Position numbers and translations under genes: made by a program
Assembly: GCA_016721305.1 (NCBI GenBank)
Contig: JADKIH010000016.1
Location: 11,037 to 75,036, forward strand
Length of the DNA stretch: 64,000 nt
DNA from: Bacteroidota bacterium
Lineage (GTDB): Bacteria > Bacteroidota > Bacteroidia > AKYH767-A > 2013-40CM-41-45
Direction of reading: 5' to 3'
The notes under the pieces: generated by a model
Databases searched by the model: none
What the model saw: only the letters and a program-made list of their open reading frames with translations
Told to the model about the DNA's origin: nothing
Shown: one piece after another, positions 1-64,000 of the stretch
How positions within the stretch are numbered: position 1 is the stretch's first letter
How the letters are laid out: the number at the start of each line of letters is the position of its first letter

Positions 1-1334
1 TCAGTAATTTCATTTGAAATATTACTGATATTGATGAAATTGCAAACAGAAGTATCAATGCAGCCATTATTAGAAATGATAACTGCATAGGAGCCACTAA
101 CCGTCGGGGAAAAGGTTTGAGAAGTTTCACCTGAAATTTGGTTATTTAGCGAACAGTTGTACCATTGATACTGCGCAGAATCTTGTAACGATTCGATGGT
201 GTCACCTGAAACATTTACTGTATTGTCAAGATCAGTAAATTCATAAGCACCAATGTCAGGAATCGAATTTCTAGGTATGCCTTTCTGATCCCATTGATTT
301 GTTGTATCTGATACCCCTGCATTTATTGCAGGACTTCCGCAAAGTAATGGATGCGTTTCAGTCATCCCGCCATTTGCTCCTAAAGGACCAATCATGGGAT
401 TTACGTAATTTTGGTTTGATGTCCCAGCAATTGAACCATTCCAAACAATGTTATTCCTTGAATTTGAATCAATATAAAAGCAATCTAAATCTTGGTGAGA
501 GTTATTGCTTAAAATTGAATTCTTGAATAAATTTTGAGATGGGAATGGACCATAAACTCCACCTCCTGCTCCTGGAGCAGAGGCGACATTCAAGGTTATA
601 GTCGAATTGAAAATACGTGTGACGTAATTAGAAAAAATCCCTCCTCCTTGGTTAATGGCGTAATTTTGGCTTAAGGTACAATTTACGATATTTAAATCGC
701 CTCCATTCCATATTGCACCTCCATCTATTGCTGAGGTGTTAACGAGAAATGTTGTATTGTAAATGTTAGCGCTACTATGTACGCTGGGGACGTTATAAAT
801 CCCACCCCCACTGCCAATTACAGTATGATTGTTACTGAAAGTACAATGATTCAACTCTATCGAACCATAATTCATTATTGCCCCACCGTTATTATAAGCT
901 CCATTATCTTGAAAAACACAATTTATACATATCAAGTGGCCTTGATTGAAAATTGCACCTGCATCTTCTCCGTTTGCCCACCCTCCGTAAAACTTTATAT
1001 TGGCGAAGCTGACCGTAGTTCCAGAATACACCTGACAAAATCGATGAGAGCCTGAAGTGATAAGAGTTTTTTGGATACCGTTGCCAATTATGGTTAGTGT
1101 TGGAGTAATAATCTTCAGGTCAACAAGAAGATATATAGGAACTCCGTCAGTAATAGTGTCAAATCTAATCGTATCATAGCTTGCCGAAATTGTTATAAAA
1201 TCCCTTAGAGTACCAGGGCCCGAGTCAGCATTTGTTGTTACATAATGCGTGACACCTAAAATAGGTTCGGAAAATATTATTAAAATTAAGAATGTAAAAA
1301 AATACTTTATGCGTTTTGTTTTATAGAGCCCCAT
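1..1334 (-). CDS. Secreted right-handed beta-helix repeat protein (choice-of-anchor-Q / polymorphic-membrane-protein-like); C-terminus runs off the window
   Basis: Hand translation of the minus strand from the ATG at 1334-1332, with an in-frame TAA just upstream, stays open to position 1. This explains its absence from the ORF track. It starts MGLYKTKRIKYFFTFLILIIFSEPILG (signal-like), then shows repeated GGAI/GGGI(Y/F)N beta-helix motifs such as NGGAIMNYG, GGGIYN, DGGAIWNGG and QGGGIFSN. Confidence 0.7.
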   Translation of the reverse strand, partial: MGLYKTKRIKYFFTFLILIIFSEPILGVTHYVTTNADSGPGTLRDFITISASYDTIRFDTITDGVPIYLLVDLKIITPTLTIIGNGIQKTLITSGSHRFCQVYSGTTVSFANIKFYGGWANGEDAGAIFNQGHLICINCVFQDNGAYNNGGAIMNYGSIELNHCTFSNNHTVIGSGGGIYNVPSVHSSANIYNTTFLVNTSAIDGGAIWNGGDLNIVNCTLSQNYAINQGGGIFSNYVTRIFNSTITLNVASAPGAGGGVYGPFPSQNLFKNSILSNNSHQDLDCFYIDSNSRNNIVWNGSIAGTSNQNYVNPMIGPLGANGGMTETHPLLCGSPAINAGVSDTTNQWDQKGIPRNSIPDIGAYEFTDLDNTVNVSGDTIESLQDSAQYQWYNCSLNNQISGETSQTFSPTVSGSYAVIISNNGCIDTSVCNFINISNISNEIT

Positions 1335-1510
1335 TAGCGAAAACGTTATTTAAATATTGATGTTAGCCTAGTAAAGCTAATAGATAAAGATAATGATTTC
1401 AAACAAATCTCTACTCTTAAAGCAAGATGATTTTTATCATCGCTTTGGCTCAGTTTATTTGTTCTTTTTAGTTTCTTAATTGGAATGTGAAATTCTATTA
1501 CCTTTACCCC

Positions 1511-1756
1511 ATGAAGCTATTTGTAAAAAACATCGAAGGCTCAGTAAACGAAGTATTGCTGGAGTCTATTTTCCGCCAGTTTGGTGAAGTAGAAGATACA
1601 AAAATCGTGTACGATAAAATTACGTGGGAATCGCGCGGATTTGGTTTCGTGACTTTCAAGAAGAAGGAAGATGCTCAAAAGGCAATCGAAGGATTGAATG
1701 GGAAGGAGCTTGTGGGGAAGGCGTTGTCGGTGGAAGTTGCCGTAGAAAAACGTTAG
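1511..1756 (+). CDS. RRM-type RNA-binding protein
   Basis: RNP-2 (LFVKNI) and RNP-1 (RGFGFVTF) motifs in an 81-aa product. I prefer the ATG at 1511 to the upstream GTG at 1487. Confidence 0.85.
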   Translation: MKLFVKNIEGSVNEVLLESIFRQFGEVEDTKIVYDKITWESRGFGFVTFKKKEDAQKAIEGLNGKELVGKALSVEVAVEKR

Positions 1757-1828
1757 GTGATTGCTGCTGGATTTATTCTGAACCTAGCTTGAGGGCTATC
1801 AAAATAATACTGTCAATAGAAAAGTCTG

Positions 1829-2008
1829 ATGAAAAAATCAACTGTAATTAGTGCTCTGGACGAATTTCCAAAGGAATTTGCTTTGGATAAATTTTTAGAA
1901 CGTTTGCTGGTTATTGAGAAAATTGAAGAAGGTTTGAAGGAAGCTAAAGCAGGCAAAACCGTTTCTCATGACCACGCTAAAAAGATTATTGCAAAGTGGC
2001 AAAAGTAA
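1829..2008 (+). CDS. Putative type II antitoxin partnering the ParE/RelE toxin downstream
   Basis: 59-aa ORF (MKKSTVISALDEFPKEFALDKFLERLLVIEKIEEGLKEAKAGKTVSHDHAKKIIAKWQK), below the ORF-track size cutoff. It overlaps the toxin start by 13 nt, a typical antitoxin-toxin arrangement. Confidence 0.6.
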   Translation: MKKSTVISALDEFPKEFALDKFLERLLVIEKIEEGLKEAKAGKTVSHDHAKKIIAKWQK

Positions 2009-2277
2009 GCTGGACTCGAAGATCTCTTAAAGATTTAGAGGCAATCCACGAGTACATCGCTCTGGACTCAAAATTTTATGCTCACCGTTTTGTAAATAGG
2101 ATTGTTTCCAGAGTTGACCAATTAATTGACTTTCCTGAATCCGGCCGCATTGTTCCGGAAATGGAAGATTCTTCAATCAGAGAGTTGATTGAAGGTAACT
2201 TCAGGATTTTTTATAAATTTCAAAAAGGTGCTATAGTCATCTTAAGAATTCACAATTCGGCACAATCAATAAGGTAG
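1996..2277 (+). CDS. Type II toxin, RelE/ParE family
   Basis: 93 aa. The pattern W(T)..SLKDLEAIHEYI ... R(IV)PE ... REL ... YR..Y ... I(L)RI.H is typical of ParE-like plasmid-stabilisation toxins. GTG start overlaps the upstream small ORF. Confidence 0.8.
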   Translation: MAKVSWTRRSLKDLEAIHEYIALDSKFYAHRFVNRIVSRVDQLIDFPESGRIVPEMEDSSIRELIEGNFRIFYKFQKGAIVILRIHNSAQSIR

Positions 2278-2408
2278 TTTTTTGAATAGTAGAAACTCAA
2301 AATTGGCTAAACAATGGCTCTTATGTCGGTCGTTTTTTATTATTCGACTACTTTGTTCTGTAATTGTAAGTAGATAACATTTCTCTTCTTTATTCGTTTA
2401 AGCATCAG

Positions 2409-3074
2409 ATGACTCTGCGCACCCGTTTTTTGATGATTTTGATGATGGGCGGATGGCTTTTTTCGAGCCGGGCTTCGGGGCAAATTTTAGATACGATCGA
2501 ATATAGCATGCAGCAAAAGCCGAAGTTTTTTGTCTCGCTGGCTTCGTTCAATACGTTTGTGGATGGCGATTTTGCGAGCTTTGGCGGGGTTCGGATGGGA
2601 CTGAAATACAATAATCGGGTTCGATTTGGAGTGGGGTATTTTGAGCTAACCAATAATGGCGTCGTCTCAACGATTCCAATCGATGAAGGGCAGGGGATTT
2701 ATGATGCGAACGGACAATTGGAGCTTTCCTTCTTTAGTCTTTCTGCCGAGTACAGTCTTAGAAACGATTTTCCATGGCATTTTGCCGTAGTTCCGTTTCA
2801 GATGGGTTTCGGCTCGGCGCATTACGAATATATCAGCAGAAGCAGTCGCACGAGGGTGAAAACGCCTTCGGAGTTCATTATACTTTATCAGCCGGAATTC
2901 AATGTTCAGTACAGCATTGTTCGCTGGTTTGCCGTAGGGCTCACCACGGGCTATCGTTTTACGCTTTTACGCTCAAGGAAACAGACCCGAAACTTCGATT
3001 CGATCAACTTTTCGTTCGATGTTAGTATTTCGCTTGATGAGTTGTATTATGAGCTTAGGGGGGAGAAGGATTAG
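2409..3074 (+). CDS. Hypothetical outer-membrane beta-barrel-like protein
   Basis: N-terminal signal-like segment (LMILMMGGWLFSSRASGQ) and alternating hydrophobic/aromatic strands. I recognise no specific family. Confidence 0.5.
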   Translation: MTLRTRFLMILMMGGWLFSSRASGQILDTIEYSMQQKPKFFVSLASFNTFVDGDFASFGGVRMGLKYNNRVRFGVGYFELTNNGVVSTIPIDEGQGIYDANGQLELSFFSLSAEYSLRNDFPWHFAVVPFQMGFGSAHYEYISRSSRTRVKTPSEFIILYQPEFNVQYSIVRWFAVGLTTGYRFTLLRSRKQTRNFDSINFSFDVSISLDELYYELRGEKD

Positions 3075-3496
3075 TAGTTTCTGAAAATGGTAATTAGTGG
3101 TGCCTTTAACTTTGAACGCTTAGGTTTTGTGAAAATGTGATGTGATGTCTGCCAATAAACAATCTACCGAAGTGTGTAATTGACAAAGCCTTGATTTTTC
3201 TTTCTTTTTTTCGCTGTAGCGAACAAAAAGAAAGAAACAAAGAAAAAGGCGACCACGCGCAGCCTCCATCTCTCCTTACTTATACCAACAGCTTTCCTTG
3301 AATAAGCATTTGGCCATTGATTATTCAATTTGCTTCGATTTGCCACCGAGAAGGAGGCCGCACGCGCGTGGACGGCCCCCCACAACATCCTGCTTTCGTA
3401 TTTCCCCACTTCACATTTTTTCAACCTTATTCCAAAATTTACCTGAAGCAGTATTTTTGAGATAGCTTTCTAGATTTTTCCCGTACTTTTACCCCG

Positions 3497-4522
3497 ATGC
3501 TCAATCCCAATCTAGATCCAGCCGGTTCCGGACTTAGTTCGGCCGAAAAAGAACTCGATAAAGTCCTCCGCCCCCAAGGGTTCGACGACTTTACCGGTCA
3601 GTCGCCTGTGCTGAGCAATCTGAAAATCTTCGTCGAAGCTGCCCGCCAGCGTGATGAGGCTTTGGATCATGTCCTTCTACACGGACCTCCCGGATTGGGG
3701 AAAACAACGCTTGCCTACATTCTGGCAAATGAGTTAGGCGTAAGTATCAAAACAACTTCCGGACCTGTGCTCGACAAGCCGGGCGATTTAGCCGGACTGC
3801 TCACGAATCTGGGGCCGAATGATGTTTTGTTCATCGACGAAATTCATCGCCTCAGTCCGATCGTCGAAGAGTATCTGTACTCGGCGATGGAAGATTACAA
3901 AATCGACATCATGATTGAAACCGGTCCGAATGCACGATCGGTTCAAATTAAAATAAATCCGTTTACGCTTATTGGTGCTACAACTCGTTCGGGATTACTG
4001 ACAGCTCCTTTGCGTGCACGTTTTGGAATTACAAGTCGTCTGGAATATTACGACGCCAAACTTTTACAAAAAATCATTCATCGTTCCGCACAATTGATGC
4101 GTACGGAAATTCGTGATGATGCAGCGTATGAAATTGCGAGAAGAAGTCGTGGAACCCCACGTATTGCAAACGCACTCTTACGTCGCGTTCGTGATTTCGC
4201 TCAGATAAAAAGTAACGGCATTATCGATTTAGAAATTTCTCACACCGCTCTTACTGCATTGAATGTGGATCAGCATGGTTTGGATGAAATGGATAATCGC
4301 ATTCTCTCTGCCATCATCGATAAATTCAAAGGCGGTCCGGTTGGACTCACAACAATTGCTACAGCCGTAAGCGAAGAAGCAGGAACGATAGAAGAAGTGT
4401 ATGAACCGTTTTTGATTCAGGAAGGATATCTCAAACGCACACCTCGTGGGCGTGAGGCGACTGAGGCTGCTTACAAGCATTTGGGGAAGAGTTGGCCGGG
4501 GACTGCCGGTCAATTGTTTTGA
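3497..4522 (+). CDS. ruvB: Holliday junction branch migration helicase RuvB
   Basis: Walker [12 protein letters not shown], Walker B/sensor FIDEIHRL, RuvB-like length of 341 aa and the conserved C-terminal winged-helix region. Confidence 0.95.
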
Positions 4523-4925
4523 AATTGGCTTCTTGCTTAGCATTATATTTATACCAACTTTGCATCAGATTACGAAATAAAGGAACCAAGATTCCTTATG
4601 GATGTACCATTCTCTGTTGGTTTTTTCATTTAGAAATGGAATAATTAAAAATTTCTTACTGGAATTATGATTCCTTGTTTTATTTTTTAGCATTTTTCTA
4701 TTAAAATCTTGTTTTGATTCGAGTCGATGCGCGAAATTATGGCTTGTTTATAAATATATCTTGGATTCAATTGATTTCCTATTACATTTGATCTAAGTTT
4801 TTTCGGACCCACATCCAAGTATAGAATCGATTTTAGTACAAGTTTATTTCAGTAATTTCTTTTAAAAGGTTAGCGACAGATTATTTGCTTGAACGATTGA
4901 AAAGCCTTTTGGTCTGAGTAGTTCA

Positions 4926-5393
4926 GTGCAATATTTAATTTTTTCTAAATCTCTATATCATGAAAAAATCCTCCTGTTGATTTTGTTTTGGCTTTCTTTT
5001 TATTGTAAGCAAGCCTACTCCCAGTCAGAATCTCCCATACTTTCAATGGATGTCGCAACCATAAGTGTTGCCAATAATTTCATTGACAGTTTGCCGGTCG
5101 AAACAGACTCAACCGTTTACTCGGTTGTCGTAAATGTGAATTTGTTTGATACTGTCGATGTTCAGAACATCGAAGTAAAAATTGGCACCACAGCGGGAGG
5201 TTCAGATTTAGTAAATCAAACTTTTGCATTTGATGTTTCAGGTTCGCTGAGCGGCGGGATGTCGTATTTGAGAGAATTGTATCGAGTCCAATTAGGGGTT
5301 GGTAATTTAATCGGGCTTGGTGATTACTATGCTGAGGTTCGTGTTCAAAGATTGGATGGCAGCTACAGTCCTTCTGTTGTTTTTAATCGTTAA
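4926..5393 (+). CDS. Hypothetical small secreted protein; start codon uncertain
   Basis: Signal-like KILLLILFWLSFYCKQAYSQ. The only in-frame start is the GTG at 4926. An ATG at 4960 would give a canonical MKKILLL start but is out of frame by one A (see findings). Confidence 0.5.
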   Translation: MQYLIFSKSLYHEKILLLILFWLSFYCKQAYSQSESPILSMDVATISVANNFIDSLPVETDSTVYSVVVNVNLFDTVDVQNIEVKIGTTAGGSDLVNQTFAFDVSGSLSGGMSYLRELYRVQLGVGNLIGLGDYYAEVRVQRLDGSYSPSVVFNR

Positions 5394-5415
5394 TAACATT
5401 TTAAACTCTACTCTC

Positions 5416-8400
5416 ATGAAAACATCTGCATTTCGCATATTTTTGGTTTGTATTCTGATTTGTATTTCTGAATTGTGTTTTAGCGGAAATAGCAATTTTA
5501 CATGGACAGGTAACACTTCTACAAGTTGGAATGTTACAACAAATTGGTCGCCAAATGGAGTGCCTTCAACAAATGATAGCGTAACCATCGTTACCGGATC
5601 AAATACTGTTTTGCTTGCCAATGACGTAACTGTGAAAAGATTCACAATGACTTCAGGAACCTTAAACTTGAATGGAAAAACACTTTCAGTATCAACACTG
5701 GCAACTTTTACCGCAGGTACAATTAACAATGGTCATCTGACATCCTCGGGAGCTACAACAATCACCTTTGGCGGGACAACGTTTGGAGCAGTAGTAAATA
5801 TTACGGCCAGTACCATCTATTTGAATGGTTCTGTTTTCAATGATACATTATCTATAAACAAGAGTGGGAATTCAAATGATAACAGTAAGGGAGGAAATAC
5901 ATTTAATAAATATGTAAGTATTACCAATTCCGCGCGAGGTGCGTTGGTGATGGCCGATTCCTTCCCTGACATATTTGATAAAATCCTTAAGGTGTCAAAC
6001 ACGAATGAAGGAACTGTTTACTTAGCTCACCGAGCTCAAAACAATCGATTTAATGATAACGTTCTTTTTTACGGTAAAAATATTTATTCAAATTATTATG
6101 GTACTGCGGCATACTACGGGAATATCATTTTGAACTGTCCTGCCGGAGGTGTTTTCTTCGGATATTCAACTGGAAGCGCAAGTATTGCAGATACTAAGAA
6201 AATTGGTTTAGGTGATTCTTCTTTTGCCTCCGGAAGTTTGTATTTAAGGAATTTCATCAAGTTAGGAACAGAGCCTATACTGGAAATTTCACTTTCCGGG
6301 ACCGCCAAACTCTATCTTGAACAAGGCACGGTATTTAATTCGTCGGTGAGCTTCAGTGCGCCTTCTGTATATCTTGAAGGTAGTCGTTTTAACGCCATAG
6401 CGACAATCACGAATACCGGAAGTGCAACAGTTACTTCAACAGGAGGATCATACTTTGCGGACTCAGCATCTATCAAAAACAACAGTTCATCATCAAATAC
6501 GTTCACTCTTGGAAGCTCCTCTCCGGATACGTTTGCAATTTCAGCATATTTGTATAATATTAAAGGAACGTTTAACGTAAATAATGCTGTCTTTTCCGGC
6601 AAGGCTTATTTAAAAAATGCCGAAACTGCAACATCCGACGACAGATTTATGATTGCTTCTACAGGCAACGTATTGTTTAAAGGAAATATTTCAATTGAAA
6701 ACTCCGGTTCGGGAATTTGTTTTGGAAAAACAGGTGGCACCAGCACATTACAAACGGGTAAGACACTCTCCTTTGTTAGTGGCCTAACCGGAAATGTGAC
6801 GTTGAAATATTTTACAGAACAAGGAACGACTGCTCATAGTTTCACCCTTCCTTCAGCCACAACCAAATTAACGCTCGGACCTGGAACCTCTTTTGGCGGA
6901 AACCTATCCTTTTACGGACAACAGATTTCTCTAAACGGAACAACTTTTAATGGGAATGCAACTATATCAAGATATGGAAATATTCCTGACACATGCCTTG
7001 GAGGAAATGTTTATAATGGAATAACAACTATTCAGGATTCATCAAGTTCAACATACGGTTGCTTACTTTCTTATTCCGCAACGGACGATTATAATGGCGA
7101 TGTAACTTTTATTCATAAAGGAAGTGGGGCCATGTTAAAACCTTGTTATAATAAAAACTCGACATTTGCTGGAAATATTACCATCAATGCAAATGTAGCT
7201 ATTCAATTTGGAACGAATGGCGGAACGATGGTTTTAGATGGTGCAAATAATCAATCGTTTAACAATTCAACATCTAACCCGATAACTGTTAAAAAATTAC
7301 AAATAAATAAATCGGCAAATTCAGCAACTTTAAGTTGTCCAGTTACAGTTAGTGATTCACTTATTATGACAAAAGGATGGATTAATACTGACACTACTAA
7401 TGTTTTAATGCTTTCAAATGGAAGTAAACTGGTCGGTGGAAGTGATAGCTCATACGTTAATGGACCTTTGAAAAAAACAGGCAACAGTGCTTTCGTTTTT
7501 CCACTGGGTTCGGCTTCGCTCTCTCATCCGTACCATCCACTCGAAATTACTGCTCCATCCTCTTCAACTGATGCTTATACAGCAATTTATTATCCCAATG
7601 GTCAAACCATGGGCTCAATTTCGGATACGTCCGTCGATAATCTCAGCGAGTGTCAATTTTGGAGTCTAAACAGGGTCAATGGAACTGCTAAAGTAAAAGT
7701 AAAGTTGAGTTGGAATCATGATAGTTGCGAGGTGCTTTCTCCAGTCAACATGCGAATAGTGGCTTGGAACGATTCTATGTGGAAAGATGCGGGCAATAGT
7801 GCTTATTCGGGAGACAGTATTTCTGGAAATGCAACTTCAGTTGATAGTGCGACAACAAAAATTTATTTTACCCTTGCCATAAAGAAATGCTTGGCGATAC
7901 GAAATTCAATTACGCAAATTAACATTCATTGTCAAGGCTCGTCTGATGGTTCAGCCATCGCAATAGTTACTCATGGAACTCCCGGATATTCTTATCTGTG
8001 GTCAGATAATAAAGGGGCAAGTATAAGTGCCATTAATCTTCATTCGGGATTATACATGATAAATATTTCTGATAAAAAGGGCTGCATCATAGAAGATAGT
8101 ATAACAATTTCAGAACCAGATAGCATTATTATTTCTGCTGCAGTAACTCCATCAGCTTGCGCTGACTCTACTGGCGTAATTGATATTTCAAGCTTAGGAG
8201 GAACTGGCTCGCATCATTATATTTGGAGCGGAATAATCGATACAACATATTCCAATAGATTAGAAAACATTCCTGCAGGGAAATATATTATAACTGTTAT
8301 TGATTCGAATGGTTGTTCTGCATCCCAGAATGTTTATGTACCAGATTCTGATGGACCAGGAATTAATATTATTAGTCAAGCAAATCCCATTTGCTTTGGG

Positions 8401-11400
8401 GTAGATAGCGGTTCTGTAGAAATCGAAGGAGCAGACGGAAAAGATCCATTTATTTATAAATGGGCCGACTCGGAATTAGATAGTTTACCAATACGAACTA
8501 TGTTGAGATCGGGCATATATCCAGTTGAAGTAATAAATAATTCTGGTTGTATAAGTTATGACACAATTGAAATTGCTGCACCAGATTCCTTTTATGTTTC
8601 ATTAGCAGTGACTGGTACACCGTGTGGATCAAGCTCAGGCGAAATTGTCGCGGTTCCTCATGGTGGACAAAGCCCGCTTTATTATTTATGGTCTTCATCA
8701 GCAGACACAGATTCCATTATATCTAGTTTACCTGCTGGGATCGATACACTTTTTCTCTCAGATGTAAATGGCTGTCAGATAATGAGTGTAGGGGAAGTCT
8801 TATCTACAAGTGGGTTTTCAGCTGCCGGAGAAGTCCTATCTAATGCCAAGTGTGTGCCAGATAGTGGGGGTGTCGCTCATATTACAGTTACAGGTGGAAC
8901 ATCGCCTTACACATACAGTTGGGTTCCAACTGTAAGTGATTCTGCAACTGCAGTAAATATGTTACCTGGAGAATATGTTGTCACTATTCGAGATCAAAAT
9001 GGTTGCAGCATAAAGGATAGTATAATAATAAGTGGCCCAGAAATTCTAAAATCATATATACAGATTTTCCCTCCTAGTGCTAGTTCACTTACCGATGGGT
9101 TCGCATATGGCTATGTGGAAGGAGGAGTTGCACCGTATACCTATCAATGGTCAAATGGATCAACTTTGGATTCAACGGCAAATTTAGGAATTGGTACTGA
9201 TTCACTTATAGTAACTGATAAAAATGGATGCCAAAGCAAGAGTATCGCTAAAATTATTCAACCGACACAACCATGTAAGGAGTGCGATTATTGGGGCGGA
9301 CCCACAACTTATTGCGGTCCATTTTCAAACGTAAATTGTAGCCCTTGCACAACTGTAGTTCAAAAAAATATAGTAACTGATTTTGGTGCTGATGGTACAG
9401 ATAACATTTCAGACGAGTGTGAATTTGAAGAGGCAGTTGATTATTTTAAACAATTACCGGATGCAACCCCAAAAGTTCTAGTGATTCCTTCTGGTACTTT
9501 CATCATCGGCCGACAAGGTACTACAGCTGGTTGGTATCAGGCAGGTCATTCCGTTTTGTGCTTTGATGGAATAAAAAATATGACAATCTCTGGTAAAATA
9601 ACTGGATCCTCATTACCCAAGCTTCAATTTGAGAATTGTATGAAATATGGTGTATTTGACTATCCGAGCAATCCCAATAATAGACTTTTAACTGATCCTA
9701 ATGTTGTTCATGTTACTGGATCTGTAACAAGTGGTTCAACGACCTTAACTGTTTCATCCGGATCAACTTCTTCGCTAGGCTATTCAATCAGTGGTCCTGC
9801 AATTCCACAAGGGACAACTATAACGAATATTTCGGGTTCGATTATTACTTTGTCCCAACCTGCAACATATACTCCTTCTACTTCGCAAGATTATGCAATT
9901 TATTGCGGCGTTTATGGAGTTGATTATCAAAAATGGGCTTCACCTGGTATCATGATTAATTTCACGCACTCCAATAATATTAAAATTGAAAATCTAGAAC
10001 TGGACGGAAATCTTGACAATGCAATTATTGGTGGTGGTACAGATGATGGGATACAAATAATTTATGATGGCATTTTTATTAACGCGACTAACAACGTTAC
10101 AATAAACAATGTTAACGTTCATCATTTTGGTCGTGATGGGTTAGTTGTCTATTATGATTATTGCCCTAGTAATACAACTAATATGATAAAAATACCTCCG
10201 CTTATGAATTGCAATATTAATAATTCTCTATTTACTTATAATGGGAGAAATGGCATGACATGGGGAGGGGGTAAGGGACTAACTGCGAATAATTGTGAAT
10301 TTAGTTGGTCTGGGCAGGGAAGGTTAGCTAGTCAACCGAGCGCAGGAATTGATATCGAGTTGGAACAAGGAACTATTGGAATTTATGATGGTTTATTTAC
10401 TAACTGTAGGTTTTTGTACAATAAATATTACGGTGTAACTTGCAATGCACAGAATTTGACAGACCCTTCAAAAAGTTGGGATTTATTTGCTCAAAGGTTT
10501 GAATTCAGAACGTGTACATTTGTTGGAGCGGAGATTGGATATTGTGTTTGGCCTAATTCGCGAGGATTTAAATTTTCTAACAACTGCAATTTTTATGGAG
10601 AGGTTGCCAAGGCTTTTAATTCAGTACTTACACATCCCAATTTACTTAATACCGATAATGTTCGATTTAGTGACTGCTATTTTCATGAAGATTACACAGA
10701 TCCTGTTTTAGGTACATATTCCTTTTCTCTTACAGGAGACAACATTGCATTACTTTACGACCCCATGAATCCAGGTCAATTTGGTCCGTGTAATGTAGAT
10801 CCATGTAATAATACGTGTCCTGGACATCATTTTTTAATTGATTTTTCTTTAGCAACAAGAGTCTATTTTACAAACTGTGATATCCGAACACATTATATGT
10901 CAAAAACAATTGACATAGGTGCAAGTGCAATTGCAAATTCTTATAGTCTAAATATAATGCAAAATACTAGGTTCATTAGTACCGGTCTTAATGGAATGTA
11001 TTGTGATGGTGGACTAAAACAGCCATTATCATCTTTTAACTTTACTGATTTTAGACCTGGATGTCAACTTTGGTCCCCAATAGGCCTTACAAATTATGGA
11101 GCTGATTGGTGGTGTTATTGTAATGCAACGGACGATGACAGATATCAGGATGCCGTTAATCCAACCTGTATTAATGTAACCAATGTCTATCCCAGGCTTA
11201 CAAACACAGTTGATCCTAATATTTATTCAAAATTTACGGATCCTGCCTATCCCAATGCAGTCACAACTCTAAGATGGTCACCTTGTCAATCGGTTTCTGC
11301 TCCAACCTGTTCTATCCCAAGAAAGGCGCGCCCCGTTGAAATGCAAAAGCAGAGCGAAGTACTTATATATCCTAACCCAAGTCATACTATAATTATCATA

Positions 11401-11571
11401 GAGAATTGTCAGGCAGGGGATGAATTAGTGCTTCAAAATTCATTGGGTACAATCTTAAAAGTGATAAAGGTTGAATCTTCTAAATATGAATTAAATATTG
11501 AAGAGCTTAATCCTGGTCCATATTTTATTTTGGTAAATAGAAATGTTTTTTTTAAATTTATTAAAATTTAA
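5416..11571 (+). CDS. Giant T9SS-secreted surface protein: N-terminal beta-helix-like repeats, six SprB-type repeats, a pectate-lyase-3/tailspike-like beta-helix and a T9SS C-terminal sorting domain
   Basis: The ATG at 5416 gives the signal peptide MKTSAFRIFLVCILICISELCFSG. Six modules of about 75 aa follow the pattern C..(S/D)GS..(V)...GG..PY.Y.WS......L..G.Y...(V).D.NGC (about 7.9-9.25 kb). NIVTDFGADGTDNISDECEFEEAV (about 9.37 kb) resembles the start of Pectate_lyase_3-type beta-helices. The C-terminus IYPNPSHTIIIIE...LNPGPYFILV resembles a type-A T9SS sorting domain. Confidence 0.85.
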   Translation: MKTSAFRIFLVCILICISELCFSGNSNFTWTGNTSTSWNVTTNWSPNGVPSTNDSVTIVTGSNTVLLANDVTVKRFTMTSGTLNLNGKTLSVSTLATFTAGTINNGHLTSSGATTITFGGTTFGAVVNITASTIYLNGSVFNDTLSINKSGNSNDNSKGGNTFNKYVSITNSARGALVMADSFPDIFDKILKVSNTNEGTVYLAHRAQNNRFNDNVLFYGKNIYSNYYGTAAYYGNIILNCPAGGVFFGYSTGSASIADTKKIGLGDSSFASGSLYLRNFIKLGTEPILEISLSGTAKLYLEQGTVFNSSVSFSAPSVYLEGSRFNAIATITNTGSATVTSTGGSYFADSASIKNNSSSSNTFTLGSSSPDTFAISAYLYNIKGTFNVNNAVFSGKAYLKNAETATSDDRFMIASTGNVLFKGNISIENSGSGICFGKTGGTSTLQTGKTLSFVSGLTGNVTLKYFTEQGTTAHSFTLPSATTKLTLGPGTSFGGNLSFYGQQISLNGTTFNGNATISRYGNIPDTCLGGNVYNGITTIQDSSSSTYGCLLSYSATDDYNGDVTFIHKGSGAMLKPCYNKNSTFAGNITINANVAIQFGTNGGTMVLDGANNQSFNNSTSNPITVKKLQINKSANSATLSCPVTVSDSLIMTKGWINTDTTNVLMLSNGSKLVGGSDSSYVNGPLKKTGNSAFVFPLGSASLSHPYHPLEITAPSSSTDAYTAIYYPNGQTMGSISDTSVDNLSECQFWSLNRVNGTAKVKVKLSWNHDSCEVLSPVNMRIVAWNDSMWKDAGNSAYSGDSISGNATSVDSATTKIYFTLAIKKCLAIRNSITQINIHCQGSSDGSAIAIVTHGTPGYSYLWSDNKGASISAINLHSGLYMINISDKKGCIIEDSITISEPDSIIISAAVTPSACADSTGVIDISSLGGTGSHHYIWSGIIDTTYSNRLENIPAGKYIITVIDSNGCSASQNVYVPDSDGPGINIISQANPICFGVDSGSVEIEGADGKDPFIYKWADSELDSLPIRTMLRSGIYPVEVINNSGCISYDTIEIAAPDSFYVSLAVTGTPCGSSSGEIVAVPHGGQSPLYYLWSSSADTDSIISSLPAGIDTLFLSDVNGCQIMSVGEVLSTSGFSAAGEVLSNAKCVPDSGGVAHITVTGGTSPYTYSWVPTVSDSATAVNMLPGEYVVTIRDQNGCSIKDSIIISGPEILKSYIQIFPPSASSLTDGFAYGYVEGGVAPYTYQWSNGSTLDSTANLGIGTDSLIVTDKNGCQSKSIAKIIQPTQPCKECDYWGGPTTYCGPFSNVNCSPCTTVVQKNIVTDFGADGTDNISDECEFEEAVDYFKQLPDATPKVLVIPSGTFIIGRQGTTAGWYQAGHSVLCFDGIKNMTISGKITGSSLPKLQFENCMKYGVFDYPSNPNNRLLTDPNVVHVTGSVTSGSTTLTVSSGSTSSLGYSISGPAIPQGTTITNISGSIITLSQPATYTPSTSQDYAIYCGVYGVDYQKWASPGIMINFTHSNNIKIENLELDGNLDNAIIGGGTDDGIQIIYDGIFINATNNVTINNVNVHHFGRDGLVVYYDYCPSNTTNMIKIPPLMNCNINNSLFTYNGRNGMTWGGGKGLTANNCEFSWSGQGRLASQPSAGIDIELEQGTIGIYDGLFTNCRFLYNKYYGVTCNAQNLTDPSKSWDLFAQRFEFRTCTFVGAEIGYCVWPNSRGFKFSNNCNFYGEVAKAFNSVLTHPNLLNTDNVRFSDCYFHEDYTDPVLGTYSFSLTGDNIALLYDPMNPGQFGPCNVDPCNNTCPGHHFLIDFSLATRVYFTNCDIRTHYMSKTIDIGASAIANSYSLNIMQNTRFISTGLNGMYCDGGLKQPLSSFNFTDFRPGCQLWSPIGLTNYGADWWCYCNATDDDRYQDAVNPTCINVTNVYPRLTNTVDPNIYSKFTDPAYPNAVTTLRWSPCQSVSAPTCSIPRKARPVEMQKQSEVLIYPNPSHTIIIIENCQAGDELVLQNSLGTILKVIKVESSKYELNIEELNPGPYFILVNRNVFFKFIKI

Positions 11572-11575
11572 TTTG

Positions 11576-13177
11576 ATGAGAATAATTGCAATTGGATTTT
11601 GTATGGTGTTGAATATGTCAATTCAGGGGCAAAGTATTCAATGGGAAAAATCTATTGGAGGAAGTGACGATGACAGAGCATATTCTATTGCTAAGACTGA
11701 TTCCGGTTGTTTTATAATTTGTGGAAGAACATATTCAAACGATGGAGATATTCCAGGACAAATTGGGCTTTCTACTAGCCAAAATGTTGTCGTTTCAAAA
11801 ATAGATACAGGGGGAAATATTAAGTGGGTTCGCATTTATGGAGGAACTCAACATGAGGAAGCACACAAGATTATTCATACTTATGATGGCGGTTATGCTT
11901 TTTGCGGTAAAACCTCATCAACGGATTTTGATGTTATACCCGGAATTCATGGTGGACAATGGAATTTTTTTAATGATGCTTGGTTTGTTAAATTAAATAG
12001 TAACGGTGATATTGAATGGCAAAGTTGTTTTGGAGGAACCGGAGAAGATTTCGCTAATGACCTTATTCAACTTCCTGATAGTGGATACCTTTTTGTAGGG
12101 GAAACAGAATCTGGTGATGGAGACATCTCGAATAATCATGGAAATTCCGATATGTTCGTTTGCCGTCTTGACGAGTATGGCAACAAACTGTGGTCAAAGA
12201 CATACGGTGGGACTTCATCTGAAGGAGGAGATTGTTGTAGTCTAACGACCAGTGGTAAAATTTTAATTGGAACAAATACACTATCTAATGATGATGATGT
12301 TCATGGAAATCATGGCACAAATAATAGTGATTCGTGGGTTATAGAATTGACTCTAGCCGGAGATACTGTTTGGACAAAATGTTATGGTGGAAGCGGAGTT
12401 GAGGGTGTATTTAAAATCATTCCAATGCCGAACGGTGATTTTTTTCAGGTTGGATCAGCAGCATCCATTGATAATGATCTAACAGGTATTGTTAATTATG
12501 GTGCAAGTTATATTTGGGTATTAAGATGCGATAGTATTGGGAATATTATCTGGCAATCCAGGTATGGGGGAAATAATTACGATGATCCTCGTGATGCTTT
12601 CATTACTTCTGATAGCGAATTATGTATTTTAGGGATATCTTCAAGTACAAATGGATTGGTGACTAATCATCATATTTTTGGAACTGGTTTTGACGACTAC
12701 TGGTTGTTCAAACTTCATCTGAATGGTCCGTTTGATTGGGGGATCTGTTTAGGTGGTTCAAATGATGACAAAGGTTGTTCGGTATATGAAGGGGACAATG
12801 GCAATTATTACACTGTCGGTTTTAGTAATTCAATCGATTATGATGTAAGCAACAATCATGGCAATAATGACATTTGGATTGTTGATGTAATCCAAAACAC
12901 AAATTCGATTTTACCAATAAATTCATCTGCATATCAAATTGCTCTTACCTCGAAAAAAGACAATCTGGTAATATCTTATTCAGGATTAGAACCTGGATTT
13001 TATTCAATGAGAATTTCTTCTTTAATTGGTAATGTCATTATTGAAGATAAGTTCGATTTTCAATCAGAAGGATGGCAAGAAATTCCATTGCCAGAATTAT
13101 CAAATGGAGTTTATTTTTTAAGCTTAAGCAATTCAAATTGTCAAATTCGCAAAAATTTTTTTAATGAAAGATATTGA
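11576..13177 (+). CDS. Repeat (beta-propeller-like) protein with a T9SS C-terminal sorting domain
   Basis: Signal peptide MRIIAIGFCMVLNMSIQGQ. About 8 repeats of roughly 50 aa follow the pattern W.K..GG...D.A.SI..T.DGG....G.T.S.DGD....HG..D.W..KL. The CTD-like tail reads GFYSMRISSLIGNV...NGVYFLSLSN. It starts 4 nt after the giant gene stops. Confidence 0.75.
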   Translation: MRIIAIGFCMVLNMSIQGQSIQWEKSIGGSDDDRAYSIAKTDSGCFIICGRTYSNDGDIPGQIGLSTSQNVVVSKIDTGGNIKWVRIYGGTQHEEAHKIIHTYDGGYAFCGKTSSTDFDVIPGIHGGQWNFFNDAWFVKLNSNGDIEWQSCFGGTGEDFANDLIQLPDSGYLFVGETESGDGDISNNHGNSDMFVCRLDEYGNKLWSKTYGGTSSEGGDCCSLTTSGKILIGTNTLSNDDDVHGNHGTNNSDSWVIELTLAGDTVWTKCYGGSGVEGVFKIIPMPNGDFFQVGSAASIDNDLTGIVNYGASYIWVLRCDSIGNIIWQSRYGGNNYDDPRDAFITSDSELCILGISSSTNGLVTNHHIFGTGFDDYWLFKLHLNGPFDWGICLGGSNDDKGCSVYEGDNGNYYTVGFSNSIDYDVSNNHGNNDIWIVDVIQNTNSILPINSSAYQIALTSKKDNLVISYSGLEPGFYSMRISSLIGNVIIEDKFDFQSEGWQEIPLPELSNGVYFLSLSNSNCQIRKNFFNERY

Positions 13178-13370
13178 TTGGAAAAGTAAATCATAGGTCG
13201 CAAAATATAGCGATCTTTAATTATATTCTGATTTTAGTGTTTTTAATTTCTGGGCATAAGTAAACGTCCTGTGAAGTACATCTTGCCATTCTGCTTTTCA
13301 TAACATTCCTTTGTCAGCTCCCCTATAATTCGGCCACTTAAAAATAGAGAAAATAATAATTTGCCAAAAG

Positions 13371-13529
13371 TTACTTCTTTGCCTTCATCCGTCCGCTATC
13401 TAAAAGAGCTTTTTGCAAAAGATATTCAATCTGCCCATTAACCGACCGAAAGTCATCGGCAGCCCACTTCTCGAGGGCTTTGATGACTTCGGGGTTGATT
13501 CTTAAAACAAATGCTTTTTTTTCTGACAT
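13371..13529 (-). CDS. Small ribbon-helix-helix (Arc-like) protein
   Basis: 52-aa ORF not in the track: MSEKKAFVLRINPEVIKALEKWAADDFRSVNGQIEYLLQKALLDSGRMKAKK. A beta-strand plus two helices is the RHH pattern. It lies 26 nt downstream of the SPFH gene on the same strand. Confidence 0.55.
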   Translation of the reverse strand: MSEKKAFVLRINPEVIKALEKWAADDFRSVNGQIEYLLQKALLDSGRMKAKK

Positions 13530-13555
13530 GTGGGGCAGTTTACATTTGTTGGTTA

Positions 13556-14410
13556 TTAGTTGTAAAGTGTTCCGGTGTTCACGACAGGACTCACATTTTT
13601 ATCGCCGCATAATACGACGAGGAGATTGCTTACCATCGCTGCTTTGCGTTCTTCGTCGAGAGTGACGATGTTCTTTTGTGAGAGTTTGTTTAATGCCATT
13701 TCAACCATTCCAACAGCGCCTTCTACGATTTGCTGACGAGCCGCTACAACAGCTGTTGCCTGTTGACGTTGTAACATGGCGTGCGCAATTTCCGGTGCAT
13801 ATGCAAGGTGGCTGATTCGCGCTTCGAGAACGTGGATGCCGGCTTTGGCCAGACGTTCGTTCAATTCTTCGACGAGCATTTCGTGTACGCGCTCGGTGTT
13901 GCCACGGAGAGTGACTGTTGCTTCGTTGTCTTCGAGATTGTCGTACGGACAATGGCCGGCAAGATGACGAACAGCGGCTTCGCTTTGAATGTTTACGTAC
14001 ATGGTGTAGTCGTTCACTTCGAAGAGTGCTTTCGCTGTTTCTTGTACCTGCCAAACGATGACGGCAGCGATCTCGATGGGATTTCCCATTTTGTCGTTTA
14101 CCTTCAGCGACTGTCCGTTTAGATTTCGGGCGCGTAAGGAAACGTTTCGTTTAATCATGAGCGGATTAACCCAGAAGAATCCGTTGTCTTTTACTGTTCC
14201 GGCATAGGATCCGAAGAGCACAAGAACATTTGATTCATTCGGATTGATAATCATAAACCCCGGAAGAATTATGATGGCGAGAACTAAACATGGCACTAGT
14301 CCGATAGCCATGTGTTGTGAGCCGAAGAAGCCGGCGCCGGCGATTGTGGCCAGCAACAAAAAGAGCATTGTAAAACCTGAACTTGGTTTGTAAATTTTTT
14401 CAGTGATCAT
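13556..14410 (-). CDS. SPFH/band-7 (stomatin/prohibitin-like) membrane protein
   Basis: Two N-terminal TM segments, then an SPFH-like core ([33 protein letters not shown]...) and a coiled C-terminal region. 284 aa. Confidence 0.85.
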
Positions 14411-14548
14411 TGGTGAGTGATATTAAAATGATATCACAAAGGTATCACACAATTTTTAGTTTTGTCAAGCTTTTCGAGAAATATTTTTTTTTCGCCGCCG
14501 CAGCTTTTGGTGACCTTGCGCACATTAAAATTCCACTAGATTTTGTTT

Positions 14549-14690
14549 CCCGCAGATTACGCAGACAAAAATTCCCGCAGATTTCGCAGAAATGTGCAGA
14601 AATTTGCAGAAAAACTACATACTTTAGATTGAATCTTCAATAACCACTATTCAATCTTCAATGGTGCCCCGGATCAATCTTCAGTAACCC
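14549..14690. repeat. Short direct-repeat cluster: six GCAGA cores, then three (T)CAATCTTCA(A/G)T copies
   Basis: GCAGA at 14552, 14561, 14577, 14586, 14596 and 14606. AATCTTCA at 14632, 14653 and 14676, spaced 21-23 nt. It lies in the divergent spacer between the SPFH gene and queG. Confidence 0.7.
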
Positions 14691-14798
14691 TCTTCTGAAT
14701 GGTCTTCTTGAGCGCTTCGTGGACTTAGGGGCGAAAAAATAAAGTAAAGTGATCTCTAAATTGTATTTTCGTCTAATAATATTCATAGAATTTTCCAG

Positions 14799-15737
14799 AT
14801 GTTTGACGCAAAAGTCCATCACAAAGCTTTAATTATTGCAGAGGCTAAACGTCTGGGATTTGAATTCTGCGGGGTTTCAAAGGCGGAGTTTTTGGCGGAA
14901 GAAGCGCCGCGGTTGGAGAAGTGGTTGAAGGAAGGGCGACATGGAAAAATGGCATACATGGAAAATCATTTCGACAAGAGATTGGATCCGCGGGTTTTGG
15001 TGCCGGGCGCGAAGTCGGTGATTTCTTTGTTGTATAATTATTATACTGACGAAAAACAGGTGCACGATGATGCTCCGAGAATCAGCAAGTATGCTTACGG
15101 GAGCGATTATCATTTTGTGATCAAAGAAAAATTGCGCGAATTGATGTCGGTGATCGAGGAGAAAATCGGCAGAGTAGAAGGTAGAGTGTTTGTCGATTCG
15201 GCGCCGGTGTTGGATCGTGCCTGGGCAAAGAAGAGCGGAATGGGGTGGATCGGAAAGAATAGCAATTTGATCACTCGCTCTCAGGGATCATTCTTTTTTA
15301 TCGCAGAGATTATTTGTGATCTCGAGTTGGAAGCCGATGGTCCGATGGAGGATTTTTGCGGAACATGTAATAAGTGTATCGAAGCATGCCCGACAGAAGC
15401 CATCATCAAACCTTACGTTGTCGACGGGAGCAAATGCATTTCCTATTTTACTATTGAATTAAAAGACGAGCTTCCCGTTTCGTTTCAGAACAAAATGGAC
15501 AATTGGGTTTTCGGATGCGACGTTTGCCAGGATGTTTGTCCGTGGAATCGTTTTTCAAAACCGCATCACGATAAAGACTTGAGTGGGAATAAAGAAATGC
15601 TCGGCCTTGCCAGAGAAGAATGGCAAGAGATGACTCATGAAGTATTTAAAAATCTTTTCAGCAGTTCAGCAGTAATGCGAACAGGTTATAAAGGCTTGAA
15701 AAGAAATTTGGATTTTATCAGGAAGAAAACTTCTTGA
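14799..15737 (+). CDS. queG: tRNA epoxyqueuosine(34) reductase
   Basis: Two 4Fe-4S ferredoxin motifs ([13 protein letters not shown] and [11 protein letters not shown]), a cobalamin-domain-like N-terminal region and a typical length of 312 aa. Confidence 0.9.
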
Positions 15738-15906
15738 ATGATTCGAAGATTACATCGCTGTAAGCAGCAAATGTAGCAACGCACCATATCTTTAATAATC
15801 TTCTTTCGTCTCGTTGTAGGATCCGTAATGCCTTAATTAATTCTTTACGGAAAAGGTTTCGGTCAAAACTTACCTTCGTCAAAATCTGCTTTGTGTACTC
15901 GAACAT
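15718..15906 (-). CDS. Hypothetical small protein (62 aa)
   Basis: The ORF has a plausible helical, charged composition and converges on queG with a 20-nt overlap. I recognise no motif. Confidence 0.3.
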
Positions 15907-16087
15907 GGTATTCGGATTAGTTTTGGTTACCCTAAAGTATTGGTTTTTTCACCCTTTGTCAAGCTTTTTTCGGTGTTTGCCTTGCAAAGATTTCAATCTG
16001 CTAAAAATCAGATTGATTAGTTTTAACGGCCAAACTTGCCGATAATTTGTATGAAAACGTTAAAATTGGTCGCCCCAACAAAAGTTT

Positions 16088-16657
16088 TCAACCATTATCA
16101 TTCCATCGGTAGGTATCTTGTTCGATGCCGGCAAGATCTAAAACGCGGTCGATTACGGTAGAGGCCAGGCTCTCGAAATCGGCAGGCTTGGAATAGAACG
16201 ACGGAGAGGCCGGACAAATAATTCCGCCGGCTTCTGTCACTGTTTTCATATTGTTAATGTGTATGAGGCTGTATGGCGTGTCGCGCAGCACCATGATGAG
16301 CTTTCCTCTTTCTTTGAGCATCACATCGGCAGCGCGTGTAATCAAATCATTTGAGATTCCTCCGGCAATACGCGCCATGGTTCCCATACTGCAAGGACAA
16401 ATGATCATTGTACGATAACGAGCCGAGCCACTCGCAAAGGGAGCGAAGAAGTCGTTGCTAGCGTAAGTCTTAAAAGGAATTTTCTCGTAATCCGTATTGC
16501 CCAATTCGTACTTCCAGACATCTTTCGCATTCGAAGAAAACACGACGCCTACGTCGGCAATCTGCGAGGAGTATTTCTGCAGCTTGTCGAAGAGAACCTT
16601 GGCATAGATGGCGCCGGAGGCTCCGGTGATGGCTAGTACGATCTTTTGTTTGGACAT
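16088..16657 (-). CDS. ubiX: Flavin prenyltransferase UbiX
   Basis: ITGASGAIYA flavoprotein N-terminus, PCSMGT...IA.G and LKERR-like (LKERGKL) motifs. 189 aa. Confidence 0.9.
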   Translation of the reverse strand: MSKQKIVLAITGASGAIYAKVLFDKLQKYSSQIADVGVVFSSNAKDVWKYELGNTDYEKIPFKTYASNDFFAPFASGSARYRTMIICPCSMGTMARIAGGISNDLITRAADVMLKERGKLIMVLRDTPYSLIHINNMKTVTEAGGIICPASPSFYSKPADFESLASTVIDRVLDLAGIEQDTYRWNDNG

Positions 16658-16662
16658 TTTTT

Positions 16663-16939
16663 GGTAAGTAGTAAGTGGTAAGTAGTAAGTTGACTGTTGG
16701 TGAATTGGCTGATTAGCTGATTAGCTGATAGCTGATTAGCTGATTAGCTGATTAGGTGGGCAGGGTGGAAGCTACTTGTTTCATGGGGAAGTTTTCATGC
16801 TGCTTAACTAACAATTGAATGTAAAATTAGTTAATTAACGTGATCTATTTTGATCATGCTTTGTGATGAACGAACCAAAATGAATGTTTACAGCCCCTTA
16901 ACAGTAAGTCAACTTACTACTTACTACTTACTACTTACC
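16663..16939. repeat. MITE-like or structured intergenic element: 32-nt terminal inverted repeats made of GTAAGTR heptamers, enclosing six CTGATTAG octamers
   Basis: The left arm at 16663-16694 is ggtaagtagtaagtggtaagtagtaagttgac. The reverse complement of the right arm at 16908-16939 is ggtaagtagtaagtagtaagtagtaagttgac, a 31/32 match. The octamer array lies at 16709-16755. Confidence 0.75.
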
Positions 16940-17311
16940 AGTCCGAGTACGAACATTGTAAATCCACAACCCAATAAAAGCACCCAAGGCATTCGCCAGT
17001 GCATCGCGGACATCGGCGGAGCGGCTGATGAAAACGGTGCCCTGGAGGACTTCTACCAGTCCGCCGTAGAGAATGCTGATGAGGACGGCCATGAAGCGGG
17101 GATTTTCGTGAAAATAGGCGATGGTTTCTTGCTTTTTGAAGCCGAAAATGAATAAATAGGCCTGAACGCCAAAAAGGATTAGGTGTACGATCTTATCGGG
17201 CCGGAGCCAGTCGAGAAAAGAGAGTTTGGGGAGATCGGTCCCCGGAATTCCGCATAGGATTAGGATGAGCAAAGCCCATCCCAATGCATAGCGGTTATGT
17301 CTGAAAAACAT
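16931..17311 (-). CDS. VanZ-like membrane protein
   Basis: 126 aa with four hydrophobic segments and a D..HL..F motif (PDKIVHLILFG) typical of the VanZ family. The stop codon lies inside the right inverted repeat. Confidence 0.65.
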   Translation of the reverse strand: MFFRHNRYALGWALLILILCGIPGTDLPKLSFLDWLRPDKIVHLILFGVQAYLFIFGFKKQETIAYFHENPRFMAVLISILYGGLVEVLQGTVFISRSADVRDALANALGAFIGLWIYNVRTRTGK

Positions 17312-17320
17312 CTTTAATTC

Positions 17321-17707
17321 TTAAGCGTCGACGCCTACCAGTTTACGGTAGTCGGCTGCCGACATCAGGCTGTTTACTTCAGCTGCGTTGCTCATTTCTA
17401 CGCGAATCATCCATCCGTCGCCGTATGGATCTTTATTCACAGATTCCGGGTTTGTAGTCAGCTTTGGATTTACCTCGAGAACTTTACCCGAAACAGGCAT
17501 GAAAAGATCAGATACGGTCTTTACAGCTTCTACTGTTCCGAATGTTGCTTCGTGGTCGAGGCTGTCGCCTTCAGTTTCGATTTCTACATACACGATATCA
17601 CCTAATTCGCTTTGTGCGAAATCTGTAATTCCGATAATAGCAACATTGCCTTCTGTGCGGACCCACTCGTGGTCTTTCGTGTACTTGAGATTGTCTGGGA
17701 AGTTCAT
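17321..17707 (-). CDS. gcvH: Glycine cleavage system H protein
   Basis: Lipoyl-lysine motif [11 protein letters not shown]-terminal YTKDHEWV and a length of 128 aa. Confidence 0.95.
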
Positions 17708-17831
17708 TGAAATTAATTTTCACAAACGTAGGAATTTTTTTAAACCCTACGGCCTGTGGGGAGGAGTTTTTCGGCCTTAATATTTAGTCTTTTTCTTCCG
17801 AAGCCATGCATAGGAAGGGGTGTAAAAACTT

Positions 17832-17872
17832 CAGCCTTTAGTCGGCATCTTGGGGATGTCGGCTAAAGGCTG
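17832..17872 (-). terminator. Rho-independent terminator candidate downstream of sprA
   Basis: An 18-bp stem including two G-U pairs (cagcctttagtcggcatc / gatgtcggctaaaggctg) with a 5-nt loop. On the minus strand it is followed by aagttttta. Confidence 0.55.
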
Positions 17873-17910
17873 ATATTTAGGAGATAGAGACTAAATTAAA
17901 TTGCCCCGGT

Positions 17911-20900
17911 CTACTGTGCCAGCGTGAAGCGCACGCTAATCCCCGCATTCGTATTCGAGGTTGGATAACTTGAAGAAACGAATGGATCGTTCGCATTGTA
18001 ATCGTAGTATGCTCGGATATTAAAGCGCTCATTCAGCGGGTAATCGGCTGAAACTTTGATGCCTAATGTTCGTGTTCCGGCGCTTGGCTGGTTGGTGCCT
18101 TCTACGACTTTACGTAAGATCGTCGTATTGTCGCGGAGGTTGACGTCGACTTTTACCGTCAGGTCGTTGCTCAGCTTTTTCTTGCCGCCCATCTTAAACG
18201 GTAATGTCACGCGTTTGAATTTATAGCCTACACCAATCGTGTACTCAATGCCTCGTACTTCGGTAACCTGAATGTTGGAATAAGCAAGCGTTAACGTACG
18301 ATCTCTCTTGATTTCGAAGCGTGTCTGCAGGCTGTTCTTCCAAGTCATATCGATTCCGATGAGCGGAGACAATTGTTCTGAAATGGTAACCTGCTGAATG
18401 TCGTATTTCGGAATGAAGTTTCCTGCCGTATCGAGTGCAGAGGAGAATCCGTTATCGTTGATGTCTTTGTAGAGGAGATTTTGTGAGAACGAATTCACAC
18501 TGAAGACAGAACGATAGCCATGCGAAATAGACAACGACTGGAGGAATGACGAGAAGAATTTCAATTTCGAAAGTCCGTCGTAAGTGACACGCCAGTTCGG
18601 CATCGGAATCATATCCTGGAATTTCTTCGTGCCTTTTGCTGATGGATCTTTTCCTGCATATGCTGAGAGGAAGGAGTATGTGAGTACTTCCTGCTGCGCC
18701 GGACCATAACCTTGTGCATAAGCTGCCGGAGTTGCCGTACCGGCCGGGTTCGGATTCTGATCAGCTAAAATCTGCGAGAATGATTTCAGATTCGTGATGA
18801 ATTGAGAGAAGTTGTTGTTCGAATAATCTTTCGCATCGGTAACGAAGTGTGTATTCCATGAGAAATAGGAAATGGAGAATGTTCCTGTTTCAGTCGGATT
18901 GTATCCGCGGAATTGTCCGTCGGATGGTGTGTATTTGTAATACTCGTTATGATTCAATGTGTAGTTACGACTTCCTGTCAACTCGATCTTGAACGATTTC
19001 ACCGGTTCTATCGTCGCACGGAGCGTGAGATTCTGAAGGAGTGTTGTCGAATAGAAGGAGTTTAACGATGTGTCGGTCGTAAGCCAATGATATTTCACGG
19101 CATCCGGACGGATATCGGCCTGGCTACCGAAGATGAATCCCATGCCCGGAGCGTTAGGTCCGTTTTCAAAATTCCAGTCTTGTCCGAGGAAATCAGGCTT
19201 ACCGCGGAAGCCCGGAACCGTTGTTCCATGGCTGATCTGGTAGTTAACCGAAGCTGTTTTCACCATCATCAATGTGCGGAAAATACCACGCGCAATCGGA
19301 GCAAAAGTGCTTTCTGTTTTTGTCTTTGTTTTTAAACTGTCTTTGCTCGCCGGATTTTCAGGATTTACTTTTGGTTTCGGCTGAACAGGTTTTGGTGGAG
19401 TTGGCGAATTGATTTTTTTCAAATACGGAATCTTGTTGTAGAGATTCGTAAAGGTGACGCTGGCGTTAAGTTGCCATCCTTGAGAGTTTGAAATCGTATT
19501 TCCCCAACTGTTTTCTGCTGTCAGTTTTTTCTGAACGGAATCGTAATACAGCGGAGCTGCCGTCCAATTATATTTCGAATCGTAACGAATGCTTCCGGTG
19601 ATGAAGTCGGTAAGAGGTAATTTGCTAAATGGTACAGTGTACGTAGCACTCGAAGCTTGCTGATAACTTGTTAAGCGTCCCAAACGACTTAAGTTCTCAC
19701 GAATAGAGTCGCGTTCTTCACGAGTATCGATTCGACCGATCGGTTCGTCGATGCTAGCAGTAGCATTAGCGTTCAGATCAATTTTCAATGACTTTGTCAG
19801 ATCCCAGTTCAGTCCGTAATCACGGCGCATGAGGAATGTTTTTACATACGTCGGTTGAAGTGTAAAGGCGAAGTCGGTATTGTTGCGCAATGCAGTCTCA
19901 GCATACGTACGATCGAGCGTTGCACGGAAATTAAGCATGCTCGGCATCGGATTGAAGTTGAAATCTTTTACGAATTTCAACCAAGGCGACCCAAGGACTT
20001 TCGACTTCGATTTTTCAAAGGGAGAAATTGGTTTAGGGTTGTTGTTGTAATTATATCCTAAAATACCTGAATAGGTTTTCGTCAAATCGTATTCGGTATT
20101 ATAGTCGCGTTTGAAGGTTTCCGTGTATGCGTAAGTGAAGTTTAAATTCTCCACATCGTAAATGTGCGGCTTGGCGTTCTGCTTCACTTTTGTTTTACGA
20201 ACGTTTGTGAAGTTGAGACTTTTCTTTTGCGTGTAATCGGTTACGGTACGATTGATCTTGTCTGTTTCTGCAGCATTAGGAGCAGCAGCGAGAGCCTGAG
20301 TGAGTGTTACATCGGGATCGAGCGGATTGTACTGAGGATCTTTCTTTTCTTCTGAATAAGAAAAATACATCGGTACTTTGATGCCTGATTTTTCAGGGAG
20401 GAATTTACCTAACTCGAGTGAAGTAGAAACGTCATAGCTTGCATCGTCGAACTTATCACGTTCGCTTACTTTCTGTTCGATGCTTCCCCAACCTGCAGTA
20501 CTGCGACGTCCTGAAACTGTCATGGTTCCAAGGTCGGCGAGCTTCGCCGTAACTTTTGCCAAGCTTGCCCAACCGCCACTTTCATCGAAATCAGATAGGC
20601 GTAATTCGTTGAACCAAACTTCACCGCAGATTTTCGCTCCGGCTCCGTTCGGATCTTTCGGATTGCGTACACCGACCATGATAGAACGAACGTTGCTAAG
20701 ATTCGGAGATCCTTTGATTGTTATGGTACGATCGCCATCTGAAACTTTGTATGGCGTGAGAAGAGTAACCGTCGTATTGGTGAGCATCTCATTGTTTCGT
20801 CTCAATTTAGCAGAGACGAGATTATCGAGTACGACTTCCATGATGTTGCCATCAGGCCAAATGTCGTAAGGATTCGTTGCATGAGCTGCCGTTATCTTTA

Positions 20901-23900
20901 GAGGGATTTCATATTCGTAATAGTTGTCGTTAAAGTCGCTACCGATACGAATGAATGCATGCATATCGCCATCGTTGAGCTGTGTTGTATTTTCGTTCGA
21001 CTCGGCGTGAATGAACATTTTCAATTTCTTGTACGAACGGAAATCGAATTGTGTGTTGCGATAAGCTCCACGTGCATCGCCATCTTCAAGTTCACAAACT
21101 TTTAATGACAACGATTGCTCGTTCAAAGTAGCAAGAGCCGGTGCACTTAAGTCACGTTCCTGCTCGATGCCCGGAGGTAAAACGTAATTCACCGGTGAAC
21201 GCGCGCCGTTTTCTTCGATGCTGACAGATGCAATGTCGAAAGTCGTTGAACCGGGAACTTCCGGCGTCGGACTGTACTCACCCGGATTGAGGAGTGAGAA
21301 ACTGTAACGACGCCATTCGCCGCGCAATAATTCAAGCTTCGCAAAACGACAGATGATCGGTTTCGAGAAGTTTTTCATGAACATACGGATGAATTCGATA
21401 TTGTTCAGCTCCGGTGAGCCTACGGTTTTGTCAGGAGTCTTTACAGGAATTTTGAACTGATACCATTTTACCTGCGGGCCTGTGTGACCATCCGGATAAG
21501 ATACTGTTGAAGCAATTTCATCGGTGATGTAATTCTGACCAACAACAAATGCACCCGGTTTCATTTCGATTTTGTACTGGTAATAATCTTCCGTCGTGTT
21601 CATGTTGTTGTCGCGGTTGATGTCTTCCTGATCAGGAAGATTTGTAGCCAACGTCAATGTTGAACCGGAAGAAACTGAGTTGCCTTCAACGCCATTCCAG
21701 GCTTTATAACACTCGAGTGGTGCGGCCTGATCGACGCTGTATTGATTGTCGAGGAAGTATTTGTAATTATCGGTCGACGGATCCGATTGTGCGGCTGATA
21801 ATGCAGGTGATGCCGGACATGTATTAGCTACATTGATGATGTAAGCCTGGAACTTTGTACCCTCTGTTTCATCTCTGAGTCCATCTAAACCAACATCCTG
21901 CAGAGCTCTGCTGCCGGGGTCGTTGTCGAAGGCACTTACAATCGACTGAACGTTCGGATATACTCCCCAAACTGTTGATGATGTTGTGTAGTTATTCGAT
22001 GGAGAAGGTAAACCGTTCTCAAATGATTTGTGATTGTCTTTCAAGACGTCTTCGGAAACACTACCAAGGTTGAAGTAAAGTTCACCACCGGTTCCGTCGT
22101 TCGGACTGTCATCGACAAACGGATCCATCATCCAGAACTGGATAAACTCAATGTTGTTTGCTTCGAAGTCTGTAGTTTCAATCTTACGCATGATACCACC
22201 CCAACGTGATTCAGGGTTTTTCAATCCACCGGCACAATTCAAACCTTTTGAAATTGCTGTTGCATCAACATCGTAATTGTATGGTCCGCGCTCTTCAGGG
22301 TAGAAGGCCACGTTCATACAGGTGATTGACTGTGGGCCGTAAGCCGATGATTTGTTCGGGAAGATTTCAGCTTGTGGAATTTCACGAACGAAGTTGTTAC
22401 TCTGCATAGCGACATCGACATACGACGGAGTTACTCCGCTTTGTGTGTGCTGGAAGAGTGGATCAACGTAATACCAGGCGATATGAGCACGGTTCTTTCC
22501 CGGTGCTAAGCTGTCGCCCGCGACAAGTGCTGCTTCGGGGAACATGGCCGGATCATACTGTCCGTCAGGAATACTGGCAAGTGACCAACTGCTTGGTGTA
22601 CGAAGATCGAGTGGCGTGATGGCTCCTTCGAAATCGTCGACATACGAAGTCCCCGCAGAACCAACTGCGCTTGAGTGACCCGGAATAATCTGTGCCACCT
22701 CTGCGTTAAATGTAAGCGTACTTGTTTCGCGTGTCGAGTAGAAAGGAAGCTTGTCGAGCAATTTTGTCATGAAGCGTGAATCGGTGCGGTAGTTTCCATC
22801 TACACCCCATTGCGTATTCGAAACCGGTTCGTCGCCGATATTTACTTTTTGTGTCAATGGCTTTTCGTACAAGTGCATCAATGTACCACCCACCTGCAAG
22901 TCTTTGTTGAAATTATACTCGAGTCGTGTACCGAGCATGGTTTTCGTTTGCAAAGAGAAAAGTGAATTGCTCTCGAGTTTGATGTCGAGAGGTGTGTTCG
23001 ATTTCAGATAAGATTCGTTCAGGATTTTTACACGACCGAGAGTGTAATCGACGGTGTAGTCAACGTTTTCTTTCAGCGTAACACCGCCTGCAGTTACTTT
23101 TACGGAACCTTGCGGAATGTTAACGGCATTCAGAGGAATATCGGAACCTGAAGATGACTGATAAGTACCTTTGAGACTGAATTTATTTTTTTCCGGTAAT
23201 TGCTGTGCGGCTGTTTTTGTTGAATCATATAACGCATCGTAGCAATAGCGGTCGGAATTGTTCGGAGCACAGTTTTGGAACTTGCCTCGCAGATATGAAC
23301 CGAATGGCTCGCGCACAGGGAAGATGATGCGACCATTTTGCGTGTTAATCGTAATCCCATTCACGAAATCGAAAACTCCATCGGGCTGTGGATCGTTATT
23401 TGTATTCAAATCGTCGAGATTGAACAAGGTCAGTAAAGGAATTCCTTTAATGTCGACACAATTATCACTCAGGTAATTGATATTTCCTCCCAATTGATCA
23501 TCCTGATACAATACATTCAGACGGAATTTATCTTTCGAAATATTAAATCCGCCAAGTGAATAAATGTTTTTCATCATCAGATCCCATGTGTAATCTTTCG
23601 GACTGAAGTTTGAGCTGTGAATCAATTTTACGATCAGGGCCTGCGTTCCGGAAACGTTTCCGTTGCTGGTACTTGTAAGTTCACCGACCTGGAATACTTG
23701 TCCGTTAACAGTATATTCAAAAGATACTGCCAGAACTTCGTTTGAACGTAGTTTGGTGTTGAGTGAAATGTAACCCAGACGATTGTTGAGTGTATACTCA
23801 GATGCCTGAAGTAGTCGGGCATTTTCAATCGTTTCGTAACTTTTGTTGGATTGGAAGCCTGTTACCTGCAGCGTTGCTGAATTCAACAAACTTGCATTTG

Positions 23901-25153
23901 AGATATCGCGTAGTGCAGTAACACCGCCACTGCCCGACAAAAAGTTATTTAAGTTCGGAAGGAGATCGTTGTTTGCATCGTAGGGCAAAGGATTTCCTGA
24001 GACAGACGGGTTGACAAAAGTCTGTGACGGATCCGGACGGGCTTCACCTAAGTCAGCAAAGGCAAATACGTTACGATTCTGATTATTCTGACTGATAGTC
24101 TGACGAGATGTGATCCATACTTCAATCTTCGTAATGTTTACAGCGGAACCGACACGGTTAAGATCTTTCAGATTGTTATCGTAATTATCTTTGAAGTATT
24201 GCGAGAGGAAGAAGTGACGCAACTCTTCGTATTGATCAGCTTTGATGTCGAAGCTTGTTGTCTGTGCTCCACCCTGAACCGAAATGGATTTCGATTCACT
24301 CTTCTGCTGAGAGAATACTCCGGTAACATTCAATTTACCGAATTGCAATTGTGTTTTAATACCAAATAAACTTTGCGATCCCTGAATCAACGTTGTCGGC
24401 AAAGGCATGGTAATATTTCCGGCTTCGATTTTTTTAATGATATCATCTTCGTAGCCTGTGTATTCGATCTTCATTTTATTTTCGAAGTCGAATGTTGCTT
24501 CAGTGTTGTAATTTGTTGTCAGTTTCATCTTGTCGCCGATGTTGGCGATGACGTTCATCTGAATTTTTTCTTTGAAGTCGAAAGTAGAAACTGTACGTTG
24601 GCGTGTAGGAATTGCCGGATTCTCGCTAGAAGAAATATTGATACCGAAACTTAATTCAGCTGAACCCTGAGGGCGGATGTCGATAGTGTTACCACCAAAG
24701 ATGCGATCGAATACGACGCTATTGACGGTAATTTTAGGAGCAAAAGTTTTTCTTGTTGAGTTTGGAATCTTCGTTTGCACGTTGTTTCCAGTAATCGCGT
24801 GTAGAGCTTTTGAATTCGTGATCGACGAATTCGTCGAACGACATATACGACGGGCTACGGTAAAAAAGCGAGCCCATATTTTCGTTGATGTTATAACGAT
24901 TGTTATCCGGATCGTACTGAACATCGGTTTTGATATTCGACGGATCTTTCAGGTACAGCGGACTCTGATCGGCCGGTGCAGAGTAAGGATCGGTAACGCG
25001 GTCCTGGAAAGGATAGTGCAGGCTATCGGTTCCGGGCGTATCTATGGGGGTAGTTTCTATATCAGATGTGAAAGGTTTGTCGGCTCCCCACGCGAAGGTG
25101 AGCAGAGACAAAACACTTCCAATCCCAAACAGAAGCTTCTTCAAACTTTTCAA
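17911..25153 (-). pseudogene. sprA: T9SS translocon/gliding protein SprA, split by one frameshift into a 139-aa N-terminal ORF and a 2337-aa ORF
   Basis: ORF 24734-25153 carries the signal peptide and N-terminus (MKSLKKLLFGIGSVLSLLTFA...YWKQRANEDSKLNKKNF). The second frame continues APKITVNSVVFDRIFGGNTIDIRPQGSAELSFG... to a beta-barrel-type C-terminus. The total of 7243 nt equals 3n+1. The junction is at the A4/T5 runs at 24742-24751. Confidence 0.85.
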
Positions 25154-25269
25154 GGCGTGTTAATTTATTGACGGAAGAAATTCAGCGTAGAGTTTGGCTC
25201 GATGTGCTTGGTATTGAATTTTTTTAAAGGCCTAAAAATAGCTTTTTTAGCTTATAGTTGAACAAAGAT

Positions 25270-25843
25270 TTATAGTGCTTTCAGTGCATTTCGGATCAAA
25301 TCTTCGACATTTGCTGAAGGACTGGTTTTCAGCAGATTATCCAAAGTTTTATCGATGGCATTTTTGGCGAATCCCAAGGTCAAAAGTGCAGCCGTTGCCT
25401 CATCCTTAATTTTCAGGTGGCTGACGGTAGATGGCGTAATGCCTTCCTTACGGAGTTTGCTCTTTAATTCCAGTATGACACGCAAAGCGGTCTTTTCGCC
25501 TATACCCTTGATTCCCTTGAGTTTCTGTGCGTTTTCGGAGACAATACACTGCTCAATTTCGGCTACCGTCATCGACGATAGCATCATGCGAGCCGTATTG
25601 CAACCTATTCCGGAAACCGTGATCAGTAATTTGAAAAGACGTCTTTCTTCCTCATCAACGAAGCCGAATAACGTATGAGCGTCCTCCGATATTTGAAGGT
25701 GCGTTAACACTCGAACCGCCTCATTATCACCAATTTTCGAATATGTGTTCAGTGAAATGTTAACGAAATAACCGACGCCGGCGCATTCGATGACCAGGTA
25801 GGCGGAGTTTTTCTACGAGACGACCGGAGAGGGAGTGAATCAT
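25270..25843 (-). pseudogene. ruvA: Holliday junction DNA-binding protein RuvA, N-terminal frameshift
   Basis: The ATG at 25843 gives MIHSLSGRLVEK, then the frame is lost. The other frame reads SAYLVIECAGVGYFVNISLNTYSKIGDNEAVRVLTHLQISEDAHTLFGF and continues into the 146-aa ORF with HhH motifs (VSGIGCNTA, IKGIGEKTA). The break is at the T5 run at 25808-25812. 574 nt equals 3n+1. Confidence 0.8.
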
Positions 25844-26000
25844 GCGGTGAAGATAAAAAGTTTTGCCGGAAATTTTGCTCCCGTTTCTATCGATAACACT
25901 CGTGAATCTGTTAAAATCTCATCTAACGATTCCGATTTTTTCCCTCACAATTTTCCACTTGAAAAATTTTCTCAATCTGAACAAGGTTCTGGATAAGGCC

Positions 26001-26239
26001 GACCCGGAGGGTCGAAAAATTGTATAAAAGGAGGACAAAGAGGGAACGCGACTCGGAAGAGTCGCACCTTGTGCGGAAGTTTTCAGCTAGTAAAAAAAGA
26101 GGTTTAAGGCTAAGCTTTTCTTTGAAACCGTTCGCCCTTCAACTAATCGGATTGCTTTTGTAGGATGACGTAAGGTGCGACTCTCCGAGTCGGGTGCGTG
26201 CCGGAAGGCCACTAATACAATTGTGTGACCCTCCGGGTC
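26001..26239. repeat. Composite GC-rich palindromic element: imperfect inverted arms of about 70 nt, each holding two local hairpins, around a core of about 100 nt
   Basis: The left arm at 26001-26070 reads GACCCGGAGGGTC ... ATTGTAT ... GCGACTCGGAAGAGTCGCACCTT. The right arm at 26172-26239 reads AAGGTGCGACTCTCCGAGTCG ... ATACAAT ... GACCCTCCGGGTC, which is its reverse complement with an indel in the middle. Confidence 0.7.
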
Positions 26240-26313
26240 ACTGAGTGCTTAAACGCTCTTTTTTCCTTTCGTCAGCTCAAAAAAGTATTTCATGGGATAA
26301 TTAGCGCAAAAAA

Positions 26314-26348
26314 AATCCTTGAATTGTGCTATACACAAATCAAGGATT
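26314..26348 (-). terminator. Bidirectional rho-independent terminator downstream of maeB
   Basis: A 9-bp stem (aatccttga / tcaaggatt) flanked by an A-run on the left and a T9 run on the right. It lies about 30 nt beyond the restored maeB stop. Confidence 0.65.
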
Positions 26349-26374
26349 TTTTTTTCGCGAATAAGAAACTAGAC

Positions 26375-28644
26375 TTAAGAATTCTTACGTGATTGAGCAT
26401 CAACAACCGCAATGGTAACCATATTCACAATCTCTCGAACAGAGCTTCCCAATTGAAGAACGTGCACCGGCTTTTCATACCTAATAACACCGGACCGATC
26501 GCCTCGGCGCCGCCGATTTCCTGGAGTAGTTTGTAGGCGATATTGCCGGCTTCGAGACTTGGGAAAATTAATGTGTTTGCTCCTTCGTTGGCGAATTCGC
26601 AGAATGGATAATTGTCGCTTAGTAGTGCAGGATTCAATGCAAAGTTTGCCTGCAATTCTCCATCGACCATCATGCCCGGATATTTTTGGTGAAGGATGGC
26701 AACGGCATCGCGTACTTTTTGAGCCGACTCTTCGTGAGAAGAACCGAAGTTGGAATACGACAATAATGCGATGCGTGGCTTGATGTTAAATTGTTGAACA
26801 GCCCATGCTGTGAGAACGGTTACTTCGGCTAAATCTTCGGCCGTTGGATTCACATTTACCGTTGTATCAGCAAAGAAAATCGGTCCTTTTTTCGTCACCA
26901 TGATGTACATGCCGGCTACTTTTTTCACCGCATCCTGAGTGCCGATAATTTGCAAAGCCGGACGAATTACATCGCCGTATTTTCTTGTTAAGCCGGAAAT
27001 CATCGCGTCGGCTTCACCAACTTCAACCATCATGGCTCCGTAGTAATTTCGTTCGTTCATGATCTTACGCGCTTCGTACAGCGTGTAACCGCGACGACGA
27101 CGTTTGTGGAAAAGCAACTCACCAAAATACTGGCGCTTATCTTCTTCCTGACGCGGATCGATGATTGGAGTATCTCCTAAATCGAGGTGATTTTCCTCGA
27201 GAAGACGCATAATTTTTTCTTTATTACCGAGGAGAATTGGTTTCGCAATACCCTCGTCGCGCACGATCTGTGCGGCTTTCAGAATCTTGTAATTATCGGC
27301 TTCTGTGAAGACAATTCGTTGCGGATGTTGTTTCGCTTTGCTGGTAACAACACGAATTAATTTGTTGTCGAGACCAAGGCGCTTACTCAATTCATCGACA
27401 TAATTTGCCCAATTAGTAATCGGCGCCTGTGCGACTCCTGATTCGATCGCTGCTTTTGCAACGGCAGGAGCAACAGTTGTAATCAGTCGTGGATCGAGTG
27501 GTTTCGGAATGATGTAATCTTTTCCGAACGTAATATTTTTTGCGTTGTAAGCGAGATTAACGATTTCAGGAACCGGTTCTTTGGCAAGTTCAGCAATGGC
27601 GCGAACGGCGGCGAGTTTCATTGCCTCGTTGATCTGTGTCGCACGAACATCGAGAGCTCCGCGGAAAATGTACGGGAAGCCAAGAACGTTATTCACCTGA
27701 TTCGGATAGTCGGAACGACCGGTTGCCATGATGATGTCTTCACGAGCATCCATTGCATCGGTGTAAGTAATTTCCGGATCCGGATTTGCAAGAGCGAAAA
27801 CGATAGCCTTTTTAGCCATCGACTTAATCATGTCCTTGCTGACAATATTTCCTTTCGACAATCCGAGGAAAACATCGGCACCCTTAATGGCCTCTTCGAG
27901 ATTGTGAACGTTTTGTTTTGTTGCAAATATTTTTTTGTTTTCGTCTAAGTCGGTACGATCGGCGCGAATAACACCATGGCTATCGCACATGATGATGTTT
28001 TCATTCTTTGCGCCGAGGGCGAGATAAAGTTTAGCACATGAAATGGCCGATGCTCCTGCGCCACTGACAACGATTTTTACTTCACCGATTTTTTTGTGAG
28101 CGATTTCGAGTGCATTAAGTAAAGCAGCACCTGAAATGATCGCCGTACCATGCTGATCATCGTGCATGATCGGAATTTTCAGTTCAGCTTTTAAGCGACG
28201 TTCGATTTCAAAACACTCGGGAGCTTTGATATCTTCCAGATTAATTCCGCCGAAAGTAGGAGAGATGGCTTTTACTGTTTCGACAAATTTATCGACGTTC
28301 GTTTCATTGATTTCGATATCGAATACATCGATATCGGCGAAGATTTTAAAGAGGAGACCTTTTCCTTCCATCACCGGTTTTGATGCTTCCGGTCCGATGT
28401 TTCCAAGACCGAGAACAGCAGTTCCATTGGAGATAACGGCTACGAGATTTCCTTTTGCTGTGTATTTATAGACATCGTCTACGTTATCAGCTATAGCGAG
28501 ACATGGTTCAGCTACTCCGGGAGAGTAGGCGAGAGAAAGATCACGTTGTGATGAATAGGGTTTTGAAGGAATGACTTCAATTTTTCCGGGGCGACCTTGC
28601 GCATGGTAATCGAGCGCTTCGCTTTTCATGTTTTTTTTGCTCAT
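26375..28644 (-). pseudogene. maeB: NADP-dependent malic enzyme (malic enzyme plus phosphotransacetylase-like domain), frameshift near the 3' end
   Basis: N-terminal malic-enzyme motifs (YSPGVAEPC, VVSGAGASAISCAK) and a PTA-like C-terminal half. The current frame ends ...GPVLLGMKSRCTFFNWEALFERL*. Adding one A to the A4 run (plus-strand T4 at 26472-26475) gives GPVLLGMKKPVHVLQLGSSVREIVNMVTIAVVDAQSRKNS* with a stop at 26375-26377. Confidence 0.85.
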
Positions 28645-28685
28645 AAGAGAACGGTACTAAATTGATAACTGTTACAAACTAAAAA

Positions 28686-28709
28686 AGCACCCCTTCGCAG
28701 GCAGGTGCT
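28686..28709 (-). terminator. Terminator candidate downstream of the small T9SS cargo gene
   Basis: A 6-bp GC-rich stem (agcacc / ggtgct) with a 12-nt loop, followed on the minus strand by TTTTTT. Confidence 0.45.
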
Positions 28710-28772
28710 TTTCTTTTTACTGTTTTAATGATGTTTTCAACTTCGAATTCTCTTCAGTGAAACGACTTAGAA

Positions 28773-29313
28773 TTAGCGGTGTGCGACAATTAATTTCTTA
28801 GTTGCTACAGGCTTACCGTTGTTTATTAACGAGTAAACGTAGATGCCGGATTCCAATTCTGAAGTAGATACAAAGAGAAGAGATTGTTTAGAAGTGATCT
28901 CAATATCTTTAACTTTACTACCAAGCATATTGTAGATAACAAGATGCGGATTGTGCAAAGAAGGCAGATTATAACCAATACCTGTCATGTTATTTGCAGG
29001 GTTTGGAGAAGCTGTTGCAAGGCTGCCGTTGTTTTCAATTTCATCAACTCCTGTATTCAATACATCGTAAACGATTGTTGCAGAAATTGAGTCTGAAGGA
29101 TTGTTTTGAGTCGCTCTTGTCGCAACGAACCAATACGTTAATCGGGTTATTGGTCGTATTTTCGACTGCGAGATGAGATTCGAGGCGATTCGTCGTAAAT
29201 GGGCCGGAAATGTAGAAAACGCCGTCCGGAATGCCCAAACTCTGAGCGATTGTACTAGTCTGGAATGACAAAAAAACGAGGCCTAAAGCCAGGAATTTCG
29301 TAAAATTTCTCAT
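28773..29313 (-). pseudogene. Small T9SS-secreted protein, reading frame broken once
   Basis: The ATG at 29313 gives the signal peptide MRNFTKFLALGLVFLSFQTSTIAQS. A different frame (ORF 28773-29060) carries the T9SS-type CTD (SPNPANNMTGIGYNL...LVIYNMLGSKV...GIYVYSLINNGK). Both frames are open across about 29060-29200. 541 nt equals 3n+1. Confidence 0.6.
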
Positions 29314-29463
29314 TTTTTTCGATTTTGGAATACAAATATAATGATTAATTATATCGACACAAGATATTAACGTTTCTATGTAGCCCAGCCTTTGGCAATG
29401 TTTAAAAAAATTCCGTACTTGCATTTCCTAAAATACTAACGAAACCAAACAAAACCTCTTAAT

Positions 29464-31362
29464 ATGAAAAGAATATCTCTACTCCTCGCTCTCTGCGTAG
29501 CAGGAACAATGACGTTCGCACAGTCGCAGCGTCTGGTTCTGTTCGAAGAATTCACACAGGCGTCTTGTCCTCCGTGTGCTACTACAAATCCGGGACTCAA
29601 TGCCATGTTAAATGCGCATCCTGAACAAGTTGTTTCGATTAAATATCAAACAAGCTGGCCGGGAACGGATCCTATGAATGCTCAGAACCCAACACAGGTT
29701 GCTACTCGTGTTACTTATTATAGCGTAACAGGTGTTCCTGATGGTGAGTTAGACGGTGGAATTGGCTTCTCAGGACAACCGGCTGGTATGTCGTACGGAG
29801 ATGTTTCTTCTCGTTATGCTGTTACTTCTCCTTTCACAATTGATGTGGATTTCCACCTTTCAGCTGCGAAAGACACAATTTACTGCCATGGTATGATTCG
29901 TTGTACTCAGGCTGTAACGGGTGCTCTTGTGGCTCACACTGTGGTAATCGACAGAAATGTATATTATACAACAGCTCCGGGTTCAAACGGTGAAAAGGAA
30001 TTTGAAGGCGTAATGCGTCAGATGCTTCCTTCAGCTTCCGGTTTCACTCTTCCGAATTCTTGGGCAGTAGGTGATTCTCTTGAATTAGATTATTCTTGGA
30101 AGCTCCCTTCTTACCTGATTCAAACGGTAAACGGTCAGCCTGACAGTACAAACATCAACCAACTTGCATGTGTGATCTTTGTTCAGAACAATACAACTAA
30201 AGACGTATTACAAGCAGGTTATATGGCTCCGCAAATCCCAACGGATTGTGGTGTTGCTGCTGTTGCTAATATTCCTGCCGTTCAGTGTACTCCTGACATC
30301 ACTCCTGATGTAACGATCACTAACTACGGAACTGATGTGTTGACTTCTTGCGATATCGAATATTCAATTGATGGAGCAACTCCTGCAGTTTATAACTGGA
30401 CAGGCAGTCTTGCTTACGGTTCAAGTGCAACAATTACGCTTCCAATGATCACTCTTACAAGCGGCGCTCACACGGTTACTATTTCTACATCTAATCCGAA
30501 TGCGGGTTCAGATATGAATATTCATAATGACGAAAAAATAAACAACATCGCTGTTTATTCAACTTCAGTACCGGCTCCTATTGCAGAAGCTTTCGGTGCG
30601 ACTCTTTTCCCTCCAACAGGTTTCGTTGTTGAAAACGTTGATGGTGATGCTGACAAATGGATTCGTTCACCTTACGGACACAATGGTGCAGGTAGTGCAA
30701 AGATTGCTTTCTACTCAGCTCCGGATGGAACAATTGACAATTTGTATGCTCCGAAATTCGATTTCTCTAATGCTATCCAAGGTTCAGTAATCACTTTCGA
30801 TGTTGCACACGCTCAATATTCTGCTGCTTACAACGATCGTCTGAAAGTTAAAGTATCAACAAATTGCGGTACAAGCTGGACTACAGTTTATGACAAACAA
30901 GGTTCTGCTCTTGCGACAGCTCCTATCACAACTTCTCAGTTCAACCCTTCTGCTTCTCAATGGCGCTTAGAAACTGTTTCTTTAGATCAGTTTATCGGTG
31001 CTTCTGAATTGCTTATTCAATTCCAGGGCTTGAGTAATTACGGTAATAACTGCTACGTTGATAACCTCAATATCTCTGATGGTAACGTTTCAGTTCCTCT
31101 GATGTTATTCGACAAAGGTATCTCTCTTTACCCGAACCCTGCATCTGATTTAGCTTATCTTGGATTGAACCTCGACAAAGCTTCTGATGTAACTGTTACT
31201 ATCGTTAATGCTATCGGTGCTGAAGTGAAAGTATTTAACTTCGCAGGTGTGACTAACGAAGTAGTGAAACTTGATCTTGCCGGTTTAGCTAAAGGAAGCT
31301 ACATCGTAAAAGTTCAGTCAGGTTCAAGCGTTGCTAATAAACATTTGAACATTACCGAATAA
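29464..31362 (+). CDS. T9SS-secreted protein: N-terminal Omp28-like thioredoxin-fold domain (CPPC), Ig-like region, choice-of-anchor-J/MAM-like domain and T9SS CTD
   Basis: Signal peptide MKRISLLLALCVAGTMTFAQS. LFEEFTQASCPPCA matches the Omp28-related pattern (EEFTG..C..CP). FPPTGFVVENVDGDADKWI...LKVKVSTNCGTSWTTVY resembles choice-of-anchor J. The tail reads ISLYPNPASDLAYLGL...GSYIVKV. Confidence 0.75.
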   Translation: MKRISLLLALCVAGTMTFAQSQRLVLFEEFTQASCPPCATTNPGLNAMLNAHPEQVVSIKYQTSWPGTDPMNAQNPTQVATRVTYYSVTGVPDGELDGGIGFSGQPAGMSYGDVSSRYAVTSPFTIDVDFHLSAAKDTIYCHGMIRCTQAVTGALVAHTVVIDRNVYYTTAPGSNGEKEFEGVMRQMLPSASGFTLPNSWAVGDSLELDYSWKLPSYLIQTVNGQPDSTNINQLACVIFVQNNTTKDVLQAGYMAPQIPTDCGVAAVANIPAVQCTPDITPDVTITNYGTDVLTSCDIEYSIDGATPAVYNWTGSLAYGSSATITLPMITLTSGAHTVTISTSNPNAGSDMNIHNDEKINNIAVYSTSVPAPIAEAFGATLFPPTGFVVENVDGDADKWIRSPYGHNGAGSAKIAFYSAPDGTIDNLYAPKFDFSNAIQGSVITFDVAHAQYSAAYNDRLKVKVSTNCGTSWTTVYDKQGSALATAPITTSQFNPSASQWRLETVSLDQFIGASELLIQFQGLSNYGNNCYVDNLNISDGNVSVPLMLFDKGISLYPNPASDLAYLGLNLDKASDVTVTIVNAIGAEVKVFNFAGVTNEVVKLDLAGLAKGSYIVKVQSGSSVANKHLNITE

Positions 31363-31382
31363 TAATGATATTTGTAATGAAT

Positions 31383-31410
31383 AAAGGGCTTAAGTAATTA
31401 AGCCCTTTTT
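31383..31410 (+). terminator. Rho-independent terminator
   Basis: aaagggcttaa-gtaa-ttaagcccttttt: a stem of about 10 bp followed by T5, 20 nt after the stop at 31362. Confidence 0.65.
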
Positions 31411-31433
31411 CATTCCAACCAATTCCATACTCT

Positions 31434-31961
31434 ATGAAAAAATTATTGGTCGTCCTGCTTACCATCGGACTCGTTTCCCTCAAAGCTCAGGACAAAGCAA
31501 CGCCGACTTCGGCGCGTGCACTTCCGGCTGTAGATGTGAAAAATCTTACCGGACAGAACATCTCTACTTCAACATTCAGTAACGATGGAAAACCTATCGT
31601 AATTGACTTCTGGGCAACGTGGTGCAAGCCTTGTATCGAAGAGTTAAATGCTATCAACGAAGTGTACGCTGACTGGCAGAAAGAAACCGGAGTGAAGGTT
31701 ATTACCATTTCGTTAGATGATGCCCGTACGATGAGCCGTGTTGCACCTTTCATTAATGGTCGTAGCTGGAAGTATGAAAATTACATCGATCCGAATGGCG
31801 ATTTCAAACGTGCCATGAATGTGAATATGCCTCCTCACACTTTTCTGTTAAACGGAAAAGGTGAAATCGTTTGGCAACATGTCGGCTTCGCTGAAGGAAA
31901 CGAAGAAGAACTCTTCGAACAAATTAAGAAAGTAGCTGCTGAATCGGCAGGAACGAAATAA
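31434..31961 (+). CDS. TlpA-family thiol:disulfide oxidoreductase (thioredoxin fold)
   Basis: Signal peptide followed by the FWATWCKPC active-site motif. 175 aa. Confidence 0.85.
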   Translation: MKKLLVVLLTIGLVSLKAQDKATPTSARALPAVDVKNLTGQNISTSTFSNDGKPIVIDFWATWCKPCIEELNAINEVYADWQKETGVKVITISLDDARTMSRVAPFINGRSWKYENYIDPNGDFKRAMNVNMPPHTFLLNGKGEIVWQHVGFAEGNEEELFEQIKKVAAESAGTK

Positions 31962-31972
31962 ATCTCATTATT

Positions 31973-33598
31973 GTGATCAGAAAATATTTTGCCGCACTGG
32001 TACTTACTGTGGCGGCTCTTCCGGCTTTTTCTCAGGGATTAGGCGGAACCAATATCCATGGTAACTTCGAATTCAACGGACAGTATTATAGCCCCGATTC
32101 TGCAATCGGTGCTCCTGAAGTTCCGGAAAAATTTCTCAATAACGGTTTTTTAAACCTGATCTATGAGAAGGATAATTTCTCTGCAGGAATTCGTTATGAA
32201 AGTTACCGAAATCCGTTACTCGGATTTGAACGCGATCTTTCAGGAAGCGGATTTACGTATCGCTTCATTAATTATAAGAAAGACGGACTTGAAGTAACAG
32301 CAGGAAATTTCTACGATCAGTTTGGAAATGGTCTCGTGCTTCGTGCTTATGAAGAACGCGGGCTGGGACTTGATAATGCTCTCGATGGTATTCGTGTCAA
32401 ATACACTCCGATTTCCGGTGTTACTGTTAAGGGTATTGTTGGTGTTCAACGAAATTATTTTACCGAAGGAAAAGGTGTTGTTCGCGGTGCCGATGTTGAA
32501 TGGAATATCAACGAAAGTTGCTCGACAATGGCTGCGAAGAAAACAACGATCATTCTGGGAGGTAGCTTCGTCAGTAAATTTGAGGAAGATGATAACAATA
32601 CGTATATCCTTCCTGCCAACGTTGGTGCCGGCTCCGGTCGTTTTAATATCATCAACGGCGGATGGAATATCGGTGGTGAATTTGCTTACAAGGCAAACGA
32701 TCCTTCATATGCAAACGGTTATATTTACAAAGACGGATCTGCTGCGTTGCTTACCGCTACGTATTCGAAACAAGGATTCGGTTTTTCATTCGGAGCAAAA
32801 CGTATCGATAACTTCAGTTTCCGCTCAGAGCGTACTGCCATTCTTAATAGCTTGATGATTAATTATCTCCCGGCTATGACGAAGCAGCACACTAACATTC
32901 TTGCTTCTTTCTATCCGTATGCTACACAGCCTACAGGCGAATATGGTTTTCAGGGCGAAATGTTCTTTCACCTGAAAGAAGGTTCTTTCCTCGGTGGTTC
33001 ACGCGGTGCTGATCTTGCTTTCAACTATTCGAGAGCACAAGACATCGACCGTGTTCCGACTACTGATCCTGATCAGGGTTACACTTCGGATTTCATGAAA
33101 TTGGGCAAAGAAGTTTTCTATGAAGATTTTAATATTGAGTACACACATAAAGTGAGTAAGAAAGTAAAACTGATTTTGACTTACGTTTACTCAAATTACA
33201 ATAAAGATGTAATCGAAGGTCGTCCGGGATTTGGTCACGTTTACAGTCATATCGGTATTGCCGAAATCAACTGGAAGATCGACAGCAAGCACAATTTGCG
33301 CACGGAGGTTCAACACCTCTATACTATGCAAGATGATAAGAGCTGGGCGCTGTTGCTCGCTGAATACACCGTATCACCGCATTGGTTCTTCGCAGGCTTT
33401 AGCGAATACAATTATGCTAACGATAATACAGATCGTCGTTTCAATTATTACAATGTATCGTTCGGTTATACAAATAATGCCAATCGTATTGCGTTCGGTT
33501 ATGGTCGTCAGCGCGCAGGATTGTTCTGCGTTGGTGGTGTTTGCCGTACCGTACCGGCTTCCAACGGAATTAGTGTATCTATAACAAGCAGCTTCTAA
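31973..33598 (+). CDS. Outer-membrane beta-barrel protein of unknown function (DUF6029-like, from memory)
   Basis: GTG start and signal peptide MIRKYFAALVLTVAALPAFSQ. Alternating amphipathic strands run throughout, and the C-terminal aromatic residue (...SITSSF) is typical of OM barrels. Confidence 0.55.
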   Translation: MIRKYFAALVLTVAALPAFSQGLGGTNIHGNFEFNGQYYSPDSAIGAPEVPEKFLNNGFLNLIYEKDNFSAGIRYESYRNPLLGFERDLSGSGFTYRFINYKKDGLEVTAGNFYDQFGNGLVLRAYEERGLGLDNALDGIRVKYTPISGVTVKGIVGVQRNYFTEGKGVVRGADVEWNINESCSTMAAKKTTIILGGSFVSKFEEDDNNTYILPANVGAGSGRFNIINGGWNIGGEFAYKANDPSYANGYIYKDGSAALLTATYSKQGFGFSFGAKRIDNFSFRSERTAILNSLMINYLPAMTKQHTNILASFYPYATQPTGEYGFQGEMFFHLKEGSFLGGSRGADLAFNYSRAQDIDRVPTTDPDQGYTSDFMKLGKEVFYEDFNIEYTHKVSKKVKLILTYVYSNYNKDVIEGRPGFGHVYSHIGIAEINWKIDSKHNLRTEVQHLYTMQDDKSWALLLAEYTVSPHWFFAGFSEYNYANDNTDRRFNYYNVSFGYTNNANRIAFGYGRQRAGLFCVGGVCRTVPASNGISVSITSSF

Positions 33599-33599
33599 G

Positions 33600-34529
33600 A
33601 TGAAAAAAATAATATTTCCCGCATTGCTCATAGCAGGTGCTATAGCAATTTACAGTTGTGATAAAATCGACGGACCTACTCGTGAGGAAGATAATTCCGG
33701 TGTGGTACTTGGAGAAAATGCGTTGCTGATCGATGGCGATACTTTGTCGTTCGATACACTGGCTTATTCTGCTCAAAAGCATGTACTGGCGGAAGATTAC
33801 ACCGGACACTTATGTGGCACATGCCCTCCGGCCGGTGTAACATTGAACGACAGCTTGAAAGCGCAGTTCGGTGATCAACTTGTCGTGATTAGTATTCACG
33901 CAGGCCAGTTTGCCGACGTTTGTCCTACAGCGCTCGATTGTCCTTCGGCTGCTCCGACAGGTGCATTTACTGCTGATTATCGTACAGCTCTCGGAAACTC
34001 CTGGAATACGAAATTTGGTATTACAGCCAATCCAATCGGAATGATTGATCGTGTCGGATATCCGACATCGCATAAGAAAGTATATACTGCCTGGAAGAAT
34101 GCAGTTCAAACTGAGTTGGCAGTTGCTCCGGTAGCAAAAATGCGAATGAAAACAACGTATGATGCTACATCACGTGAAGTTCGTGCAGCAGTGCAAGGCC
34201 AGCTTGTTCAGGAATACAATGGAACTTTGAAATTGCAAATGGTTGTTGTGGAAGACAGCATCGTCGACTGGCAACAGTGGTATGCTCATAATCCGCAATT
34301 GGTTTCTGATTATGTTCATCACGATGTATTACGCGGAAGTTTTAATGGTGATTTCGGTGATACACTTTCTACCGGTGCTCCGATTGCCAATAGTACAAAA
34401 TTCATCAAAGGTTATTTTACTTCGCTTGCTGCTAATTGGAATGCAGATAAATGTCACGTAATCGCATTCGTTTACGATGCCGATACTTATCAGGTTGTTG
34501 AAGTTGTACAAGCAAAAGTAGGGGAGTAA
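33600..34529 (+). CDS. Omp28-related lipoprotein with a CxxC thioredoxin-like motif
   Basis: Lipobox-like AIAIYSCDK. The motif LAEDYTGHLCGTCPPAG followed by VVISIHAG matches the Omp28-related pattern. It starts 2 nt after the previous stop. Confidence 0.6.
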   Translation: MKKIIFPALLIAGAIAIYSCDKIDGPTREEDNSGVVLGENALLIDGDTLSFDTLAYSAQKHVLAEDYTGHLCGTCPPAGVTLNDSLKAQFGDQLVVISIHAGQFADVCPTALDCPSAAPTGAFTADYRTALGNSWNTKFGITANPIGMIDRVGYPTSHKKVYTAWKNAVQTELAVAPVAKMRMKTTYDATSREVRAAVQGQLVQEYNGTLKLQMVVVEDSIVDWQQWYAHNPQLVSDYVHHDVLRGSFNGDFGDTLSTGAPIANSTKFIKGYFTSLAANWNADKCHVIAFVYDADTYQVVEVVQAKVGE

Positions 34530-34533
34530 GCCA

Positions 34534-35121
34534 ATGAAGAAGGTTGTAGTTTTGTTATTGTTATTTCCTCTAGCAACCTTCGCTCAAAAATTTAATGCCG
34601 GTATTCGTGCCGGAATTGTTGCATCACAAGTTGACGGCGACACATATGAAGGATTTGATAAGGCCGGCGTCATTGCCGGCCTTTATGTTAGTCGTTCTTT
34701 CTCCGATAAATTTTCTCTGCAATTAGAAATGGATTACATTCAAAAAGGAAGCCGTATGCCGGTCGACGATTTGAATAATTATTATCTGATGCGACTTTCG
34801 TATCTCGAAGTTCCGCTATTGCTTCAGTGGCATGTTTCGAATTCTTTTACCTTATTCGGTGGCCCTTCATACGGTGTGCTAATTGCTTCGCATGAAGAAA
34901 ATCAACTGGGCGATTTAACTTATATGCCGGCTTTTAAGAAATACGAAATAGCTGCACGTTTTGGATTATCGTACAAGCTTTCGGAAAAGTGGACAACCGA
35001 CATTCGATATTGCGGATCAATGTCGACGATAAGACCTTCGCCGGCGGGATATACTCCATCCTATTTTGAAAATGGTCAGTTTAACAGACTGATCGAAATA
35101 GGACTTTCACTGGCATTCTGA
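34534..35121 (+). CDS. Small 8-10-strand outer-membrane beta-barrel (porin-family/PorT-like)
   Basis: Signal peptide MKKVVVLLLLFPLATFAQ, GIRAGI...SQ opening strand, YLEVPLLL motif and terminal ...GLSLAF. Confidence 0.6.
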   Translation: MKKVVVLLLLFPLATFAQKFNAGIRAGIVASQVDGDTYEGFDKAGVIAGLYVSRSFSDKFSLQLEMDYIQKGSRMPVDDLNNYYLMRLSYLEVPLLLQWHVSNSFTLFGGPSYGVLIASHEENQLGDLTYMPAFKKYEIAARFGLSYKLSEKWTTDIRYCGSMSTIRPSPAGYTPSYFENGQFNRLIEIGLSLAF

Positions 35122-35398
35122 TTTTTTTTGAGACGCGAGATGATTTAATCAAGAGTGGGAGCTGCTCAACTTTAGTGTTGTTGATACGGGCAAAGTCTCG
35201 CGGATTAGTTCTCCCTTTTTTCTTCGGAAAATAATCTCTGTGTTCGGATTGAATTCTAAACAGGTGAAGAGTCGGAAATCTTACCCCAAGACTTTGTTAA
35301 CTCACCTATCATTATTGGCTTTTTACTGATTATTTAATTTTTTGTGAATCTATTCAATATGTTCTGTCTACATTCGTCTCGACCACTAATCATTTTCT

Positions 35399-36115
35399 AT
35401 GAATCTATCTTTAATTGTTCCTGTTTATAATGAAGAGCTCACGATTGCTAAGTTGCTGAAGAAATTGTATTCGGTGGACTTTAAAGATGTGAACGTTGTT
35501 GAAGTGATAGTTGTGAATGATTGTTCAACCGATCATACGAAAGTTGCTATTGAGAATTTCATAGACGAGAATCCGGGACATAAGGCTCTCAAGTTTGTAA
35601 GTCACTCTGTCAATCAGGGCAAAGGTGCCGCTATTCGTACAGGAATTTTACATGCAACAGGTGATTATACTATTATACAGGATGCAGATCTGGAGTTAGA
35701 TCCGGGAGAGATAAATAATTTATTGATGCCGGTTTTTCGTGTAAATGCCGACGTAGTTTACGGATCACGTTTTGCCGGAGGAAAAAATCCGAGATCGATT
35801 TTATCATACTGGCATAGTAAGGCGAATCATTTTCTGACAGGCTTTTCAAATCTGCTTTCGAATATGAATATCACCGACATGGAAACGTGTTATAAACTGG
35901 TTAGGACAGATGTTCTAAAGCAGATTATTATCAAGGAAAACCGTTTTGGCTTTGAGCCGGAAATTACCGCGAAGCTTGGTAAAATGCGTCACTTGATTAT
36001 TTACGAAGTTGGTATTTCTTATTACGCGCGCAAATCGATGGAAGGGAAGAAAATTGGTTGGAAAGATGGGGTACGGGCTATGTGGTGTATTGTCAAATAC
36101 AATTTGCTGGATTAG
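35399..36115 (+). CDS. Family 2 glycosyltransferase, polyprenyl-phosphate sugar synthase-like (DPM1/ArnC/GtrB type)
   Basis: SLIVPVYNEE, VNDCSTD and IIQDADLE (DxD) motifs. 238 aa and soluble. Confidence 0.8.
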   Translation: MNLSLIVPVYNEELTIAKLLKKLYSVDFKDVNVVEVIVVNDCSTDHTKVAIENFIDENPGHKALKFVSHSVNQGKGAAIRTGILHATGDYTIIQDADLELDPGEINNLLMPVFRVNADVVYGSRFAGGKNPRSILSYWHSKANHFLTGFSNLLSNMNITDMETCYKLVRTDVLKQIIIKENRFGFEPEITAKLGKMRHLIIYEVGISYYARKSMEGKKIGWKDGVRAMWCIVKYNLLD

Positions 36116-38371
36116 ATGAGTGTTATTCTCTTTTTTCTGAATATCTATCTTCTCTTTCGCATCGTGGAACACTTTGCTGAGGCGGAGGATTCGTCGTTAG
36201 ACAGATTTAGAATTTCATTTTTCAGAACATCGGTTCTTTTCGCTCTCTTTGTTTACCTGCAAGTTCATCTGCTTTCGCGAGTCGATTTAATTTCGTTTGG
36301 AAGTTTATTGATTTCGAATTTCGTTTTTGCTTTTACCCTTGGAATAATTATGTTCCGATATGAAATACCATTTTTTCGTTCGCCGAATTTTTTTTTGACA
36401 AAAGGAGAGAAGGTTGTGTTGTCGATCATTTTCATTATCTTAATTGTTCCGCTACTGTTTTTGCTCTTCTATGTACCACCGAATAATTCGGATGCTGTCA
36501 CCTGTTATTTAATTCGTGTTGAAAATTGGTTGTGGAACGGAAATATCGAGGCATACCCAACGCAGAATTTATACGAAATTTATTACAACCATTTCCCGCA
36601 ATTCTTTATGGTGAATATGCGGGCTCTTTCGGGTGGCGATTCATTTTCTGCCGTCTTTCAATTCTTCGCCTACATCGGTTCGGCCATCGCAGCTTCGGCC
36701 ATCGTGAAGGAAGTGTTTAATGGTAACAGAAAAGCGCAATGGCTCTCAGCACTCATTGTGATTTGTTTGCCTCAGGCTATTCTTCAAAGTACGGCTACGA
36801 TGTATGATTTACAAGCAGGATATTTTTGTCTGATCGCTGCTTACTTTGGCTTCCGGCTTTTGAAAAGGAAGTCATTTCAAATTCCTGATATTATCTTTTT
36901 TGCCTTGAGCTTTGCCTTTGCGAGCTACACAAAATATACGTCTATATTCTTCATTTTCCCGTTTTCGCTATGGGTGATCTTCGCAATATGGAGAAATAGT
37001 CTGCAAAAAATGATGTTGACGGGAGTGATGTTGGTTTTTGTTTTTGTCATCATTCATTTGCCGTTATTTATGAGCAATCATCAGATGTTTGGCAAGTGGA
37101 TTGCTCCGGGAAAAGAATATGCTCGGCTCGATCAGGTCGTGAATGAGAAGCATTCGTTCTCCGACGTTATTTCCGGTCTATCAAAAAATATTGCACTTAA
37201 TTTTAATACATATTCATCGTCAATAAATGGATTAGTTCATAGCTCGGTTTTAAAACTGCATTCTGCTCTTAATGTCGACGTCAATGATCGCCAACTGAAT
37301 TTGAATCACTATTACGAAAAAGGCTCCGGAGCAATTTCCGAAACGGTCACAGGAAATACTTTTATTGCCTTTCTGGGAATAATTACACTCGTATTATTTG
37401 TTGTGAAATTGTTGGCGCGAAGAGGGTTTAAGGATGAGAATAAGGAGATGTTTTACTTGCTTTGCTTATCGACCGGCTTTATTCTCTTTTGTATAGTTTT
37501 TAAATTTCAGCAATGGAATGCGCGATTGCAATTGCCGTTTTTTCTATTGCTTGCACCATGGTTGGCCATGCAGATAATTAAGTTTTTGGAGAAGCGTGAG
37601 AGAATTGTTTCCATCTTAATTGTTTGCTTAATCCTCAGCGCGCTTCCATGTGTTTATTTGAACTATGGTAAACCACTTGTTTCTTATTATAGTCTTCGTT
37701 CATATTTTAATCGTCCGCCTCAATTTGTAAATAAAAGAGAAATTGCAACCTTGCTTGAGATGAATGGTGGATTAACGGAGGAATATCTACGTCCGTATTA
37801 TTCCGGTGAAAGCAATTCTTCCTTTCTTAAATTGGATCCGAATCTCGCGTCTGATGGTCGCAGTATAGCTATCTCGCTTTTAAATTCAATTGGATATTTT
37901 CAAACCGAGAAAAGTATTTTTGAAAAATCAGAGAACGAAATGAGATTGCATCCGGGAAATGAAGGGGCCATGACTTTGATGCACAATTACGAAAAGGCAG
38001 CCAACTTTCTTTCTAAGAAAGGGGATTCGTGGCTAGCTCCCATTGGATTGGTATTCCGGCATTCAGAAGAATATCCTTTTCTGTCGATGATGGATGGGCT
38101 TAACATAAGGCCTTCTGTAAAATTGAGGCATATTAGTACTATCGAATTAATCGGTCAGAATCGAAATTTTTATCGCCCGTTTGAATACCGTTACATCGTT
38201 ACAAATGATAGTAGGTTTATTTCAATGCTGGATCGATCAGCTATTTTGCAGGATACGGCTTTCGGGGGTATTCACGTTATTAGTTTGAATAAGTTGCAGC
38301 AAAGCAGGTACGTTCTAAGCAAAGATGGTAAAACGTATTTGTTGAATTCTGAATTATCCATTCGGGAATGA
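36116..38371 (+). CDS. Large polytopic membrane protein, GT-C-fold (ArnT/PMT-like) glycosyltransferase candidate
   Basis: More than 10 predicted TM segments over about 500 aa, then a soluble C-terminal domain of about 250 aa. The ATG abuts the stop of the GT2 gene (TAG|ATG). Confidence 0.45.
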   Translation: MSVILFFLNIYLLFRIVEHFAEAEDSSLDRFRISFFRTSVLFALFVYLQVHLLSRVDLISFGSLLISNFVFAFTLGIIMFRYEIPFFRSPNFFLTKGEKVVLSIIFIILIVPLLFLLFYVPPNNSDAVTCYLIRVENWLWNGNIEAYPTQNLYEIYYNHFPQFFMVNMRALSGGDSFSAVFQFFAYIGSAIAASAIVKEVFNGNRKAQWLSALIVICLPQAILQSTATMYDLQAGYFCLIAAYFGFRLLKRKSFQIPDIIFFALSFAFASYTKYTSIFFIFPFSLWVIFAIWRNSLQKMMLTGVMLVFVFVIIHLPLFMSNHQMFGKWIAPGKEYARLDQVVNEKHSFSDVISGLSKNIALNFNTYSSSINGLVHSSVLKLHSALNVDVNDRQLNLNHYYEKGSGAISETVTGNTFIAFLGIITLVLFVVKLLARRGFKDENKEMFYLLCLSTGFILFCIVFKFQQWNARLQLPFFLLLAPWLAMQIIKFLEKRERIVSILIVCLILSALPCVYLNYGKPLVSYYSLRSYFNRPPQFVNKREIATLLEMNGGLTEEYLRPYYSGESNSSFLKLDPNLASDGRSIAISLLNSIGYFQTEKSIFEKSENEMRLHPGNEGAMTLMHNYEKAANFLSKKGDSWLAPIGLVFRHSEEYPFLSMMDGLNIRPSVKLRHISTIELIGQNRNFYRPFEYRYIVTNDSRFISMLDRSAILQDTAFGGIHVISLNKLQQSRYVLSKDGKTYLLNSELSIRE

Positions 38372-38640
38372 GCTCAATTGTCGGAATTCATAGTTTCAGG
38401 TTCAGTCAATCGATTCTGTCATCAATAAAATACGAGCATTTACTCTTGAGTTAAATACCATAATTGAGAGATCTTATGATTTGCTTTTTTGAACCGGAAA
38501 ATTCGTTGCAATGGTCTTTGCATTTGGTGTACAAACCCCGTTTTGGCTATTACCATTTGATTTTTGACTTGTGAAGAAGATTTCCCTTGCACAATTCCTT
38601 TTCGTATATTCGCTAGCCTATTTTGGCTAAGATCCATAGA

Positions 38641-39546
38641 ATGAAAAGAACAGATTATTTAGTGACCGACAGCCCTGCGATTGATCAGGTGGGTGTGGAG
38701 GAACGAATTTCGCGTTTTTCGAAGCGAAGTATTAAAAAGGAGTCGAAAATGGCTGCCCTGAAGATGGCGCTCAGTATGGTCGATCTCACCACTCTTGAAG
38801 CAAAAGATACTCCCGGGAAAGTAAAGCAACTTTGTACGAAAGCAATGCATCCGCATTCGGCTTATTCCGATATTCCTCCTGTTGCGGCCGTTTGTGTGTA
38901 CCCGAATCTGGTGCGTGTTGCAAAAGAGGCGTTGAAGGGTTCCAAAGTAAAAGTTGCGGCTGTGGCAACGGCCTTCCCAAGCGGTATGTCTACACGCAAG
39001 GTGAAGCTCGAAGAAACTAAGTGGGCGGTGAACGAAGGTGCTGATGAAATCGATATGGTGATTTCCCGCGGACATTTCCTCGCCAGCGAATATAATTTCG
39101 TGTTCGATGAAATCTGTGCCGTGAAAGAAGCTTGCGGACAAGCACATCTCAAAGTGATTTTGGAAACAGGTGAGTTGAGTACGCTCGACAATGTGCGTCG
39201 TGCTTCTGATCTCGCTATGCATGCCGGAGCTGATTTTATTAAAACTTCGACAGGGAAAATTCAACCTGCTGCGACATTGCCTGTAACATTGGTGATGCTC
39301 GAAGCGATTCGTGATTTCTATTATGAAACAGGAAAACGAATCGGAATGAAACCGGCAGGTGGTATTGCAACTTCCAAGCTGGCGTTGAATTATCTCGTCG
39401 TTCTTCGCGAAACATTGGGCAACGATTGGCTGAATGCCGATATGTTCCGTTTCGGAGCTTCGGCCTTGGCGAACGATTTGCTCATGCAGATTGTGAAGGA
39501 GAAGGAAGGCGTTTATCAGAGTATCGATTATTTTTCAAAAGACTAA
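38641..39546 (+). CDS. deoC: Deoxyribose-phosphate aldolase (long DERA type)
   Basis: DLTTLEA, AAVCVYP, EIDMVI and the Schiff-base lysine motif DFIKTSTGK. I prefer the ATG at 38641 to the TTG at 38623. Confidence 0.85.
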   Translation: MKRTDYLVTDSPAIDQVGVEERISRFSKRSIKKESKMAALKMALSMVDLTTLEAKDTPGKVKQLCTKAMHPHSAYSDIPPVAAVCVYPNLVRVAKEALKGSKVKVAAVATAFPSGMSTRKVKLEETKWAVNEGADEIDMVISRGHFLASEYNFVFDEICAVKEACGQAHLKVILETGELSTLDNVRRASDLAMHAGADFIKTSTGKIQPAATLPVTLVMLEAIRDFYYETGKRIGMKPAGGIATSKLALNYLVVLRETLGNDWLNADMFRFGASALANDLLMQIVKEKEGVYQSIDYFSKD

Positions 39547-39588
39547 TTACTAACGGGAAGTGTATATGCTTCCTCTATAGATATCAGA

Positions 39589-41076
39589 ATGGCAAAGACG
39601 AAATCAAAAAAGAACGTTGCAATAAAATTCGATACTGACTGGAAATACGATCCGGCTCCGGAAAGCAAGGATCATATCCGCTTACAGGAGTCGTACGACT
39701 TATTCATCAACGGTGAATTCAGCAAGCCTTCTTCAGGAAAATATTTTGAAACCATTAATCCGGCTAATGAAAAGAAGCTAGCTATGGTTGCCGACGCCAA
39801 CGAAAAAGATGTTGATCGGGCCGTCACGTCAGCTCGTACGGCTTATGATAAAACATGGTCGAAAATGCCCGCAAAAGAGCGGGGTAAATACATCTATCGT
39901 ATTGCACGTATCATGCAGGAGCGCGCTCGCGAGTTAGCCGTTATCGAATCAATGGATGGCGGAAAAGCTATTCGTGAATCACGCGATGTAGATGTTCCTT
40001 TAGCAGCCGCACACTTCTTCTACTATGCAGGCTGGGCCGATAAAGTTAAGTATGCCGTTCCGGGAGCTTCCGCAAAACCGTTGGGAGTAGCCGGACAAAT
40101 TATTCCGTGGAATTTCCCGTTGCTCATGGCAGCATGGAAAATCGCTCCTGCTCTTGCAGCAGGAAATACAGTTGTATTGAAGCCGGCTGAAACGACTCCG
40201 CTTACAGCATTGAAGTTAGCTGAGATTATTCGCGATGCAGATTTACCTCCGGGAGTTGTAAATATCATTACAGGTGCCGGCGCTACAGGTGCTGCTTTGG
40301 TGAATCATCCGGGTATTGATAAGATTGCTTTTACAGGAAGCACAGATGTAGGCAAGATTATTCAGAAAGCCATTGCCGGAACAAATAAGAAATATACTCT
40401 TGAATTAGGTGGTAAAGCTGCCAATATCATTTTCGAAGATGCGGCGATTGATCAGGCGGTTGAAGGTATCATCAACGGTATCTTCTTCAATCAAGGTCAC
40501 GTTTGTTGCGCAGGTTCTCGATTGTTCATTCAGGAAAGTGTTGCGAAGAAAGTTATTCGCAAGCTGAAAGACAGAATGGAAACCCTTATCGTCGGTGATC
40601 CGCTTGATAAGAATACAGACATCGGTGCTATCAATTCAAAAATGCAGCTTGATAAGATTAAGCAGTATTTGAAAATCGGTGTAAACGAAGGAGGAGAAAT
40701 GTTCCAGACTTCTTGCTCAGTGCCTTCGAAAGGTTTCTGGTGTAAGCCGACATTGTTTACGAATGTATCGCAATCGTCGCGCATTGTTCAGGAGGAAATC
40801 TTCGGACCGGTATTAGCGATTCAAACATTCAGAACGGTTGAAGAAGTGATTGAAAAAGCAAACAACATTCCTTACGGATTAAGTGGTGGTGTTTGGACAG
40901 ATAAAGGTTCAAAGATTTTCAAAGTAACATCAGCACTTCGTGCAGGTGTGGTTTGGGCAAATACGTATAATAAATTTGATCCAACCTCTCCTTTTGGAGG
41001 CTACAAAGAAAGTGGAGTAGGACGCGAAGGCGGTTTGCATGGCCTTATGCCGTATTTGGAAGTTGAACACAATTAA
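39589..41076 (+). CDS. NAD(P)-dependent aldehyde dehydrogenase
   Basis: PWNFPL, catalytic Glu motif LELGGKAANI and catalytic Cys motif FFNQGHVCCAGSR. 495 aa. Confidence 0.9.
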   Translation: MAKTKSKKNVAIKFDTDWKYDPAPESKDHIRLQESYDLFINGEFSKPSSGKYFETINPANEKKLAMVADANEKDVDRAVTSARTAYDKTWSKMPAKERGKYIYRIARIMQERARELAVIESMDGGKAIRESRDVDVPLAAAHFFYYAGWADKVKYAVPGASAKPLGVAGQIIPWNFPLLMAAWKIAPALAAGNTVVLKPAETTPLTALKLAEIIRDADLPPGVVNIITGAGATGAALVNHPGIDKIAFTGSTDVGKIIQKAIAGTNKKYTLELGGKAANIIFEDAAIDQAVEGIINGIFFNQGHVCCAGSRLFIQESVAKKVIRKLKDRMETLIVGDPLDKNTDIGAINSKMQLDKIKQYLKIGVNEGGEMFQTSCSVPSKGFWCKPTLFTNVSQSSRIVQEEIFGPVLAIQTFRTVEEVIEKANNIPYGLSGGVWTDKGSKIFKVTSALRAGVVWANTYNKFDPTSPFGGYKESGVGREGGLHGLMPYLEVEHN

Positions 41077-41091
41077 GATTATAAAAAGAAA

Positions 41092-42027
41092 TTGAAAATG
41101 GATCAGGCAGAAAAAAGTAAAACTGAAACTATCAACGGTGCTCACGTGAACGGACAATCCGGCAAAAGCGGACGTCTCGACGTGTTGAAGACCTATAAAA
41201 TATACATCGACGGAAAATTTCCTCGTACTGAGTCGGGTCGTTATTACATTCTGAACGATAAGAGCGGAAATACGCTGGCAAATATCTGTCAGAGCTCCCG
41301 TAAAGATTTTCGTGAAGCCGTTGTTGCTGCACGTAAAGCTCAACCGGGCTGGACAGGAAAGTCGGCTTACAATCGCAGCCAGATTCTTTACCGCATTGCA
41401 GAAATGCTCGAAGGACGTCGTGCGCAATTTGTCGATGAGCTGACGAAACAGGGAAGCACAACTGCTCAAGCGGAAAATGAAGTGAGCTTGTCTGTCGATC
41501 GTTTAGTGTATTATGCAGGCTGGTGCGACAAGTATCAGCAAGTGTTCAGTGCGGTGAATCCGGTTGAATCGTCACACTTCAATTTCTCCGTTGCAGAGCC
41601 GACAGGAGTTGTGTCTGCATTGTCGCCTGAGAATTACGGACTCATCGGATTAGTATCTGTTATAGCTCCCGCAGTTGCAGGAGGAAATACGATTATCGTT
41701 TTAGCTTCGTCAGAAAAGCCGCTGTGCGCAGTTACTTTCGGCGAAGTAATAAATTCTTCTGATGTTCCGGGCGGAGTAGTGAATCTGCTTACCGGTTATC
41801 GTTCTGAATTGATTTCGCATTTCGCCAATCACATGGATGTAAATGCCATTGTTTATTGCGACGATGTTCAGGAAGAAATTTCTAAGGTGAAAGAATTATC
41901 GGCGATGAATGTAAAACGCGCCGTTGTATATAAAGACGATAACTGGATGAAAGAATCGTCGCACAATGGCTATCGCATTATGGATTTGCAGGAAATTAAA
42001 ACAACCTGGCATCCGATCGGACAATAA
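41092..42027 (+). CDS. ALDH-family paralog lacking the catalytic domain
   Basis: It aligns by eye with the N-terminal and cofactor-binding half of the upstream ALDH (YIDGKF..., YYAGWCDKY, PGGVVNLLTG). It goes directly from the position of ELGGK to a C-terminal tail (EIKTTWHPIGQ). No ELGG or catalytic Cys is present. 311 aa. Confidence 0.7.
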   Translation: MKMDQAEKSKTETINGAHVNGQSGKSGRLDVLKTYKIYIDGKFPRTESGRYYILNDKSGNTLANICQSSRKDFREAVVAARKAQPGWTGKSAYNRSQILYRIAEMLEGRRAQFVDELTKQGSTTAQAENEVSLSVDRLVYYAGWCDKYQQVFSAVNPVESSHFNFSVAEPTGVVSALSPENYGLIGLVSVIAPAVAGGNTIIVLASSEKPLCAVTFGEVINSSDVPGGVVNLLTGYRSELISHFANHMDVNAIVYCDDVQEEISKVKELSAMNVKRAVVYKDDNWMKESSHNGYRIMDLQEIKTTWHPIGQ

Positions 42028-42029
42028 GT

Positions 42030-42611
42030 ATGGCAGAAGACATTTTCCCGCCGCATTCATTGGTAAGTCGTGAGGAAAGATCCCGACTTCTGAAGCAGCA
42101 ACCGCTCGTTATCTGGATGACCGGACTTAGTGGTTCGGGAAAGACAACGCTGGCTAAATTGCTCGAGAAAGAATTGCTGGAGCGCGGTAAAATTGCTTAT
42201 TCGCTCGACGGTGATACACTGCGTGCCGGACTCAATAAGGATTTAGGATTCAGTGATGCCGACCGGAAAGAGAATGTCCGTCGTGCCGGGGAAATATGTC
42301 GGGTTTTGGCCGATGCCGGAATGATAGTAATTACTTCTTTCATTTCACCATTCAAAGCTGACCGCGATGCAGTGCGAGCACTTTTTCCCAAAGGGCAATT
42401 TATCGAGGTGTACGTAAAAGCATCCATCGAGGCCTGTGAAAAGCGCGACACAAAAGGCCTGTACAAAAAAGCAAGAGCCGGAGAAATCAAAAACTTTACC
42501 GGAATTGATTCACCTTACGAAGCGCCTGAGAAGGCAGAAGTTGTTGTGGATACGGAGAGTGAGAGTGTGGAGAAGAGCGTTTCGAAGTTGCTTACTTGCC
42601 TGGGAATTTAG
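42030..42611 (+). CDS. cysC: Adenylyl-sulfate (APS) kinase
   Basis: P-loop MTGLSGSGKTTLA, DGD.LR motif (LDGDTLRAGLNKDLGFS) and FISPF. The start is 2 nt after the ALDH-like stop. Confidence 0.9.
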   Translation: MAEDIFPPHSLVSREERSRLLKQQPLVIWMTGLSGSGKTTLAKLLEKELLERGKIAYSLDGDTLRAGLNKDLGFSDADRKENVRRAGEICRVLADAGMIVITSFISPFKADRDAVRALFPKGQFIEVYVKASIEACEKRDTKGLYKKARAGEIKNFTGIDSPYEAPEKAEVVVDTESESVEKSVSKLLTCLGI

Positions 42612-42707
42612 CCGGCAAAATTTCAAAAAAATACTCCGATTTTTATATCTTTACCCCACTATCAAGTGATTATTTTGTTTAAAATCTAAGCATCTAAGCA
42701 ACAACTA

Positions 42708-43640
42708 ATGTTCTCCTACAACCTAAACCACCTAAACGAACTCGAAGCCGAAAGCATTTTCGTGATTCGTGAAGTTGCAGCTCAGTTTGAGCGGCCGGTG
42801 TTGTTGTTTAGCGGAGGGAAAGATTCAATCATTACATCTTATCTGGCCCAAAAGGCATTTTATCCGGCGAAGATTCCTTTTGCCTTAATGCATATTGATA
42901 CAGGTCATAATTTCGAAGAGACGATTGCTTTTCGCGATCAATGGGTCGATAAATTGAAAGTGAAATTGATTGTACGTTCTGTCCAGTCATCGATCGATAA
43001 AGGAAGAGTGGTAGAGGAGAAGGGTCCGATGGCCAGCCGGAATTCGTTGCAGACGATTACTTTGCTTGATGCCATCGAAGAATTCCGTTTCGATGCAGCA
43101 ATTGGTGGAGCCCGCCGCGACGAAGAGAAAGCTCGTGCAAAAGAACGTTTCTTTTCTCATCGCGATGAATTCGGTCAGTGGGAACCTAAGAATCAACGTC
43201 CGGAATTGTGGACTTTATTTAACGGACGAAAAAATCACGGAGAGCATTTTCGTATTTTCCCGTTGAGTAACTGGACAGAATTAGACATCTGGAATTATAT
43301 ACAAAGAGAAAATCTGGATCTGCCGTCGATTTACTTCGCACACAAGCGTAAAGTATTCCGTCGTCAGAATTCTATATATGCATTTGCAGATTTCATGCAA
43401 TTGCTCCCTGAAGAAAAAACAGAAGAACTTACTGTTCGCTTCCGAACCATCGGTGATATGACATGTACCGGAGCTATGGAATCACAAGCTCACGATATCA
43501 AATCAATCATCGCCGAACTTCTCACCTCACGCCTCACCGAACGCGGAACCCGCATCGACGATCAGCGGAGTGAGAGTGCGATGGAGGATAGGAAGAAGCA
43601 GGGGTATTTTTTAGCATTAGTTAATTCGTTAATTAGCTAA
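42708..43640 (+). CDS. cysD: Sulfate adenylyltransferase subunit 2
   Basis: PP-loop LLFSGGKDS and conserved ...MEDRKKQGYF near the end. A 9-aa tail (LALVNSLIS) follows the usual GYF terminus. Confidence 0.9.
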   Translation: MFSYNLNHLNELEAESIFVIREVAAQFERPVLLFSGGKDSIITSYLAQKAFYPAKIPFALMHIDTGHNFEETIAFRDQWVDKLKVKLIVRSVQSSIDKGRVVEEKGPMASRNSLQTITLLDAIEEFRFDAAIGGARRDEEKARAKERFFSHRDEFGQWEPKNQRPELWTLFNGRKNHGEHFRIFPLSNWTELDIWNYIQRENLDLPSIYFAHKRKVFRRQNSIYAFADFMQLLPEEKTEELTVRFRTIGDMTCTGAMESQAHDIKSIIAELLTSRLTERGTRIDDQRSESAMEDRKKQGYFLALVNSLIS

Positions 43641-43770
43641 GGTTTAATGTGAGCATAGGGAATGATTGACCTGGGAAATCATTATTTAATTATGTAATGA
43701 TAGTTATATAGGATTGCCAATAATTAGCTAATCAGCCAATCAGAAAATTAACCGAATCAACTAAAACAAG

Positions 43771-45030
43771 ATGCCCACCCGCCAAGACATAGAACTCCTT
43801 CGTTTCACCACATGTGGTAGTGTGGATGACGGGAAAAGTACGCTCATTGGGCGGTTGCTTTTGGATACACGTAATATTTTTGAGGATCAGTTGCAGGCGT
43901 TGAAGGCTTCGAGCGAGAGACGGGGATTGTCGGAAATGGATTTGTCGTTGCTGACGGATGGATTGAAGGCAGAGAGAGAGCAGGGAATTACCATCGACGT
44001 AGCTTACCGTTATTTTTCTACTCCAAAAAGAAAGTTCATTATATCTGATGCTCCCGGACATTTGCAGTATACGCGCAATATGGTGACGGGTGCATCAACG
44101 GCCAATCTGGCTTTGATCCTGATTGATGCCCGTAAAGGAATGGTTGAGCAAACTCGACGACATGCATTTATTGCCAGCTTGCTGGGAATTCCGCATATGG
44201 TTGTTTGCATAAATAAAATGGATCTGGTCGATTGGGATCAGACAGTGTATGAAAATATTGTTGAAGAATTCCGAATGTTTTCTTCACGCCTGGATACACA
44301 GGATATTCAGTTCATTCCAATCAGCGCTAAGTTTGGCGATAATGTAGTAGACCGTTCGAAGAACATGAACTGGTACGAAGGAAGTACGCTCATGTTTAAT
44401 CTGGAAAACGTCCACATCAGCGGCGATCAAAATCACATCGATTGTCGGTTCCCTGTTCAATATGTTATTCGTCCGCAAGATGATCAGTTTCACGATTACC
44501 GTGCGTATTCAGGAAGAATCATCGGCGGTGTTTTTCGTCCGGGCGATAAAGTGATGGTCTTGCCTTCCGGTTTTACATCTAAGATTTCAAAAATCAATGT
44601 AGCTGATCGGGAAGTGTCCGAAGGTTTTTCACCTATGTCAGTTTCAATTCAGCTCGAAGATGATGTTGATATCAGTCGTGGCGATATGCTCGTCCGTGAA
44701 AACAATCTACCACAGACGGGACAGGAAATTGATGTGATGATTTGCTGGATGAACGAAAAGCCATTGATGGAAGGGAAAAGATACGTGCTCCGTCACACCA
44801 CACGCGAGTTGCGCTGTATGATCAAGGAGATTCGGTATAAAATTGATATTACCACCTTGCGTCGTCTCGAAAACGAAAAGCAACTTGGCATGAATGATAT
44901 TGGACGAATTCATCTTCGCACCACTCTGCCATTGTATTATGACAGTTACCGACGCAATCGCAATACGGGGAGTTTGATTCTCGTCGATGAAGCCACCAAT
45001 GAAACTGTTGGAGCCGGAATGATTCTCTGA
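43771..45030 (+). CDS. cysN: Sulfate adenylyltransferase subunit 1 (GTPase)
   Basis: G1 motif CGSVDDGKSTL, G3 motif DAPGH and G4 motif NKMD. 419 aa. Confidence 0.9.
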   Translation: MPTRQDIELLRFTTCGSVDDGKSTLIGRLLLDTRNIFEDQLQALKASSERRGLSEMDLSLLTDGLKAEREQGITIDVAYRYFSTPKRKFIISDAPGHLQYTRNMVTGASTANLALILIDARKGMVEQTRRHAFIASLLGIPHMVVCINKMDLVDWDQTVYENIVEEFRMFSSRLDTQDIQFIPISAKFGDNVVDRSKNMNWYEGSTLMFNLENVHISGDQNHIDCRFPVQYVIRPQDDQFHDYRAYSGRIIGGVFRPGDKVMVLPSGFTSKISKINVADREVSEGFSPMSVSIQLEDDVDISRGDMLVRENNLPQTGQEIDVMICWMNEKPLMEGKRYVLRHTTRELRCMIKEIRYKIDITTLRRLENEKQLGMNDIGRIHLRTTLPLYYDSYRRNRNTGSLILVDEATNETVGAGMIL

Positions 45031-45070
45031 TCAGTTTCAATTTATCCGCACTCATAAATTTTTTGCATAT

Positions 45071-45874
45071 ATGTCTGAACAATCCATTGCCCAACTTCTG
45101 ATAAATGCTGTTCAGACTTCCTTTCGGGCAGGATCTGAAATCATGAAGATTTACGATTTGGCTTTTGAAGTTGAACTAAAAGGAGATCTTTCACCTCTTA
45201 CGGAAGCAGATAAGGCGTCGCATGAACTTATTATAAAGGAGCTGTCGGCTTTTGGTTATCCCATTCTCAGCGAAGAAGGAAAATCGATTCCGTTTGAGGA
45301 ACGCACGGCCTGGACAAAATACTGGTGCGTGGATCCGCTCGATGGAACTAAGGAGTTTATCAAGCGAAATGGCGAGTTTACTGTGAATATTGCTCTGATG
45401 GATAAGGACACGCCAATTATGGGAGTCATTTACCAGCCGGTCAAAGAAGTGGCTTTTGCGGCTATTGTCGGAGGAAATGTTTATCGAATTGACTCGGCCG
45501 GTTTAGGCAAATTGTCAGCCGATACTCTGGACTCATACCGACTTACTGATACAGAAATCTCTTCGCAGGGGGAAATAAAAGTAGTTGCCAGCCGTTCTCA
45601 TCGCTCTGTCGAGACCGAAGATTTTATAGCGGACTTAAAAAAGCAAGGTTCAAAGGTTTTACTGGTTAACTCCGGAAGTGCTCTGAAATTTTGCTTACTT
45701 GCCGAAGGGAAAGCCGATATCTATCCCCGCTTTGCTCCAACGATGGAATGGGATACAGCTGCCGGGCATGCGATTCTAAAAGCCTGCGGCAGAAATATCA
45801 TCCTTTATCCGGGAACGGCAGAGATGAAATACAACAAACCTTCACTTGTTAATGACTGGTTCATTGCCCGATAA
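45071..45874 (+). CDS. cysQ: 3'(2'),5'-bisphosphate nucleotidase (PAP phosphatase)
   Basis: Inositol-monophosphatase family motifs: LSEE, WCVDPLDGTKEF and EWDTAAG. Confidence 0.85.
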   Translation: MSEQSIAQLLINAVQTSFRAGSEIMKIYDLAFEVELKGDLSPLTEADKASHELIIKELSAFGYPILSEEGKSIPFEERTAWTKYWCVDPLDGTKEFIKRNGEFTVNIALMDKDTPIMGVIYQPVKEVAFAAIVGGNVYRIDSAGLGKLSADTLDSYRLTDTEISSQGEIKVVASRSHRSVETEDFIADLKKQGSKVLLVNSGSALKFCLLAEGKADIYPRFAPTMEWDTAAGHAILKACGRNIILYPGTAEMKYNKPSLVNDWFIAR

Positions 45875-47189
45875 AATTCGTAGTATCATTCAGCGTTTCC
45901 GGAATGATAAGGAATATGCTGAACTTATTCGGACAAGTTTTCTTGCCTTGCTGGTACGAATGGCCGGAGTTATTACAGGCTTCGTTGTTACTCTTCTTAC
46001 TTCCCGTTTTTTTGGCGCTGATGCATTGGGCCTGGTTTCAATCTGTCTGGCGATACTAAGTTTTGCCTCTGTTTTCGGAAAGCTCGGACTCGATGTTGCT
46101 CTCATGAAATTTGTAGCTGAATATGCTATGAAAAATGATTACGGTACTATCAAGGCAATTTACCTGTCGGCGATGAAAGTGATTCTACCGCTAACACTGC
46201 TGATATCTGTTGCTCTTTATTTTCTTTCCGGTTTTATTGCAGAAAATTATTTTCATAAACCGTATCTGGAAGCAATTCTAAAAATCAATGCGTGGCTTGC
46301 CTTGCCGCTTGTTTTGATATTGGTGAACTCAGAATGTATTCGTGGACTGAAGAAGATTCGCGCATATACTTTTTTTCAAACTGTCTCGGTCAGTTTTTTT
46401 GCAATGATCGTATTGCTCATCGTTTCGCAAACTCATTCAGAAAAAGAAGTTCCGGCTTATGTGCAATTTGGTTGCATAGGCTTATCGGGTACACTAAGCT
46501 TAATTCTGTGGCTTTACTACAGCAAGTTTACTACATCCAAAGTTGTCGAGAAATTTCCTTTGCGCGAATTGATGAAAACTTCTTCGCCGATGTTTTTCAC
46601 AACACTCATGCAATTGCTGATGTCGTGGGCAGGAACGTTAATTCTCGCTGCGTGGAGTACGGAATCAGACGTAGGTATTTATAACGCACTCGTCCGTATT
46701 TCTGTCTTTACGAATATTACTATTCTTGCAATCAATAGTCTGGCAATGCCCCGCTTCGCTGAAGCATATGCGGCAGGGAAATATGATTTACTCAAGCAGA
46801 ATTCGCGTGAATCGTCACGCTTGATATTTGTAACTTCCTTGCCAATTTTCGTTGTCTTGTCGCTTTGCCCGGCTTTCGTTCTTTCTGTTTTCGGGAAGGA
46901 ATTCCCGAGCCATGAGGAAGCGCTTTATGTTCTTTTAGCAGGTCAGTTCATTATTACCTTCGTTGGGCTTCCTTCTCAAATCCTGAATATGACGGGTCGG
47001 CAACATGTGTTAAGGAATATTGCCATCGTTTCGGCGATCGTTAATATTACCTCTTGCCTGATACTTACGCCGGCTTACGGACTTATGGGTACTTGTATCG
47101 GACAGGTTTTTGGGATATTTACGTGGACTTTACTCTGCGTTCTGAGTGTGAAACGCCATTTTGGCTTTTACACGTTCTTTAGCCTTTAA
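45852..47189 (+). CDS. wzx: Polysaccharide flippase (Wzx, MOP superfamily)
   Basis: About 12 TM segments in the typical Wzx arrangement. The ATG at 45852 overlaps the cysQ end by 23 nt. Confidence 0.7.
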   Translation: MTGSLPDKIRSIIQRFRNDKEYAELIRTSFLALLVRMAGVITGFVVTLLTSRFFGADALGLVSICLAILSFASVFGKLGLDVALMKFVAEYAMKNDYGTIKAIYLSAMKVILPLTLLISVALYFLSGFIAENYFHKPYLEAILKINAWLALPLVLILVNSECIRGLKKIRAYTFFQTVSVSFFAMIVLLIVSQTHSEKEVPAYVQFGCIGLSGTLSLILWLYYSKFTTSKVVEKFPLRELMKTSSPMFFTTLMQLLMSWAGTLILAAWSTESDVGIYNALVRISVFTNITILAINSLAMPRFAEAYAAGKYDLLKQNSRESSRLIFVTSLPIFVVLSLCPAFVLSVFGKEFPSHEEALYVLLAGQFIITFVGLPSQILNMTGRQHVLRNIAIVSAIVNITSCLILTPAYGLMGTCIGQVFGIFTWTLLCVLSVKRHFGFYTFFSL

Positions 47190-47281
47190 TTCTCCAAAGC
47201 GCTTCTTTTCCTCCTTCATTTGTGGCCGGAAGACCTCAAAATTCCCTTTAGGTTTTGTACTTTCGTCGCTAGACAAAACAG

Positions 47282-48574
47282 ATGCTGAACGACGCCTTGC
47301 ATACTAAATTACATCCGCTGCTTGCATATACGCTGCTGTTTTTGATCTATACGTCTACGTTCCGAATATTTGCCACTTTACCTTTGGAGAGTATTCACCA
47401 ATCGTTGTCGACATTCGCCATCATACTCCTTTCGGGTTATTATTTGTTGAGCATGTTTCTCAACTTTCGTCGTAGCCGAATTACAAGGCTCGATATTTTG
47501 ATGTGGGTTTTTATCATCGTTAACTTCCTGGCCGCATTCAAAGGGCATGAGGTTTTTGGACAACCATACTACTACGGCATCATGGCTCAACGTTCGGTCT
47601 TGCTCTCGCTCTCCGGAATATTGCTGATATCGCTTCTGAATAAGGGATGGATTACCATTAATCAAGTAGAAAAATCATTCCTCTATATTTCACTGTCGCT
47701 CTTATTCATTTTCTACTTCTTCTTCCTCTTTGTTAACCCTGTGAAATTTACGGATGCCGAATTCGTTGCCTACTCTCCAATTCGCGGTTATCGCTACCGT
47801 TTCCAATTTGCCCTGGTTATCATGCTCTTGTTTTATTCGTTGTTTAAAATATCGCATGAACAAAAATCGCGTTTTGTGATCATCGCAATTATGATCTTAT
47901 TCTATCTGATCTATTTCCTTCAGTCGAGAACAACGTTGGTGGTATTAGCCATTACAATCATGATTTATTTCGCCCGTAATTTTACGACGAGGGAGAAACT
48001 TAGAAATACAATGATCTATGGTGGATTGGGATTCGTAGCTGTTACGTTATTGTTTTCGTTGGGATATACATCGCTCTTTGATAAATACCATTTGCTTTAT
48101 CAGAACGTGTTTAATGTATTTTTGGGTGAATCTCCGGATGAAGCATCTTCGGCTGTACGGTTTATGGAGTTTAATACGGCTTTAGATTATATCAAAAAGA
48201 ATCCACTCCTCGGAAACGGATTTATTTCGAATCAATGGAATGGAGGGTGGCACGATTTACTTGGGTATTTTTATCCGGTCGATATTGGCATTTTAGGAAA
48301 TGTTTTCGTATTCGGGATTCTTGGTACTGTCGTTATTTATCTTCCGTTTTTCTATTCATTGTCGATGTCAAGAAAGGTGAGAACGAATCACGTGTTTTTC
48401 AAAACGTGTGAGTACATGCTCCTGTTTTTCTTCCTCTGTATGTTCTTCTCCGCAGTAAATATTCGGGACTCAAGCAGTATTATCTTCCTGGTTTGTTTGC
48501 TCTATTATTTCAGATATCATTATTCACCGCAGACTGATGTATATTCAGTTTCGCCAAATCCTGTTACGACATGA
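47282..48574 (+). CDS. O-antigen polymerase/ligase-family membrane protein (Wzy-like)
   Basis: Polytopic membrane protein with one larger loop (about 48.1-48.3 kb, NGF..NQWNGGWH), as in the Wzy/O-antigen ligase family. Confidence 0.6.
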   Translation: MLNDALHTKLHPLLAYTLLFLIYTSTFRIFATLPLESIHQSLSTFAIILLSGYYLLSMFLNFRRSRITRLDILMWVFIIVNFLAAFKGHEVFGQPYYYGIMAQRSVLLSLSGILLISLLNKGWITINQVEKSFLYISLSLLFIFYFFFLFVNPVKFTDAEFVAYSPIRGYRYRFQFALVIMLLFYSLFKISHEQKSRFVIIAIMILFYLIYFLQSRTTLVVLAITIMIYFARNFTTREKLRNTMIYGGLGFVAVTLLFSLGYTSLFDKYHLLYQNVFNVFLGESPDEASSAVRFMEFNTALDYIKKNPLLGNGFISNQWNGGWHDLLGYFYPVDIGILGNVFVFGILGTVVIYLPFFYSLSMSRKVRTNHVFFKTCEYMLLFFFLCMFFSAVNIRDSSSIIFLVCLLYYFRYHYSPQTDVYSVSPNPVTT

Positions 48575-49479
48575 AGTTTCCTCAATTTATCGTAGCCGGA
48601 ACAGCGCGCGCCGGAACAACGGCTTTGTACGCCTATTTACGCCAGCACCCGCAGATTTTCCTTCCTGTTGTTAAGGAGCCTTGCTTCTTTACTTTCGCCG
48701 GCGAGGAAATTGAATTTACTAAAGGGAAATTTGCTTTTGCAGTGAACGATATTGAGGTTTACGGACAACTATATAAAAAGGCAGCAGAAGATCAGATTAC
48801 GGGTGATATTTCAACTCCCTATCTGTACAAGTACGAAAAGACAATATCAAACATTAAAATGCTTCACGATTATCCGGAGCAAATTAAAGTAATTATTATT
48901 CTTCGAAATCCGGTTGAGCGCGCCTACTCGCAGTACATGTGGCGAGTTCGTGATGGAAGGGAAGAGTTTACATTCGAAGAAGCGCTGGAGCAGGAAGCTA
49001 ATCGAATGAAAAAGAATTATAGCTTCGATTACTTCTATAAAGACAGGGGATTGTACTATGAACAGGTAAAGGCTTATTTGTCGAATTTCAAAAACGTCAA
49101 AATCTTTTTGTTTGAAGATTTGAAAACGAATCCGACACACACTCTTGCGGAAATTTGCAAATTCATAGGCGTGGATGACTCTTTTCATTTCGCCAAAAGA
49201 AATCCGAATGCCAGCTTTATTCCGAAATCGGCAATGTTGAGCAGATTAATGACAATAGAAAGCAAAACGAAATTTAAGCTTCTCAATTTTTTACCGGGCC
49301 AATTGCGATCAACTATTACTCAGCAATTGTTTAAACTGAATGCCTCTAAGCAAGAAATTCCAAAAATAAATCCGGATACAAGAACACGTTTAATAGAGTT
49401 CTTTCGTGATGACATATTAAAGCTGGAGCAATTAATTCAACGCGATTTGTCCGCATGGCTTGAGAAGGAGAAGGTATGA
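48571..49479 (+). CDS. PAPS-dependent sulfotransferase
   Basis: 5'-phosphosulfate-binding loop VAGTARAGTTALY and 3'-phosphate-binding motif ILRNPVERAYSQY. It overlaps the upstream gene by 4 nt. Confidence 0.85.
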   Translation: MKFPQFIVAGTARAGTTALYAYLRQHPQIFLPVVKEPCFFTFAGEEIEFTKGKFAFAVNDIEVYGQLYKKAAEDQITGDISTPYLYKYEKTISNIKMLHDYPEQIKVIIILRNPVERAYSQYMWRVRDGREEFTFEEALEQEANRMKKNYSFDYFYKDRGLYYEQVKAYLSNFKNVKIFLFEDLKTNPTHTLAEICKFIGVDDSFHFAKRNPNASFIPKSAMLSRLMTIESKTKFKLLNFLPGQLRSTITQQLFKLNASKQEIPKINPDTRTRLIEFFRDDILKLEQLIQRDLSAWLEKEKV

Positions 49480-50579
49480 GTATGGAAAGGAAAATAGCCA
49501 TTGTAGACCCCGTCGGCTGTAAAGCCGGCCTTGATCATTACGATCGGGAACTGGCTGCCTCTTTACGTAAACAAGGATTTTCTGTGGACATCTACAGCAA
49601 TTTTTCAGATACTGATGAAGAGCTTAGAGTCTTCCCATTTCGATTTTGGAGAAATCCTCTACTGATTCCTACTTTGTATTTAATTTATCGACGACTCATC
49701 GCCCGATGTGTAGCGACTAATATAAGAACCATTATCTGCCATTTGTTTCATGCGAATAAAATAGATCTCTGGTTTTTGAAACGTTGCAAACAGTTTAACT
49801 TATATACGATTGTTATTCTACACGATGTTGAAAGTCATTTGTCAAATACAGATAATGATCAGAAATTGGATGAGTGTCTCAATCAGGCAACTCAAATAAT
49901 CGTGCACTCGCAATTTTCCCGGGCTGAATTAGTGGCTAAATTCAATAAAAAGTACGAAGGAAATACAGTTACTATTCCACACGGGCATTTTCTTTCTCTT
50001 CCCACGCGTACATCGAGGATTGAGGCGTACAAGAAGCTTAAGTTAAACCCAAACAAAAAGTATGTTTTGTTTTTCGGAATGATTAAGCCCACAAAAGGCC
50101 TCGACGTTTTGATTAAGGCGATGAAAGATCAGAATGCTGATCTTATTATTGCCGGTCGTTTGAGAAAGCAATCATTCGATGAATTCGAGCAATTGATAAG
50201 CGAGAATAATCTGAGGGATCGGGTACATCGTTTTGTCAGATATATCAGCAATGATGAACGGGATTTGTTCTTTAAAGTGGCCGATTTAATTGTACTTCCG
50301 TATGAGAAGGTTTATCAAAGCGGAGTTTTGTTGATGGCAATGAGCTATGGTTTGCCTGTCGTTGTTTCGGATTTATTGCCATTCCGTGAAATTGTTCAGC
50401 ATAAGATAAACGGACTTGTCTTCAAGAAAGGTGATGTGGGCGATTTGTCGGAGAAAATTATGGAAGCTCTTTTAAAAACCGAGGAAACTGAATCCAGAGC
50501 AAAGAGAGCTCATGACGATATGAAAACCAATCACAGTTGGGATGATTTCGCCGATAAAGTGAAAGGAATGATTGGATGA
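49476..50579 (+). CDS. GT-B fold glycosyltransferase (family 4-like)
   Basis: C-terminal Glycos_transf_1-like region (LPYEKVYQSGVLLMAMSYGLPVVVSD...NGLVF). 4-nt overlaps with both neighbours. Confidence 0.8.
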   Translation: MSMERKIAIVDPVGCKAGLDHYDRELAASLRKQGFSVDIYSNFSDTDEELRVFPFRFWRNPLLIPTLYLIYRRLIARCVATNIRTIICHLFHANKIDLWFLKRCKQFNLYTIVILHDVESHLSNTDNDQKLDECLNQATQIIVHSQFSRAELVAKFNKKYEGNTVTIPHGHFLSLPTRTSRIEAYKKLKLNPNKKYVLFFGMIKPTKGLDVLIKAMKDQNADLIIAGRLRKQSFDEFEQLISENNLRDRVHRFVRYISNDERDLFFKVADLIVLPYEKVYQSGVLLMAMSYGLPVVVSDLLPFREIVQHKINGLVFKKGDVGDLSEKIMEALLKTEETESRAKRAHDDMKTNHSWDDFADKVKGMIG

Positions 50580-51667
50580 AAGTAGCAATTATAGGTACTC
50601 GCGGAATTCCGGCTGCCTATGGCGGTTTTGAAACTTTCGCCTTCCGTTTGTCTGCAGGTTTGGCAGAAGCAGGTATCGATATAACTGTGGTCAATGAGAA
50701 GTCACATGTGTGTACTATTCCATTGGCGAAGAATATTCAGGTTGTTCACTCTAATTACGACAAGTCTACGAACCCATTGCAATTCTATAGAGATTCTCTG
50801 CGAATGACGGAAAATGAGCATGACATTGTTTTGGTTTGCGGAGTGGGCGGTGCTTTCTTTTATCCGAATAAAAATGCAAGAGCTATAATTATCACCAATG
50901 TGGATGGCCTTGAACATTTGCGAAAGAAGTATACATTTTTGCAGCGGCGATTGGTGTACATGTTGCAGAGAATTGCTAACAAGCGAAGCGATTATCTTAT
51001 CGCAGATTCAAAGGAAGTCGAAAGCTATTGGAAAAAACGTTTTGCGAATTCTTCCGAAAAACTCCGCTCCATTTCTTACGGCGCCGATTTAATATCGCAA
51101 GCGAATGAGAGCCTGCTTCAAAAATTTGGAATAGAGGCAGAGAATTATTTTCTTGTTATTGCACGCTTGGTGCCGGAGAATAATATTGAAATGATTATTA
51201 ATGGGTTTAAAATGTCAGGCTCCCGGCGAAAGTTGGTAATACTGGGTGACACGAACGATAATCCATATAGTAGAGATGTGGCTAAAATGGCTTCTGATAG
51301 CATAATCTTCGCGGGTGCAATCTACGATGAAGAAATTGTACGTGCGTTGAGATTTCATGCTTTTGCATATCTTCATGGCCATTCTGTTGGTGGGACGAAT
51401 CCATCTTTAGTCGAAGCAATGGCCGCAAGTTGTGCTTGTGTTTGTTTTAAAACGGTATTTAATTCAGAAGTTACAAACGATAAGCAATTATCTTTTATTT
51501 CAAGCGATGAATTATCGGCGCAGCTGAATTTGCTTGAATCGAATGAAACATTACGCAAGCGAATGAAGAAAGATGCATTCGAACTTGCGAAGAATAATTA
51601 TTCATGGGAAGGAATCACGACTTCTTACATTACACTCTTTAATAAGCTACTCGGTGAGCGAAGATAA
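50576..51667 (+). CDS. Glycosyltransferase with a DUF1972-type N-terminal domain plus a GT1 domain
   Basis: MKVAIIGTRGIPAAYGGFETF is the characteristic DUF1972 start. The C-terminal half has HGHSVGGTNPSLVEAMA. Confidence 0.8.
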   Translation: MKVAIIGTRGIPAAYGGFETFAFRLSAGLAEAGIDITVVNEKSHVCTIPLAKNIQVVHSNYDKSTNPLQFYRDSLRMTENEHDIVLVCGVGGAFFYPNKNARAIIITNVDGLEHLRKKYTFLQRRLVYMLQRIANKRSDYLIADSKEVESYWKKRFANSSEKLRSISYGADLISQANESLLQKFGIEAENYFLVIARLVPENNIEMIINGFKMSGSRRKLVILGDTNDNPYSRDVAKMASDSIIFAGAIYDEEIVRALRFHAFAYLHGHSVGGTNPSLVEAMAASCACVCFKTVFNSEVTNDKQLSFISSDELSAQLNLLESNETLRKRMKKDAFELAKNNYSWEGITTSYITLFNKLLGERR

Positions 51668-52706
51668 ACAGATACGATTTTGGGGTGATGAACCTTTTGG
51701 CAGATTGGCAAGATTGGCTTCATCAACCTATTCCGGTCGTGAGATTGCTGATTCCGATTATCTCGAATGGGAGTATAGCGCCAATCCTGATGGGAATGCC
51801 ATCATTGCGGTGGAAGAGGAGAGGAAAAATCTGAATGGTCAATATTTGGTACTGCCACGAAAATATTGGGATGGAAAGAGTATTCTTCGTGGTTCGCTTT
51901 CGGTGAACACGCTTACTCATCCCGCAGTCCGTGGCAAAGGGGTTTTTCCGCGTCTTGCAGAAAAAGTTTATGAAGAATGTGTAAAGGGTAAGATTGATAT
52001 CACATTGGGATTTCCCAATCCGGCTTCTAAGCCGATATTTCTTAGTAAGCTTAATTTTCAAAGCATAGGTGAGCTTGATTTGTATGTGAAAACAATCAAT
52101 CCGATTCGTGCTGCATTTACCGTAATATTTAATCGAAGAAATAAAAGCGGTGAAGAAATATTTTCAAATAATGAAGAGGCGCATTCAAGTTCCGTTTCCA
52201 GATTCAGTTTTCAGAACGATTCAGAATTGTACCAAGCTTTTCTGAAAAAGTTCAATTCGGCTGATCGGATCACTACTTATCGTTCTCCTGAGTTTTTGAA
52301 ATGGCGTTATATGCAAGTTCCGATTCGACGTTATTCTATTCTCAAAGAGAAGAATGAAAATGGAATCACTGCTCTTGCTGTTATTCGTATGAAATACATT
52401 TATGGCCTGCGTTGTGGCATTGTTACCGATCTTATGACGGATGGAGAAGTAGATTCGGGAAAGAAAATCATCTCTGAAATTCACCGTATGTCGGCCACCG
52501 ATAATCTCGATTTGCTCATTTTCGCCGGCTCAGGAAATTCTCGCGAGGCAAAACTTGTAACCCAAAACGGTTTCCGTAAAATGTCGAGCAAGTTATTGCC
52601 ACAATCGTTGACAGCCATTCTACGGGTTCACAATACTGAAATTTCGGCGGAAGATTTCCCGGAGTCGAAGTGGTTTCTTACTTTCGGGGATTACGATATT
52701 TTTTAA
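51654..52706 (+). CDS. FemAB/GNAT-fold acyltransferase-like protein
   Basis: The ORF is open from 51573 but overlaps the previous gene by 95 nt. I prefer the GTG at 51654. The VRGKGVF acetyltransferase-like motif is present. Its position beside a DUF3473-type deacetylase mirrors PEP-CTERM-type EPS loci (from memory). Confidence 0.5.
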   Translation: MSEDKQIRFWGDEPFGRLARLASSTYSGREIADSDYLEWEYSANPDGNAIIAVEEERKNLNGQYLVLPRKYWDGKSILRGSLSVNTLTHPAVRGKGVFPRLAEKVYEECVKGKIDITLGFPNPASKPIFLSKLNFQSIGELDLYVKTINPIRAAFTVIFNRRNKSGEEIFSNNEEAHSSSVSRFSFQNDSELYQAFLKKFNSADRITTYRSPEFLKWRYMQVPIRRYSILKEKNENGITALAVIRMKYIYGLRCGIVTDLMTDGEVDSGKKIISEIHRMSATDNLDLLIFAGSGNSREAKLVTQNGFRKMSSKLLPQSLTAILRVHNTEISAEDFPESKWFLTFGDYDIF

Positions 52707-52707
52707 G

Positions 52708-53553
52708 ATGAAAATTCTGACGATCGACTTAGAAGACTGGTTTCATATTCTGGCTCATTCCGAAACGGAGCGACCTGAGCAATGGGAGCGGTTTGAAAGC
52801 AGAGTAGAGCGAAATACTGATCGTATTTTGGAAGCCTTAGATCAAAGAAATATTCGAGCTACTTTTTTTGTACTCGGATGGATTGCCGAGCGTTTTCCCG
52901 AGCTTGTGAAGAGAGTAGGCGAGAAGCATGAGCTTGCTTGCCATTCGTACAGTCATCAATTATTGTATAAGCAAAGCCGGAAGGAGTTTGCTGAGGATTT
53001 GAAAAGGTGTATTTCGACGATAGAGCAGGTTAGCGGACAGAAATTGCGTATTTACCGTGCTCCCGGATTTTCATTGCAACGCGACCATCATTATATTTTC
53101 GAAGAGCTCTGCAAAAATAAAATAGAAATTGATGCTTCAGTTTTCCCTGCCGTAAGAAATCATGGCGGTATTCCGGGATTCCCTTTTGCATCGCCGTGTC
53201 TGATAAAGGGAAGTAATTTCCTCATCAAGGAATTTCCGATGAGCACAAGTTCGCTTTTAGGAAAGCAAATTGTTTTCTCAGGTGGCGGATATTTTCGCTT
53301 GCTTCCTTATTCTATTATCCGGTCGAAAATGAAAAGTTCGGAATACGTGATGACGTATTTTCATCCACGCGATTTTGATCCGGAACAACCGATGATTCAA
53401 TCATTGCCGATGAAACGTAAGTTTATGTCGTACGTTGGCTTAAAAGGCTCTTTCGAAAAGTATAGTAAAATGCTGGATCAATTTCCACATACATCAATCG
53501 GACAGGCTGATGAGTCGATTGATTGGACGGGGGTGCCTGTGGTGCATTTTTGA
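52708..53553 (+). CDS. Polysaccharide deacetylase (DUF3473 / PEP-CTERM-locus subtype)
   Basis: MKILTIDLEDWFH start, NIRATFFVLG, the histidine motif CHSYSH and RAPGFS. Confidence 0.8.
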   Translation: MKILTIDLEDWFHILAHSETERPEQWERFESRVERNTDRILEALDQRNIRATFFVLGWIAERFPELVKRVGEKHELACHSYSHQLLYKQSRKEFAEDLKRCISTIEQVSGQKLRIYRAPGFSLQRDHHYIFEELCKNKIEIDASVFPAVRNHGGIPGFPFASPCLIKGSNFLIKEFPMSTSSLLGKQIVFSGGGYFRLLPYSIIRSKMKSSEYVMTYFHPRDFDPEQPMIQSLPMKRKFMSYVGLKGSFEKYSKMLDQFPHTSIGQADESIDWTGVPVVHF

Positions 53554-53565
53554 CGCATCGCTGAT

Positions 53566-53773
53566 TAGATGATTAGCTGATTGGGTGATTAGCTGATTAG
53601 CTGATGAAGGGGGCGCGGGTTTTATTCGACTTCTTGGCGGAAAGGTTAGAATTTGATGATTGGAGTGCATAAAAAAGCCACTTGCATTTTATTTCGTCCT
53701 ACAGATCGATCTTTTCTAAAATGCAAGTGGTATGGAATTGGCTCATCAGCTAATCACCTAATCAGCTAATCAT
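53566..53773. repeat. Inverted pair of GATTAGCT-type octamer arrays flanking a spacer of about 135 nt
   Basis: The left arm at 53566-53607 is gattagatgattagctgattgggtgattagctgattagctga. The reverse complement of the right arm at 53743-53773 is gattagctgattaggtgattagctgatgag. Confidence 0.7.
53678..53730 (-). terminator. Terminator hairpin for the sqr-tusE-dsrE operon
   Basis: A perfect 14-bp stem (ccacttgcatttta / taaaatgcaagtgg) with a 25-nt loop. On the minus strand it is followed by cTTTTTTat. Confidence 0.6.
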
Positions 53774-53781
53774 GCCAAAAG

Positions 53782-54264
53782 CTAGATAAACAACATGTGC
53801 GTTCCAATCCCTGCACCCTTCTTGTAAAATTCGCCAACAGTAATTACGCCACCAATTCCTTCGTACATATCTTCCTTCTTAAGGTGGAACATTTCCATGG
53901 CAAGCTTACAAGCCCACATTTTTACGCCTGATGCTTTTAGGATATCCAGGAACTCGTGCACACCCGGCATATCCAATTTATCCATTTCCTTTTTCATCAT
54001 TGATGTTGCCAAAGCTTCCATTCCCGGCAGACCTCCAAGCATAGTCGGTATATGCATGGCCGGATTTCCGACAGTGGCAACATGAAGATGTTCAAGTTTC
54101 TTTTTATGAATGGCTTCCAGTCCGAAGAATGTGAAAAACACTTCGGCTTCGATTCCTTCCATTCGCGCGCCATTTGCCAAAACAAAGGCTGCGTATACGT
54201 TTTCGAGAGTTGCTTTAGAGAGAATGATCATCATCTTTCTCACTTCACCATTATATTCAGTCAT
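53782..54264 (-). CDS. DsrE/DsrF-like sulfur-relay family protein
   Basis: 160 aa with an alpha/beta pattern, a conserved-looking Cys context (KMWACKLAM) and an N-terminal IILSKATLE strand typical of DsrE-like proteins. Confidence 0.7.
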   Translation of the reverse strand: MTEYNGEVRKMMIILSKATLENVYAAFVLANGARMEGIEAEVFFTFFGLEAIHKKKLEHLHVATVGNPAMHIPTMLGGLPGMEALATSMMKKEMDKLDMPGVHEFLDILKASGVKMWACKLAMEMFHLKKEDMYEGIGGVITVGEFYKKGAGIGTHMLFI

Positions 54265-54287
54265 GATCTTGAGTTTTTAAACTGTTA

Positions 54288-54599
54288 TTAGATGCAACTA
54301 GCCGGTTTTGGAATGCCTGCAATCTTCGTTGCTTTTTTTAATGGACCCTGAGGGAAGAGTGCGTAGAATTTTTCAATATCTACAACACCGCTTTTTCCAA
54401 TTTTGCGAATGCTCAGCGGGATTTCTTTTTTGTACTGATCCTGCAAGTAGTCGATGATGCTCCAGTGTTCGTTTGTTAATTCGGGAATGCCTTCTTCTTT
54501 TGCAATTTCAGTTGCTATATTTTTATCCCATTGAGAGAAATCTGTGAGGTAACCTTCTTCATTTACCTGAATTGTTTTACCATTGATAGCTTTTTCCAT
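54288..54599 (-). CDS. TusE/DsrC/DsvC-family sulfur carrier
   Basis: 103 aa. EEGYL.D...W, HW.II.YL..YY-like motifs and a C-terminal arm ...GIPKPASCI with a penultimate Cys. Confidence 0.8.
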   Translation of the reverse strand: MEKAINGKTIQVNEEGYLTDFSQWDKNIATEIAKEEGIPELTNEHWSIIDYLQDQYKKEIPLSIRKIGKSGVVDIEKFYALFPQGPLKKATKIAGIPKPASCI

Positions 54600-54618
54600 A
54601 ATGTTTATTTTAGTCTGA

Positions 54619-55851
54619 TTAATAATGTTTTCCTTCTGTTTGCATGGCTGTTGAAACGAATGGAATGTGTGTGCCTTTCAGCAGCATATTCCAGTAGATC
54701 CAACGGAAAGCAAGCTTACCCATGTGATTCATTCTGCTTTCCTTCAATAATCTCAGCGGACCAATGCCCGGGAACGGGAATGTTCCTTCTACCGGTTCAT
54801 GAGTGTAATTGAAATCGATCAATAAGGCTTTGCCATTTCCTGTTTCAATAAAGCAATTGGCATGACCGTCGAACTCTTCTTTTAATGGCTCGCCTTTTAT
54901 ATAGCGTAAGATGTTCTCGGTTAAAATTTCCGCTTCGAAGTGTGAAACAGAACCGGCTTTGCTGGCAGGAATATTTGTTGCATCTCCCAATACGAAGATA
55001 TCCTGATATTCCATTGACTGTAACGTAGCTTTATTGGTCGGAACATAATTCAAATCGTCGCCGATTCCTGAACGTTCAATCAAAGCATCACCTTTATTTG
55101 TAGGAACTGTAACCAATAAGTCAAATGGAACTTCACGGCCTTCGTAATCGATGATTACTTTCTTCTCATTGTCTACTTTTTTAATTCCAAAATCGTTGAC
55201 CTGATGAATATTCTTTTCAACTAATAAATGGCTGAGTGCTTCAGTAGCTTTCGGTTTGGTAAACGCACCGCTAAGAGGAGTCACGTATGTGATCTCAACT
55301 TTATCGCGCATTTTTTTATTCTTAAAGTAAGAGTCAGCTAAGAATGCAAATTCCAACGGAGCAACCGGGCATTTAATCGGCATCTCTGTAATATGAACAA
55401 CAAGTTTTCCACCTGTCCAGTCACGTAATTTATCTCTCAAAGCCAAAGAACCTTCAAAAGTGTAGAAATCGAATACACTCTTATGCCATTCTGCTCCATC
55501 CATTCCGTTCACTTCTTCGGGAGCAATATTGCAACCGGTGGCAATAATCAGAATGTCGTAGTGAAGAACATCGCCATTTTCCATAACAACACTCTTCTCT
55601 TTCGGGTCAATCTTTTTTGCTTTGTCGCTAATCAAATTGGCAGATTTCGGGATGAACTCGTTTATCGGTTTCACAATGTCTTCCGGTCCGTAAATGTCGA
55701 ATGGAAGAAAGAGGTATCCCGGCTGATAATAATGTTCCTGACGATGATCAACGATATCGATCTCCCAGGTTTTTGTATCTAAGTGATGACTCAGGTGATT
55801 CGCCATCATTGTTCCTGCTGTTCCGGCACCGAGGATTAGAATCTTTTTCAT
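54619..55851 (-). CDS. sqr: FAD-dependent sulfide:quinone oxidoreductase-like flavoprotein
   Basis: Rossmann motif KILILGAGTAGT, Cys motifs IKCPVAPLEF and HANCFIETG, and GDATNIPASKAGS. 410 aa. Confidence 0.65.
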   Translation of the reverse strand: MKKILILGAGTAGTMMANHLSHHLDTKTWEIDIVDHRQEHYYQPGYLFLPFDIYGPEDIVKPINEFIPKSANLISDKAKKIDPKEKSVVMENGDVLHYDILIIATGCNIAPEEVNGMDGAEWHKSVFDFYTFEGSLALRDKLRDWTGGKLVVHITEMPIKCPVAPLEFAFLADSYFKNKKMRDKVEITYVTPLSGAFTKPKATEALSHLLVEKNIHQVNDFGIKKVDNEKKVIIDYEGREVPFDLLVTVPTNKGDALIERSGIGDDLNYVPTNKATLQSMEYQDIFVLGDATNIPASKAGSVSHFEAEILTENILRYIKGEPLKEEFDGHANCFIETGNGKALLIDFNYTHEPVEGTFPFPGIGPLRLLKESRMNHMGKLAFRWIYWNMLLKGTHIPFVSTAMQTEGKHY

Positions 55852-56198
55852 AACGATTATTTTTTACTGTAACTTTTATACTGTAAAGGTAGAGTGAAGT
55901 TGGAGCGATTGTTATGAGTTAACTCAGATGCATTCATGCATTAAATCAAAAATCTTTGTAACCAATGTTACACAACTATTCCACTGATACTTCTAACTAG
56001 TCGTATTGATGTTGCATTGATGTTTTAAGAAAAAATGATCAAGCTCTATTTTGTATTTGGTGTGTAAATACCGTTTCCGGGAAAACTGAATTTTGAGGAA
56101 AAGCTTGTGGAAATTGTGAGAGGCAGGGGAGCAAAAACGGTAGAAAAGTGAGGTCTTCAGGAGAGCTTCCTTTTCAAAAAAAGCCCTATCTTTCGACC

Positions 56199-57791
56199 AT
56201 GGCCAGATTCCTGTTTTTAATTGTTGCTTTGCTGAGTTTTTCGGCAACATCTGCTCAAGAATACCTGTTTCCGCTCAATCGCGATGTCAATACTCGTATA
56301 GAGTCTTTTATCAATGCTGATACTACCGGCTTTCACTCTTCGGTAAAACCGTTTACAATGGCCGATGTGCAACGTGTCGTGCCGATTGATTCTATATTTC
56401 ATCCGATCGTTGGTAGCGGAAAGTTTTATTCAACTTGGGTCGGAAGGAAATTGAGAAAGGAACATTTGTTTGTGGTCAATGAAGATGACATTCTGCTTTC
56501 AGTCGATCCGATTTTCAATGTCCAGCTCGGACGTGAATCGGAAGCGAAAAGAAATTTATATGTGAATACGCGTGGTGTGCTCGTTCAGGGAAATGTGAAG
56601 AATAAGTTTTTCTTCTATACAGGTTTTCGCGAAAATCAGGCGCGTTATGCAACTTATGTCGATAGTTCGGTTCGGTTAACAGGTGTTGTTCCCGGACAAG
56701 GGATCGTTAAGTTCCTGGCAAAAGAGACATTTGATTTTAGTCAATCGTTTGGCGGTATTGCTTACACATTAGACAAGCATTTTGATTTTCTTTTTGCACA
56801 CGATAAGAATTTCATCGGCGATGGATATCGTTCTCTTGCTTTATCTGATAACGCATACAATTATCCGTTTCTGCGAATTAATATGACGTTTTGGAAATTT
56901 CGCTACTCGGTGATTTATGCCGTGCTGCGCGATTTGCAAACTCCGATTGATCCGAATGTGGGTTTTTATAAAAAGTATTCTACTACGCACAATTTGGATA
57001 TCAATATTGGTAAGAAGAATAAGCTTACAGTCAGCATTTTTGAAACTGTTATGTGGAAACCGGCGGCTTCACGTGGTTACGAGCTGGCTTATCTGAATCC
57101 GATCTTATTCTTACGACCGGTAGAAAACTCTCTCGGTTCACCGGATAATGTTTTGCTTGCTTCTAATGTGCGATGGAAAATTAATTCGCATCATACAATT
57201 TACGGACAGCTCATGCTCGATGAGTTTTTACTCGACGAAGTTCGCTCCGGAAAAGGTTGGTGGGGAAATAAACAAGGCTTTCAGTTGGGTTACAAAACGT
57301 GTGATGTTTTCAAAGTTCGTAATTTGAATTTCCAAACGGAATTCAATTTCGTTCGACCGTTTACCTATCAGCATCGCAGCTCTGAACAAAATTATGTACA
57401 CTACAATCAGGCAATCGCTCACCCGCTGGGAGCAAACTTTATTGAATCGGTTAGCTTCGTGAATTATCGAATCGGTAATTTCTTTGCGGAAGTGAAAATT
57501 CAATATGCGCAGTTGGGAAGAGATACAGCGAATGTAAATTTGGGTAGTAATATATTCGACAGCTACGATAGTCGCTCAGCTGACTATGGTTTCCGTGTTT
57601 TAAACGGAAGAAAATGCACGCTTTCGTCTGCCGATTTACGAGTGAACTATCTGGTAAATCCGCGAACTAATTTTGTCATAGAAGGCGGAGTAACTATGCG
57701 AACATTAAAAAGCGATATTCAAAACGATAAATCAACAATTATTTATTTCGGACTTCGAACTTCGCTGGAAAATTTCTACTTCGATTTTTAA
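56199..57791 (+). CDS. Outer-membrane protein, capsule-assembly Wzi / gliding RemB-like
   Basis: The ATG at 56199 gives the signal peptide MARFLFLIVALLSFSATSAQ. The N-terminal YLFPLNRD...HSSVKPF pattern and a C-terminal barrel ending ...ENFYFDF fit this class. The family is assigned from memory only. Confidence 0.45.
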   Translation: MARFLFLIVALLSFSATSAQEYLFPLNRDVNTRIESFINADTTGFHSSVKPFTMADVQRVVPIDSIFHPIVGSGKFYSTWVGRKLRKEHLFVVNEDDILLSVDPIFNVQLGRESEAKRNLYVNTRGVLVQGNVKNKFFFYTGFRENQARYATYVDSSVRLTGVVPGQGIVKFLAKETFDFSQSFGGIAYTLDKHFDFLFAHDKNFIGDGYRSLALSDNAYNYPFLRINMTFWKFRYSVIYAVLRDLQTPIDPNVGFYKKYSTTHNLDINIGKKNKLTVSIFETVMWKPAASRGYELAYLNPILFLRPVENSLGSPDNVLLASNVRWKINSHHTIYGQLMLDEFLLDEVRSGKGWWGNKQGFQLGYKTCDVFKVRNLNFQTEFNFVRPFTYQHRSSEQNYVHYNQAIAHPLGANFIESVSFVNYRIGNFFAEVKIQYAQLGRDTANVNLGSNIFDSYDSRSADYGFRVLNGRKCTLSSADLRVNYLVNPRTNFVIEGGVTMRTLKSDIQNDKSTIIYFGLRTSLENFYFDF

Positions 57792-57800
57792 AAACAACAA

Positions 57801-58853
57801 ATGCTGATTCTGGTTTTTCTTACAGCGTTCATGATTTCCTTTGCGGCGATTCCTTCGATCATCCGCATTGCGGGACGATTGCATCTATATGATGAACCGA
57901 ACGACCGGAAACGTCATGGGGAGAAAACTCCGCTTCTTGGCGGCGTAGCTGTTTTTGCTTCGATGCTTTTTGCATTCACATTAGCGGCAGCTCGTTATTT
58001 CGAACCGGCTAATATCTTTATCATTACCGCGCTCATATTGTTGTTTTTCTTTGGACTGCGTGATGATATTGCTCCGCTTGCACCACTAAAAAAATTATCC
58101 GGACAAGTTCTGGCAGCTATGATTGTCATTCTCTTTTCTGATATTCGTTTAACTAGCCTGCATGGACTCTTCGGCATTCATAGTTTGCCCTATGCTTTCT
58201 CAATCTTCATTTCACTAATCGTTATTCTCTTCATCGTGAATGCGTACAATTTGATCGACGGCATCGACGGATTGGCGGCCGGACTGGCGGTGATATCTTC
58301 TTTAGCGTTCGCCGGATTGTTTTTTGTTTACGGTGATATGCTCATGGCTATTCTCGCCGTTTCTCTCGGAGGAGCATTACTCGGATTTCTGCCGCATAAT
58401 TTTTACAAAGCGAGAATTTTCCTCGGCGATACCGGTACGATGACGATCGGATTCGTGCTTGCATTCTTCTCGCTTCATTTTATCAGTTTGGCGCGAACAA
58501 ATCCTGTCGAAGGCTGGTTCGATTATACTTCGGCACCTGTCATCGTCTTCGCCATTTTAGTGATCCCAATGATCGACGCACTCCGTGTCTTTACAATCCG
58601 GATCTTCAAATGGCGCTCTCCTTTCATCGGCGACCGGAATCACATCCACCATCGCCTGCTGGAAACTGGGTTAAAACCTCCTTTAGTATCAATTTTGCTT
58701 TATATAATCAATTCACTTTTTATCCTGTCAAGCTGGGTACTACGCGAATTCGATGCTACTTTTGTGCTGGTCGGATTGATTGCTACCGCACTGTTAATCA
58801 CTCAGTTACCTGTTATCTGGCTACGCTTTAAAAAGCAACGCCAAATCAGCTGA
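57801..58853 (+). CDS. Polyprenyl-phosphate HexNAc-1-phosphate transferase (WecA/MraY family)
   Basis: DEPNDRKRH, NAYNLIDGIDGLAAG and FLGDTGTM motifs. About 10 TM segments. Confidence 0.85.
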   Translation: MLILVFLTAFMISFAAIPSIIRIAGRLHLYDEPNDRKRHGEKTPLLGGVAVFASMLFAFTLAAARYFEPANIFIITALILLFFFGLRDDIAPLAPLKKLSGQVLAAMIVILFSDIRLTSLHGLFGIHSLPYAFSIFISLIVILFIVNAYNLIDGIDGLAAGLAVISSLAFAGLFFVYGDMLMAILAVSLGGALLGFLPHNFYKARIFLGDTGTMTIGFVLAFFSLHFISLARTNPVEGWFDYTSAPVIVFAILVIPMIDALRVFTIRIFKWRSPFIGDRNHIHHRLLETGLKPPLVSILLYIINSLFILSSWVLREFDATFVLVGLIATALLITQLPVIWLRFKKQRQIS

Positions 58854-58950
58854 AACTGCAACCAGAGTCCGCTTTTTAAGGTATAATGGAGCTGTCATAC
58901 GACAGTGAGAAGTCGCTATTTCAGTGGCTTTTCCAATGAATTCTCGTTAA

Positions 58951-60078
58951 GTGAAAAAAACTACGTTGCTCTTTATTTTCGGAACGCGTCCGGAAGCAAT
59001 TAAACTCGCTCCGCTGATCAAAGAATTTCAGCGCAGATCTCAGTTTGATACGAAAGTCTGTGTAACCGGACAACACCGTCAGATGCTCGATCAGGTGCTC
59101 TCGTTTTTTGAGATCAAACCTGATTATGATCTGGATATCATGCAAGCCGATCAAACGCTTTTTGACGTAACGGCTAATGGTCTCAAAAAACTGGAAAAGG
59201 TTTTTGATGATTGTAAACCTGAATGTGTCTTTGTTCAAGGCGATACGACAACATCATTTATCGGTGCACTTGCTGCCTATTACAAAAAAGTAAAGATTGC
59301 TCACATCGAAGCCGGTCTTCGATCGCACAATAAATACTCTCCGTTTCCTGAAGAAGTAAATAGAAAACTTGCCGGTCATATGGCCGACTTTCATTTTGCT
59401 CCGACTGAGCAGGCTGTTCAACATCTTGCATTGGAGAATATCCGCTCTCACGTTTACAATGTAGGAAATACCGTAATCGACGCACTCTTTCTGGGTCTTG
59501 AGCAAAACAAGAAGAAAGGGCATACGAAAAACAATTACGACTTCCTCAAAAATAATCATCGCATGGTGCTCATCACCGGTCACCGGCGTGAGAGTTTCGG
59601 AAAACCATTCGAAGATATCTGCGAAGCGATTCGTACGTTATCTCTCCGCTATGCCGATGTTGAATTTGTTTATCCCGTGCACTTGAATCCAAATGTTCGT
59701 GAGCCGGTTAATCGTTTGCTCAGCGATTTGTCGAACGTTCATCTCATCGAACCGCTCGAATATCCTGAGTTCATCGAGATGATTGAAAAATCTACCATCG
59801 TTCTTACCGATTCAGGCGGCTTACAGGAAGAAGCGCCTTCGCTCGGAAAACCTGTTCTGGTGATGCGCGAAGTTACTGAGCGAATGGAAGGAGTAGAGGC
59901 AGGAACGGCTAAGCTTGTCGGTACCGATAAGAATCTGATCGTTTCCGAAATGAGTAAATTATTAGACGATAAAATGGCGTATGATAAAATGGCGAAAGCC
60001 GTGAACCCATACGGCGACGGAAGCACGTGTGCGAAGATTGCAGATGTGATTTCGACTATATATTCAAATACCAAATAG
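58951..60078 (+). CDS. wecB: UDP-N-acetylglucosamine 2-epimerase (non-hydrolysing)
   Basis: FGTRPEAIKLAPL, VQGDTTTSF, HIEAGLRS and TDSGGLQEEAPSLGKPVLV. GTG start. Confidence 0.9.
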   Translation: MKKTTLLFIFGTRPEAIKLAPLIKEFQRRSQFDTKVCVTGQHRQMLDQVLSFFEIKPDYDLDIMQADQTLFDVTANGLKKLEKVFDDCKPECVFVQGDTTTSFIGALAAYYKKVKIAHIEAGLRSHNKYSPFPEEVNRKLAGHMADFHFAPTEQAVQHLALENIRSHVYNVGNTVIDALFLGLEQNKKKGHTKNNYDFLKNNHRMVLITGHRRESFGKPFEDICEAIRTLSLRYADVEFVYPVHLNPNVREPVNRLLSDLSNVHLIEPLEYPEFIEMIEKSTIVLTDSGGLQEEAPSLGKPVLVMREVTERMEGVEAGTAKLVGTDKNLIVSEMSKLLDDKMAYDKMAKAVNPYGDGSTCAKIADVISTIYSNTK

Positions 60079-60079
60079 A

Positions 60080-61285
60080 ATGCAAGTAACTATCATGGGA
60101 CTCGGCTACATCGGATTACCGACAGCCGCACTGATTGCCAGCAAAGGCATCACCGTCCAGGGAGTCGATGTAAACAAACAAATCGTTGAAACGATCAACA
60201 AAGGGAAAATCCATATTGTTGAACCGGATCTCGACGGACTGGTACACTATGCCGTTCACAAAAAATTACTCACGGCTTCATCAACGGTGAAGCCATCCGA
60301 TGTGTTCCTCATTGCCGTTCCGACGCCTTTTCAAAAAGATCACCAGCCTGATTTGTCATTCGTAGAGAAAGCGACAAAGATGGTAATTCCTCACTTGAAA
60401 TCAGGAAACTTATTCATCATCGAATCTACAAGTCCGGTAGGAACAACGGAGAAAATGGCTAAGCTCATTTTCAAAGAACGTCCGGAGTTGAAAGATAAAA
60501 TCTGGATCGCCTACTGCCCTGAGCGTGTATTGCCGGGCAGCGTGATTTACGAGTTGCAGCAAAATGATCGCGTCATCGGCGGTATCGATGAGCCTTCCAC
60601 CGAAGCTGCTGTGAAATTCTATGGCAGATTCGTGAAAGGAAACTTACATAAAACGAATTCACGTACGGCTGAAATGTGTAAGCTTGTCGAAAATGCTTCA
60701 CGCGACGTGAATATTGCTTTTGCCAACGAACTCTCTATGATCTGCGACAAAGCCGGCATCAATGTGAACGAACTGATCGATCTTGCCTGCAAGCATCCGC
60801 GTGTTCGTATTCTTAAACCCGGACCGGGAGTAGGCGGACATTGCATAGCCGTTGATCCTTGGTTCATCGTTTCTGAATTTCCGAAGGAAGCTAAGATTAT
60901 CAAACAAGCGCGTTTGATCAATAATTATAAGACGGAATGGGTGAAGTTGAAAATTACCGAAGCGATAAAGAAATTTACTAAGTCGAACGGACGTGCACCG
61001 AAAGTCGGATGCTTTGGTTTGGCTTACAAGGCCGATATCGATGATTTGCGCGAATCTCCTTCACTCGAAATTTATCATGCTCTTGAGAAAGATGGTCATA
61101 ATGTGATGGCTGTTGAGCCGAATATTCGCAAACATGCCGAGCTTGAGATCACGGATACAATTCGTGCCGTCATGGAGGCCGATATTTTGGTGTTCCTCGT
61201 AGGACATAAAGAATTTAATTCCATCGTAATTCCGGCAAGTAAAATTGTTTTGGATTTTTGTGGCGCTCAAACAAAGCGTGCGTGA
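60080..61285 (+). CDS. wecC: UDP-N-acetyl-D-mannosamine dehydrogenase
   Basis: Rossmann motif IMGLGYIGLP, PERV.PG and catalytic Cys motif GVGGHCIAVDPWF. It lies immediately after wecB. Confidence 0.8.
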   Translation: MQVTIMGLGYIGLPTAALIASKGITVQGVDVNKQIVETINKGKIHIVEPDLDGLVHYAVHKKLLTASSTVKPSDVFLIAVPTPFQKDHQPDLSFVEKATKMVIPHLKSGNLFIIESTSPVGTTEKMAKLIFKERPELKDKIWIAYCPERVLPGSVIYELQQNDRVIGGIDEPSTEAAVKFYGRFVKGNLHKTNSRTAEMCKLVENASRDVNIAFANELSMICDKAGINVNELIDLACKHPRVRILKPGPGVGGHCIAVDPWFIVSEFPKEAKIIKQARLINNYKTEWVKLKITEAIKKFTKSNGRAPKVGCFGLAYKADIDDLRESPSLEIYHALEKDGHNVMAVEPNIRKHAELEITDTIRAVMEADILVFLVGHKEFNSIVIPASKIVLDFCGAQTKRA

Positions 61286-61304
61286 TCAATTAATTTAGGA
61301 CGGG

Positions 61305-62612
61305 ATGTCGGGAGAATCATTTGTAAAAGAAGTTAAGAAACTCGGAGGACTGGATAAGAGTGTTATGCAAACACTCTTGTTTCGTTTATCCGGGCTTGGA
61401 CTTATTTTCCTTTTGCAAATTATGCTGGCCCGATTGATGGGTCCTAAAAGCTATGGTGATTATACTGTCATCATCACAGCAGTCAATTTGCTTCTCGTAG
61501 TAAGTATGTTCGGGCTCGATTCAGCGATTCTGCGCTTTCTCCCTTCTTCCCTCGAAAAGGGTGATACCGGCGGGGCGTTGGGCTTTGTCAGATTTGGAAA
61601 ACGAATGATCAGTGTACTGGTCATCGTTTGTTGTGTCGGGATATTTATTTTCCTCCTCGCTAAAGCAAAACGATTCAGCAGCGATTTTTCCGAAGGATTA
61701 CTTTGGGCAATACCGCTTCTGCCATTTCTTGCGTTTACAAATTTCTCCGCAGCAATTTTGAGAGCGTTGCGAATGATTAAAACGTCGATGATGCCGGCGT
61801 ACTTTTTGTTTCCGATTATGATGGCTGCGTTCTCCTGGATTTATTTCAATGCAGAGAACCGTCTCACGGCCGATGCTGCGATGGTTTTGAATCTTGGTTG
61901 CTCTGTTGCCATCTTTCTCTACACGAGTCGAAAAGCAAAAAAGACGCTTAACGAATATGTCGGTGAAACAGAGCCTGTCTTCTCAAGAAATGTTTGGTTC
62001 TCCGTTTCGTCTGTGTTATTTCTCACAACAGCGATGGATCTACTCCTGAAGCAATCCGACATTTTGATGGTCGGTTATTTTCTGAATAATACCAAAGCCG
62101 GAATTTATGCCGTTGCCGCAAAGTTGGCCACGCTCTCGTCACTCGGACTTGCCGTTGCTGATTATATCGTCATGCCACGGATTGCTGCATTGTTCGAAGC
62201 GCGTCAATTTGGAAAGTTACAGAAAATGGTACGCAGTGCGAGTTTTCAGATCCTATCGATCTCGCTGCCTGTAATGCTCATCTTAATCATCTTCGGAAAA
62301 TTTATTCTGGGTTTGTTCGGAACACCGTACAAGGTTTCATATATCCCTCTGGTTATTCTTCTCGTCGGACAATTAGTAAATGCAGCAACCGGAATGGTCG
62401 GTGGGTTGATGATGATGACAGGTCACCAAAGGAAATTTTTCGTATTCTATGCAGGTGCGATCTTACTTCAATTCGTTCTGAATATTTTGCTCATTCGCCC
62501 GCTTGGAATCAATGGCGCTGCTATCAGTACTACGGTGGCGATGATCTTTCTTAATGTCAGCGCATACTTTTTTGTCCGAAAAAATTTGCGGATCAAAGCC
62601 TCGATATTTTAG
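61305..62612 (+). CDS. wzx: Second polysaccharide flippase (Wzx, MOP superfamily)
   Basis: About 12 TM segments and a Wzx-like C-terminal region (INGAAISTTVAMIFLNV). Confidence 0.7.
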   Translation: MSGESFVKEVKKLGGLDKSVMQTLLFRLSGLGLIFLLQIMLARLMGPKSYGDYTVIITAVNLLLVVSMFGLDSAILRFLPSSLEKGDTGGALGFVRFGKRMISVLVIVCCVGIFIFLLAKAKRFSSDFSEGLLWAIPLLPFLAFTNFSAAILRALRMIKTSMMPAYFLFPIMMAAFSWIYFNAENRLTADAAMVLNLGCSVAIFLYTSRKAKKTLNEYVGETEPVFSRNVWFSVSSVLFLTTAMDLLLKQSDILMVGYFLNNTKAGIYAVAAKLATLSSLGLAVADYIVMPRIAALFEARQFGKLQKMVRSASFQILSISLPVMLILIIFGKFILGLFGTPYKVSYIPLVILLVGQLVNAATGMVGGLMMMTGHQRKFFVFYAGAILLQFVLNILLIRPLGINGAAISTTVAMIFLNVSAYFFVRKNLRIKASIF

Positions 62613-62671
62613 GTGTGCAAAGACGCGTCCTCTCAGGCTTTTTAGTACTTTCGTCTGCTTAACTGATTCGC

Positions 62672-63934
62672 GTGAACACGGCCGTTTTACCAGTAAATTC
62701 AGAGTATTCCGGACAAACATCTTCGTTGTTTGATCGTGTCCTCTTGTTTTTGCTGGTTTTCTCCATCTATTTCGAAGCGAATCTTCCGAATATCTACGGA
62801 GCAAGTACACCATTCCTGCTCTTCGGATTTACTTTTGCTTATCTGGCCGTAAAACGATTGAATACACTTGTCAGATTATTTTCAGGAAGATTCTTTATCG
62901 CTTGCCTCTCGTTTGCAGTTCTCTGCGTGTTTATGGAAACGCTGCACCCGTTTGCTTCCTACGATTTCATCTCCCGTTACATGAATATGGTGCTGGGAAT
63001 GTTCTGCATCATTGCTCTCTGTCGCGATCTTGCTGCCGTTGATATTGCACTGTTCACATTTATTCTCGCCAGTGCTTTTCAGGCATTCTTTATCATTACC
63101 GGCACAGCTCCATTGCTACGCCATGTTACGGCGGACAATTTTTCTGATGCTTCCCATGCACGACTGATGGCTTTTGAAGAGTTTTACCTTCGGGGTAATT
63201 TGAATGATATCTCATATTTCAGTTCCATCGGTGCTATTATTGGAATCATCTGGGCGTACTATGAGCAAGTGAAATGGAAGAAAATCGGATTGGTTGTTCT
63301 TACTATTCCATCCATCTTCGGCGTCTTTCTACCGGCTTCACGTACAGGTGCCGTTATATTCTTTACTTCCTTTCTGCTCTTTATGTATAAGTCGAAAATA
63401 AAGATTCGGAAATGGATTTTTGCACTGCCTGTTTTGCTCATCGGTCTCATCATGGCAATTCCTGATTTCGTGTGGGTGCGCCTTGGATCTTTAGTACGAC
63501 TTTCGGAATTGCAGGAAGAAGACTCACGAACAAAAGTGTATAAAGCTGTTTTGAAAAATATTGATCAGTATATTTTCACCGGAGTGGGTTCGGGAAATTA
63601 TTGGAATGGCTGGGCTGTGAATGCAGGAATTACTAATCGTTTCACAACGGATATGGCAATGGCTGCACATAATGCATTCTTCCAACTCTGGATCTACTGG
63701 GGATTGCCGGCACTGATCGGATTTATTTATCTGATGTATATGTTTTCGAAAATCCTCGATCGCAATATTGCCGGCGATCGCCGAAAGACTTCGATCTACA
63801 TTTTCATCATGATCATCCCAATGATTTTTGTGTTCTATCATTCATTCTACCATAAATCTTTTTCCATCGGATTGGGCCTCTTGCTCAGTATGCGATTCTG
63901 GAATTTGCAGGGAGAAAGAAAGCTGACTCTTTAA
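62672..63934 (+). CDS. Second O-antigen polymerase/ligase-family membrane protein
   Basis: Polytopic membrane protein with a Wzy_C-like loop (GVGSGNYWNGWAV...AHNAFFQLW). GTG start. Confidence 0.6.
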   Translation: MNTAVLPVNSEYSGQTSSLFDRVLLFLLVFSIYFEANLPNIYGASTPFLLFGFTFAYLAVKRLNTLVRLFSGRFFIACLSFAVLCVFMETLHPFASYDFISRYMNMVLGMFCIIALCRDLAAVDIALFTFILASAFQAFFIITGTAPLLRHVTADNFSDASHARLMAFEEFYLRGNLNDISYFSSIGAIIGIIWAYYEQVKWKKIGLVVLTIPSIFGVFLPASRTGAVIFFTSFLLFMYKSKIKIRKWIFALPVLLIGLIMAIPDFVWVRLGSLVRLSELQEEDSRTKVYKAVLKNIDQYIFTGVGSGNYWNGWAVNAGITNRFTTDMAMAAHNAFFQLWIYWGLPALIGFIYLMYMFSKILDRNIAGDRRKTSIYIFIMIIPMIFVFYHSFYHKSFSIGLGLLLSMRFWNLQGERKLTL

Positions 63935-63939
63935 AATAC

Positions 63940-64000
63940 ATGCCTGATAAATTACATATCGCTCTCGTAATCGGTTCCATGAGAACCGGTGGTGCAGAGC
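63940..64000 (+). CDS. Partial CDS, probable GT4 glycosyltransferase N-terminus
   Basis: MPDKLHIALVIGSMRTGGAE: the (G)GAE motif after a beta-strand is typical of GT4 N-termini. Only 20 codons are visible. Confidence 0.35.
   Translation, partial: MPDKLHIALVIGSMRTGGAE

Follow-up and report, generated by a model that had tools for sequence, protein, structure and literature searches.

Does the PAPS made by a gene block in which sulfate activation is joined to a Wzx/Wzy-type glycan locus serve as sulfuryl donor for a surface glycan, or does it feed ordinary sulfate assimilation? The question is raised by 11 genes, all on the + strand (42030-53553), in a window of 64 kb from a Bacteroidota bacterium (GCA_016721305.1, contig JADKIH010000016.1, 11,037-75,036; all coordinates are positions in this window) of an uncultured freshwater/wastewater lineage of Bacteroidota. 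The ORFs match exactly the coordinates and single strand proposed by an earlier sequence-only reading, in the order cysC-cysD-cysN-cysQ-wzx-wzy-ST-GT-GT-GNAT-deacetylase (ST, sulfotransferase; Table 1). The gaps are not tiny throughout, as that reading had it, but measure 92-130 nt in three cases, with gaps of 96 and 130 nt flanking cysD. The overlap of 23 nt that it described between cysQ and wzx is correct provided that wzx starts at ATG 45852, the mechanical ORF beginning at TTG 45846, and gene calls in relatives show it at the same length. Every family call passed our profile searches, with CysC, CysD, CysN and CysQ exceeding the curated NCBIfam cut-offs. On genomic grounds, the block is probably a self-sufficient module that sulfates a lipid-linked surface glycan.

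Table 1. Genes of the block and its downstream flank, with positions in the window and supporting matches.
Feature	Coordinates	Strand	Evidence
cysC, APS kinase, APS to PAPS	42030..42611	+	PF01583 (APS_kinase) 6.4e-67; TIGR00455 254 bits vs cut-off 138.7
cysD, ATP sulfurylase small subunit	42708..43640	+	TIGR02039 426 bits vs cut-off 396.6; NF009214 427 vs 413
cysN, ATP sulfurylase GTPase subunit, unfused to CysC	43771..45030	+	TIGR02034 562.9 bits vs cut-off 336.1
cysQ, 3'(2'),5'-bisphosphate nucleotidase, PAP hydrolysis	45071..45874	+	TIGR01331 249.4 bits vs cut-off 228.8
wzx, flippase for lipid-linked glycan unit	45852..47189	+	PF01943 (Polysacc_synt) 2.8e-20, MatE, PF13440; 9 hydrophobic segments
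Wzy_C-family membrane protein, polymerase or ligase	47282..48574	+	PF04932 6e-9
PAPS-dependent sulfotransferase, heparan-sulfate ST type, predicted cytoplasmic	48571..49479	+	PF13469 (Sulfotransfer_3) 1e-13; PF00685 (Sulfotransfer_1) 4e-13
GTa, GT4-family glycosyltransferase	49476..50579	+	PF00534 1e-26; PF13439
GTb, GT4-family glycosyltransferase, DUF1972 N-terminus	50576..51667	+	PF00534 1.5e-14; PF09314 7e-14
Tandem-GNAT acyltransferase	51654..52706	+	Start ATG 51573 or GTG 51654; AF2 and Foldseek
CE4 polysaccharide de-N-acetylase with DUF3473, predicted cytoplasmic	52708..53553	+	PF01522 3.5e-21; PF11959 4.7e-32
Outer-membrane protein, conserved, weak Wzi resemblance	56148..57791	+	PF14052 24 bits, under cut-off; signal-anchor-like N-terminus
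WecA-like polyprenyl-phosphate HexNAc-1-phosphate transferase, likely priming enzyme	57801..58853	+	PF00953 1.4e-38; TIGR02380 5e-43; 10 hydrophobic segments
UDP-GlcNAc 2-epimerase and UDP-ManNAc dehydrogenase-type enzyme	58951..61285	+	PF02350 9e-120; PF03721/PF00984/PF03720
Second wzx and second Wzy_C gene	61305..63934	+	PF01943 1e-11; PF04932 3e-12

The gene order from cysC to the deacetylase is kept in 39 species-level Bacteroidota genomes, so these genes do not lie together by chance, and graded identities across the clade indicate vertical descent. In the loci that could be tested, the sulfotransferase gene is accompanied by wzy (37/37), wzx (35/35) and cysQ (33/34), as well as by cysN (27/30), cysD (25/29) and cysC (23/28); the other glycan genes are retained in the testable clade loci at 34/34 (GTa), 33/33 (GTb), 32/32 (GNAT) and 29/30 (deacetylase). 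The adjacency of cysQ, wzx, wzy and the sulfotransferase gene is thus conserved clade-wide, cysQ adjoining wzx in 33 of the 34 testable genomes. Two loci (L030 and L035) retain cysQ-wzx-wzy-ST with cysCDN not adjacent, cysC/cysD have been lost to IS elements in another (L027), and a fourth (L042) has no cys genes nearby; these last two cases suggest that the PAPS supply at the locus is dispensable, or situated elsewhere, in some lineages. The adjacency cysQ-wzx-ST also recurs independently in two other phyla, in Sulfurovum (rml genes-cysD-cysN-cysC-cysC-cysQ-wzx-ST-GTs-priming transferase) and in one Spirochaetota genome (cysC-cysQ-wzx, followed by three sulfotransferase genes).

This distribution bears on whether the cys genes might simply serve cysteine synthesis, with the glycan locus merely adjacent and the sulfotransferase drawing on the general PAPS pool or being unrelated. 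We regard this as improbable. The CysD and CysN profiles are indistinguishable from those of assimilatory enzymes, and the 96- and 130-nt gaps beside cysD could house separate promoters; against this, the block includes cysC and cysQ of the PAPS branch, the latter translationally coupled to wzx, and PAP is the by-product of the sulfotransferase reaction. Moreover, the linkage holds in 33/34 genomes and was re-invented in Sulfurovum and Spirochaetota, cysQ stays by wzx in L030 and L035 even where cysCDN are not adjacent, and the IS-mediated loss in L027 is easier to tolerate for an accessory function. Finally, as the sequence-only reading had stated for cysH, cysI and cysJ, a search of all ORFs of 150 aa or more across the 64-kb window detected neither a PAPS/APS reductase nor a sulfite reductase domain. 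The profiles, the homology of the sulfotransferase and the conserved linkage therefore support the proposal that PAPS is made here as sulfuryl donor for a candidate sulfated glycan.

The identity of the sulfotransferase is well founded. Full-length homology links it to the solved bacterial sulfotransferase 3rnl (E 7e-48; profile 1.4e-68), and the matches that come next are the heparan-sulfate enzymes NDST1 (1.7e-11) and 3-OST-1/3/5 (3e-7). It does contain both PAPS-binding motifs that had been claimed for it, GTARAGTT spanning residues 10-17 and RNPVERAYS residues 112-120, and 17 homologs (48-73 % identity) show no variation at R13, K35-E36 (E36 being part of a KEPCFF motif), R112 and S120. 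By analogy, R13 (5'-PSB loop) and R112/S120 (3'-PB) are candidate PAPS-binding residues. No signal peptide or TM segment was found in the protein, and neither was found in the deacetylase or the GNAT protein, which places the modifying enzymes in the cytoplasm.

It is highly improbable that the sulfotransferase modifies lipids, small molecules or protein tyrosines instead of a glycan, its position within a glycan locus being incidental. Bacteroides reportedly employs a cysDNC-linked sulfotransferase for steroids, in work attributed to Yao et al. 2022, and Arg occupies the PSB-loop position that is Lys in heparan-sulfate enzymes, a feature also found in tyrosylprotein sulfotransferases. Nevertheless, the gene has a 4-nt overlap with each of its neighbors, wzy and GTa, the solved homologs above threshold are carbohydrate sulfotransferases except for 3rnl, whose acceptor is not given, and weak 5x2b matches, and paralogs lie inside Wza-Wzc-Wzx-Wzy loci of other Bacteroidota.

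For a glycan acceptor, the neighboring deacetylase suggests another chemistry, in which the CE4 enzyme would free a HexNAc amine and an NDST-like sulfotransferase would N-sulfate it, leading to a heparan-like GlcNS. The best characterized homolog is indeed the N-sulfotransferase domain of NDST1, the cytoplasmic de-N-acetylase is part of the block in 29/30 loci, and the literature reports N-linked sulfate in sludge EPS, measured through cleavage with nitrous acid. However, the difference in E-value between NDST1 and 3-OST is small, family members from Sulfurovum, Parafilimonas, Brocadia and Spirochaetota lie in loci that lack a neighboring deacetylase, and the tandem GNAT paired with the deacetylase (32/32) is a more obvious consumer of the amine, so that we consider N-sulfation quite improbable. 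The label FemAB/GNAT-like given earlier to the latter protein holds only in its second part. Its GNAT Pfam match alone falls under the cut-off, but its AF2 model (pLDDT 91.8) has the GNAT fold and matches two-domain GNATs in Foldseek (2ozg, 2e-15, N-myristoyltransferases and Eis); it is thus a tandem GNAT, from a narrow family of 58 proteins, and not a FemAB protein. The deacetylase scored 249.6 bits against TIGR03006, under the cut-off of 276.2.

The Wzy-like polymerase of the sequence-only reading does belong to the Wzy_C family, but it may be a ligase. The only significant PDB fold match of its AF2 model (pLDDT 76) is the WaaL ligase 7tpg (E 7e-4, TM 0.57), although this search is unable to separate Wzy from WaaL, since both are in the Wzy_C family and there is no Wzy polymerase structure among the matches. 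The protein is also the slowest-evolving of the glycan part, with 53-85 % identity across the clade, similar to housekeeping genes and atypical for a repeat-unit-specific polymerase, whereas the glycosyltransferases are only 31-52 % identical. Additionally, profile searches of the 64-kb window found no Wzz/Wzc or Wza, and there is a second Wzy_C gene 14 kb downstream. A WaaL/PglL-type ligase would imply that the product is not a capsule or EPS polymer but a short sulfated oligosaccharide, joined to proteins via the general O-glycosylation of Bacteroidota or to lipid A-core, and the term polysaccharide is thus not secured. We consider this possible, though on the unlikely side; export genes may be unlinked, as is xssT of synechan (PMC8205485), and a Wzi-like outer-membrane protein is conserved beside the block.

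Indeed, the locus does not end at the deacetylase, as had been proposed, but continues downstream to this outer-membrane protein and to a WecA-like priming transferase. The former is present in 26/26 testable clade loci and directly adjoins the deacetylase in the relatives L001-L005, and a 2.6-kb insertion in this genome parts the WecA-like gene from the block; a dsrE2-tusE-SQR island inside the locus is a lineage-specific insertion. The epimerase/dehydrogenase pair that follows is kept downstream in relatives and may supply precursors either to the glycan of the block or to the next glycan unit, which begins with the second wzx and Wzy_C genes and extends past the window edge. Upstream, an aldehyde dehydrogenase described earlier as truncated is actually one half of a split ALDH16, unrelated to the locus.

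Judging from family membership and gene linkage, CysD and CysN would convert sulfate and ATP into APS, which CysC would phosphorylate to PAPS. On the cytoplasmic side of the inner membrane, the WecA-like enzyme would prime undecaprenyl phosphate with HexNAc-1-phosphate, and the two GT4 glycosyltransferases would extend the unit, from which the CE4 enzyme would remove an N-acetyl group, the freed amine being most likely re-acylated by the tandem GNAT. With PAPS as donor, the soluble heparan-type sulfotransferase would sulfate the unit, most likely on a hydroxyl, and CysQ would turn the inhibitory PAP into AMP. Wzx would then flip the finished unit, which the Wzy_C protein would polymerize or ligate to an acceptor. 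Retention of the glycan at the surface may be aided by the conserved outer-membrane protein.

The combination of PAPS genes and sulfotransferases in a polysaccharide cluster is an already documented kind of system, and the novelty assigned to the locus by the sequence-only reading was somewhat overstated. Cobetia marina KMM 1449 and Vibrio sp. KMM 8419 have NMR-proven sulfated CPS and clusters containing cysN/C, cysD (also cysQ in Cobetia) and sulfotransferase genes, a combination termed by the authors a hallmark of sulfated polysaccharide synthesis (PMC11766843, PMC11641403). These are Gammaproteobacteria, however, with a Kps-type ABC transporter and KpsSC priming instead of Wzx/Wzy, a sulfate permease gene in Cobetia that has no counterpart in the profile searches of our window, and strain-variable clusters of 70-80 genes, whereas the present block is compact and conserved clade-wide. 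The xss cluster of Synechocystis sp. PCC 6803, tied by genetics and chemistry to the sulfated EPS synechan, resembles the block in depending on Wzx and Wzy and in having sulfotransferases that modify the repeat unit; it differs in being plasmid-borne and in having a PCP (XssK) and the regulators XssQRS, none of which were seen here, and the article text searched contains 0 occurrences of PAPS or cysQ, functions both encoded in our block (PMC8205485). Likewise, cluster wps-1 of Actinoplanes missouriensis, an actinomycete, combines Wzx/Wzy/Wzz with a heparan-sulfate-type sulfotransferase, WpsH, and its sulfated EPS is, as ours, a predicted product, but PAPS genes were not reported (PMC13390465).

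Within the sulfotransferase family itself, paralogs with 40-44 % identity occur in Wzx loci of Parafilimonas terrae DSM 28286 (L046; Wza-Wzc-Wzx-ST-Wzy-ST-ST-epimerase-ST-GT2-ST), Chitinophagales and Ca. Brocadia, with Wzy in two of the three. Unlike the present block, with its single sulfotransferase gene, these loci contain several each and no cys genes within 10 kb, and that of Parafilimonas, the only one checked for them, has the Wza/Wzc that our window lacks. A dedicated PAPS supply has parallels elsewhere. Genes BT0412-BT0416 of Bacteroides thetaiotaomicron are said to combine cysD-cysN-cysC with a sulfotransferase and to make PAPS as donor and not for assimilation, similarly to our block, although the acceptors are reportedly cholesterol and other steroids and the sulfotransferase is of a different subfamily; to our knowledge, they include no wzx, wzy or glycosyltransferase genes. 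In rhizobia, a dedicated second ATP sulfurylase/APS kinase provides PAPS to sulfate secreted or surface glycoconjugates (NodPQ/NodH, LpsS), the acceptors being a Nod-factor lipochitooligosaccharide or LPS, and these genes are not known to lie between cysQ and a pair of wzx and wzy genes. If the function proposed here is correct, the locus would reveal a maker of sulfated glycans in the Bacteroidota, a group usually regarded solely as degraders of such polymers.

The six-frame ORF list reproduces exactly the unbroken plus-strand run from cysC to a polysaccharide deacetylase, at positions 42030–53553, that the sequence-only reading had described, and every family assignment proposed there passed profile searches against Pfam and NCBIfam (coordinates and conservation are collected in the table). 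The description of its spacing as tiny gaps or overlaps was accurate for the 23-nt overlap between cysQ and wzx, if wzx starts at ATG 45852, but not for the spacers cysC-cysD (96 nt), cysD-cysN (130 nt) and wzx-wzy (92 nt). The cysQ/wzx overlap is identical in the gene calls of relatives and is read here as translational coupling. A scan for promoters and terminators between 38 and 58 kb was uninformative on operon structure, because its counts equaled those of shuffled controls (47 vs 43.7 and 19 vs 19.5), and the Bacteroidota-type motif TAnnTTTG was not found in the intergenic spacers.

Features of the window and, for genes scored in the 39 Bacteroidota loci, number with the same order and orientation over number with sufficient flanking sequence
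Feature	Position	Strand	Same order and orientation	Remarks
SprB-repeat gene (2084 aa)	5317-11571	+		
SprA gene (2337 aa)	17911-24924	-		
Por_Secre_tail protein	29464-31362			
GT2 (polyprenyl-phosphate-sugar-synthase-like) and abutting 751-aa GT-C (PMT_2/EpsG-like) membrane protein	35399-38371	+		
deoC	38623-39546			TIGR00126, above cut-off
495-aa aldehyde dehydrogenase	39589-41076	+		matches ALDH16 residues 11-475 (6mvr)
311-aa aldehyde-dehydrogenase half	41092-42027	+		matches ALDH16 residues 491-766 (6mvu, E 1e-62), the non-catalytic C-terminal pseudo-ALDH domain
cysC		+	23/28	
cysD		+	25/29	
cysN		+	27/30	
cysQ		+	33/34	
wzx		+	35/35	
wzy (Wzy_C protein)	47282-48574	+	37/37	
Sulfotransferase	48571-49479	+		
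Glycosyltransferase GTa (GT4-type)	49476-50579	+	34/34	
Glycosyltransferase GTb (GT4-type)	50576-51667	+	33/33	
GNAT-like protein		+	32/32	
Deacetylase		+	29/30	
dsrE2-like, tusE/dsrC-like and type III sulfide:quinone reductase (SQR) island, 2.6 kb	53782-55851	-		between deacetylase and outer-membrane gene
Outer-membrane protein	56148-57791		26/26	
WecA-like priming transferase	57801-58853			
Second glycan unit: WecB-like epimerase, UDP-ManNAc-dehydrogenase-type, second wzx, second Wzy_C	58951-63934	+		runs past window end
Tandem arrays of TGATTAGC	16703-16755; 43720-43741; 53562-53608; 53742-53772			intergenic

The predicted module for synthesis and clearance of PAPS is complete, with CysD (TIGR02039, 426 bits vs cut-off 396.6), CysN (TIGR02034, 563 bits vs 336, without fusion to CysC), CysC (TIGR00455, 254 bits vs 139) and CysQ (TIGR01331, 249 bits vs 229) all above curated equivalog or subfamily cut-offs. 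As had been noted from the sequence, genes for assimilatory reduction are missing from the window: CysH, CysI/J and Sir domains are absent from all ORFs of at least 150 aa in the 64 kb, and none was found in the 20-kb loci of relatives.

The sulfotransferase (302 aa) aligns over residues 4–298 with the solved sulfotransferase 3rnl in a sequence search of the PDB (E 7e-48) and, beyond it, only with animal carbohydrate sulfotransferases, namely the N-sulfotransferase domain of NDST1 (1.7e-11) and the heparan sulfate 3-O-sulfotransferases (3-OST) 1, 3 and 5. A profile of its family retrieved 3rnl (1.4e-68), NDST1 (3e-12) and 3-OST (3e-8), and the protein scores above cut-off with PF13469 (Sulfotransfer_3, 52 bits, cut-off 27) and PF00685 (Sulfotransfer_1, 49.7 bits, cut-off 22). 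By homology, it is predicted to be a PAPS-dependent sulfotransferase of the Sulfotransfer_1/3 fold and of the heparan-sulfate sulfotransferase type. The family is large, with at least 3165 members below E 1e-10 among the 3972 candidates that the word prefilter left to be scored and that bound this number.

Both PAPS-binding motifs recognized in the sequence-only reading are in place, with their key residues invariant in 17 homologues of 48–73 % identity: the 5′-phosphosulfate-binding (PSB) loop, of pattern GxxK/RxGT[TS], is GTARAGTT at residues 10–17 (G10, R13, G15 and T16 invariant), and the 3′-phosphate-binding motif RNPxxRxxS is RNPVERAYS at residues 112–120 (R112, P114, R117 and S120 invariant), aligning with INPADRAYS of NDST1. 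The PSB loop has an Arg in place of the Lys of NDST and 3-OST; Arg also occupies this position in tyrosylprotein sulfotransferase. The motif K35-E36-P37-x-F39-F40 is invariant in the same homologues and has KEAHFF as its counterpart in 3rnl. E36 sits at the place corresponding to what we take to be the catalytic base of these enzymes, a Glu ca. 22–28 residues past the PSB Lys or Arg (NEVHFF in 3-OST, EEIQFF in NDST1). The HMM alignment with NDST1 is shifted around E36, pairing the family motif G[ED]xSTPYL with FEKSANYF of NDST1, whereas a spacing count on the NDST1 and 3-OST-1 sequences would favor E36 as a candidate base.

We found no signal peptide or membrane segment in the sulfotransferase, which must thus work on the cytoplasmic side, the site of PAPS synthesis; we infer that, if the glycan depends on Wzx, the undecaprenyl-linked unit would be sulfated before flipping. 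The gene overlaps by 4 nt both wzy and the glycosyltransferase gene GTa. That its product has a non-glycan acceptor seems to us most unlikely, with the Arg of tyrosylprotein sulfotransferase on one side and, on the other, its carbohydrate sulfotransferase relatives and its overlaps with glycan genes.

The flippase is assigned to Wzx by PF01943 (73 bits, cut-off 28.2), a MatE match and at least nine hydrophobic segments, and the product of wzy by Wzy_C (36 bits, cut-off 31.7). An AF2 model of the Wzy_C protein, of moderate quality (pLDDT 76), had the WaaL ligase 7tpg as its sole match (E 7e-4, TM 0.57), which cannot separate a polymerase from a ligase. The Wzy_C protein is also the most conserved of the glycan block, with 53–85 % identity across the clade vs 30–52 % for GTa, GTb and the GNAT-like protein (31–52 % for the two glycosyltransferases alone), and all of the 120 homologues listed, from 131 found, are at least 53 % identical; this is the opposite of the usual behavior of O-antigen polymerases. 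Additionally, Wzz, GNVR and Poly_export domains, indicative of a chain-length regulator or Wza, are absent from window ORFs of at least 150 aa, although such genes may be unlinked. The WaaL match, the high conservation and the lack of Wzz, Wzc and Wza in the window make a ligase role a real possibility. A ligated oligosaccharide with no polymer, a variant of the main model, is possible if somewhat unlikely, the Wzy_C assignment itself being compatible with either activity. No ABC-transporter or Kps domains (kpsMT/kpsDE, kpsSC) were found in the window. Priming is assigned to the WecA-like transferase (PF00953, 1.4e-38; TIGR02380, 5e-43), whose gene lies two genes past that for the deacetylase in relatives and was found, at the threshold used, in 11 of 22 testable loci.

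The second glycosyltransferase, GTb, has a DUF1972 N-terminus. The protein following it had been labeled FemAB/GNAT-like, which is right at the level of the fold: its AlphaFold model (pLDDT 91.8, pTM 0.90) matches two-domain GNAT acyltransferases (2ozg, 2e-15; N-myristoyltransferases; Eis), which share their architecture with Fem transferases. Its family is narrow (58 proteins), and the cytoplasmic CE4 deacetylase (DUF3473) is its constant partner. PDB sequence searches with the Wzy_C, outer-membrane and GNAT-like proteins gave nothing useful. A TIGR03006 match of the deacetylase led us to consider a PEP-CTERM/XrtA exopolysaccharide locus, which was rejected: the score (249.6 bits) is below the cut-off of 276.2, the GNAT-like protein lacks the corresponding NCBIfam match (TIGR03019) and the window contains no exosortase.

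On the simplest reading of this pair, the deacetylase would remove an N-acetyl group and the predicted acyltransferase would then re-acylate the sugar, with acyl-CoA or aminoacyl-tRNA as donor. The CE4 de-N-acetylase and the NDST-like sulfotransferase might otherwise be a split bacterial equivalent of NDST acting on the undecaprenyl-linked unit and yielding an N-sulfated hexosamine; with the NDST1 similarity in its favor and the constant presence of the GNAT partner to be accommodated, we regard both this joint action and N-sulfation as such as decidedly improbable. If true, the sulfated polymers detected chemically in wastewater biofilms, 'heparan-like' and in part N-linked, would stem at least partly from this widespread freshwater and activated-sludge clade.

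A scan by alignment of the sulfotransferase, with one genome per species (GTDB), identified 50 loci, 39 of them from Bacteroidota MAGs, among which is the complete genome of Ca. Pollutiaquabacter aromativorans. Their sulfotransferases are 41–74 % identical to that of the window, and their habitats comprise (Danish) activated sludge, rivers, lakes, glacier-fed streams, soil and an oil-sands pond. The adjacency of cysQ, wzx, wzy and the sulfotransferase gene, whose conservation had been proposed as a check, is maintained in these relatives (see table). With one of them (locus L001) as the query, the identity of every gene drops smoothly with distance, which indicates that the block is vertically inherited and rules out cassette replacement as the cause of the low identity of GTa, GTb and the GNAT-like protein. 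These three evolve fastest; the Wzy_C protein is as slow as CysD and CysN, near the housekeeping-like neighbors.

Exceptions to this conservation are instructive. Loci L030 and L035 retain cysQ-wzx-wzy and the sulfotransferase gene but lack neighboring cysCDN, the 7 kb around L042 are free of cys genes, and in L027 IS21- and IS3-type elements replace cysC/cysD; the locus has decayed or been rearranged in some relatives, L006 included. In L027/L006 (5–16 kb; 3.07-Mb contig, MFD04716.bin.2.246), the deacetylase and outer-membrane genes look truncated. These exceptions show that the tightest link is that of cysQ with wzx and the sulfotransferase gene, as expected if CysQ removes the PAP made by the sulfotransferase. 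That the cys genes serve assimilation alone is improbable: cysQ keeps its place beside wzx in loci without nearby cysCDN, and reduction genes are missing from the 64-kb window.

In relatives, the deacetylase gene is directly followed by that of a conserved outer-membrane protein of 533–549 aa, with weak similarity to Wzi, below cut-off. Past it lie, not in every relative, genes for the WecA-like enzyme, a UDP-GlcNAc 2-epimerase, a UDP-ManNAc-dehydrogenase-type enzyme and a second wzx/Wzy_C pair. In the window, the second glycan unit suggests that a ManNAcA-containing glycan is encoded beside the predicted sulfated one, in tandem. A search past the window end for Wza/Wzc, made with the second Wzy_C protein, found matches only on contigs of 1.9–2.7 kb; on one short metagenome contig (L057), a GT4 gene comes next.

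The dsrE-SQR island interrupts this arrangement in the window, and its dsrE and dsrC are shared only with the closest relative (L007; 90 and 89 %, respectively). Its SQR scores 645 bits on the NCBIfam 'selenoprotein subtype' model, yet the ORF is uninterrupted. The 8-nt unit TGATTAGC has 14 matches, vs 0.44 expected, and none of the 58 loci retrieved from relatives contains it. At 53.5 kb, two arrays make up an inverted repeat of 33 nt (94 % complementary); the 139 nt between them, at the insertion's left junction, include a 14-bp hairpin without mismatches.

Upstream, deoC and the two aldehyde-dehydrogenase genes form a tight cluster abutting cysC, and relatives show the same synteny. By their ALDH16 matches (see table), the two genes are a split ALDH16, a separate unit outside sulfation; the solved enzyme consists of one chain of 767 residues, and the split pair lies beside the deoxyribose-phosphate aldolase gene throughout the clade. 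For the 311-aa gene, 2 nt from cysC, we discarded both a pseudogene created by locus insertion and a PAP/PAPS-binding accessory, given its ALDH16 match and its 62–79 % identity in relatives. Further upstream, the GT2/GT-C pair is of a type that commonly modifies glycans in the periplasm. Two relatives (L004 and L005) lack it between deoC and the gene of an outer-membrane beta-barrel, so that it was probably inserted in this lineage. The SprB-repeat and SprA genes (gliding/type IX secretion) and the Por_Secre_tail protein confirm a chromosomal Bacteroidota context. Neither the Rfam nor the tRNA scan of the window gave a match.

Overall, the PAPS made at the locus is probably used by the sulfotransferase to sulfate the lipid-linked glycan of the same locus, in a pathway deduced at every step from protein families and linkage. 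CysDN and CysC would produce PAPS, while the WecA-like enzyme would prime Und-P and GTb and GTa would extend the unit, whose amino sugar may be remodeled by the deacetylase and the GNAT-like protein. The unit would then be sulfated at the cytoplasmic face, with CysQ removing PAP, flipped by Wzx, polymerized or ligated by the Wzy_C protein and, putatively, retained at the surface by the outer-membrane protein.

Comparable loci recur independently in other phyla. A Sulfurovum MAG (Campylobacterota) carries rmlA, rmlD, an rmlB-like gene, cysD, cysN, a DUF2061-APS-kinase gene, cysC, cysQ, wzx and a sulfotransferase gene, followed by GT2, an unassigned membrane-size ORF, GT4, GT2 and a Bac_transf priming enzyme. 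Its additional APS kinase (Sulfurovum sp. GLR145, locus L045, 6556–7281) has an N-terminal DUF2061 predicted membrane domain and is next to the ordinary second cysC. A Spirochaetota MAG has cysC-cysQ-wzx and then three sulfotransferase genes. Glycan loci of Chitinophagales, of Ca. Brocadia and of a cultured strain, Parafilimonas terrae DSM 28286, also contain several copies of the family; the Parafilimonas locus (L046, NZ_FOXQ01000016.1, 1979–14933) reads Wza-Wzc-Wzx-ST-Wzy-ST-ST-epimerase-ST-GT2-ST, with five sulfotransferases (ST). This member of the Chitinophagaceae would be a ready experimental model for sulfated exopolysaccharides of Bacteroidota.

In rhizobia, NodPQ accompany NodH or LpsS, and in Bacteroides thetaiotaomicron cysDNC is reportedly linked to a steroid sulfotransferase. 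Sulfated capsules, from clusters that combine PAPS-synthesis and sulfotransferase genes, have been proven by NMR in Cobetia marina KMM 1449 and Vibrio sp. KMM 8419, the cluster of the former also containing cysQ and a sulfate permease (PMC11766843, PMC11641403); however, their assembly is of the Kps/ABC type, and the window block resembles them in its predicted sulfation only. Synechan of Synechocystis is the characterized case of Wzx/Wzy with a sulfotransferase, with no PAPS genes reported in its cluster (PMC8205485), and in Actinoplanes wps-1 is predicted to be a Wzx/Wzy cluster and includes a sulfotransferase of the heparan type (PMC13390465). With these precedents, the kind of block is already known, and the locus, whose sulfation is predicted from its genes, would come as no surprise to those who study how bacteria make glycans. 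Particular to it are that all the genes for supplying and clearing PAPS are compactly joined to a Wzx/Wzy_C pair, that cysQ and wzx overlap, and that the block is conserved over a whole uncultured Bacteroidota clade, as opposed to strain-level variability.

A cysQ gene overlapping wzx next to a sulfotransferase gene is a simple genomic marker of predicted producers of sulfated glycans, and compact bacterial modules of PAPS and sulfotransferase genes are also of interest to those who would make sulfated polysaccharides in microbes. Bacteroidota are generally seen as consumers and degraders of sulfated polysaccharides, and in one metagenome study of a mat, none of the Bacteroidetes MAGs was found to have a sulfotransferase. 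Sulfated, glycosaminoglycan-like polymers have been measured in aerobic and anaerobic granular sludge, where the genes were stated to be unknown and BLAST with reference sulfotransferases gave few matches. The presence of this locus in activated-sludge MAGs, together with that of the sulfotransferase family in Ca. Brocadia, provides concrete candidate genes for the sulfated polymers of sludge.
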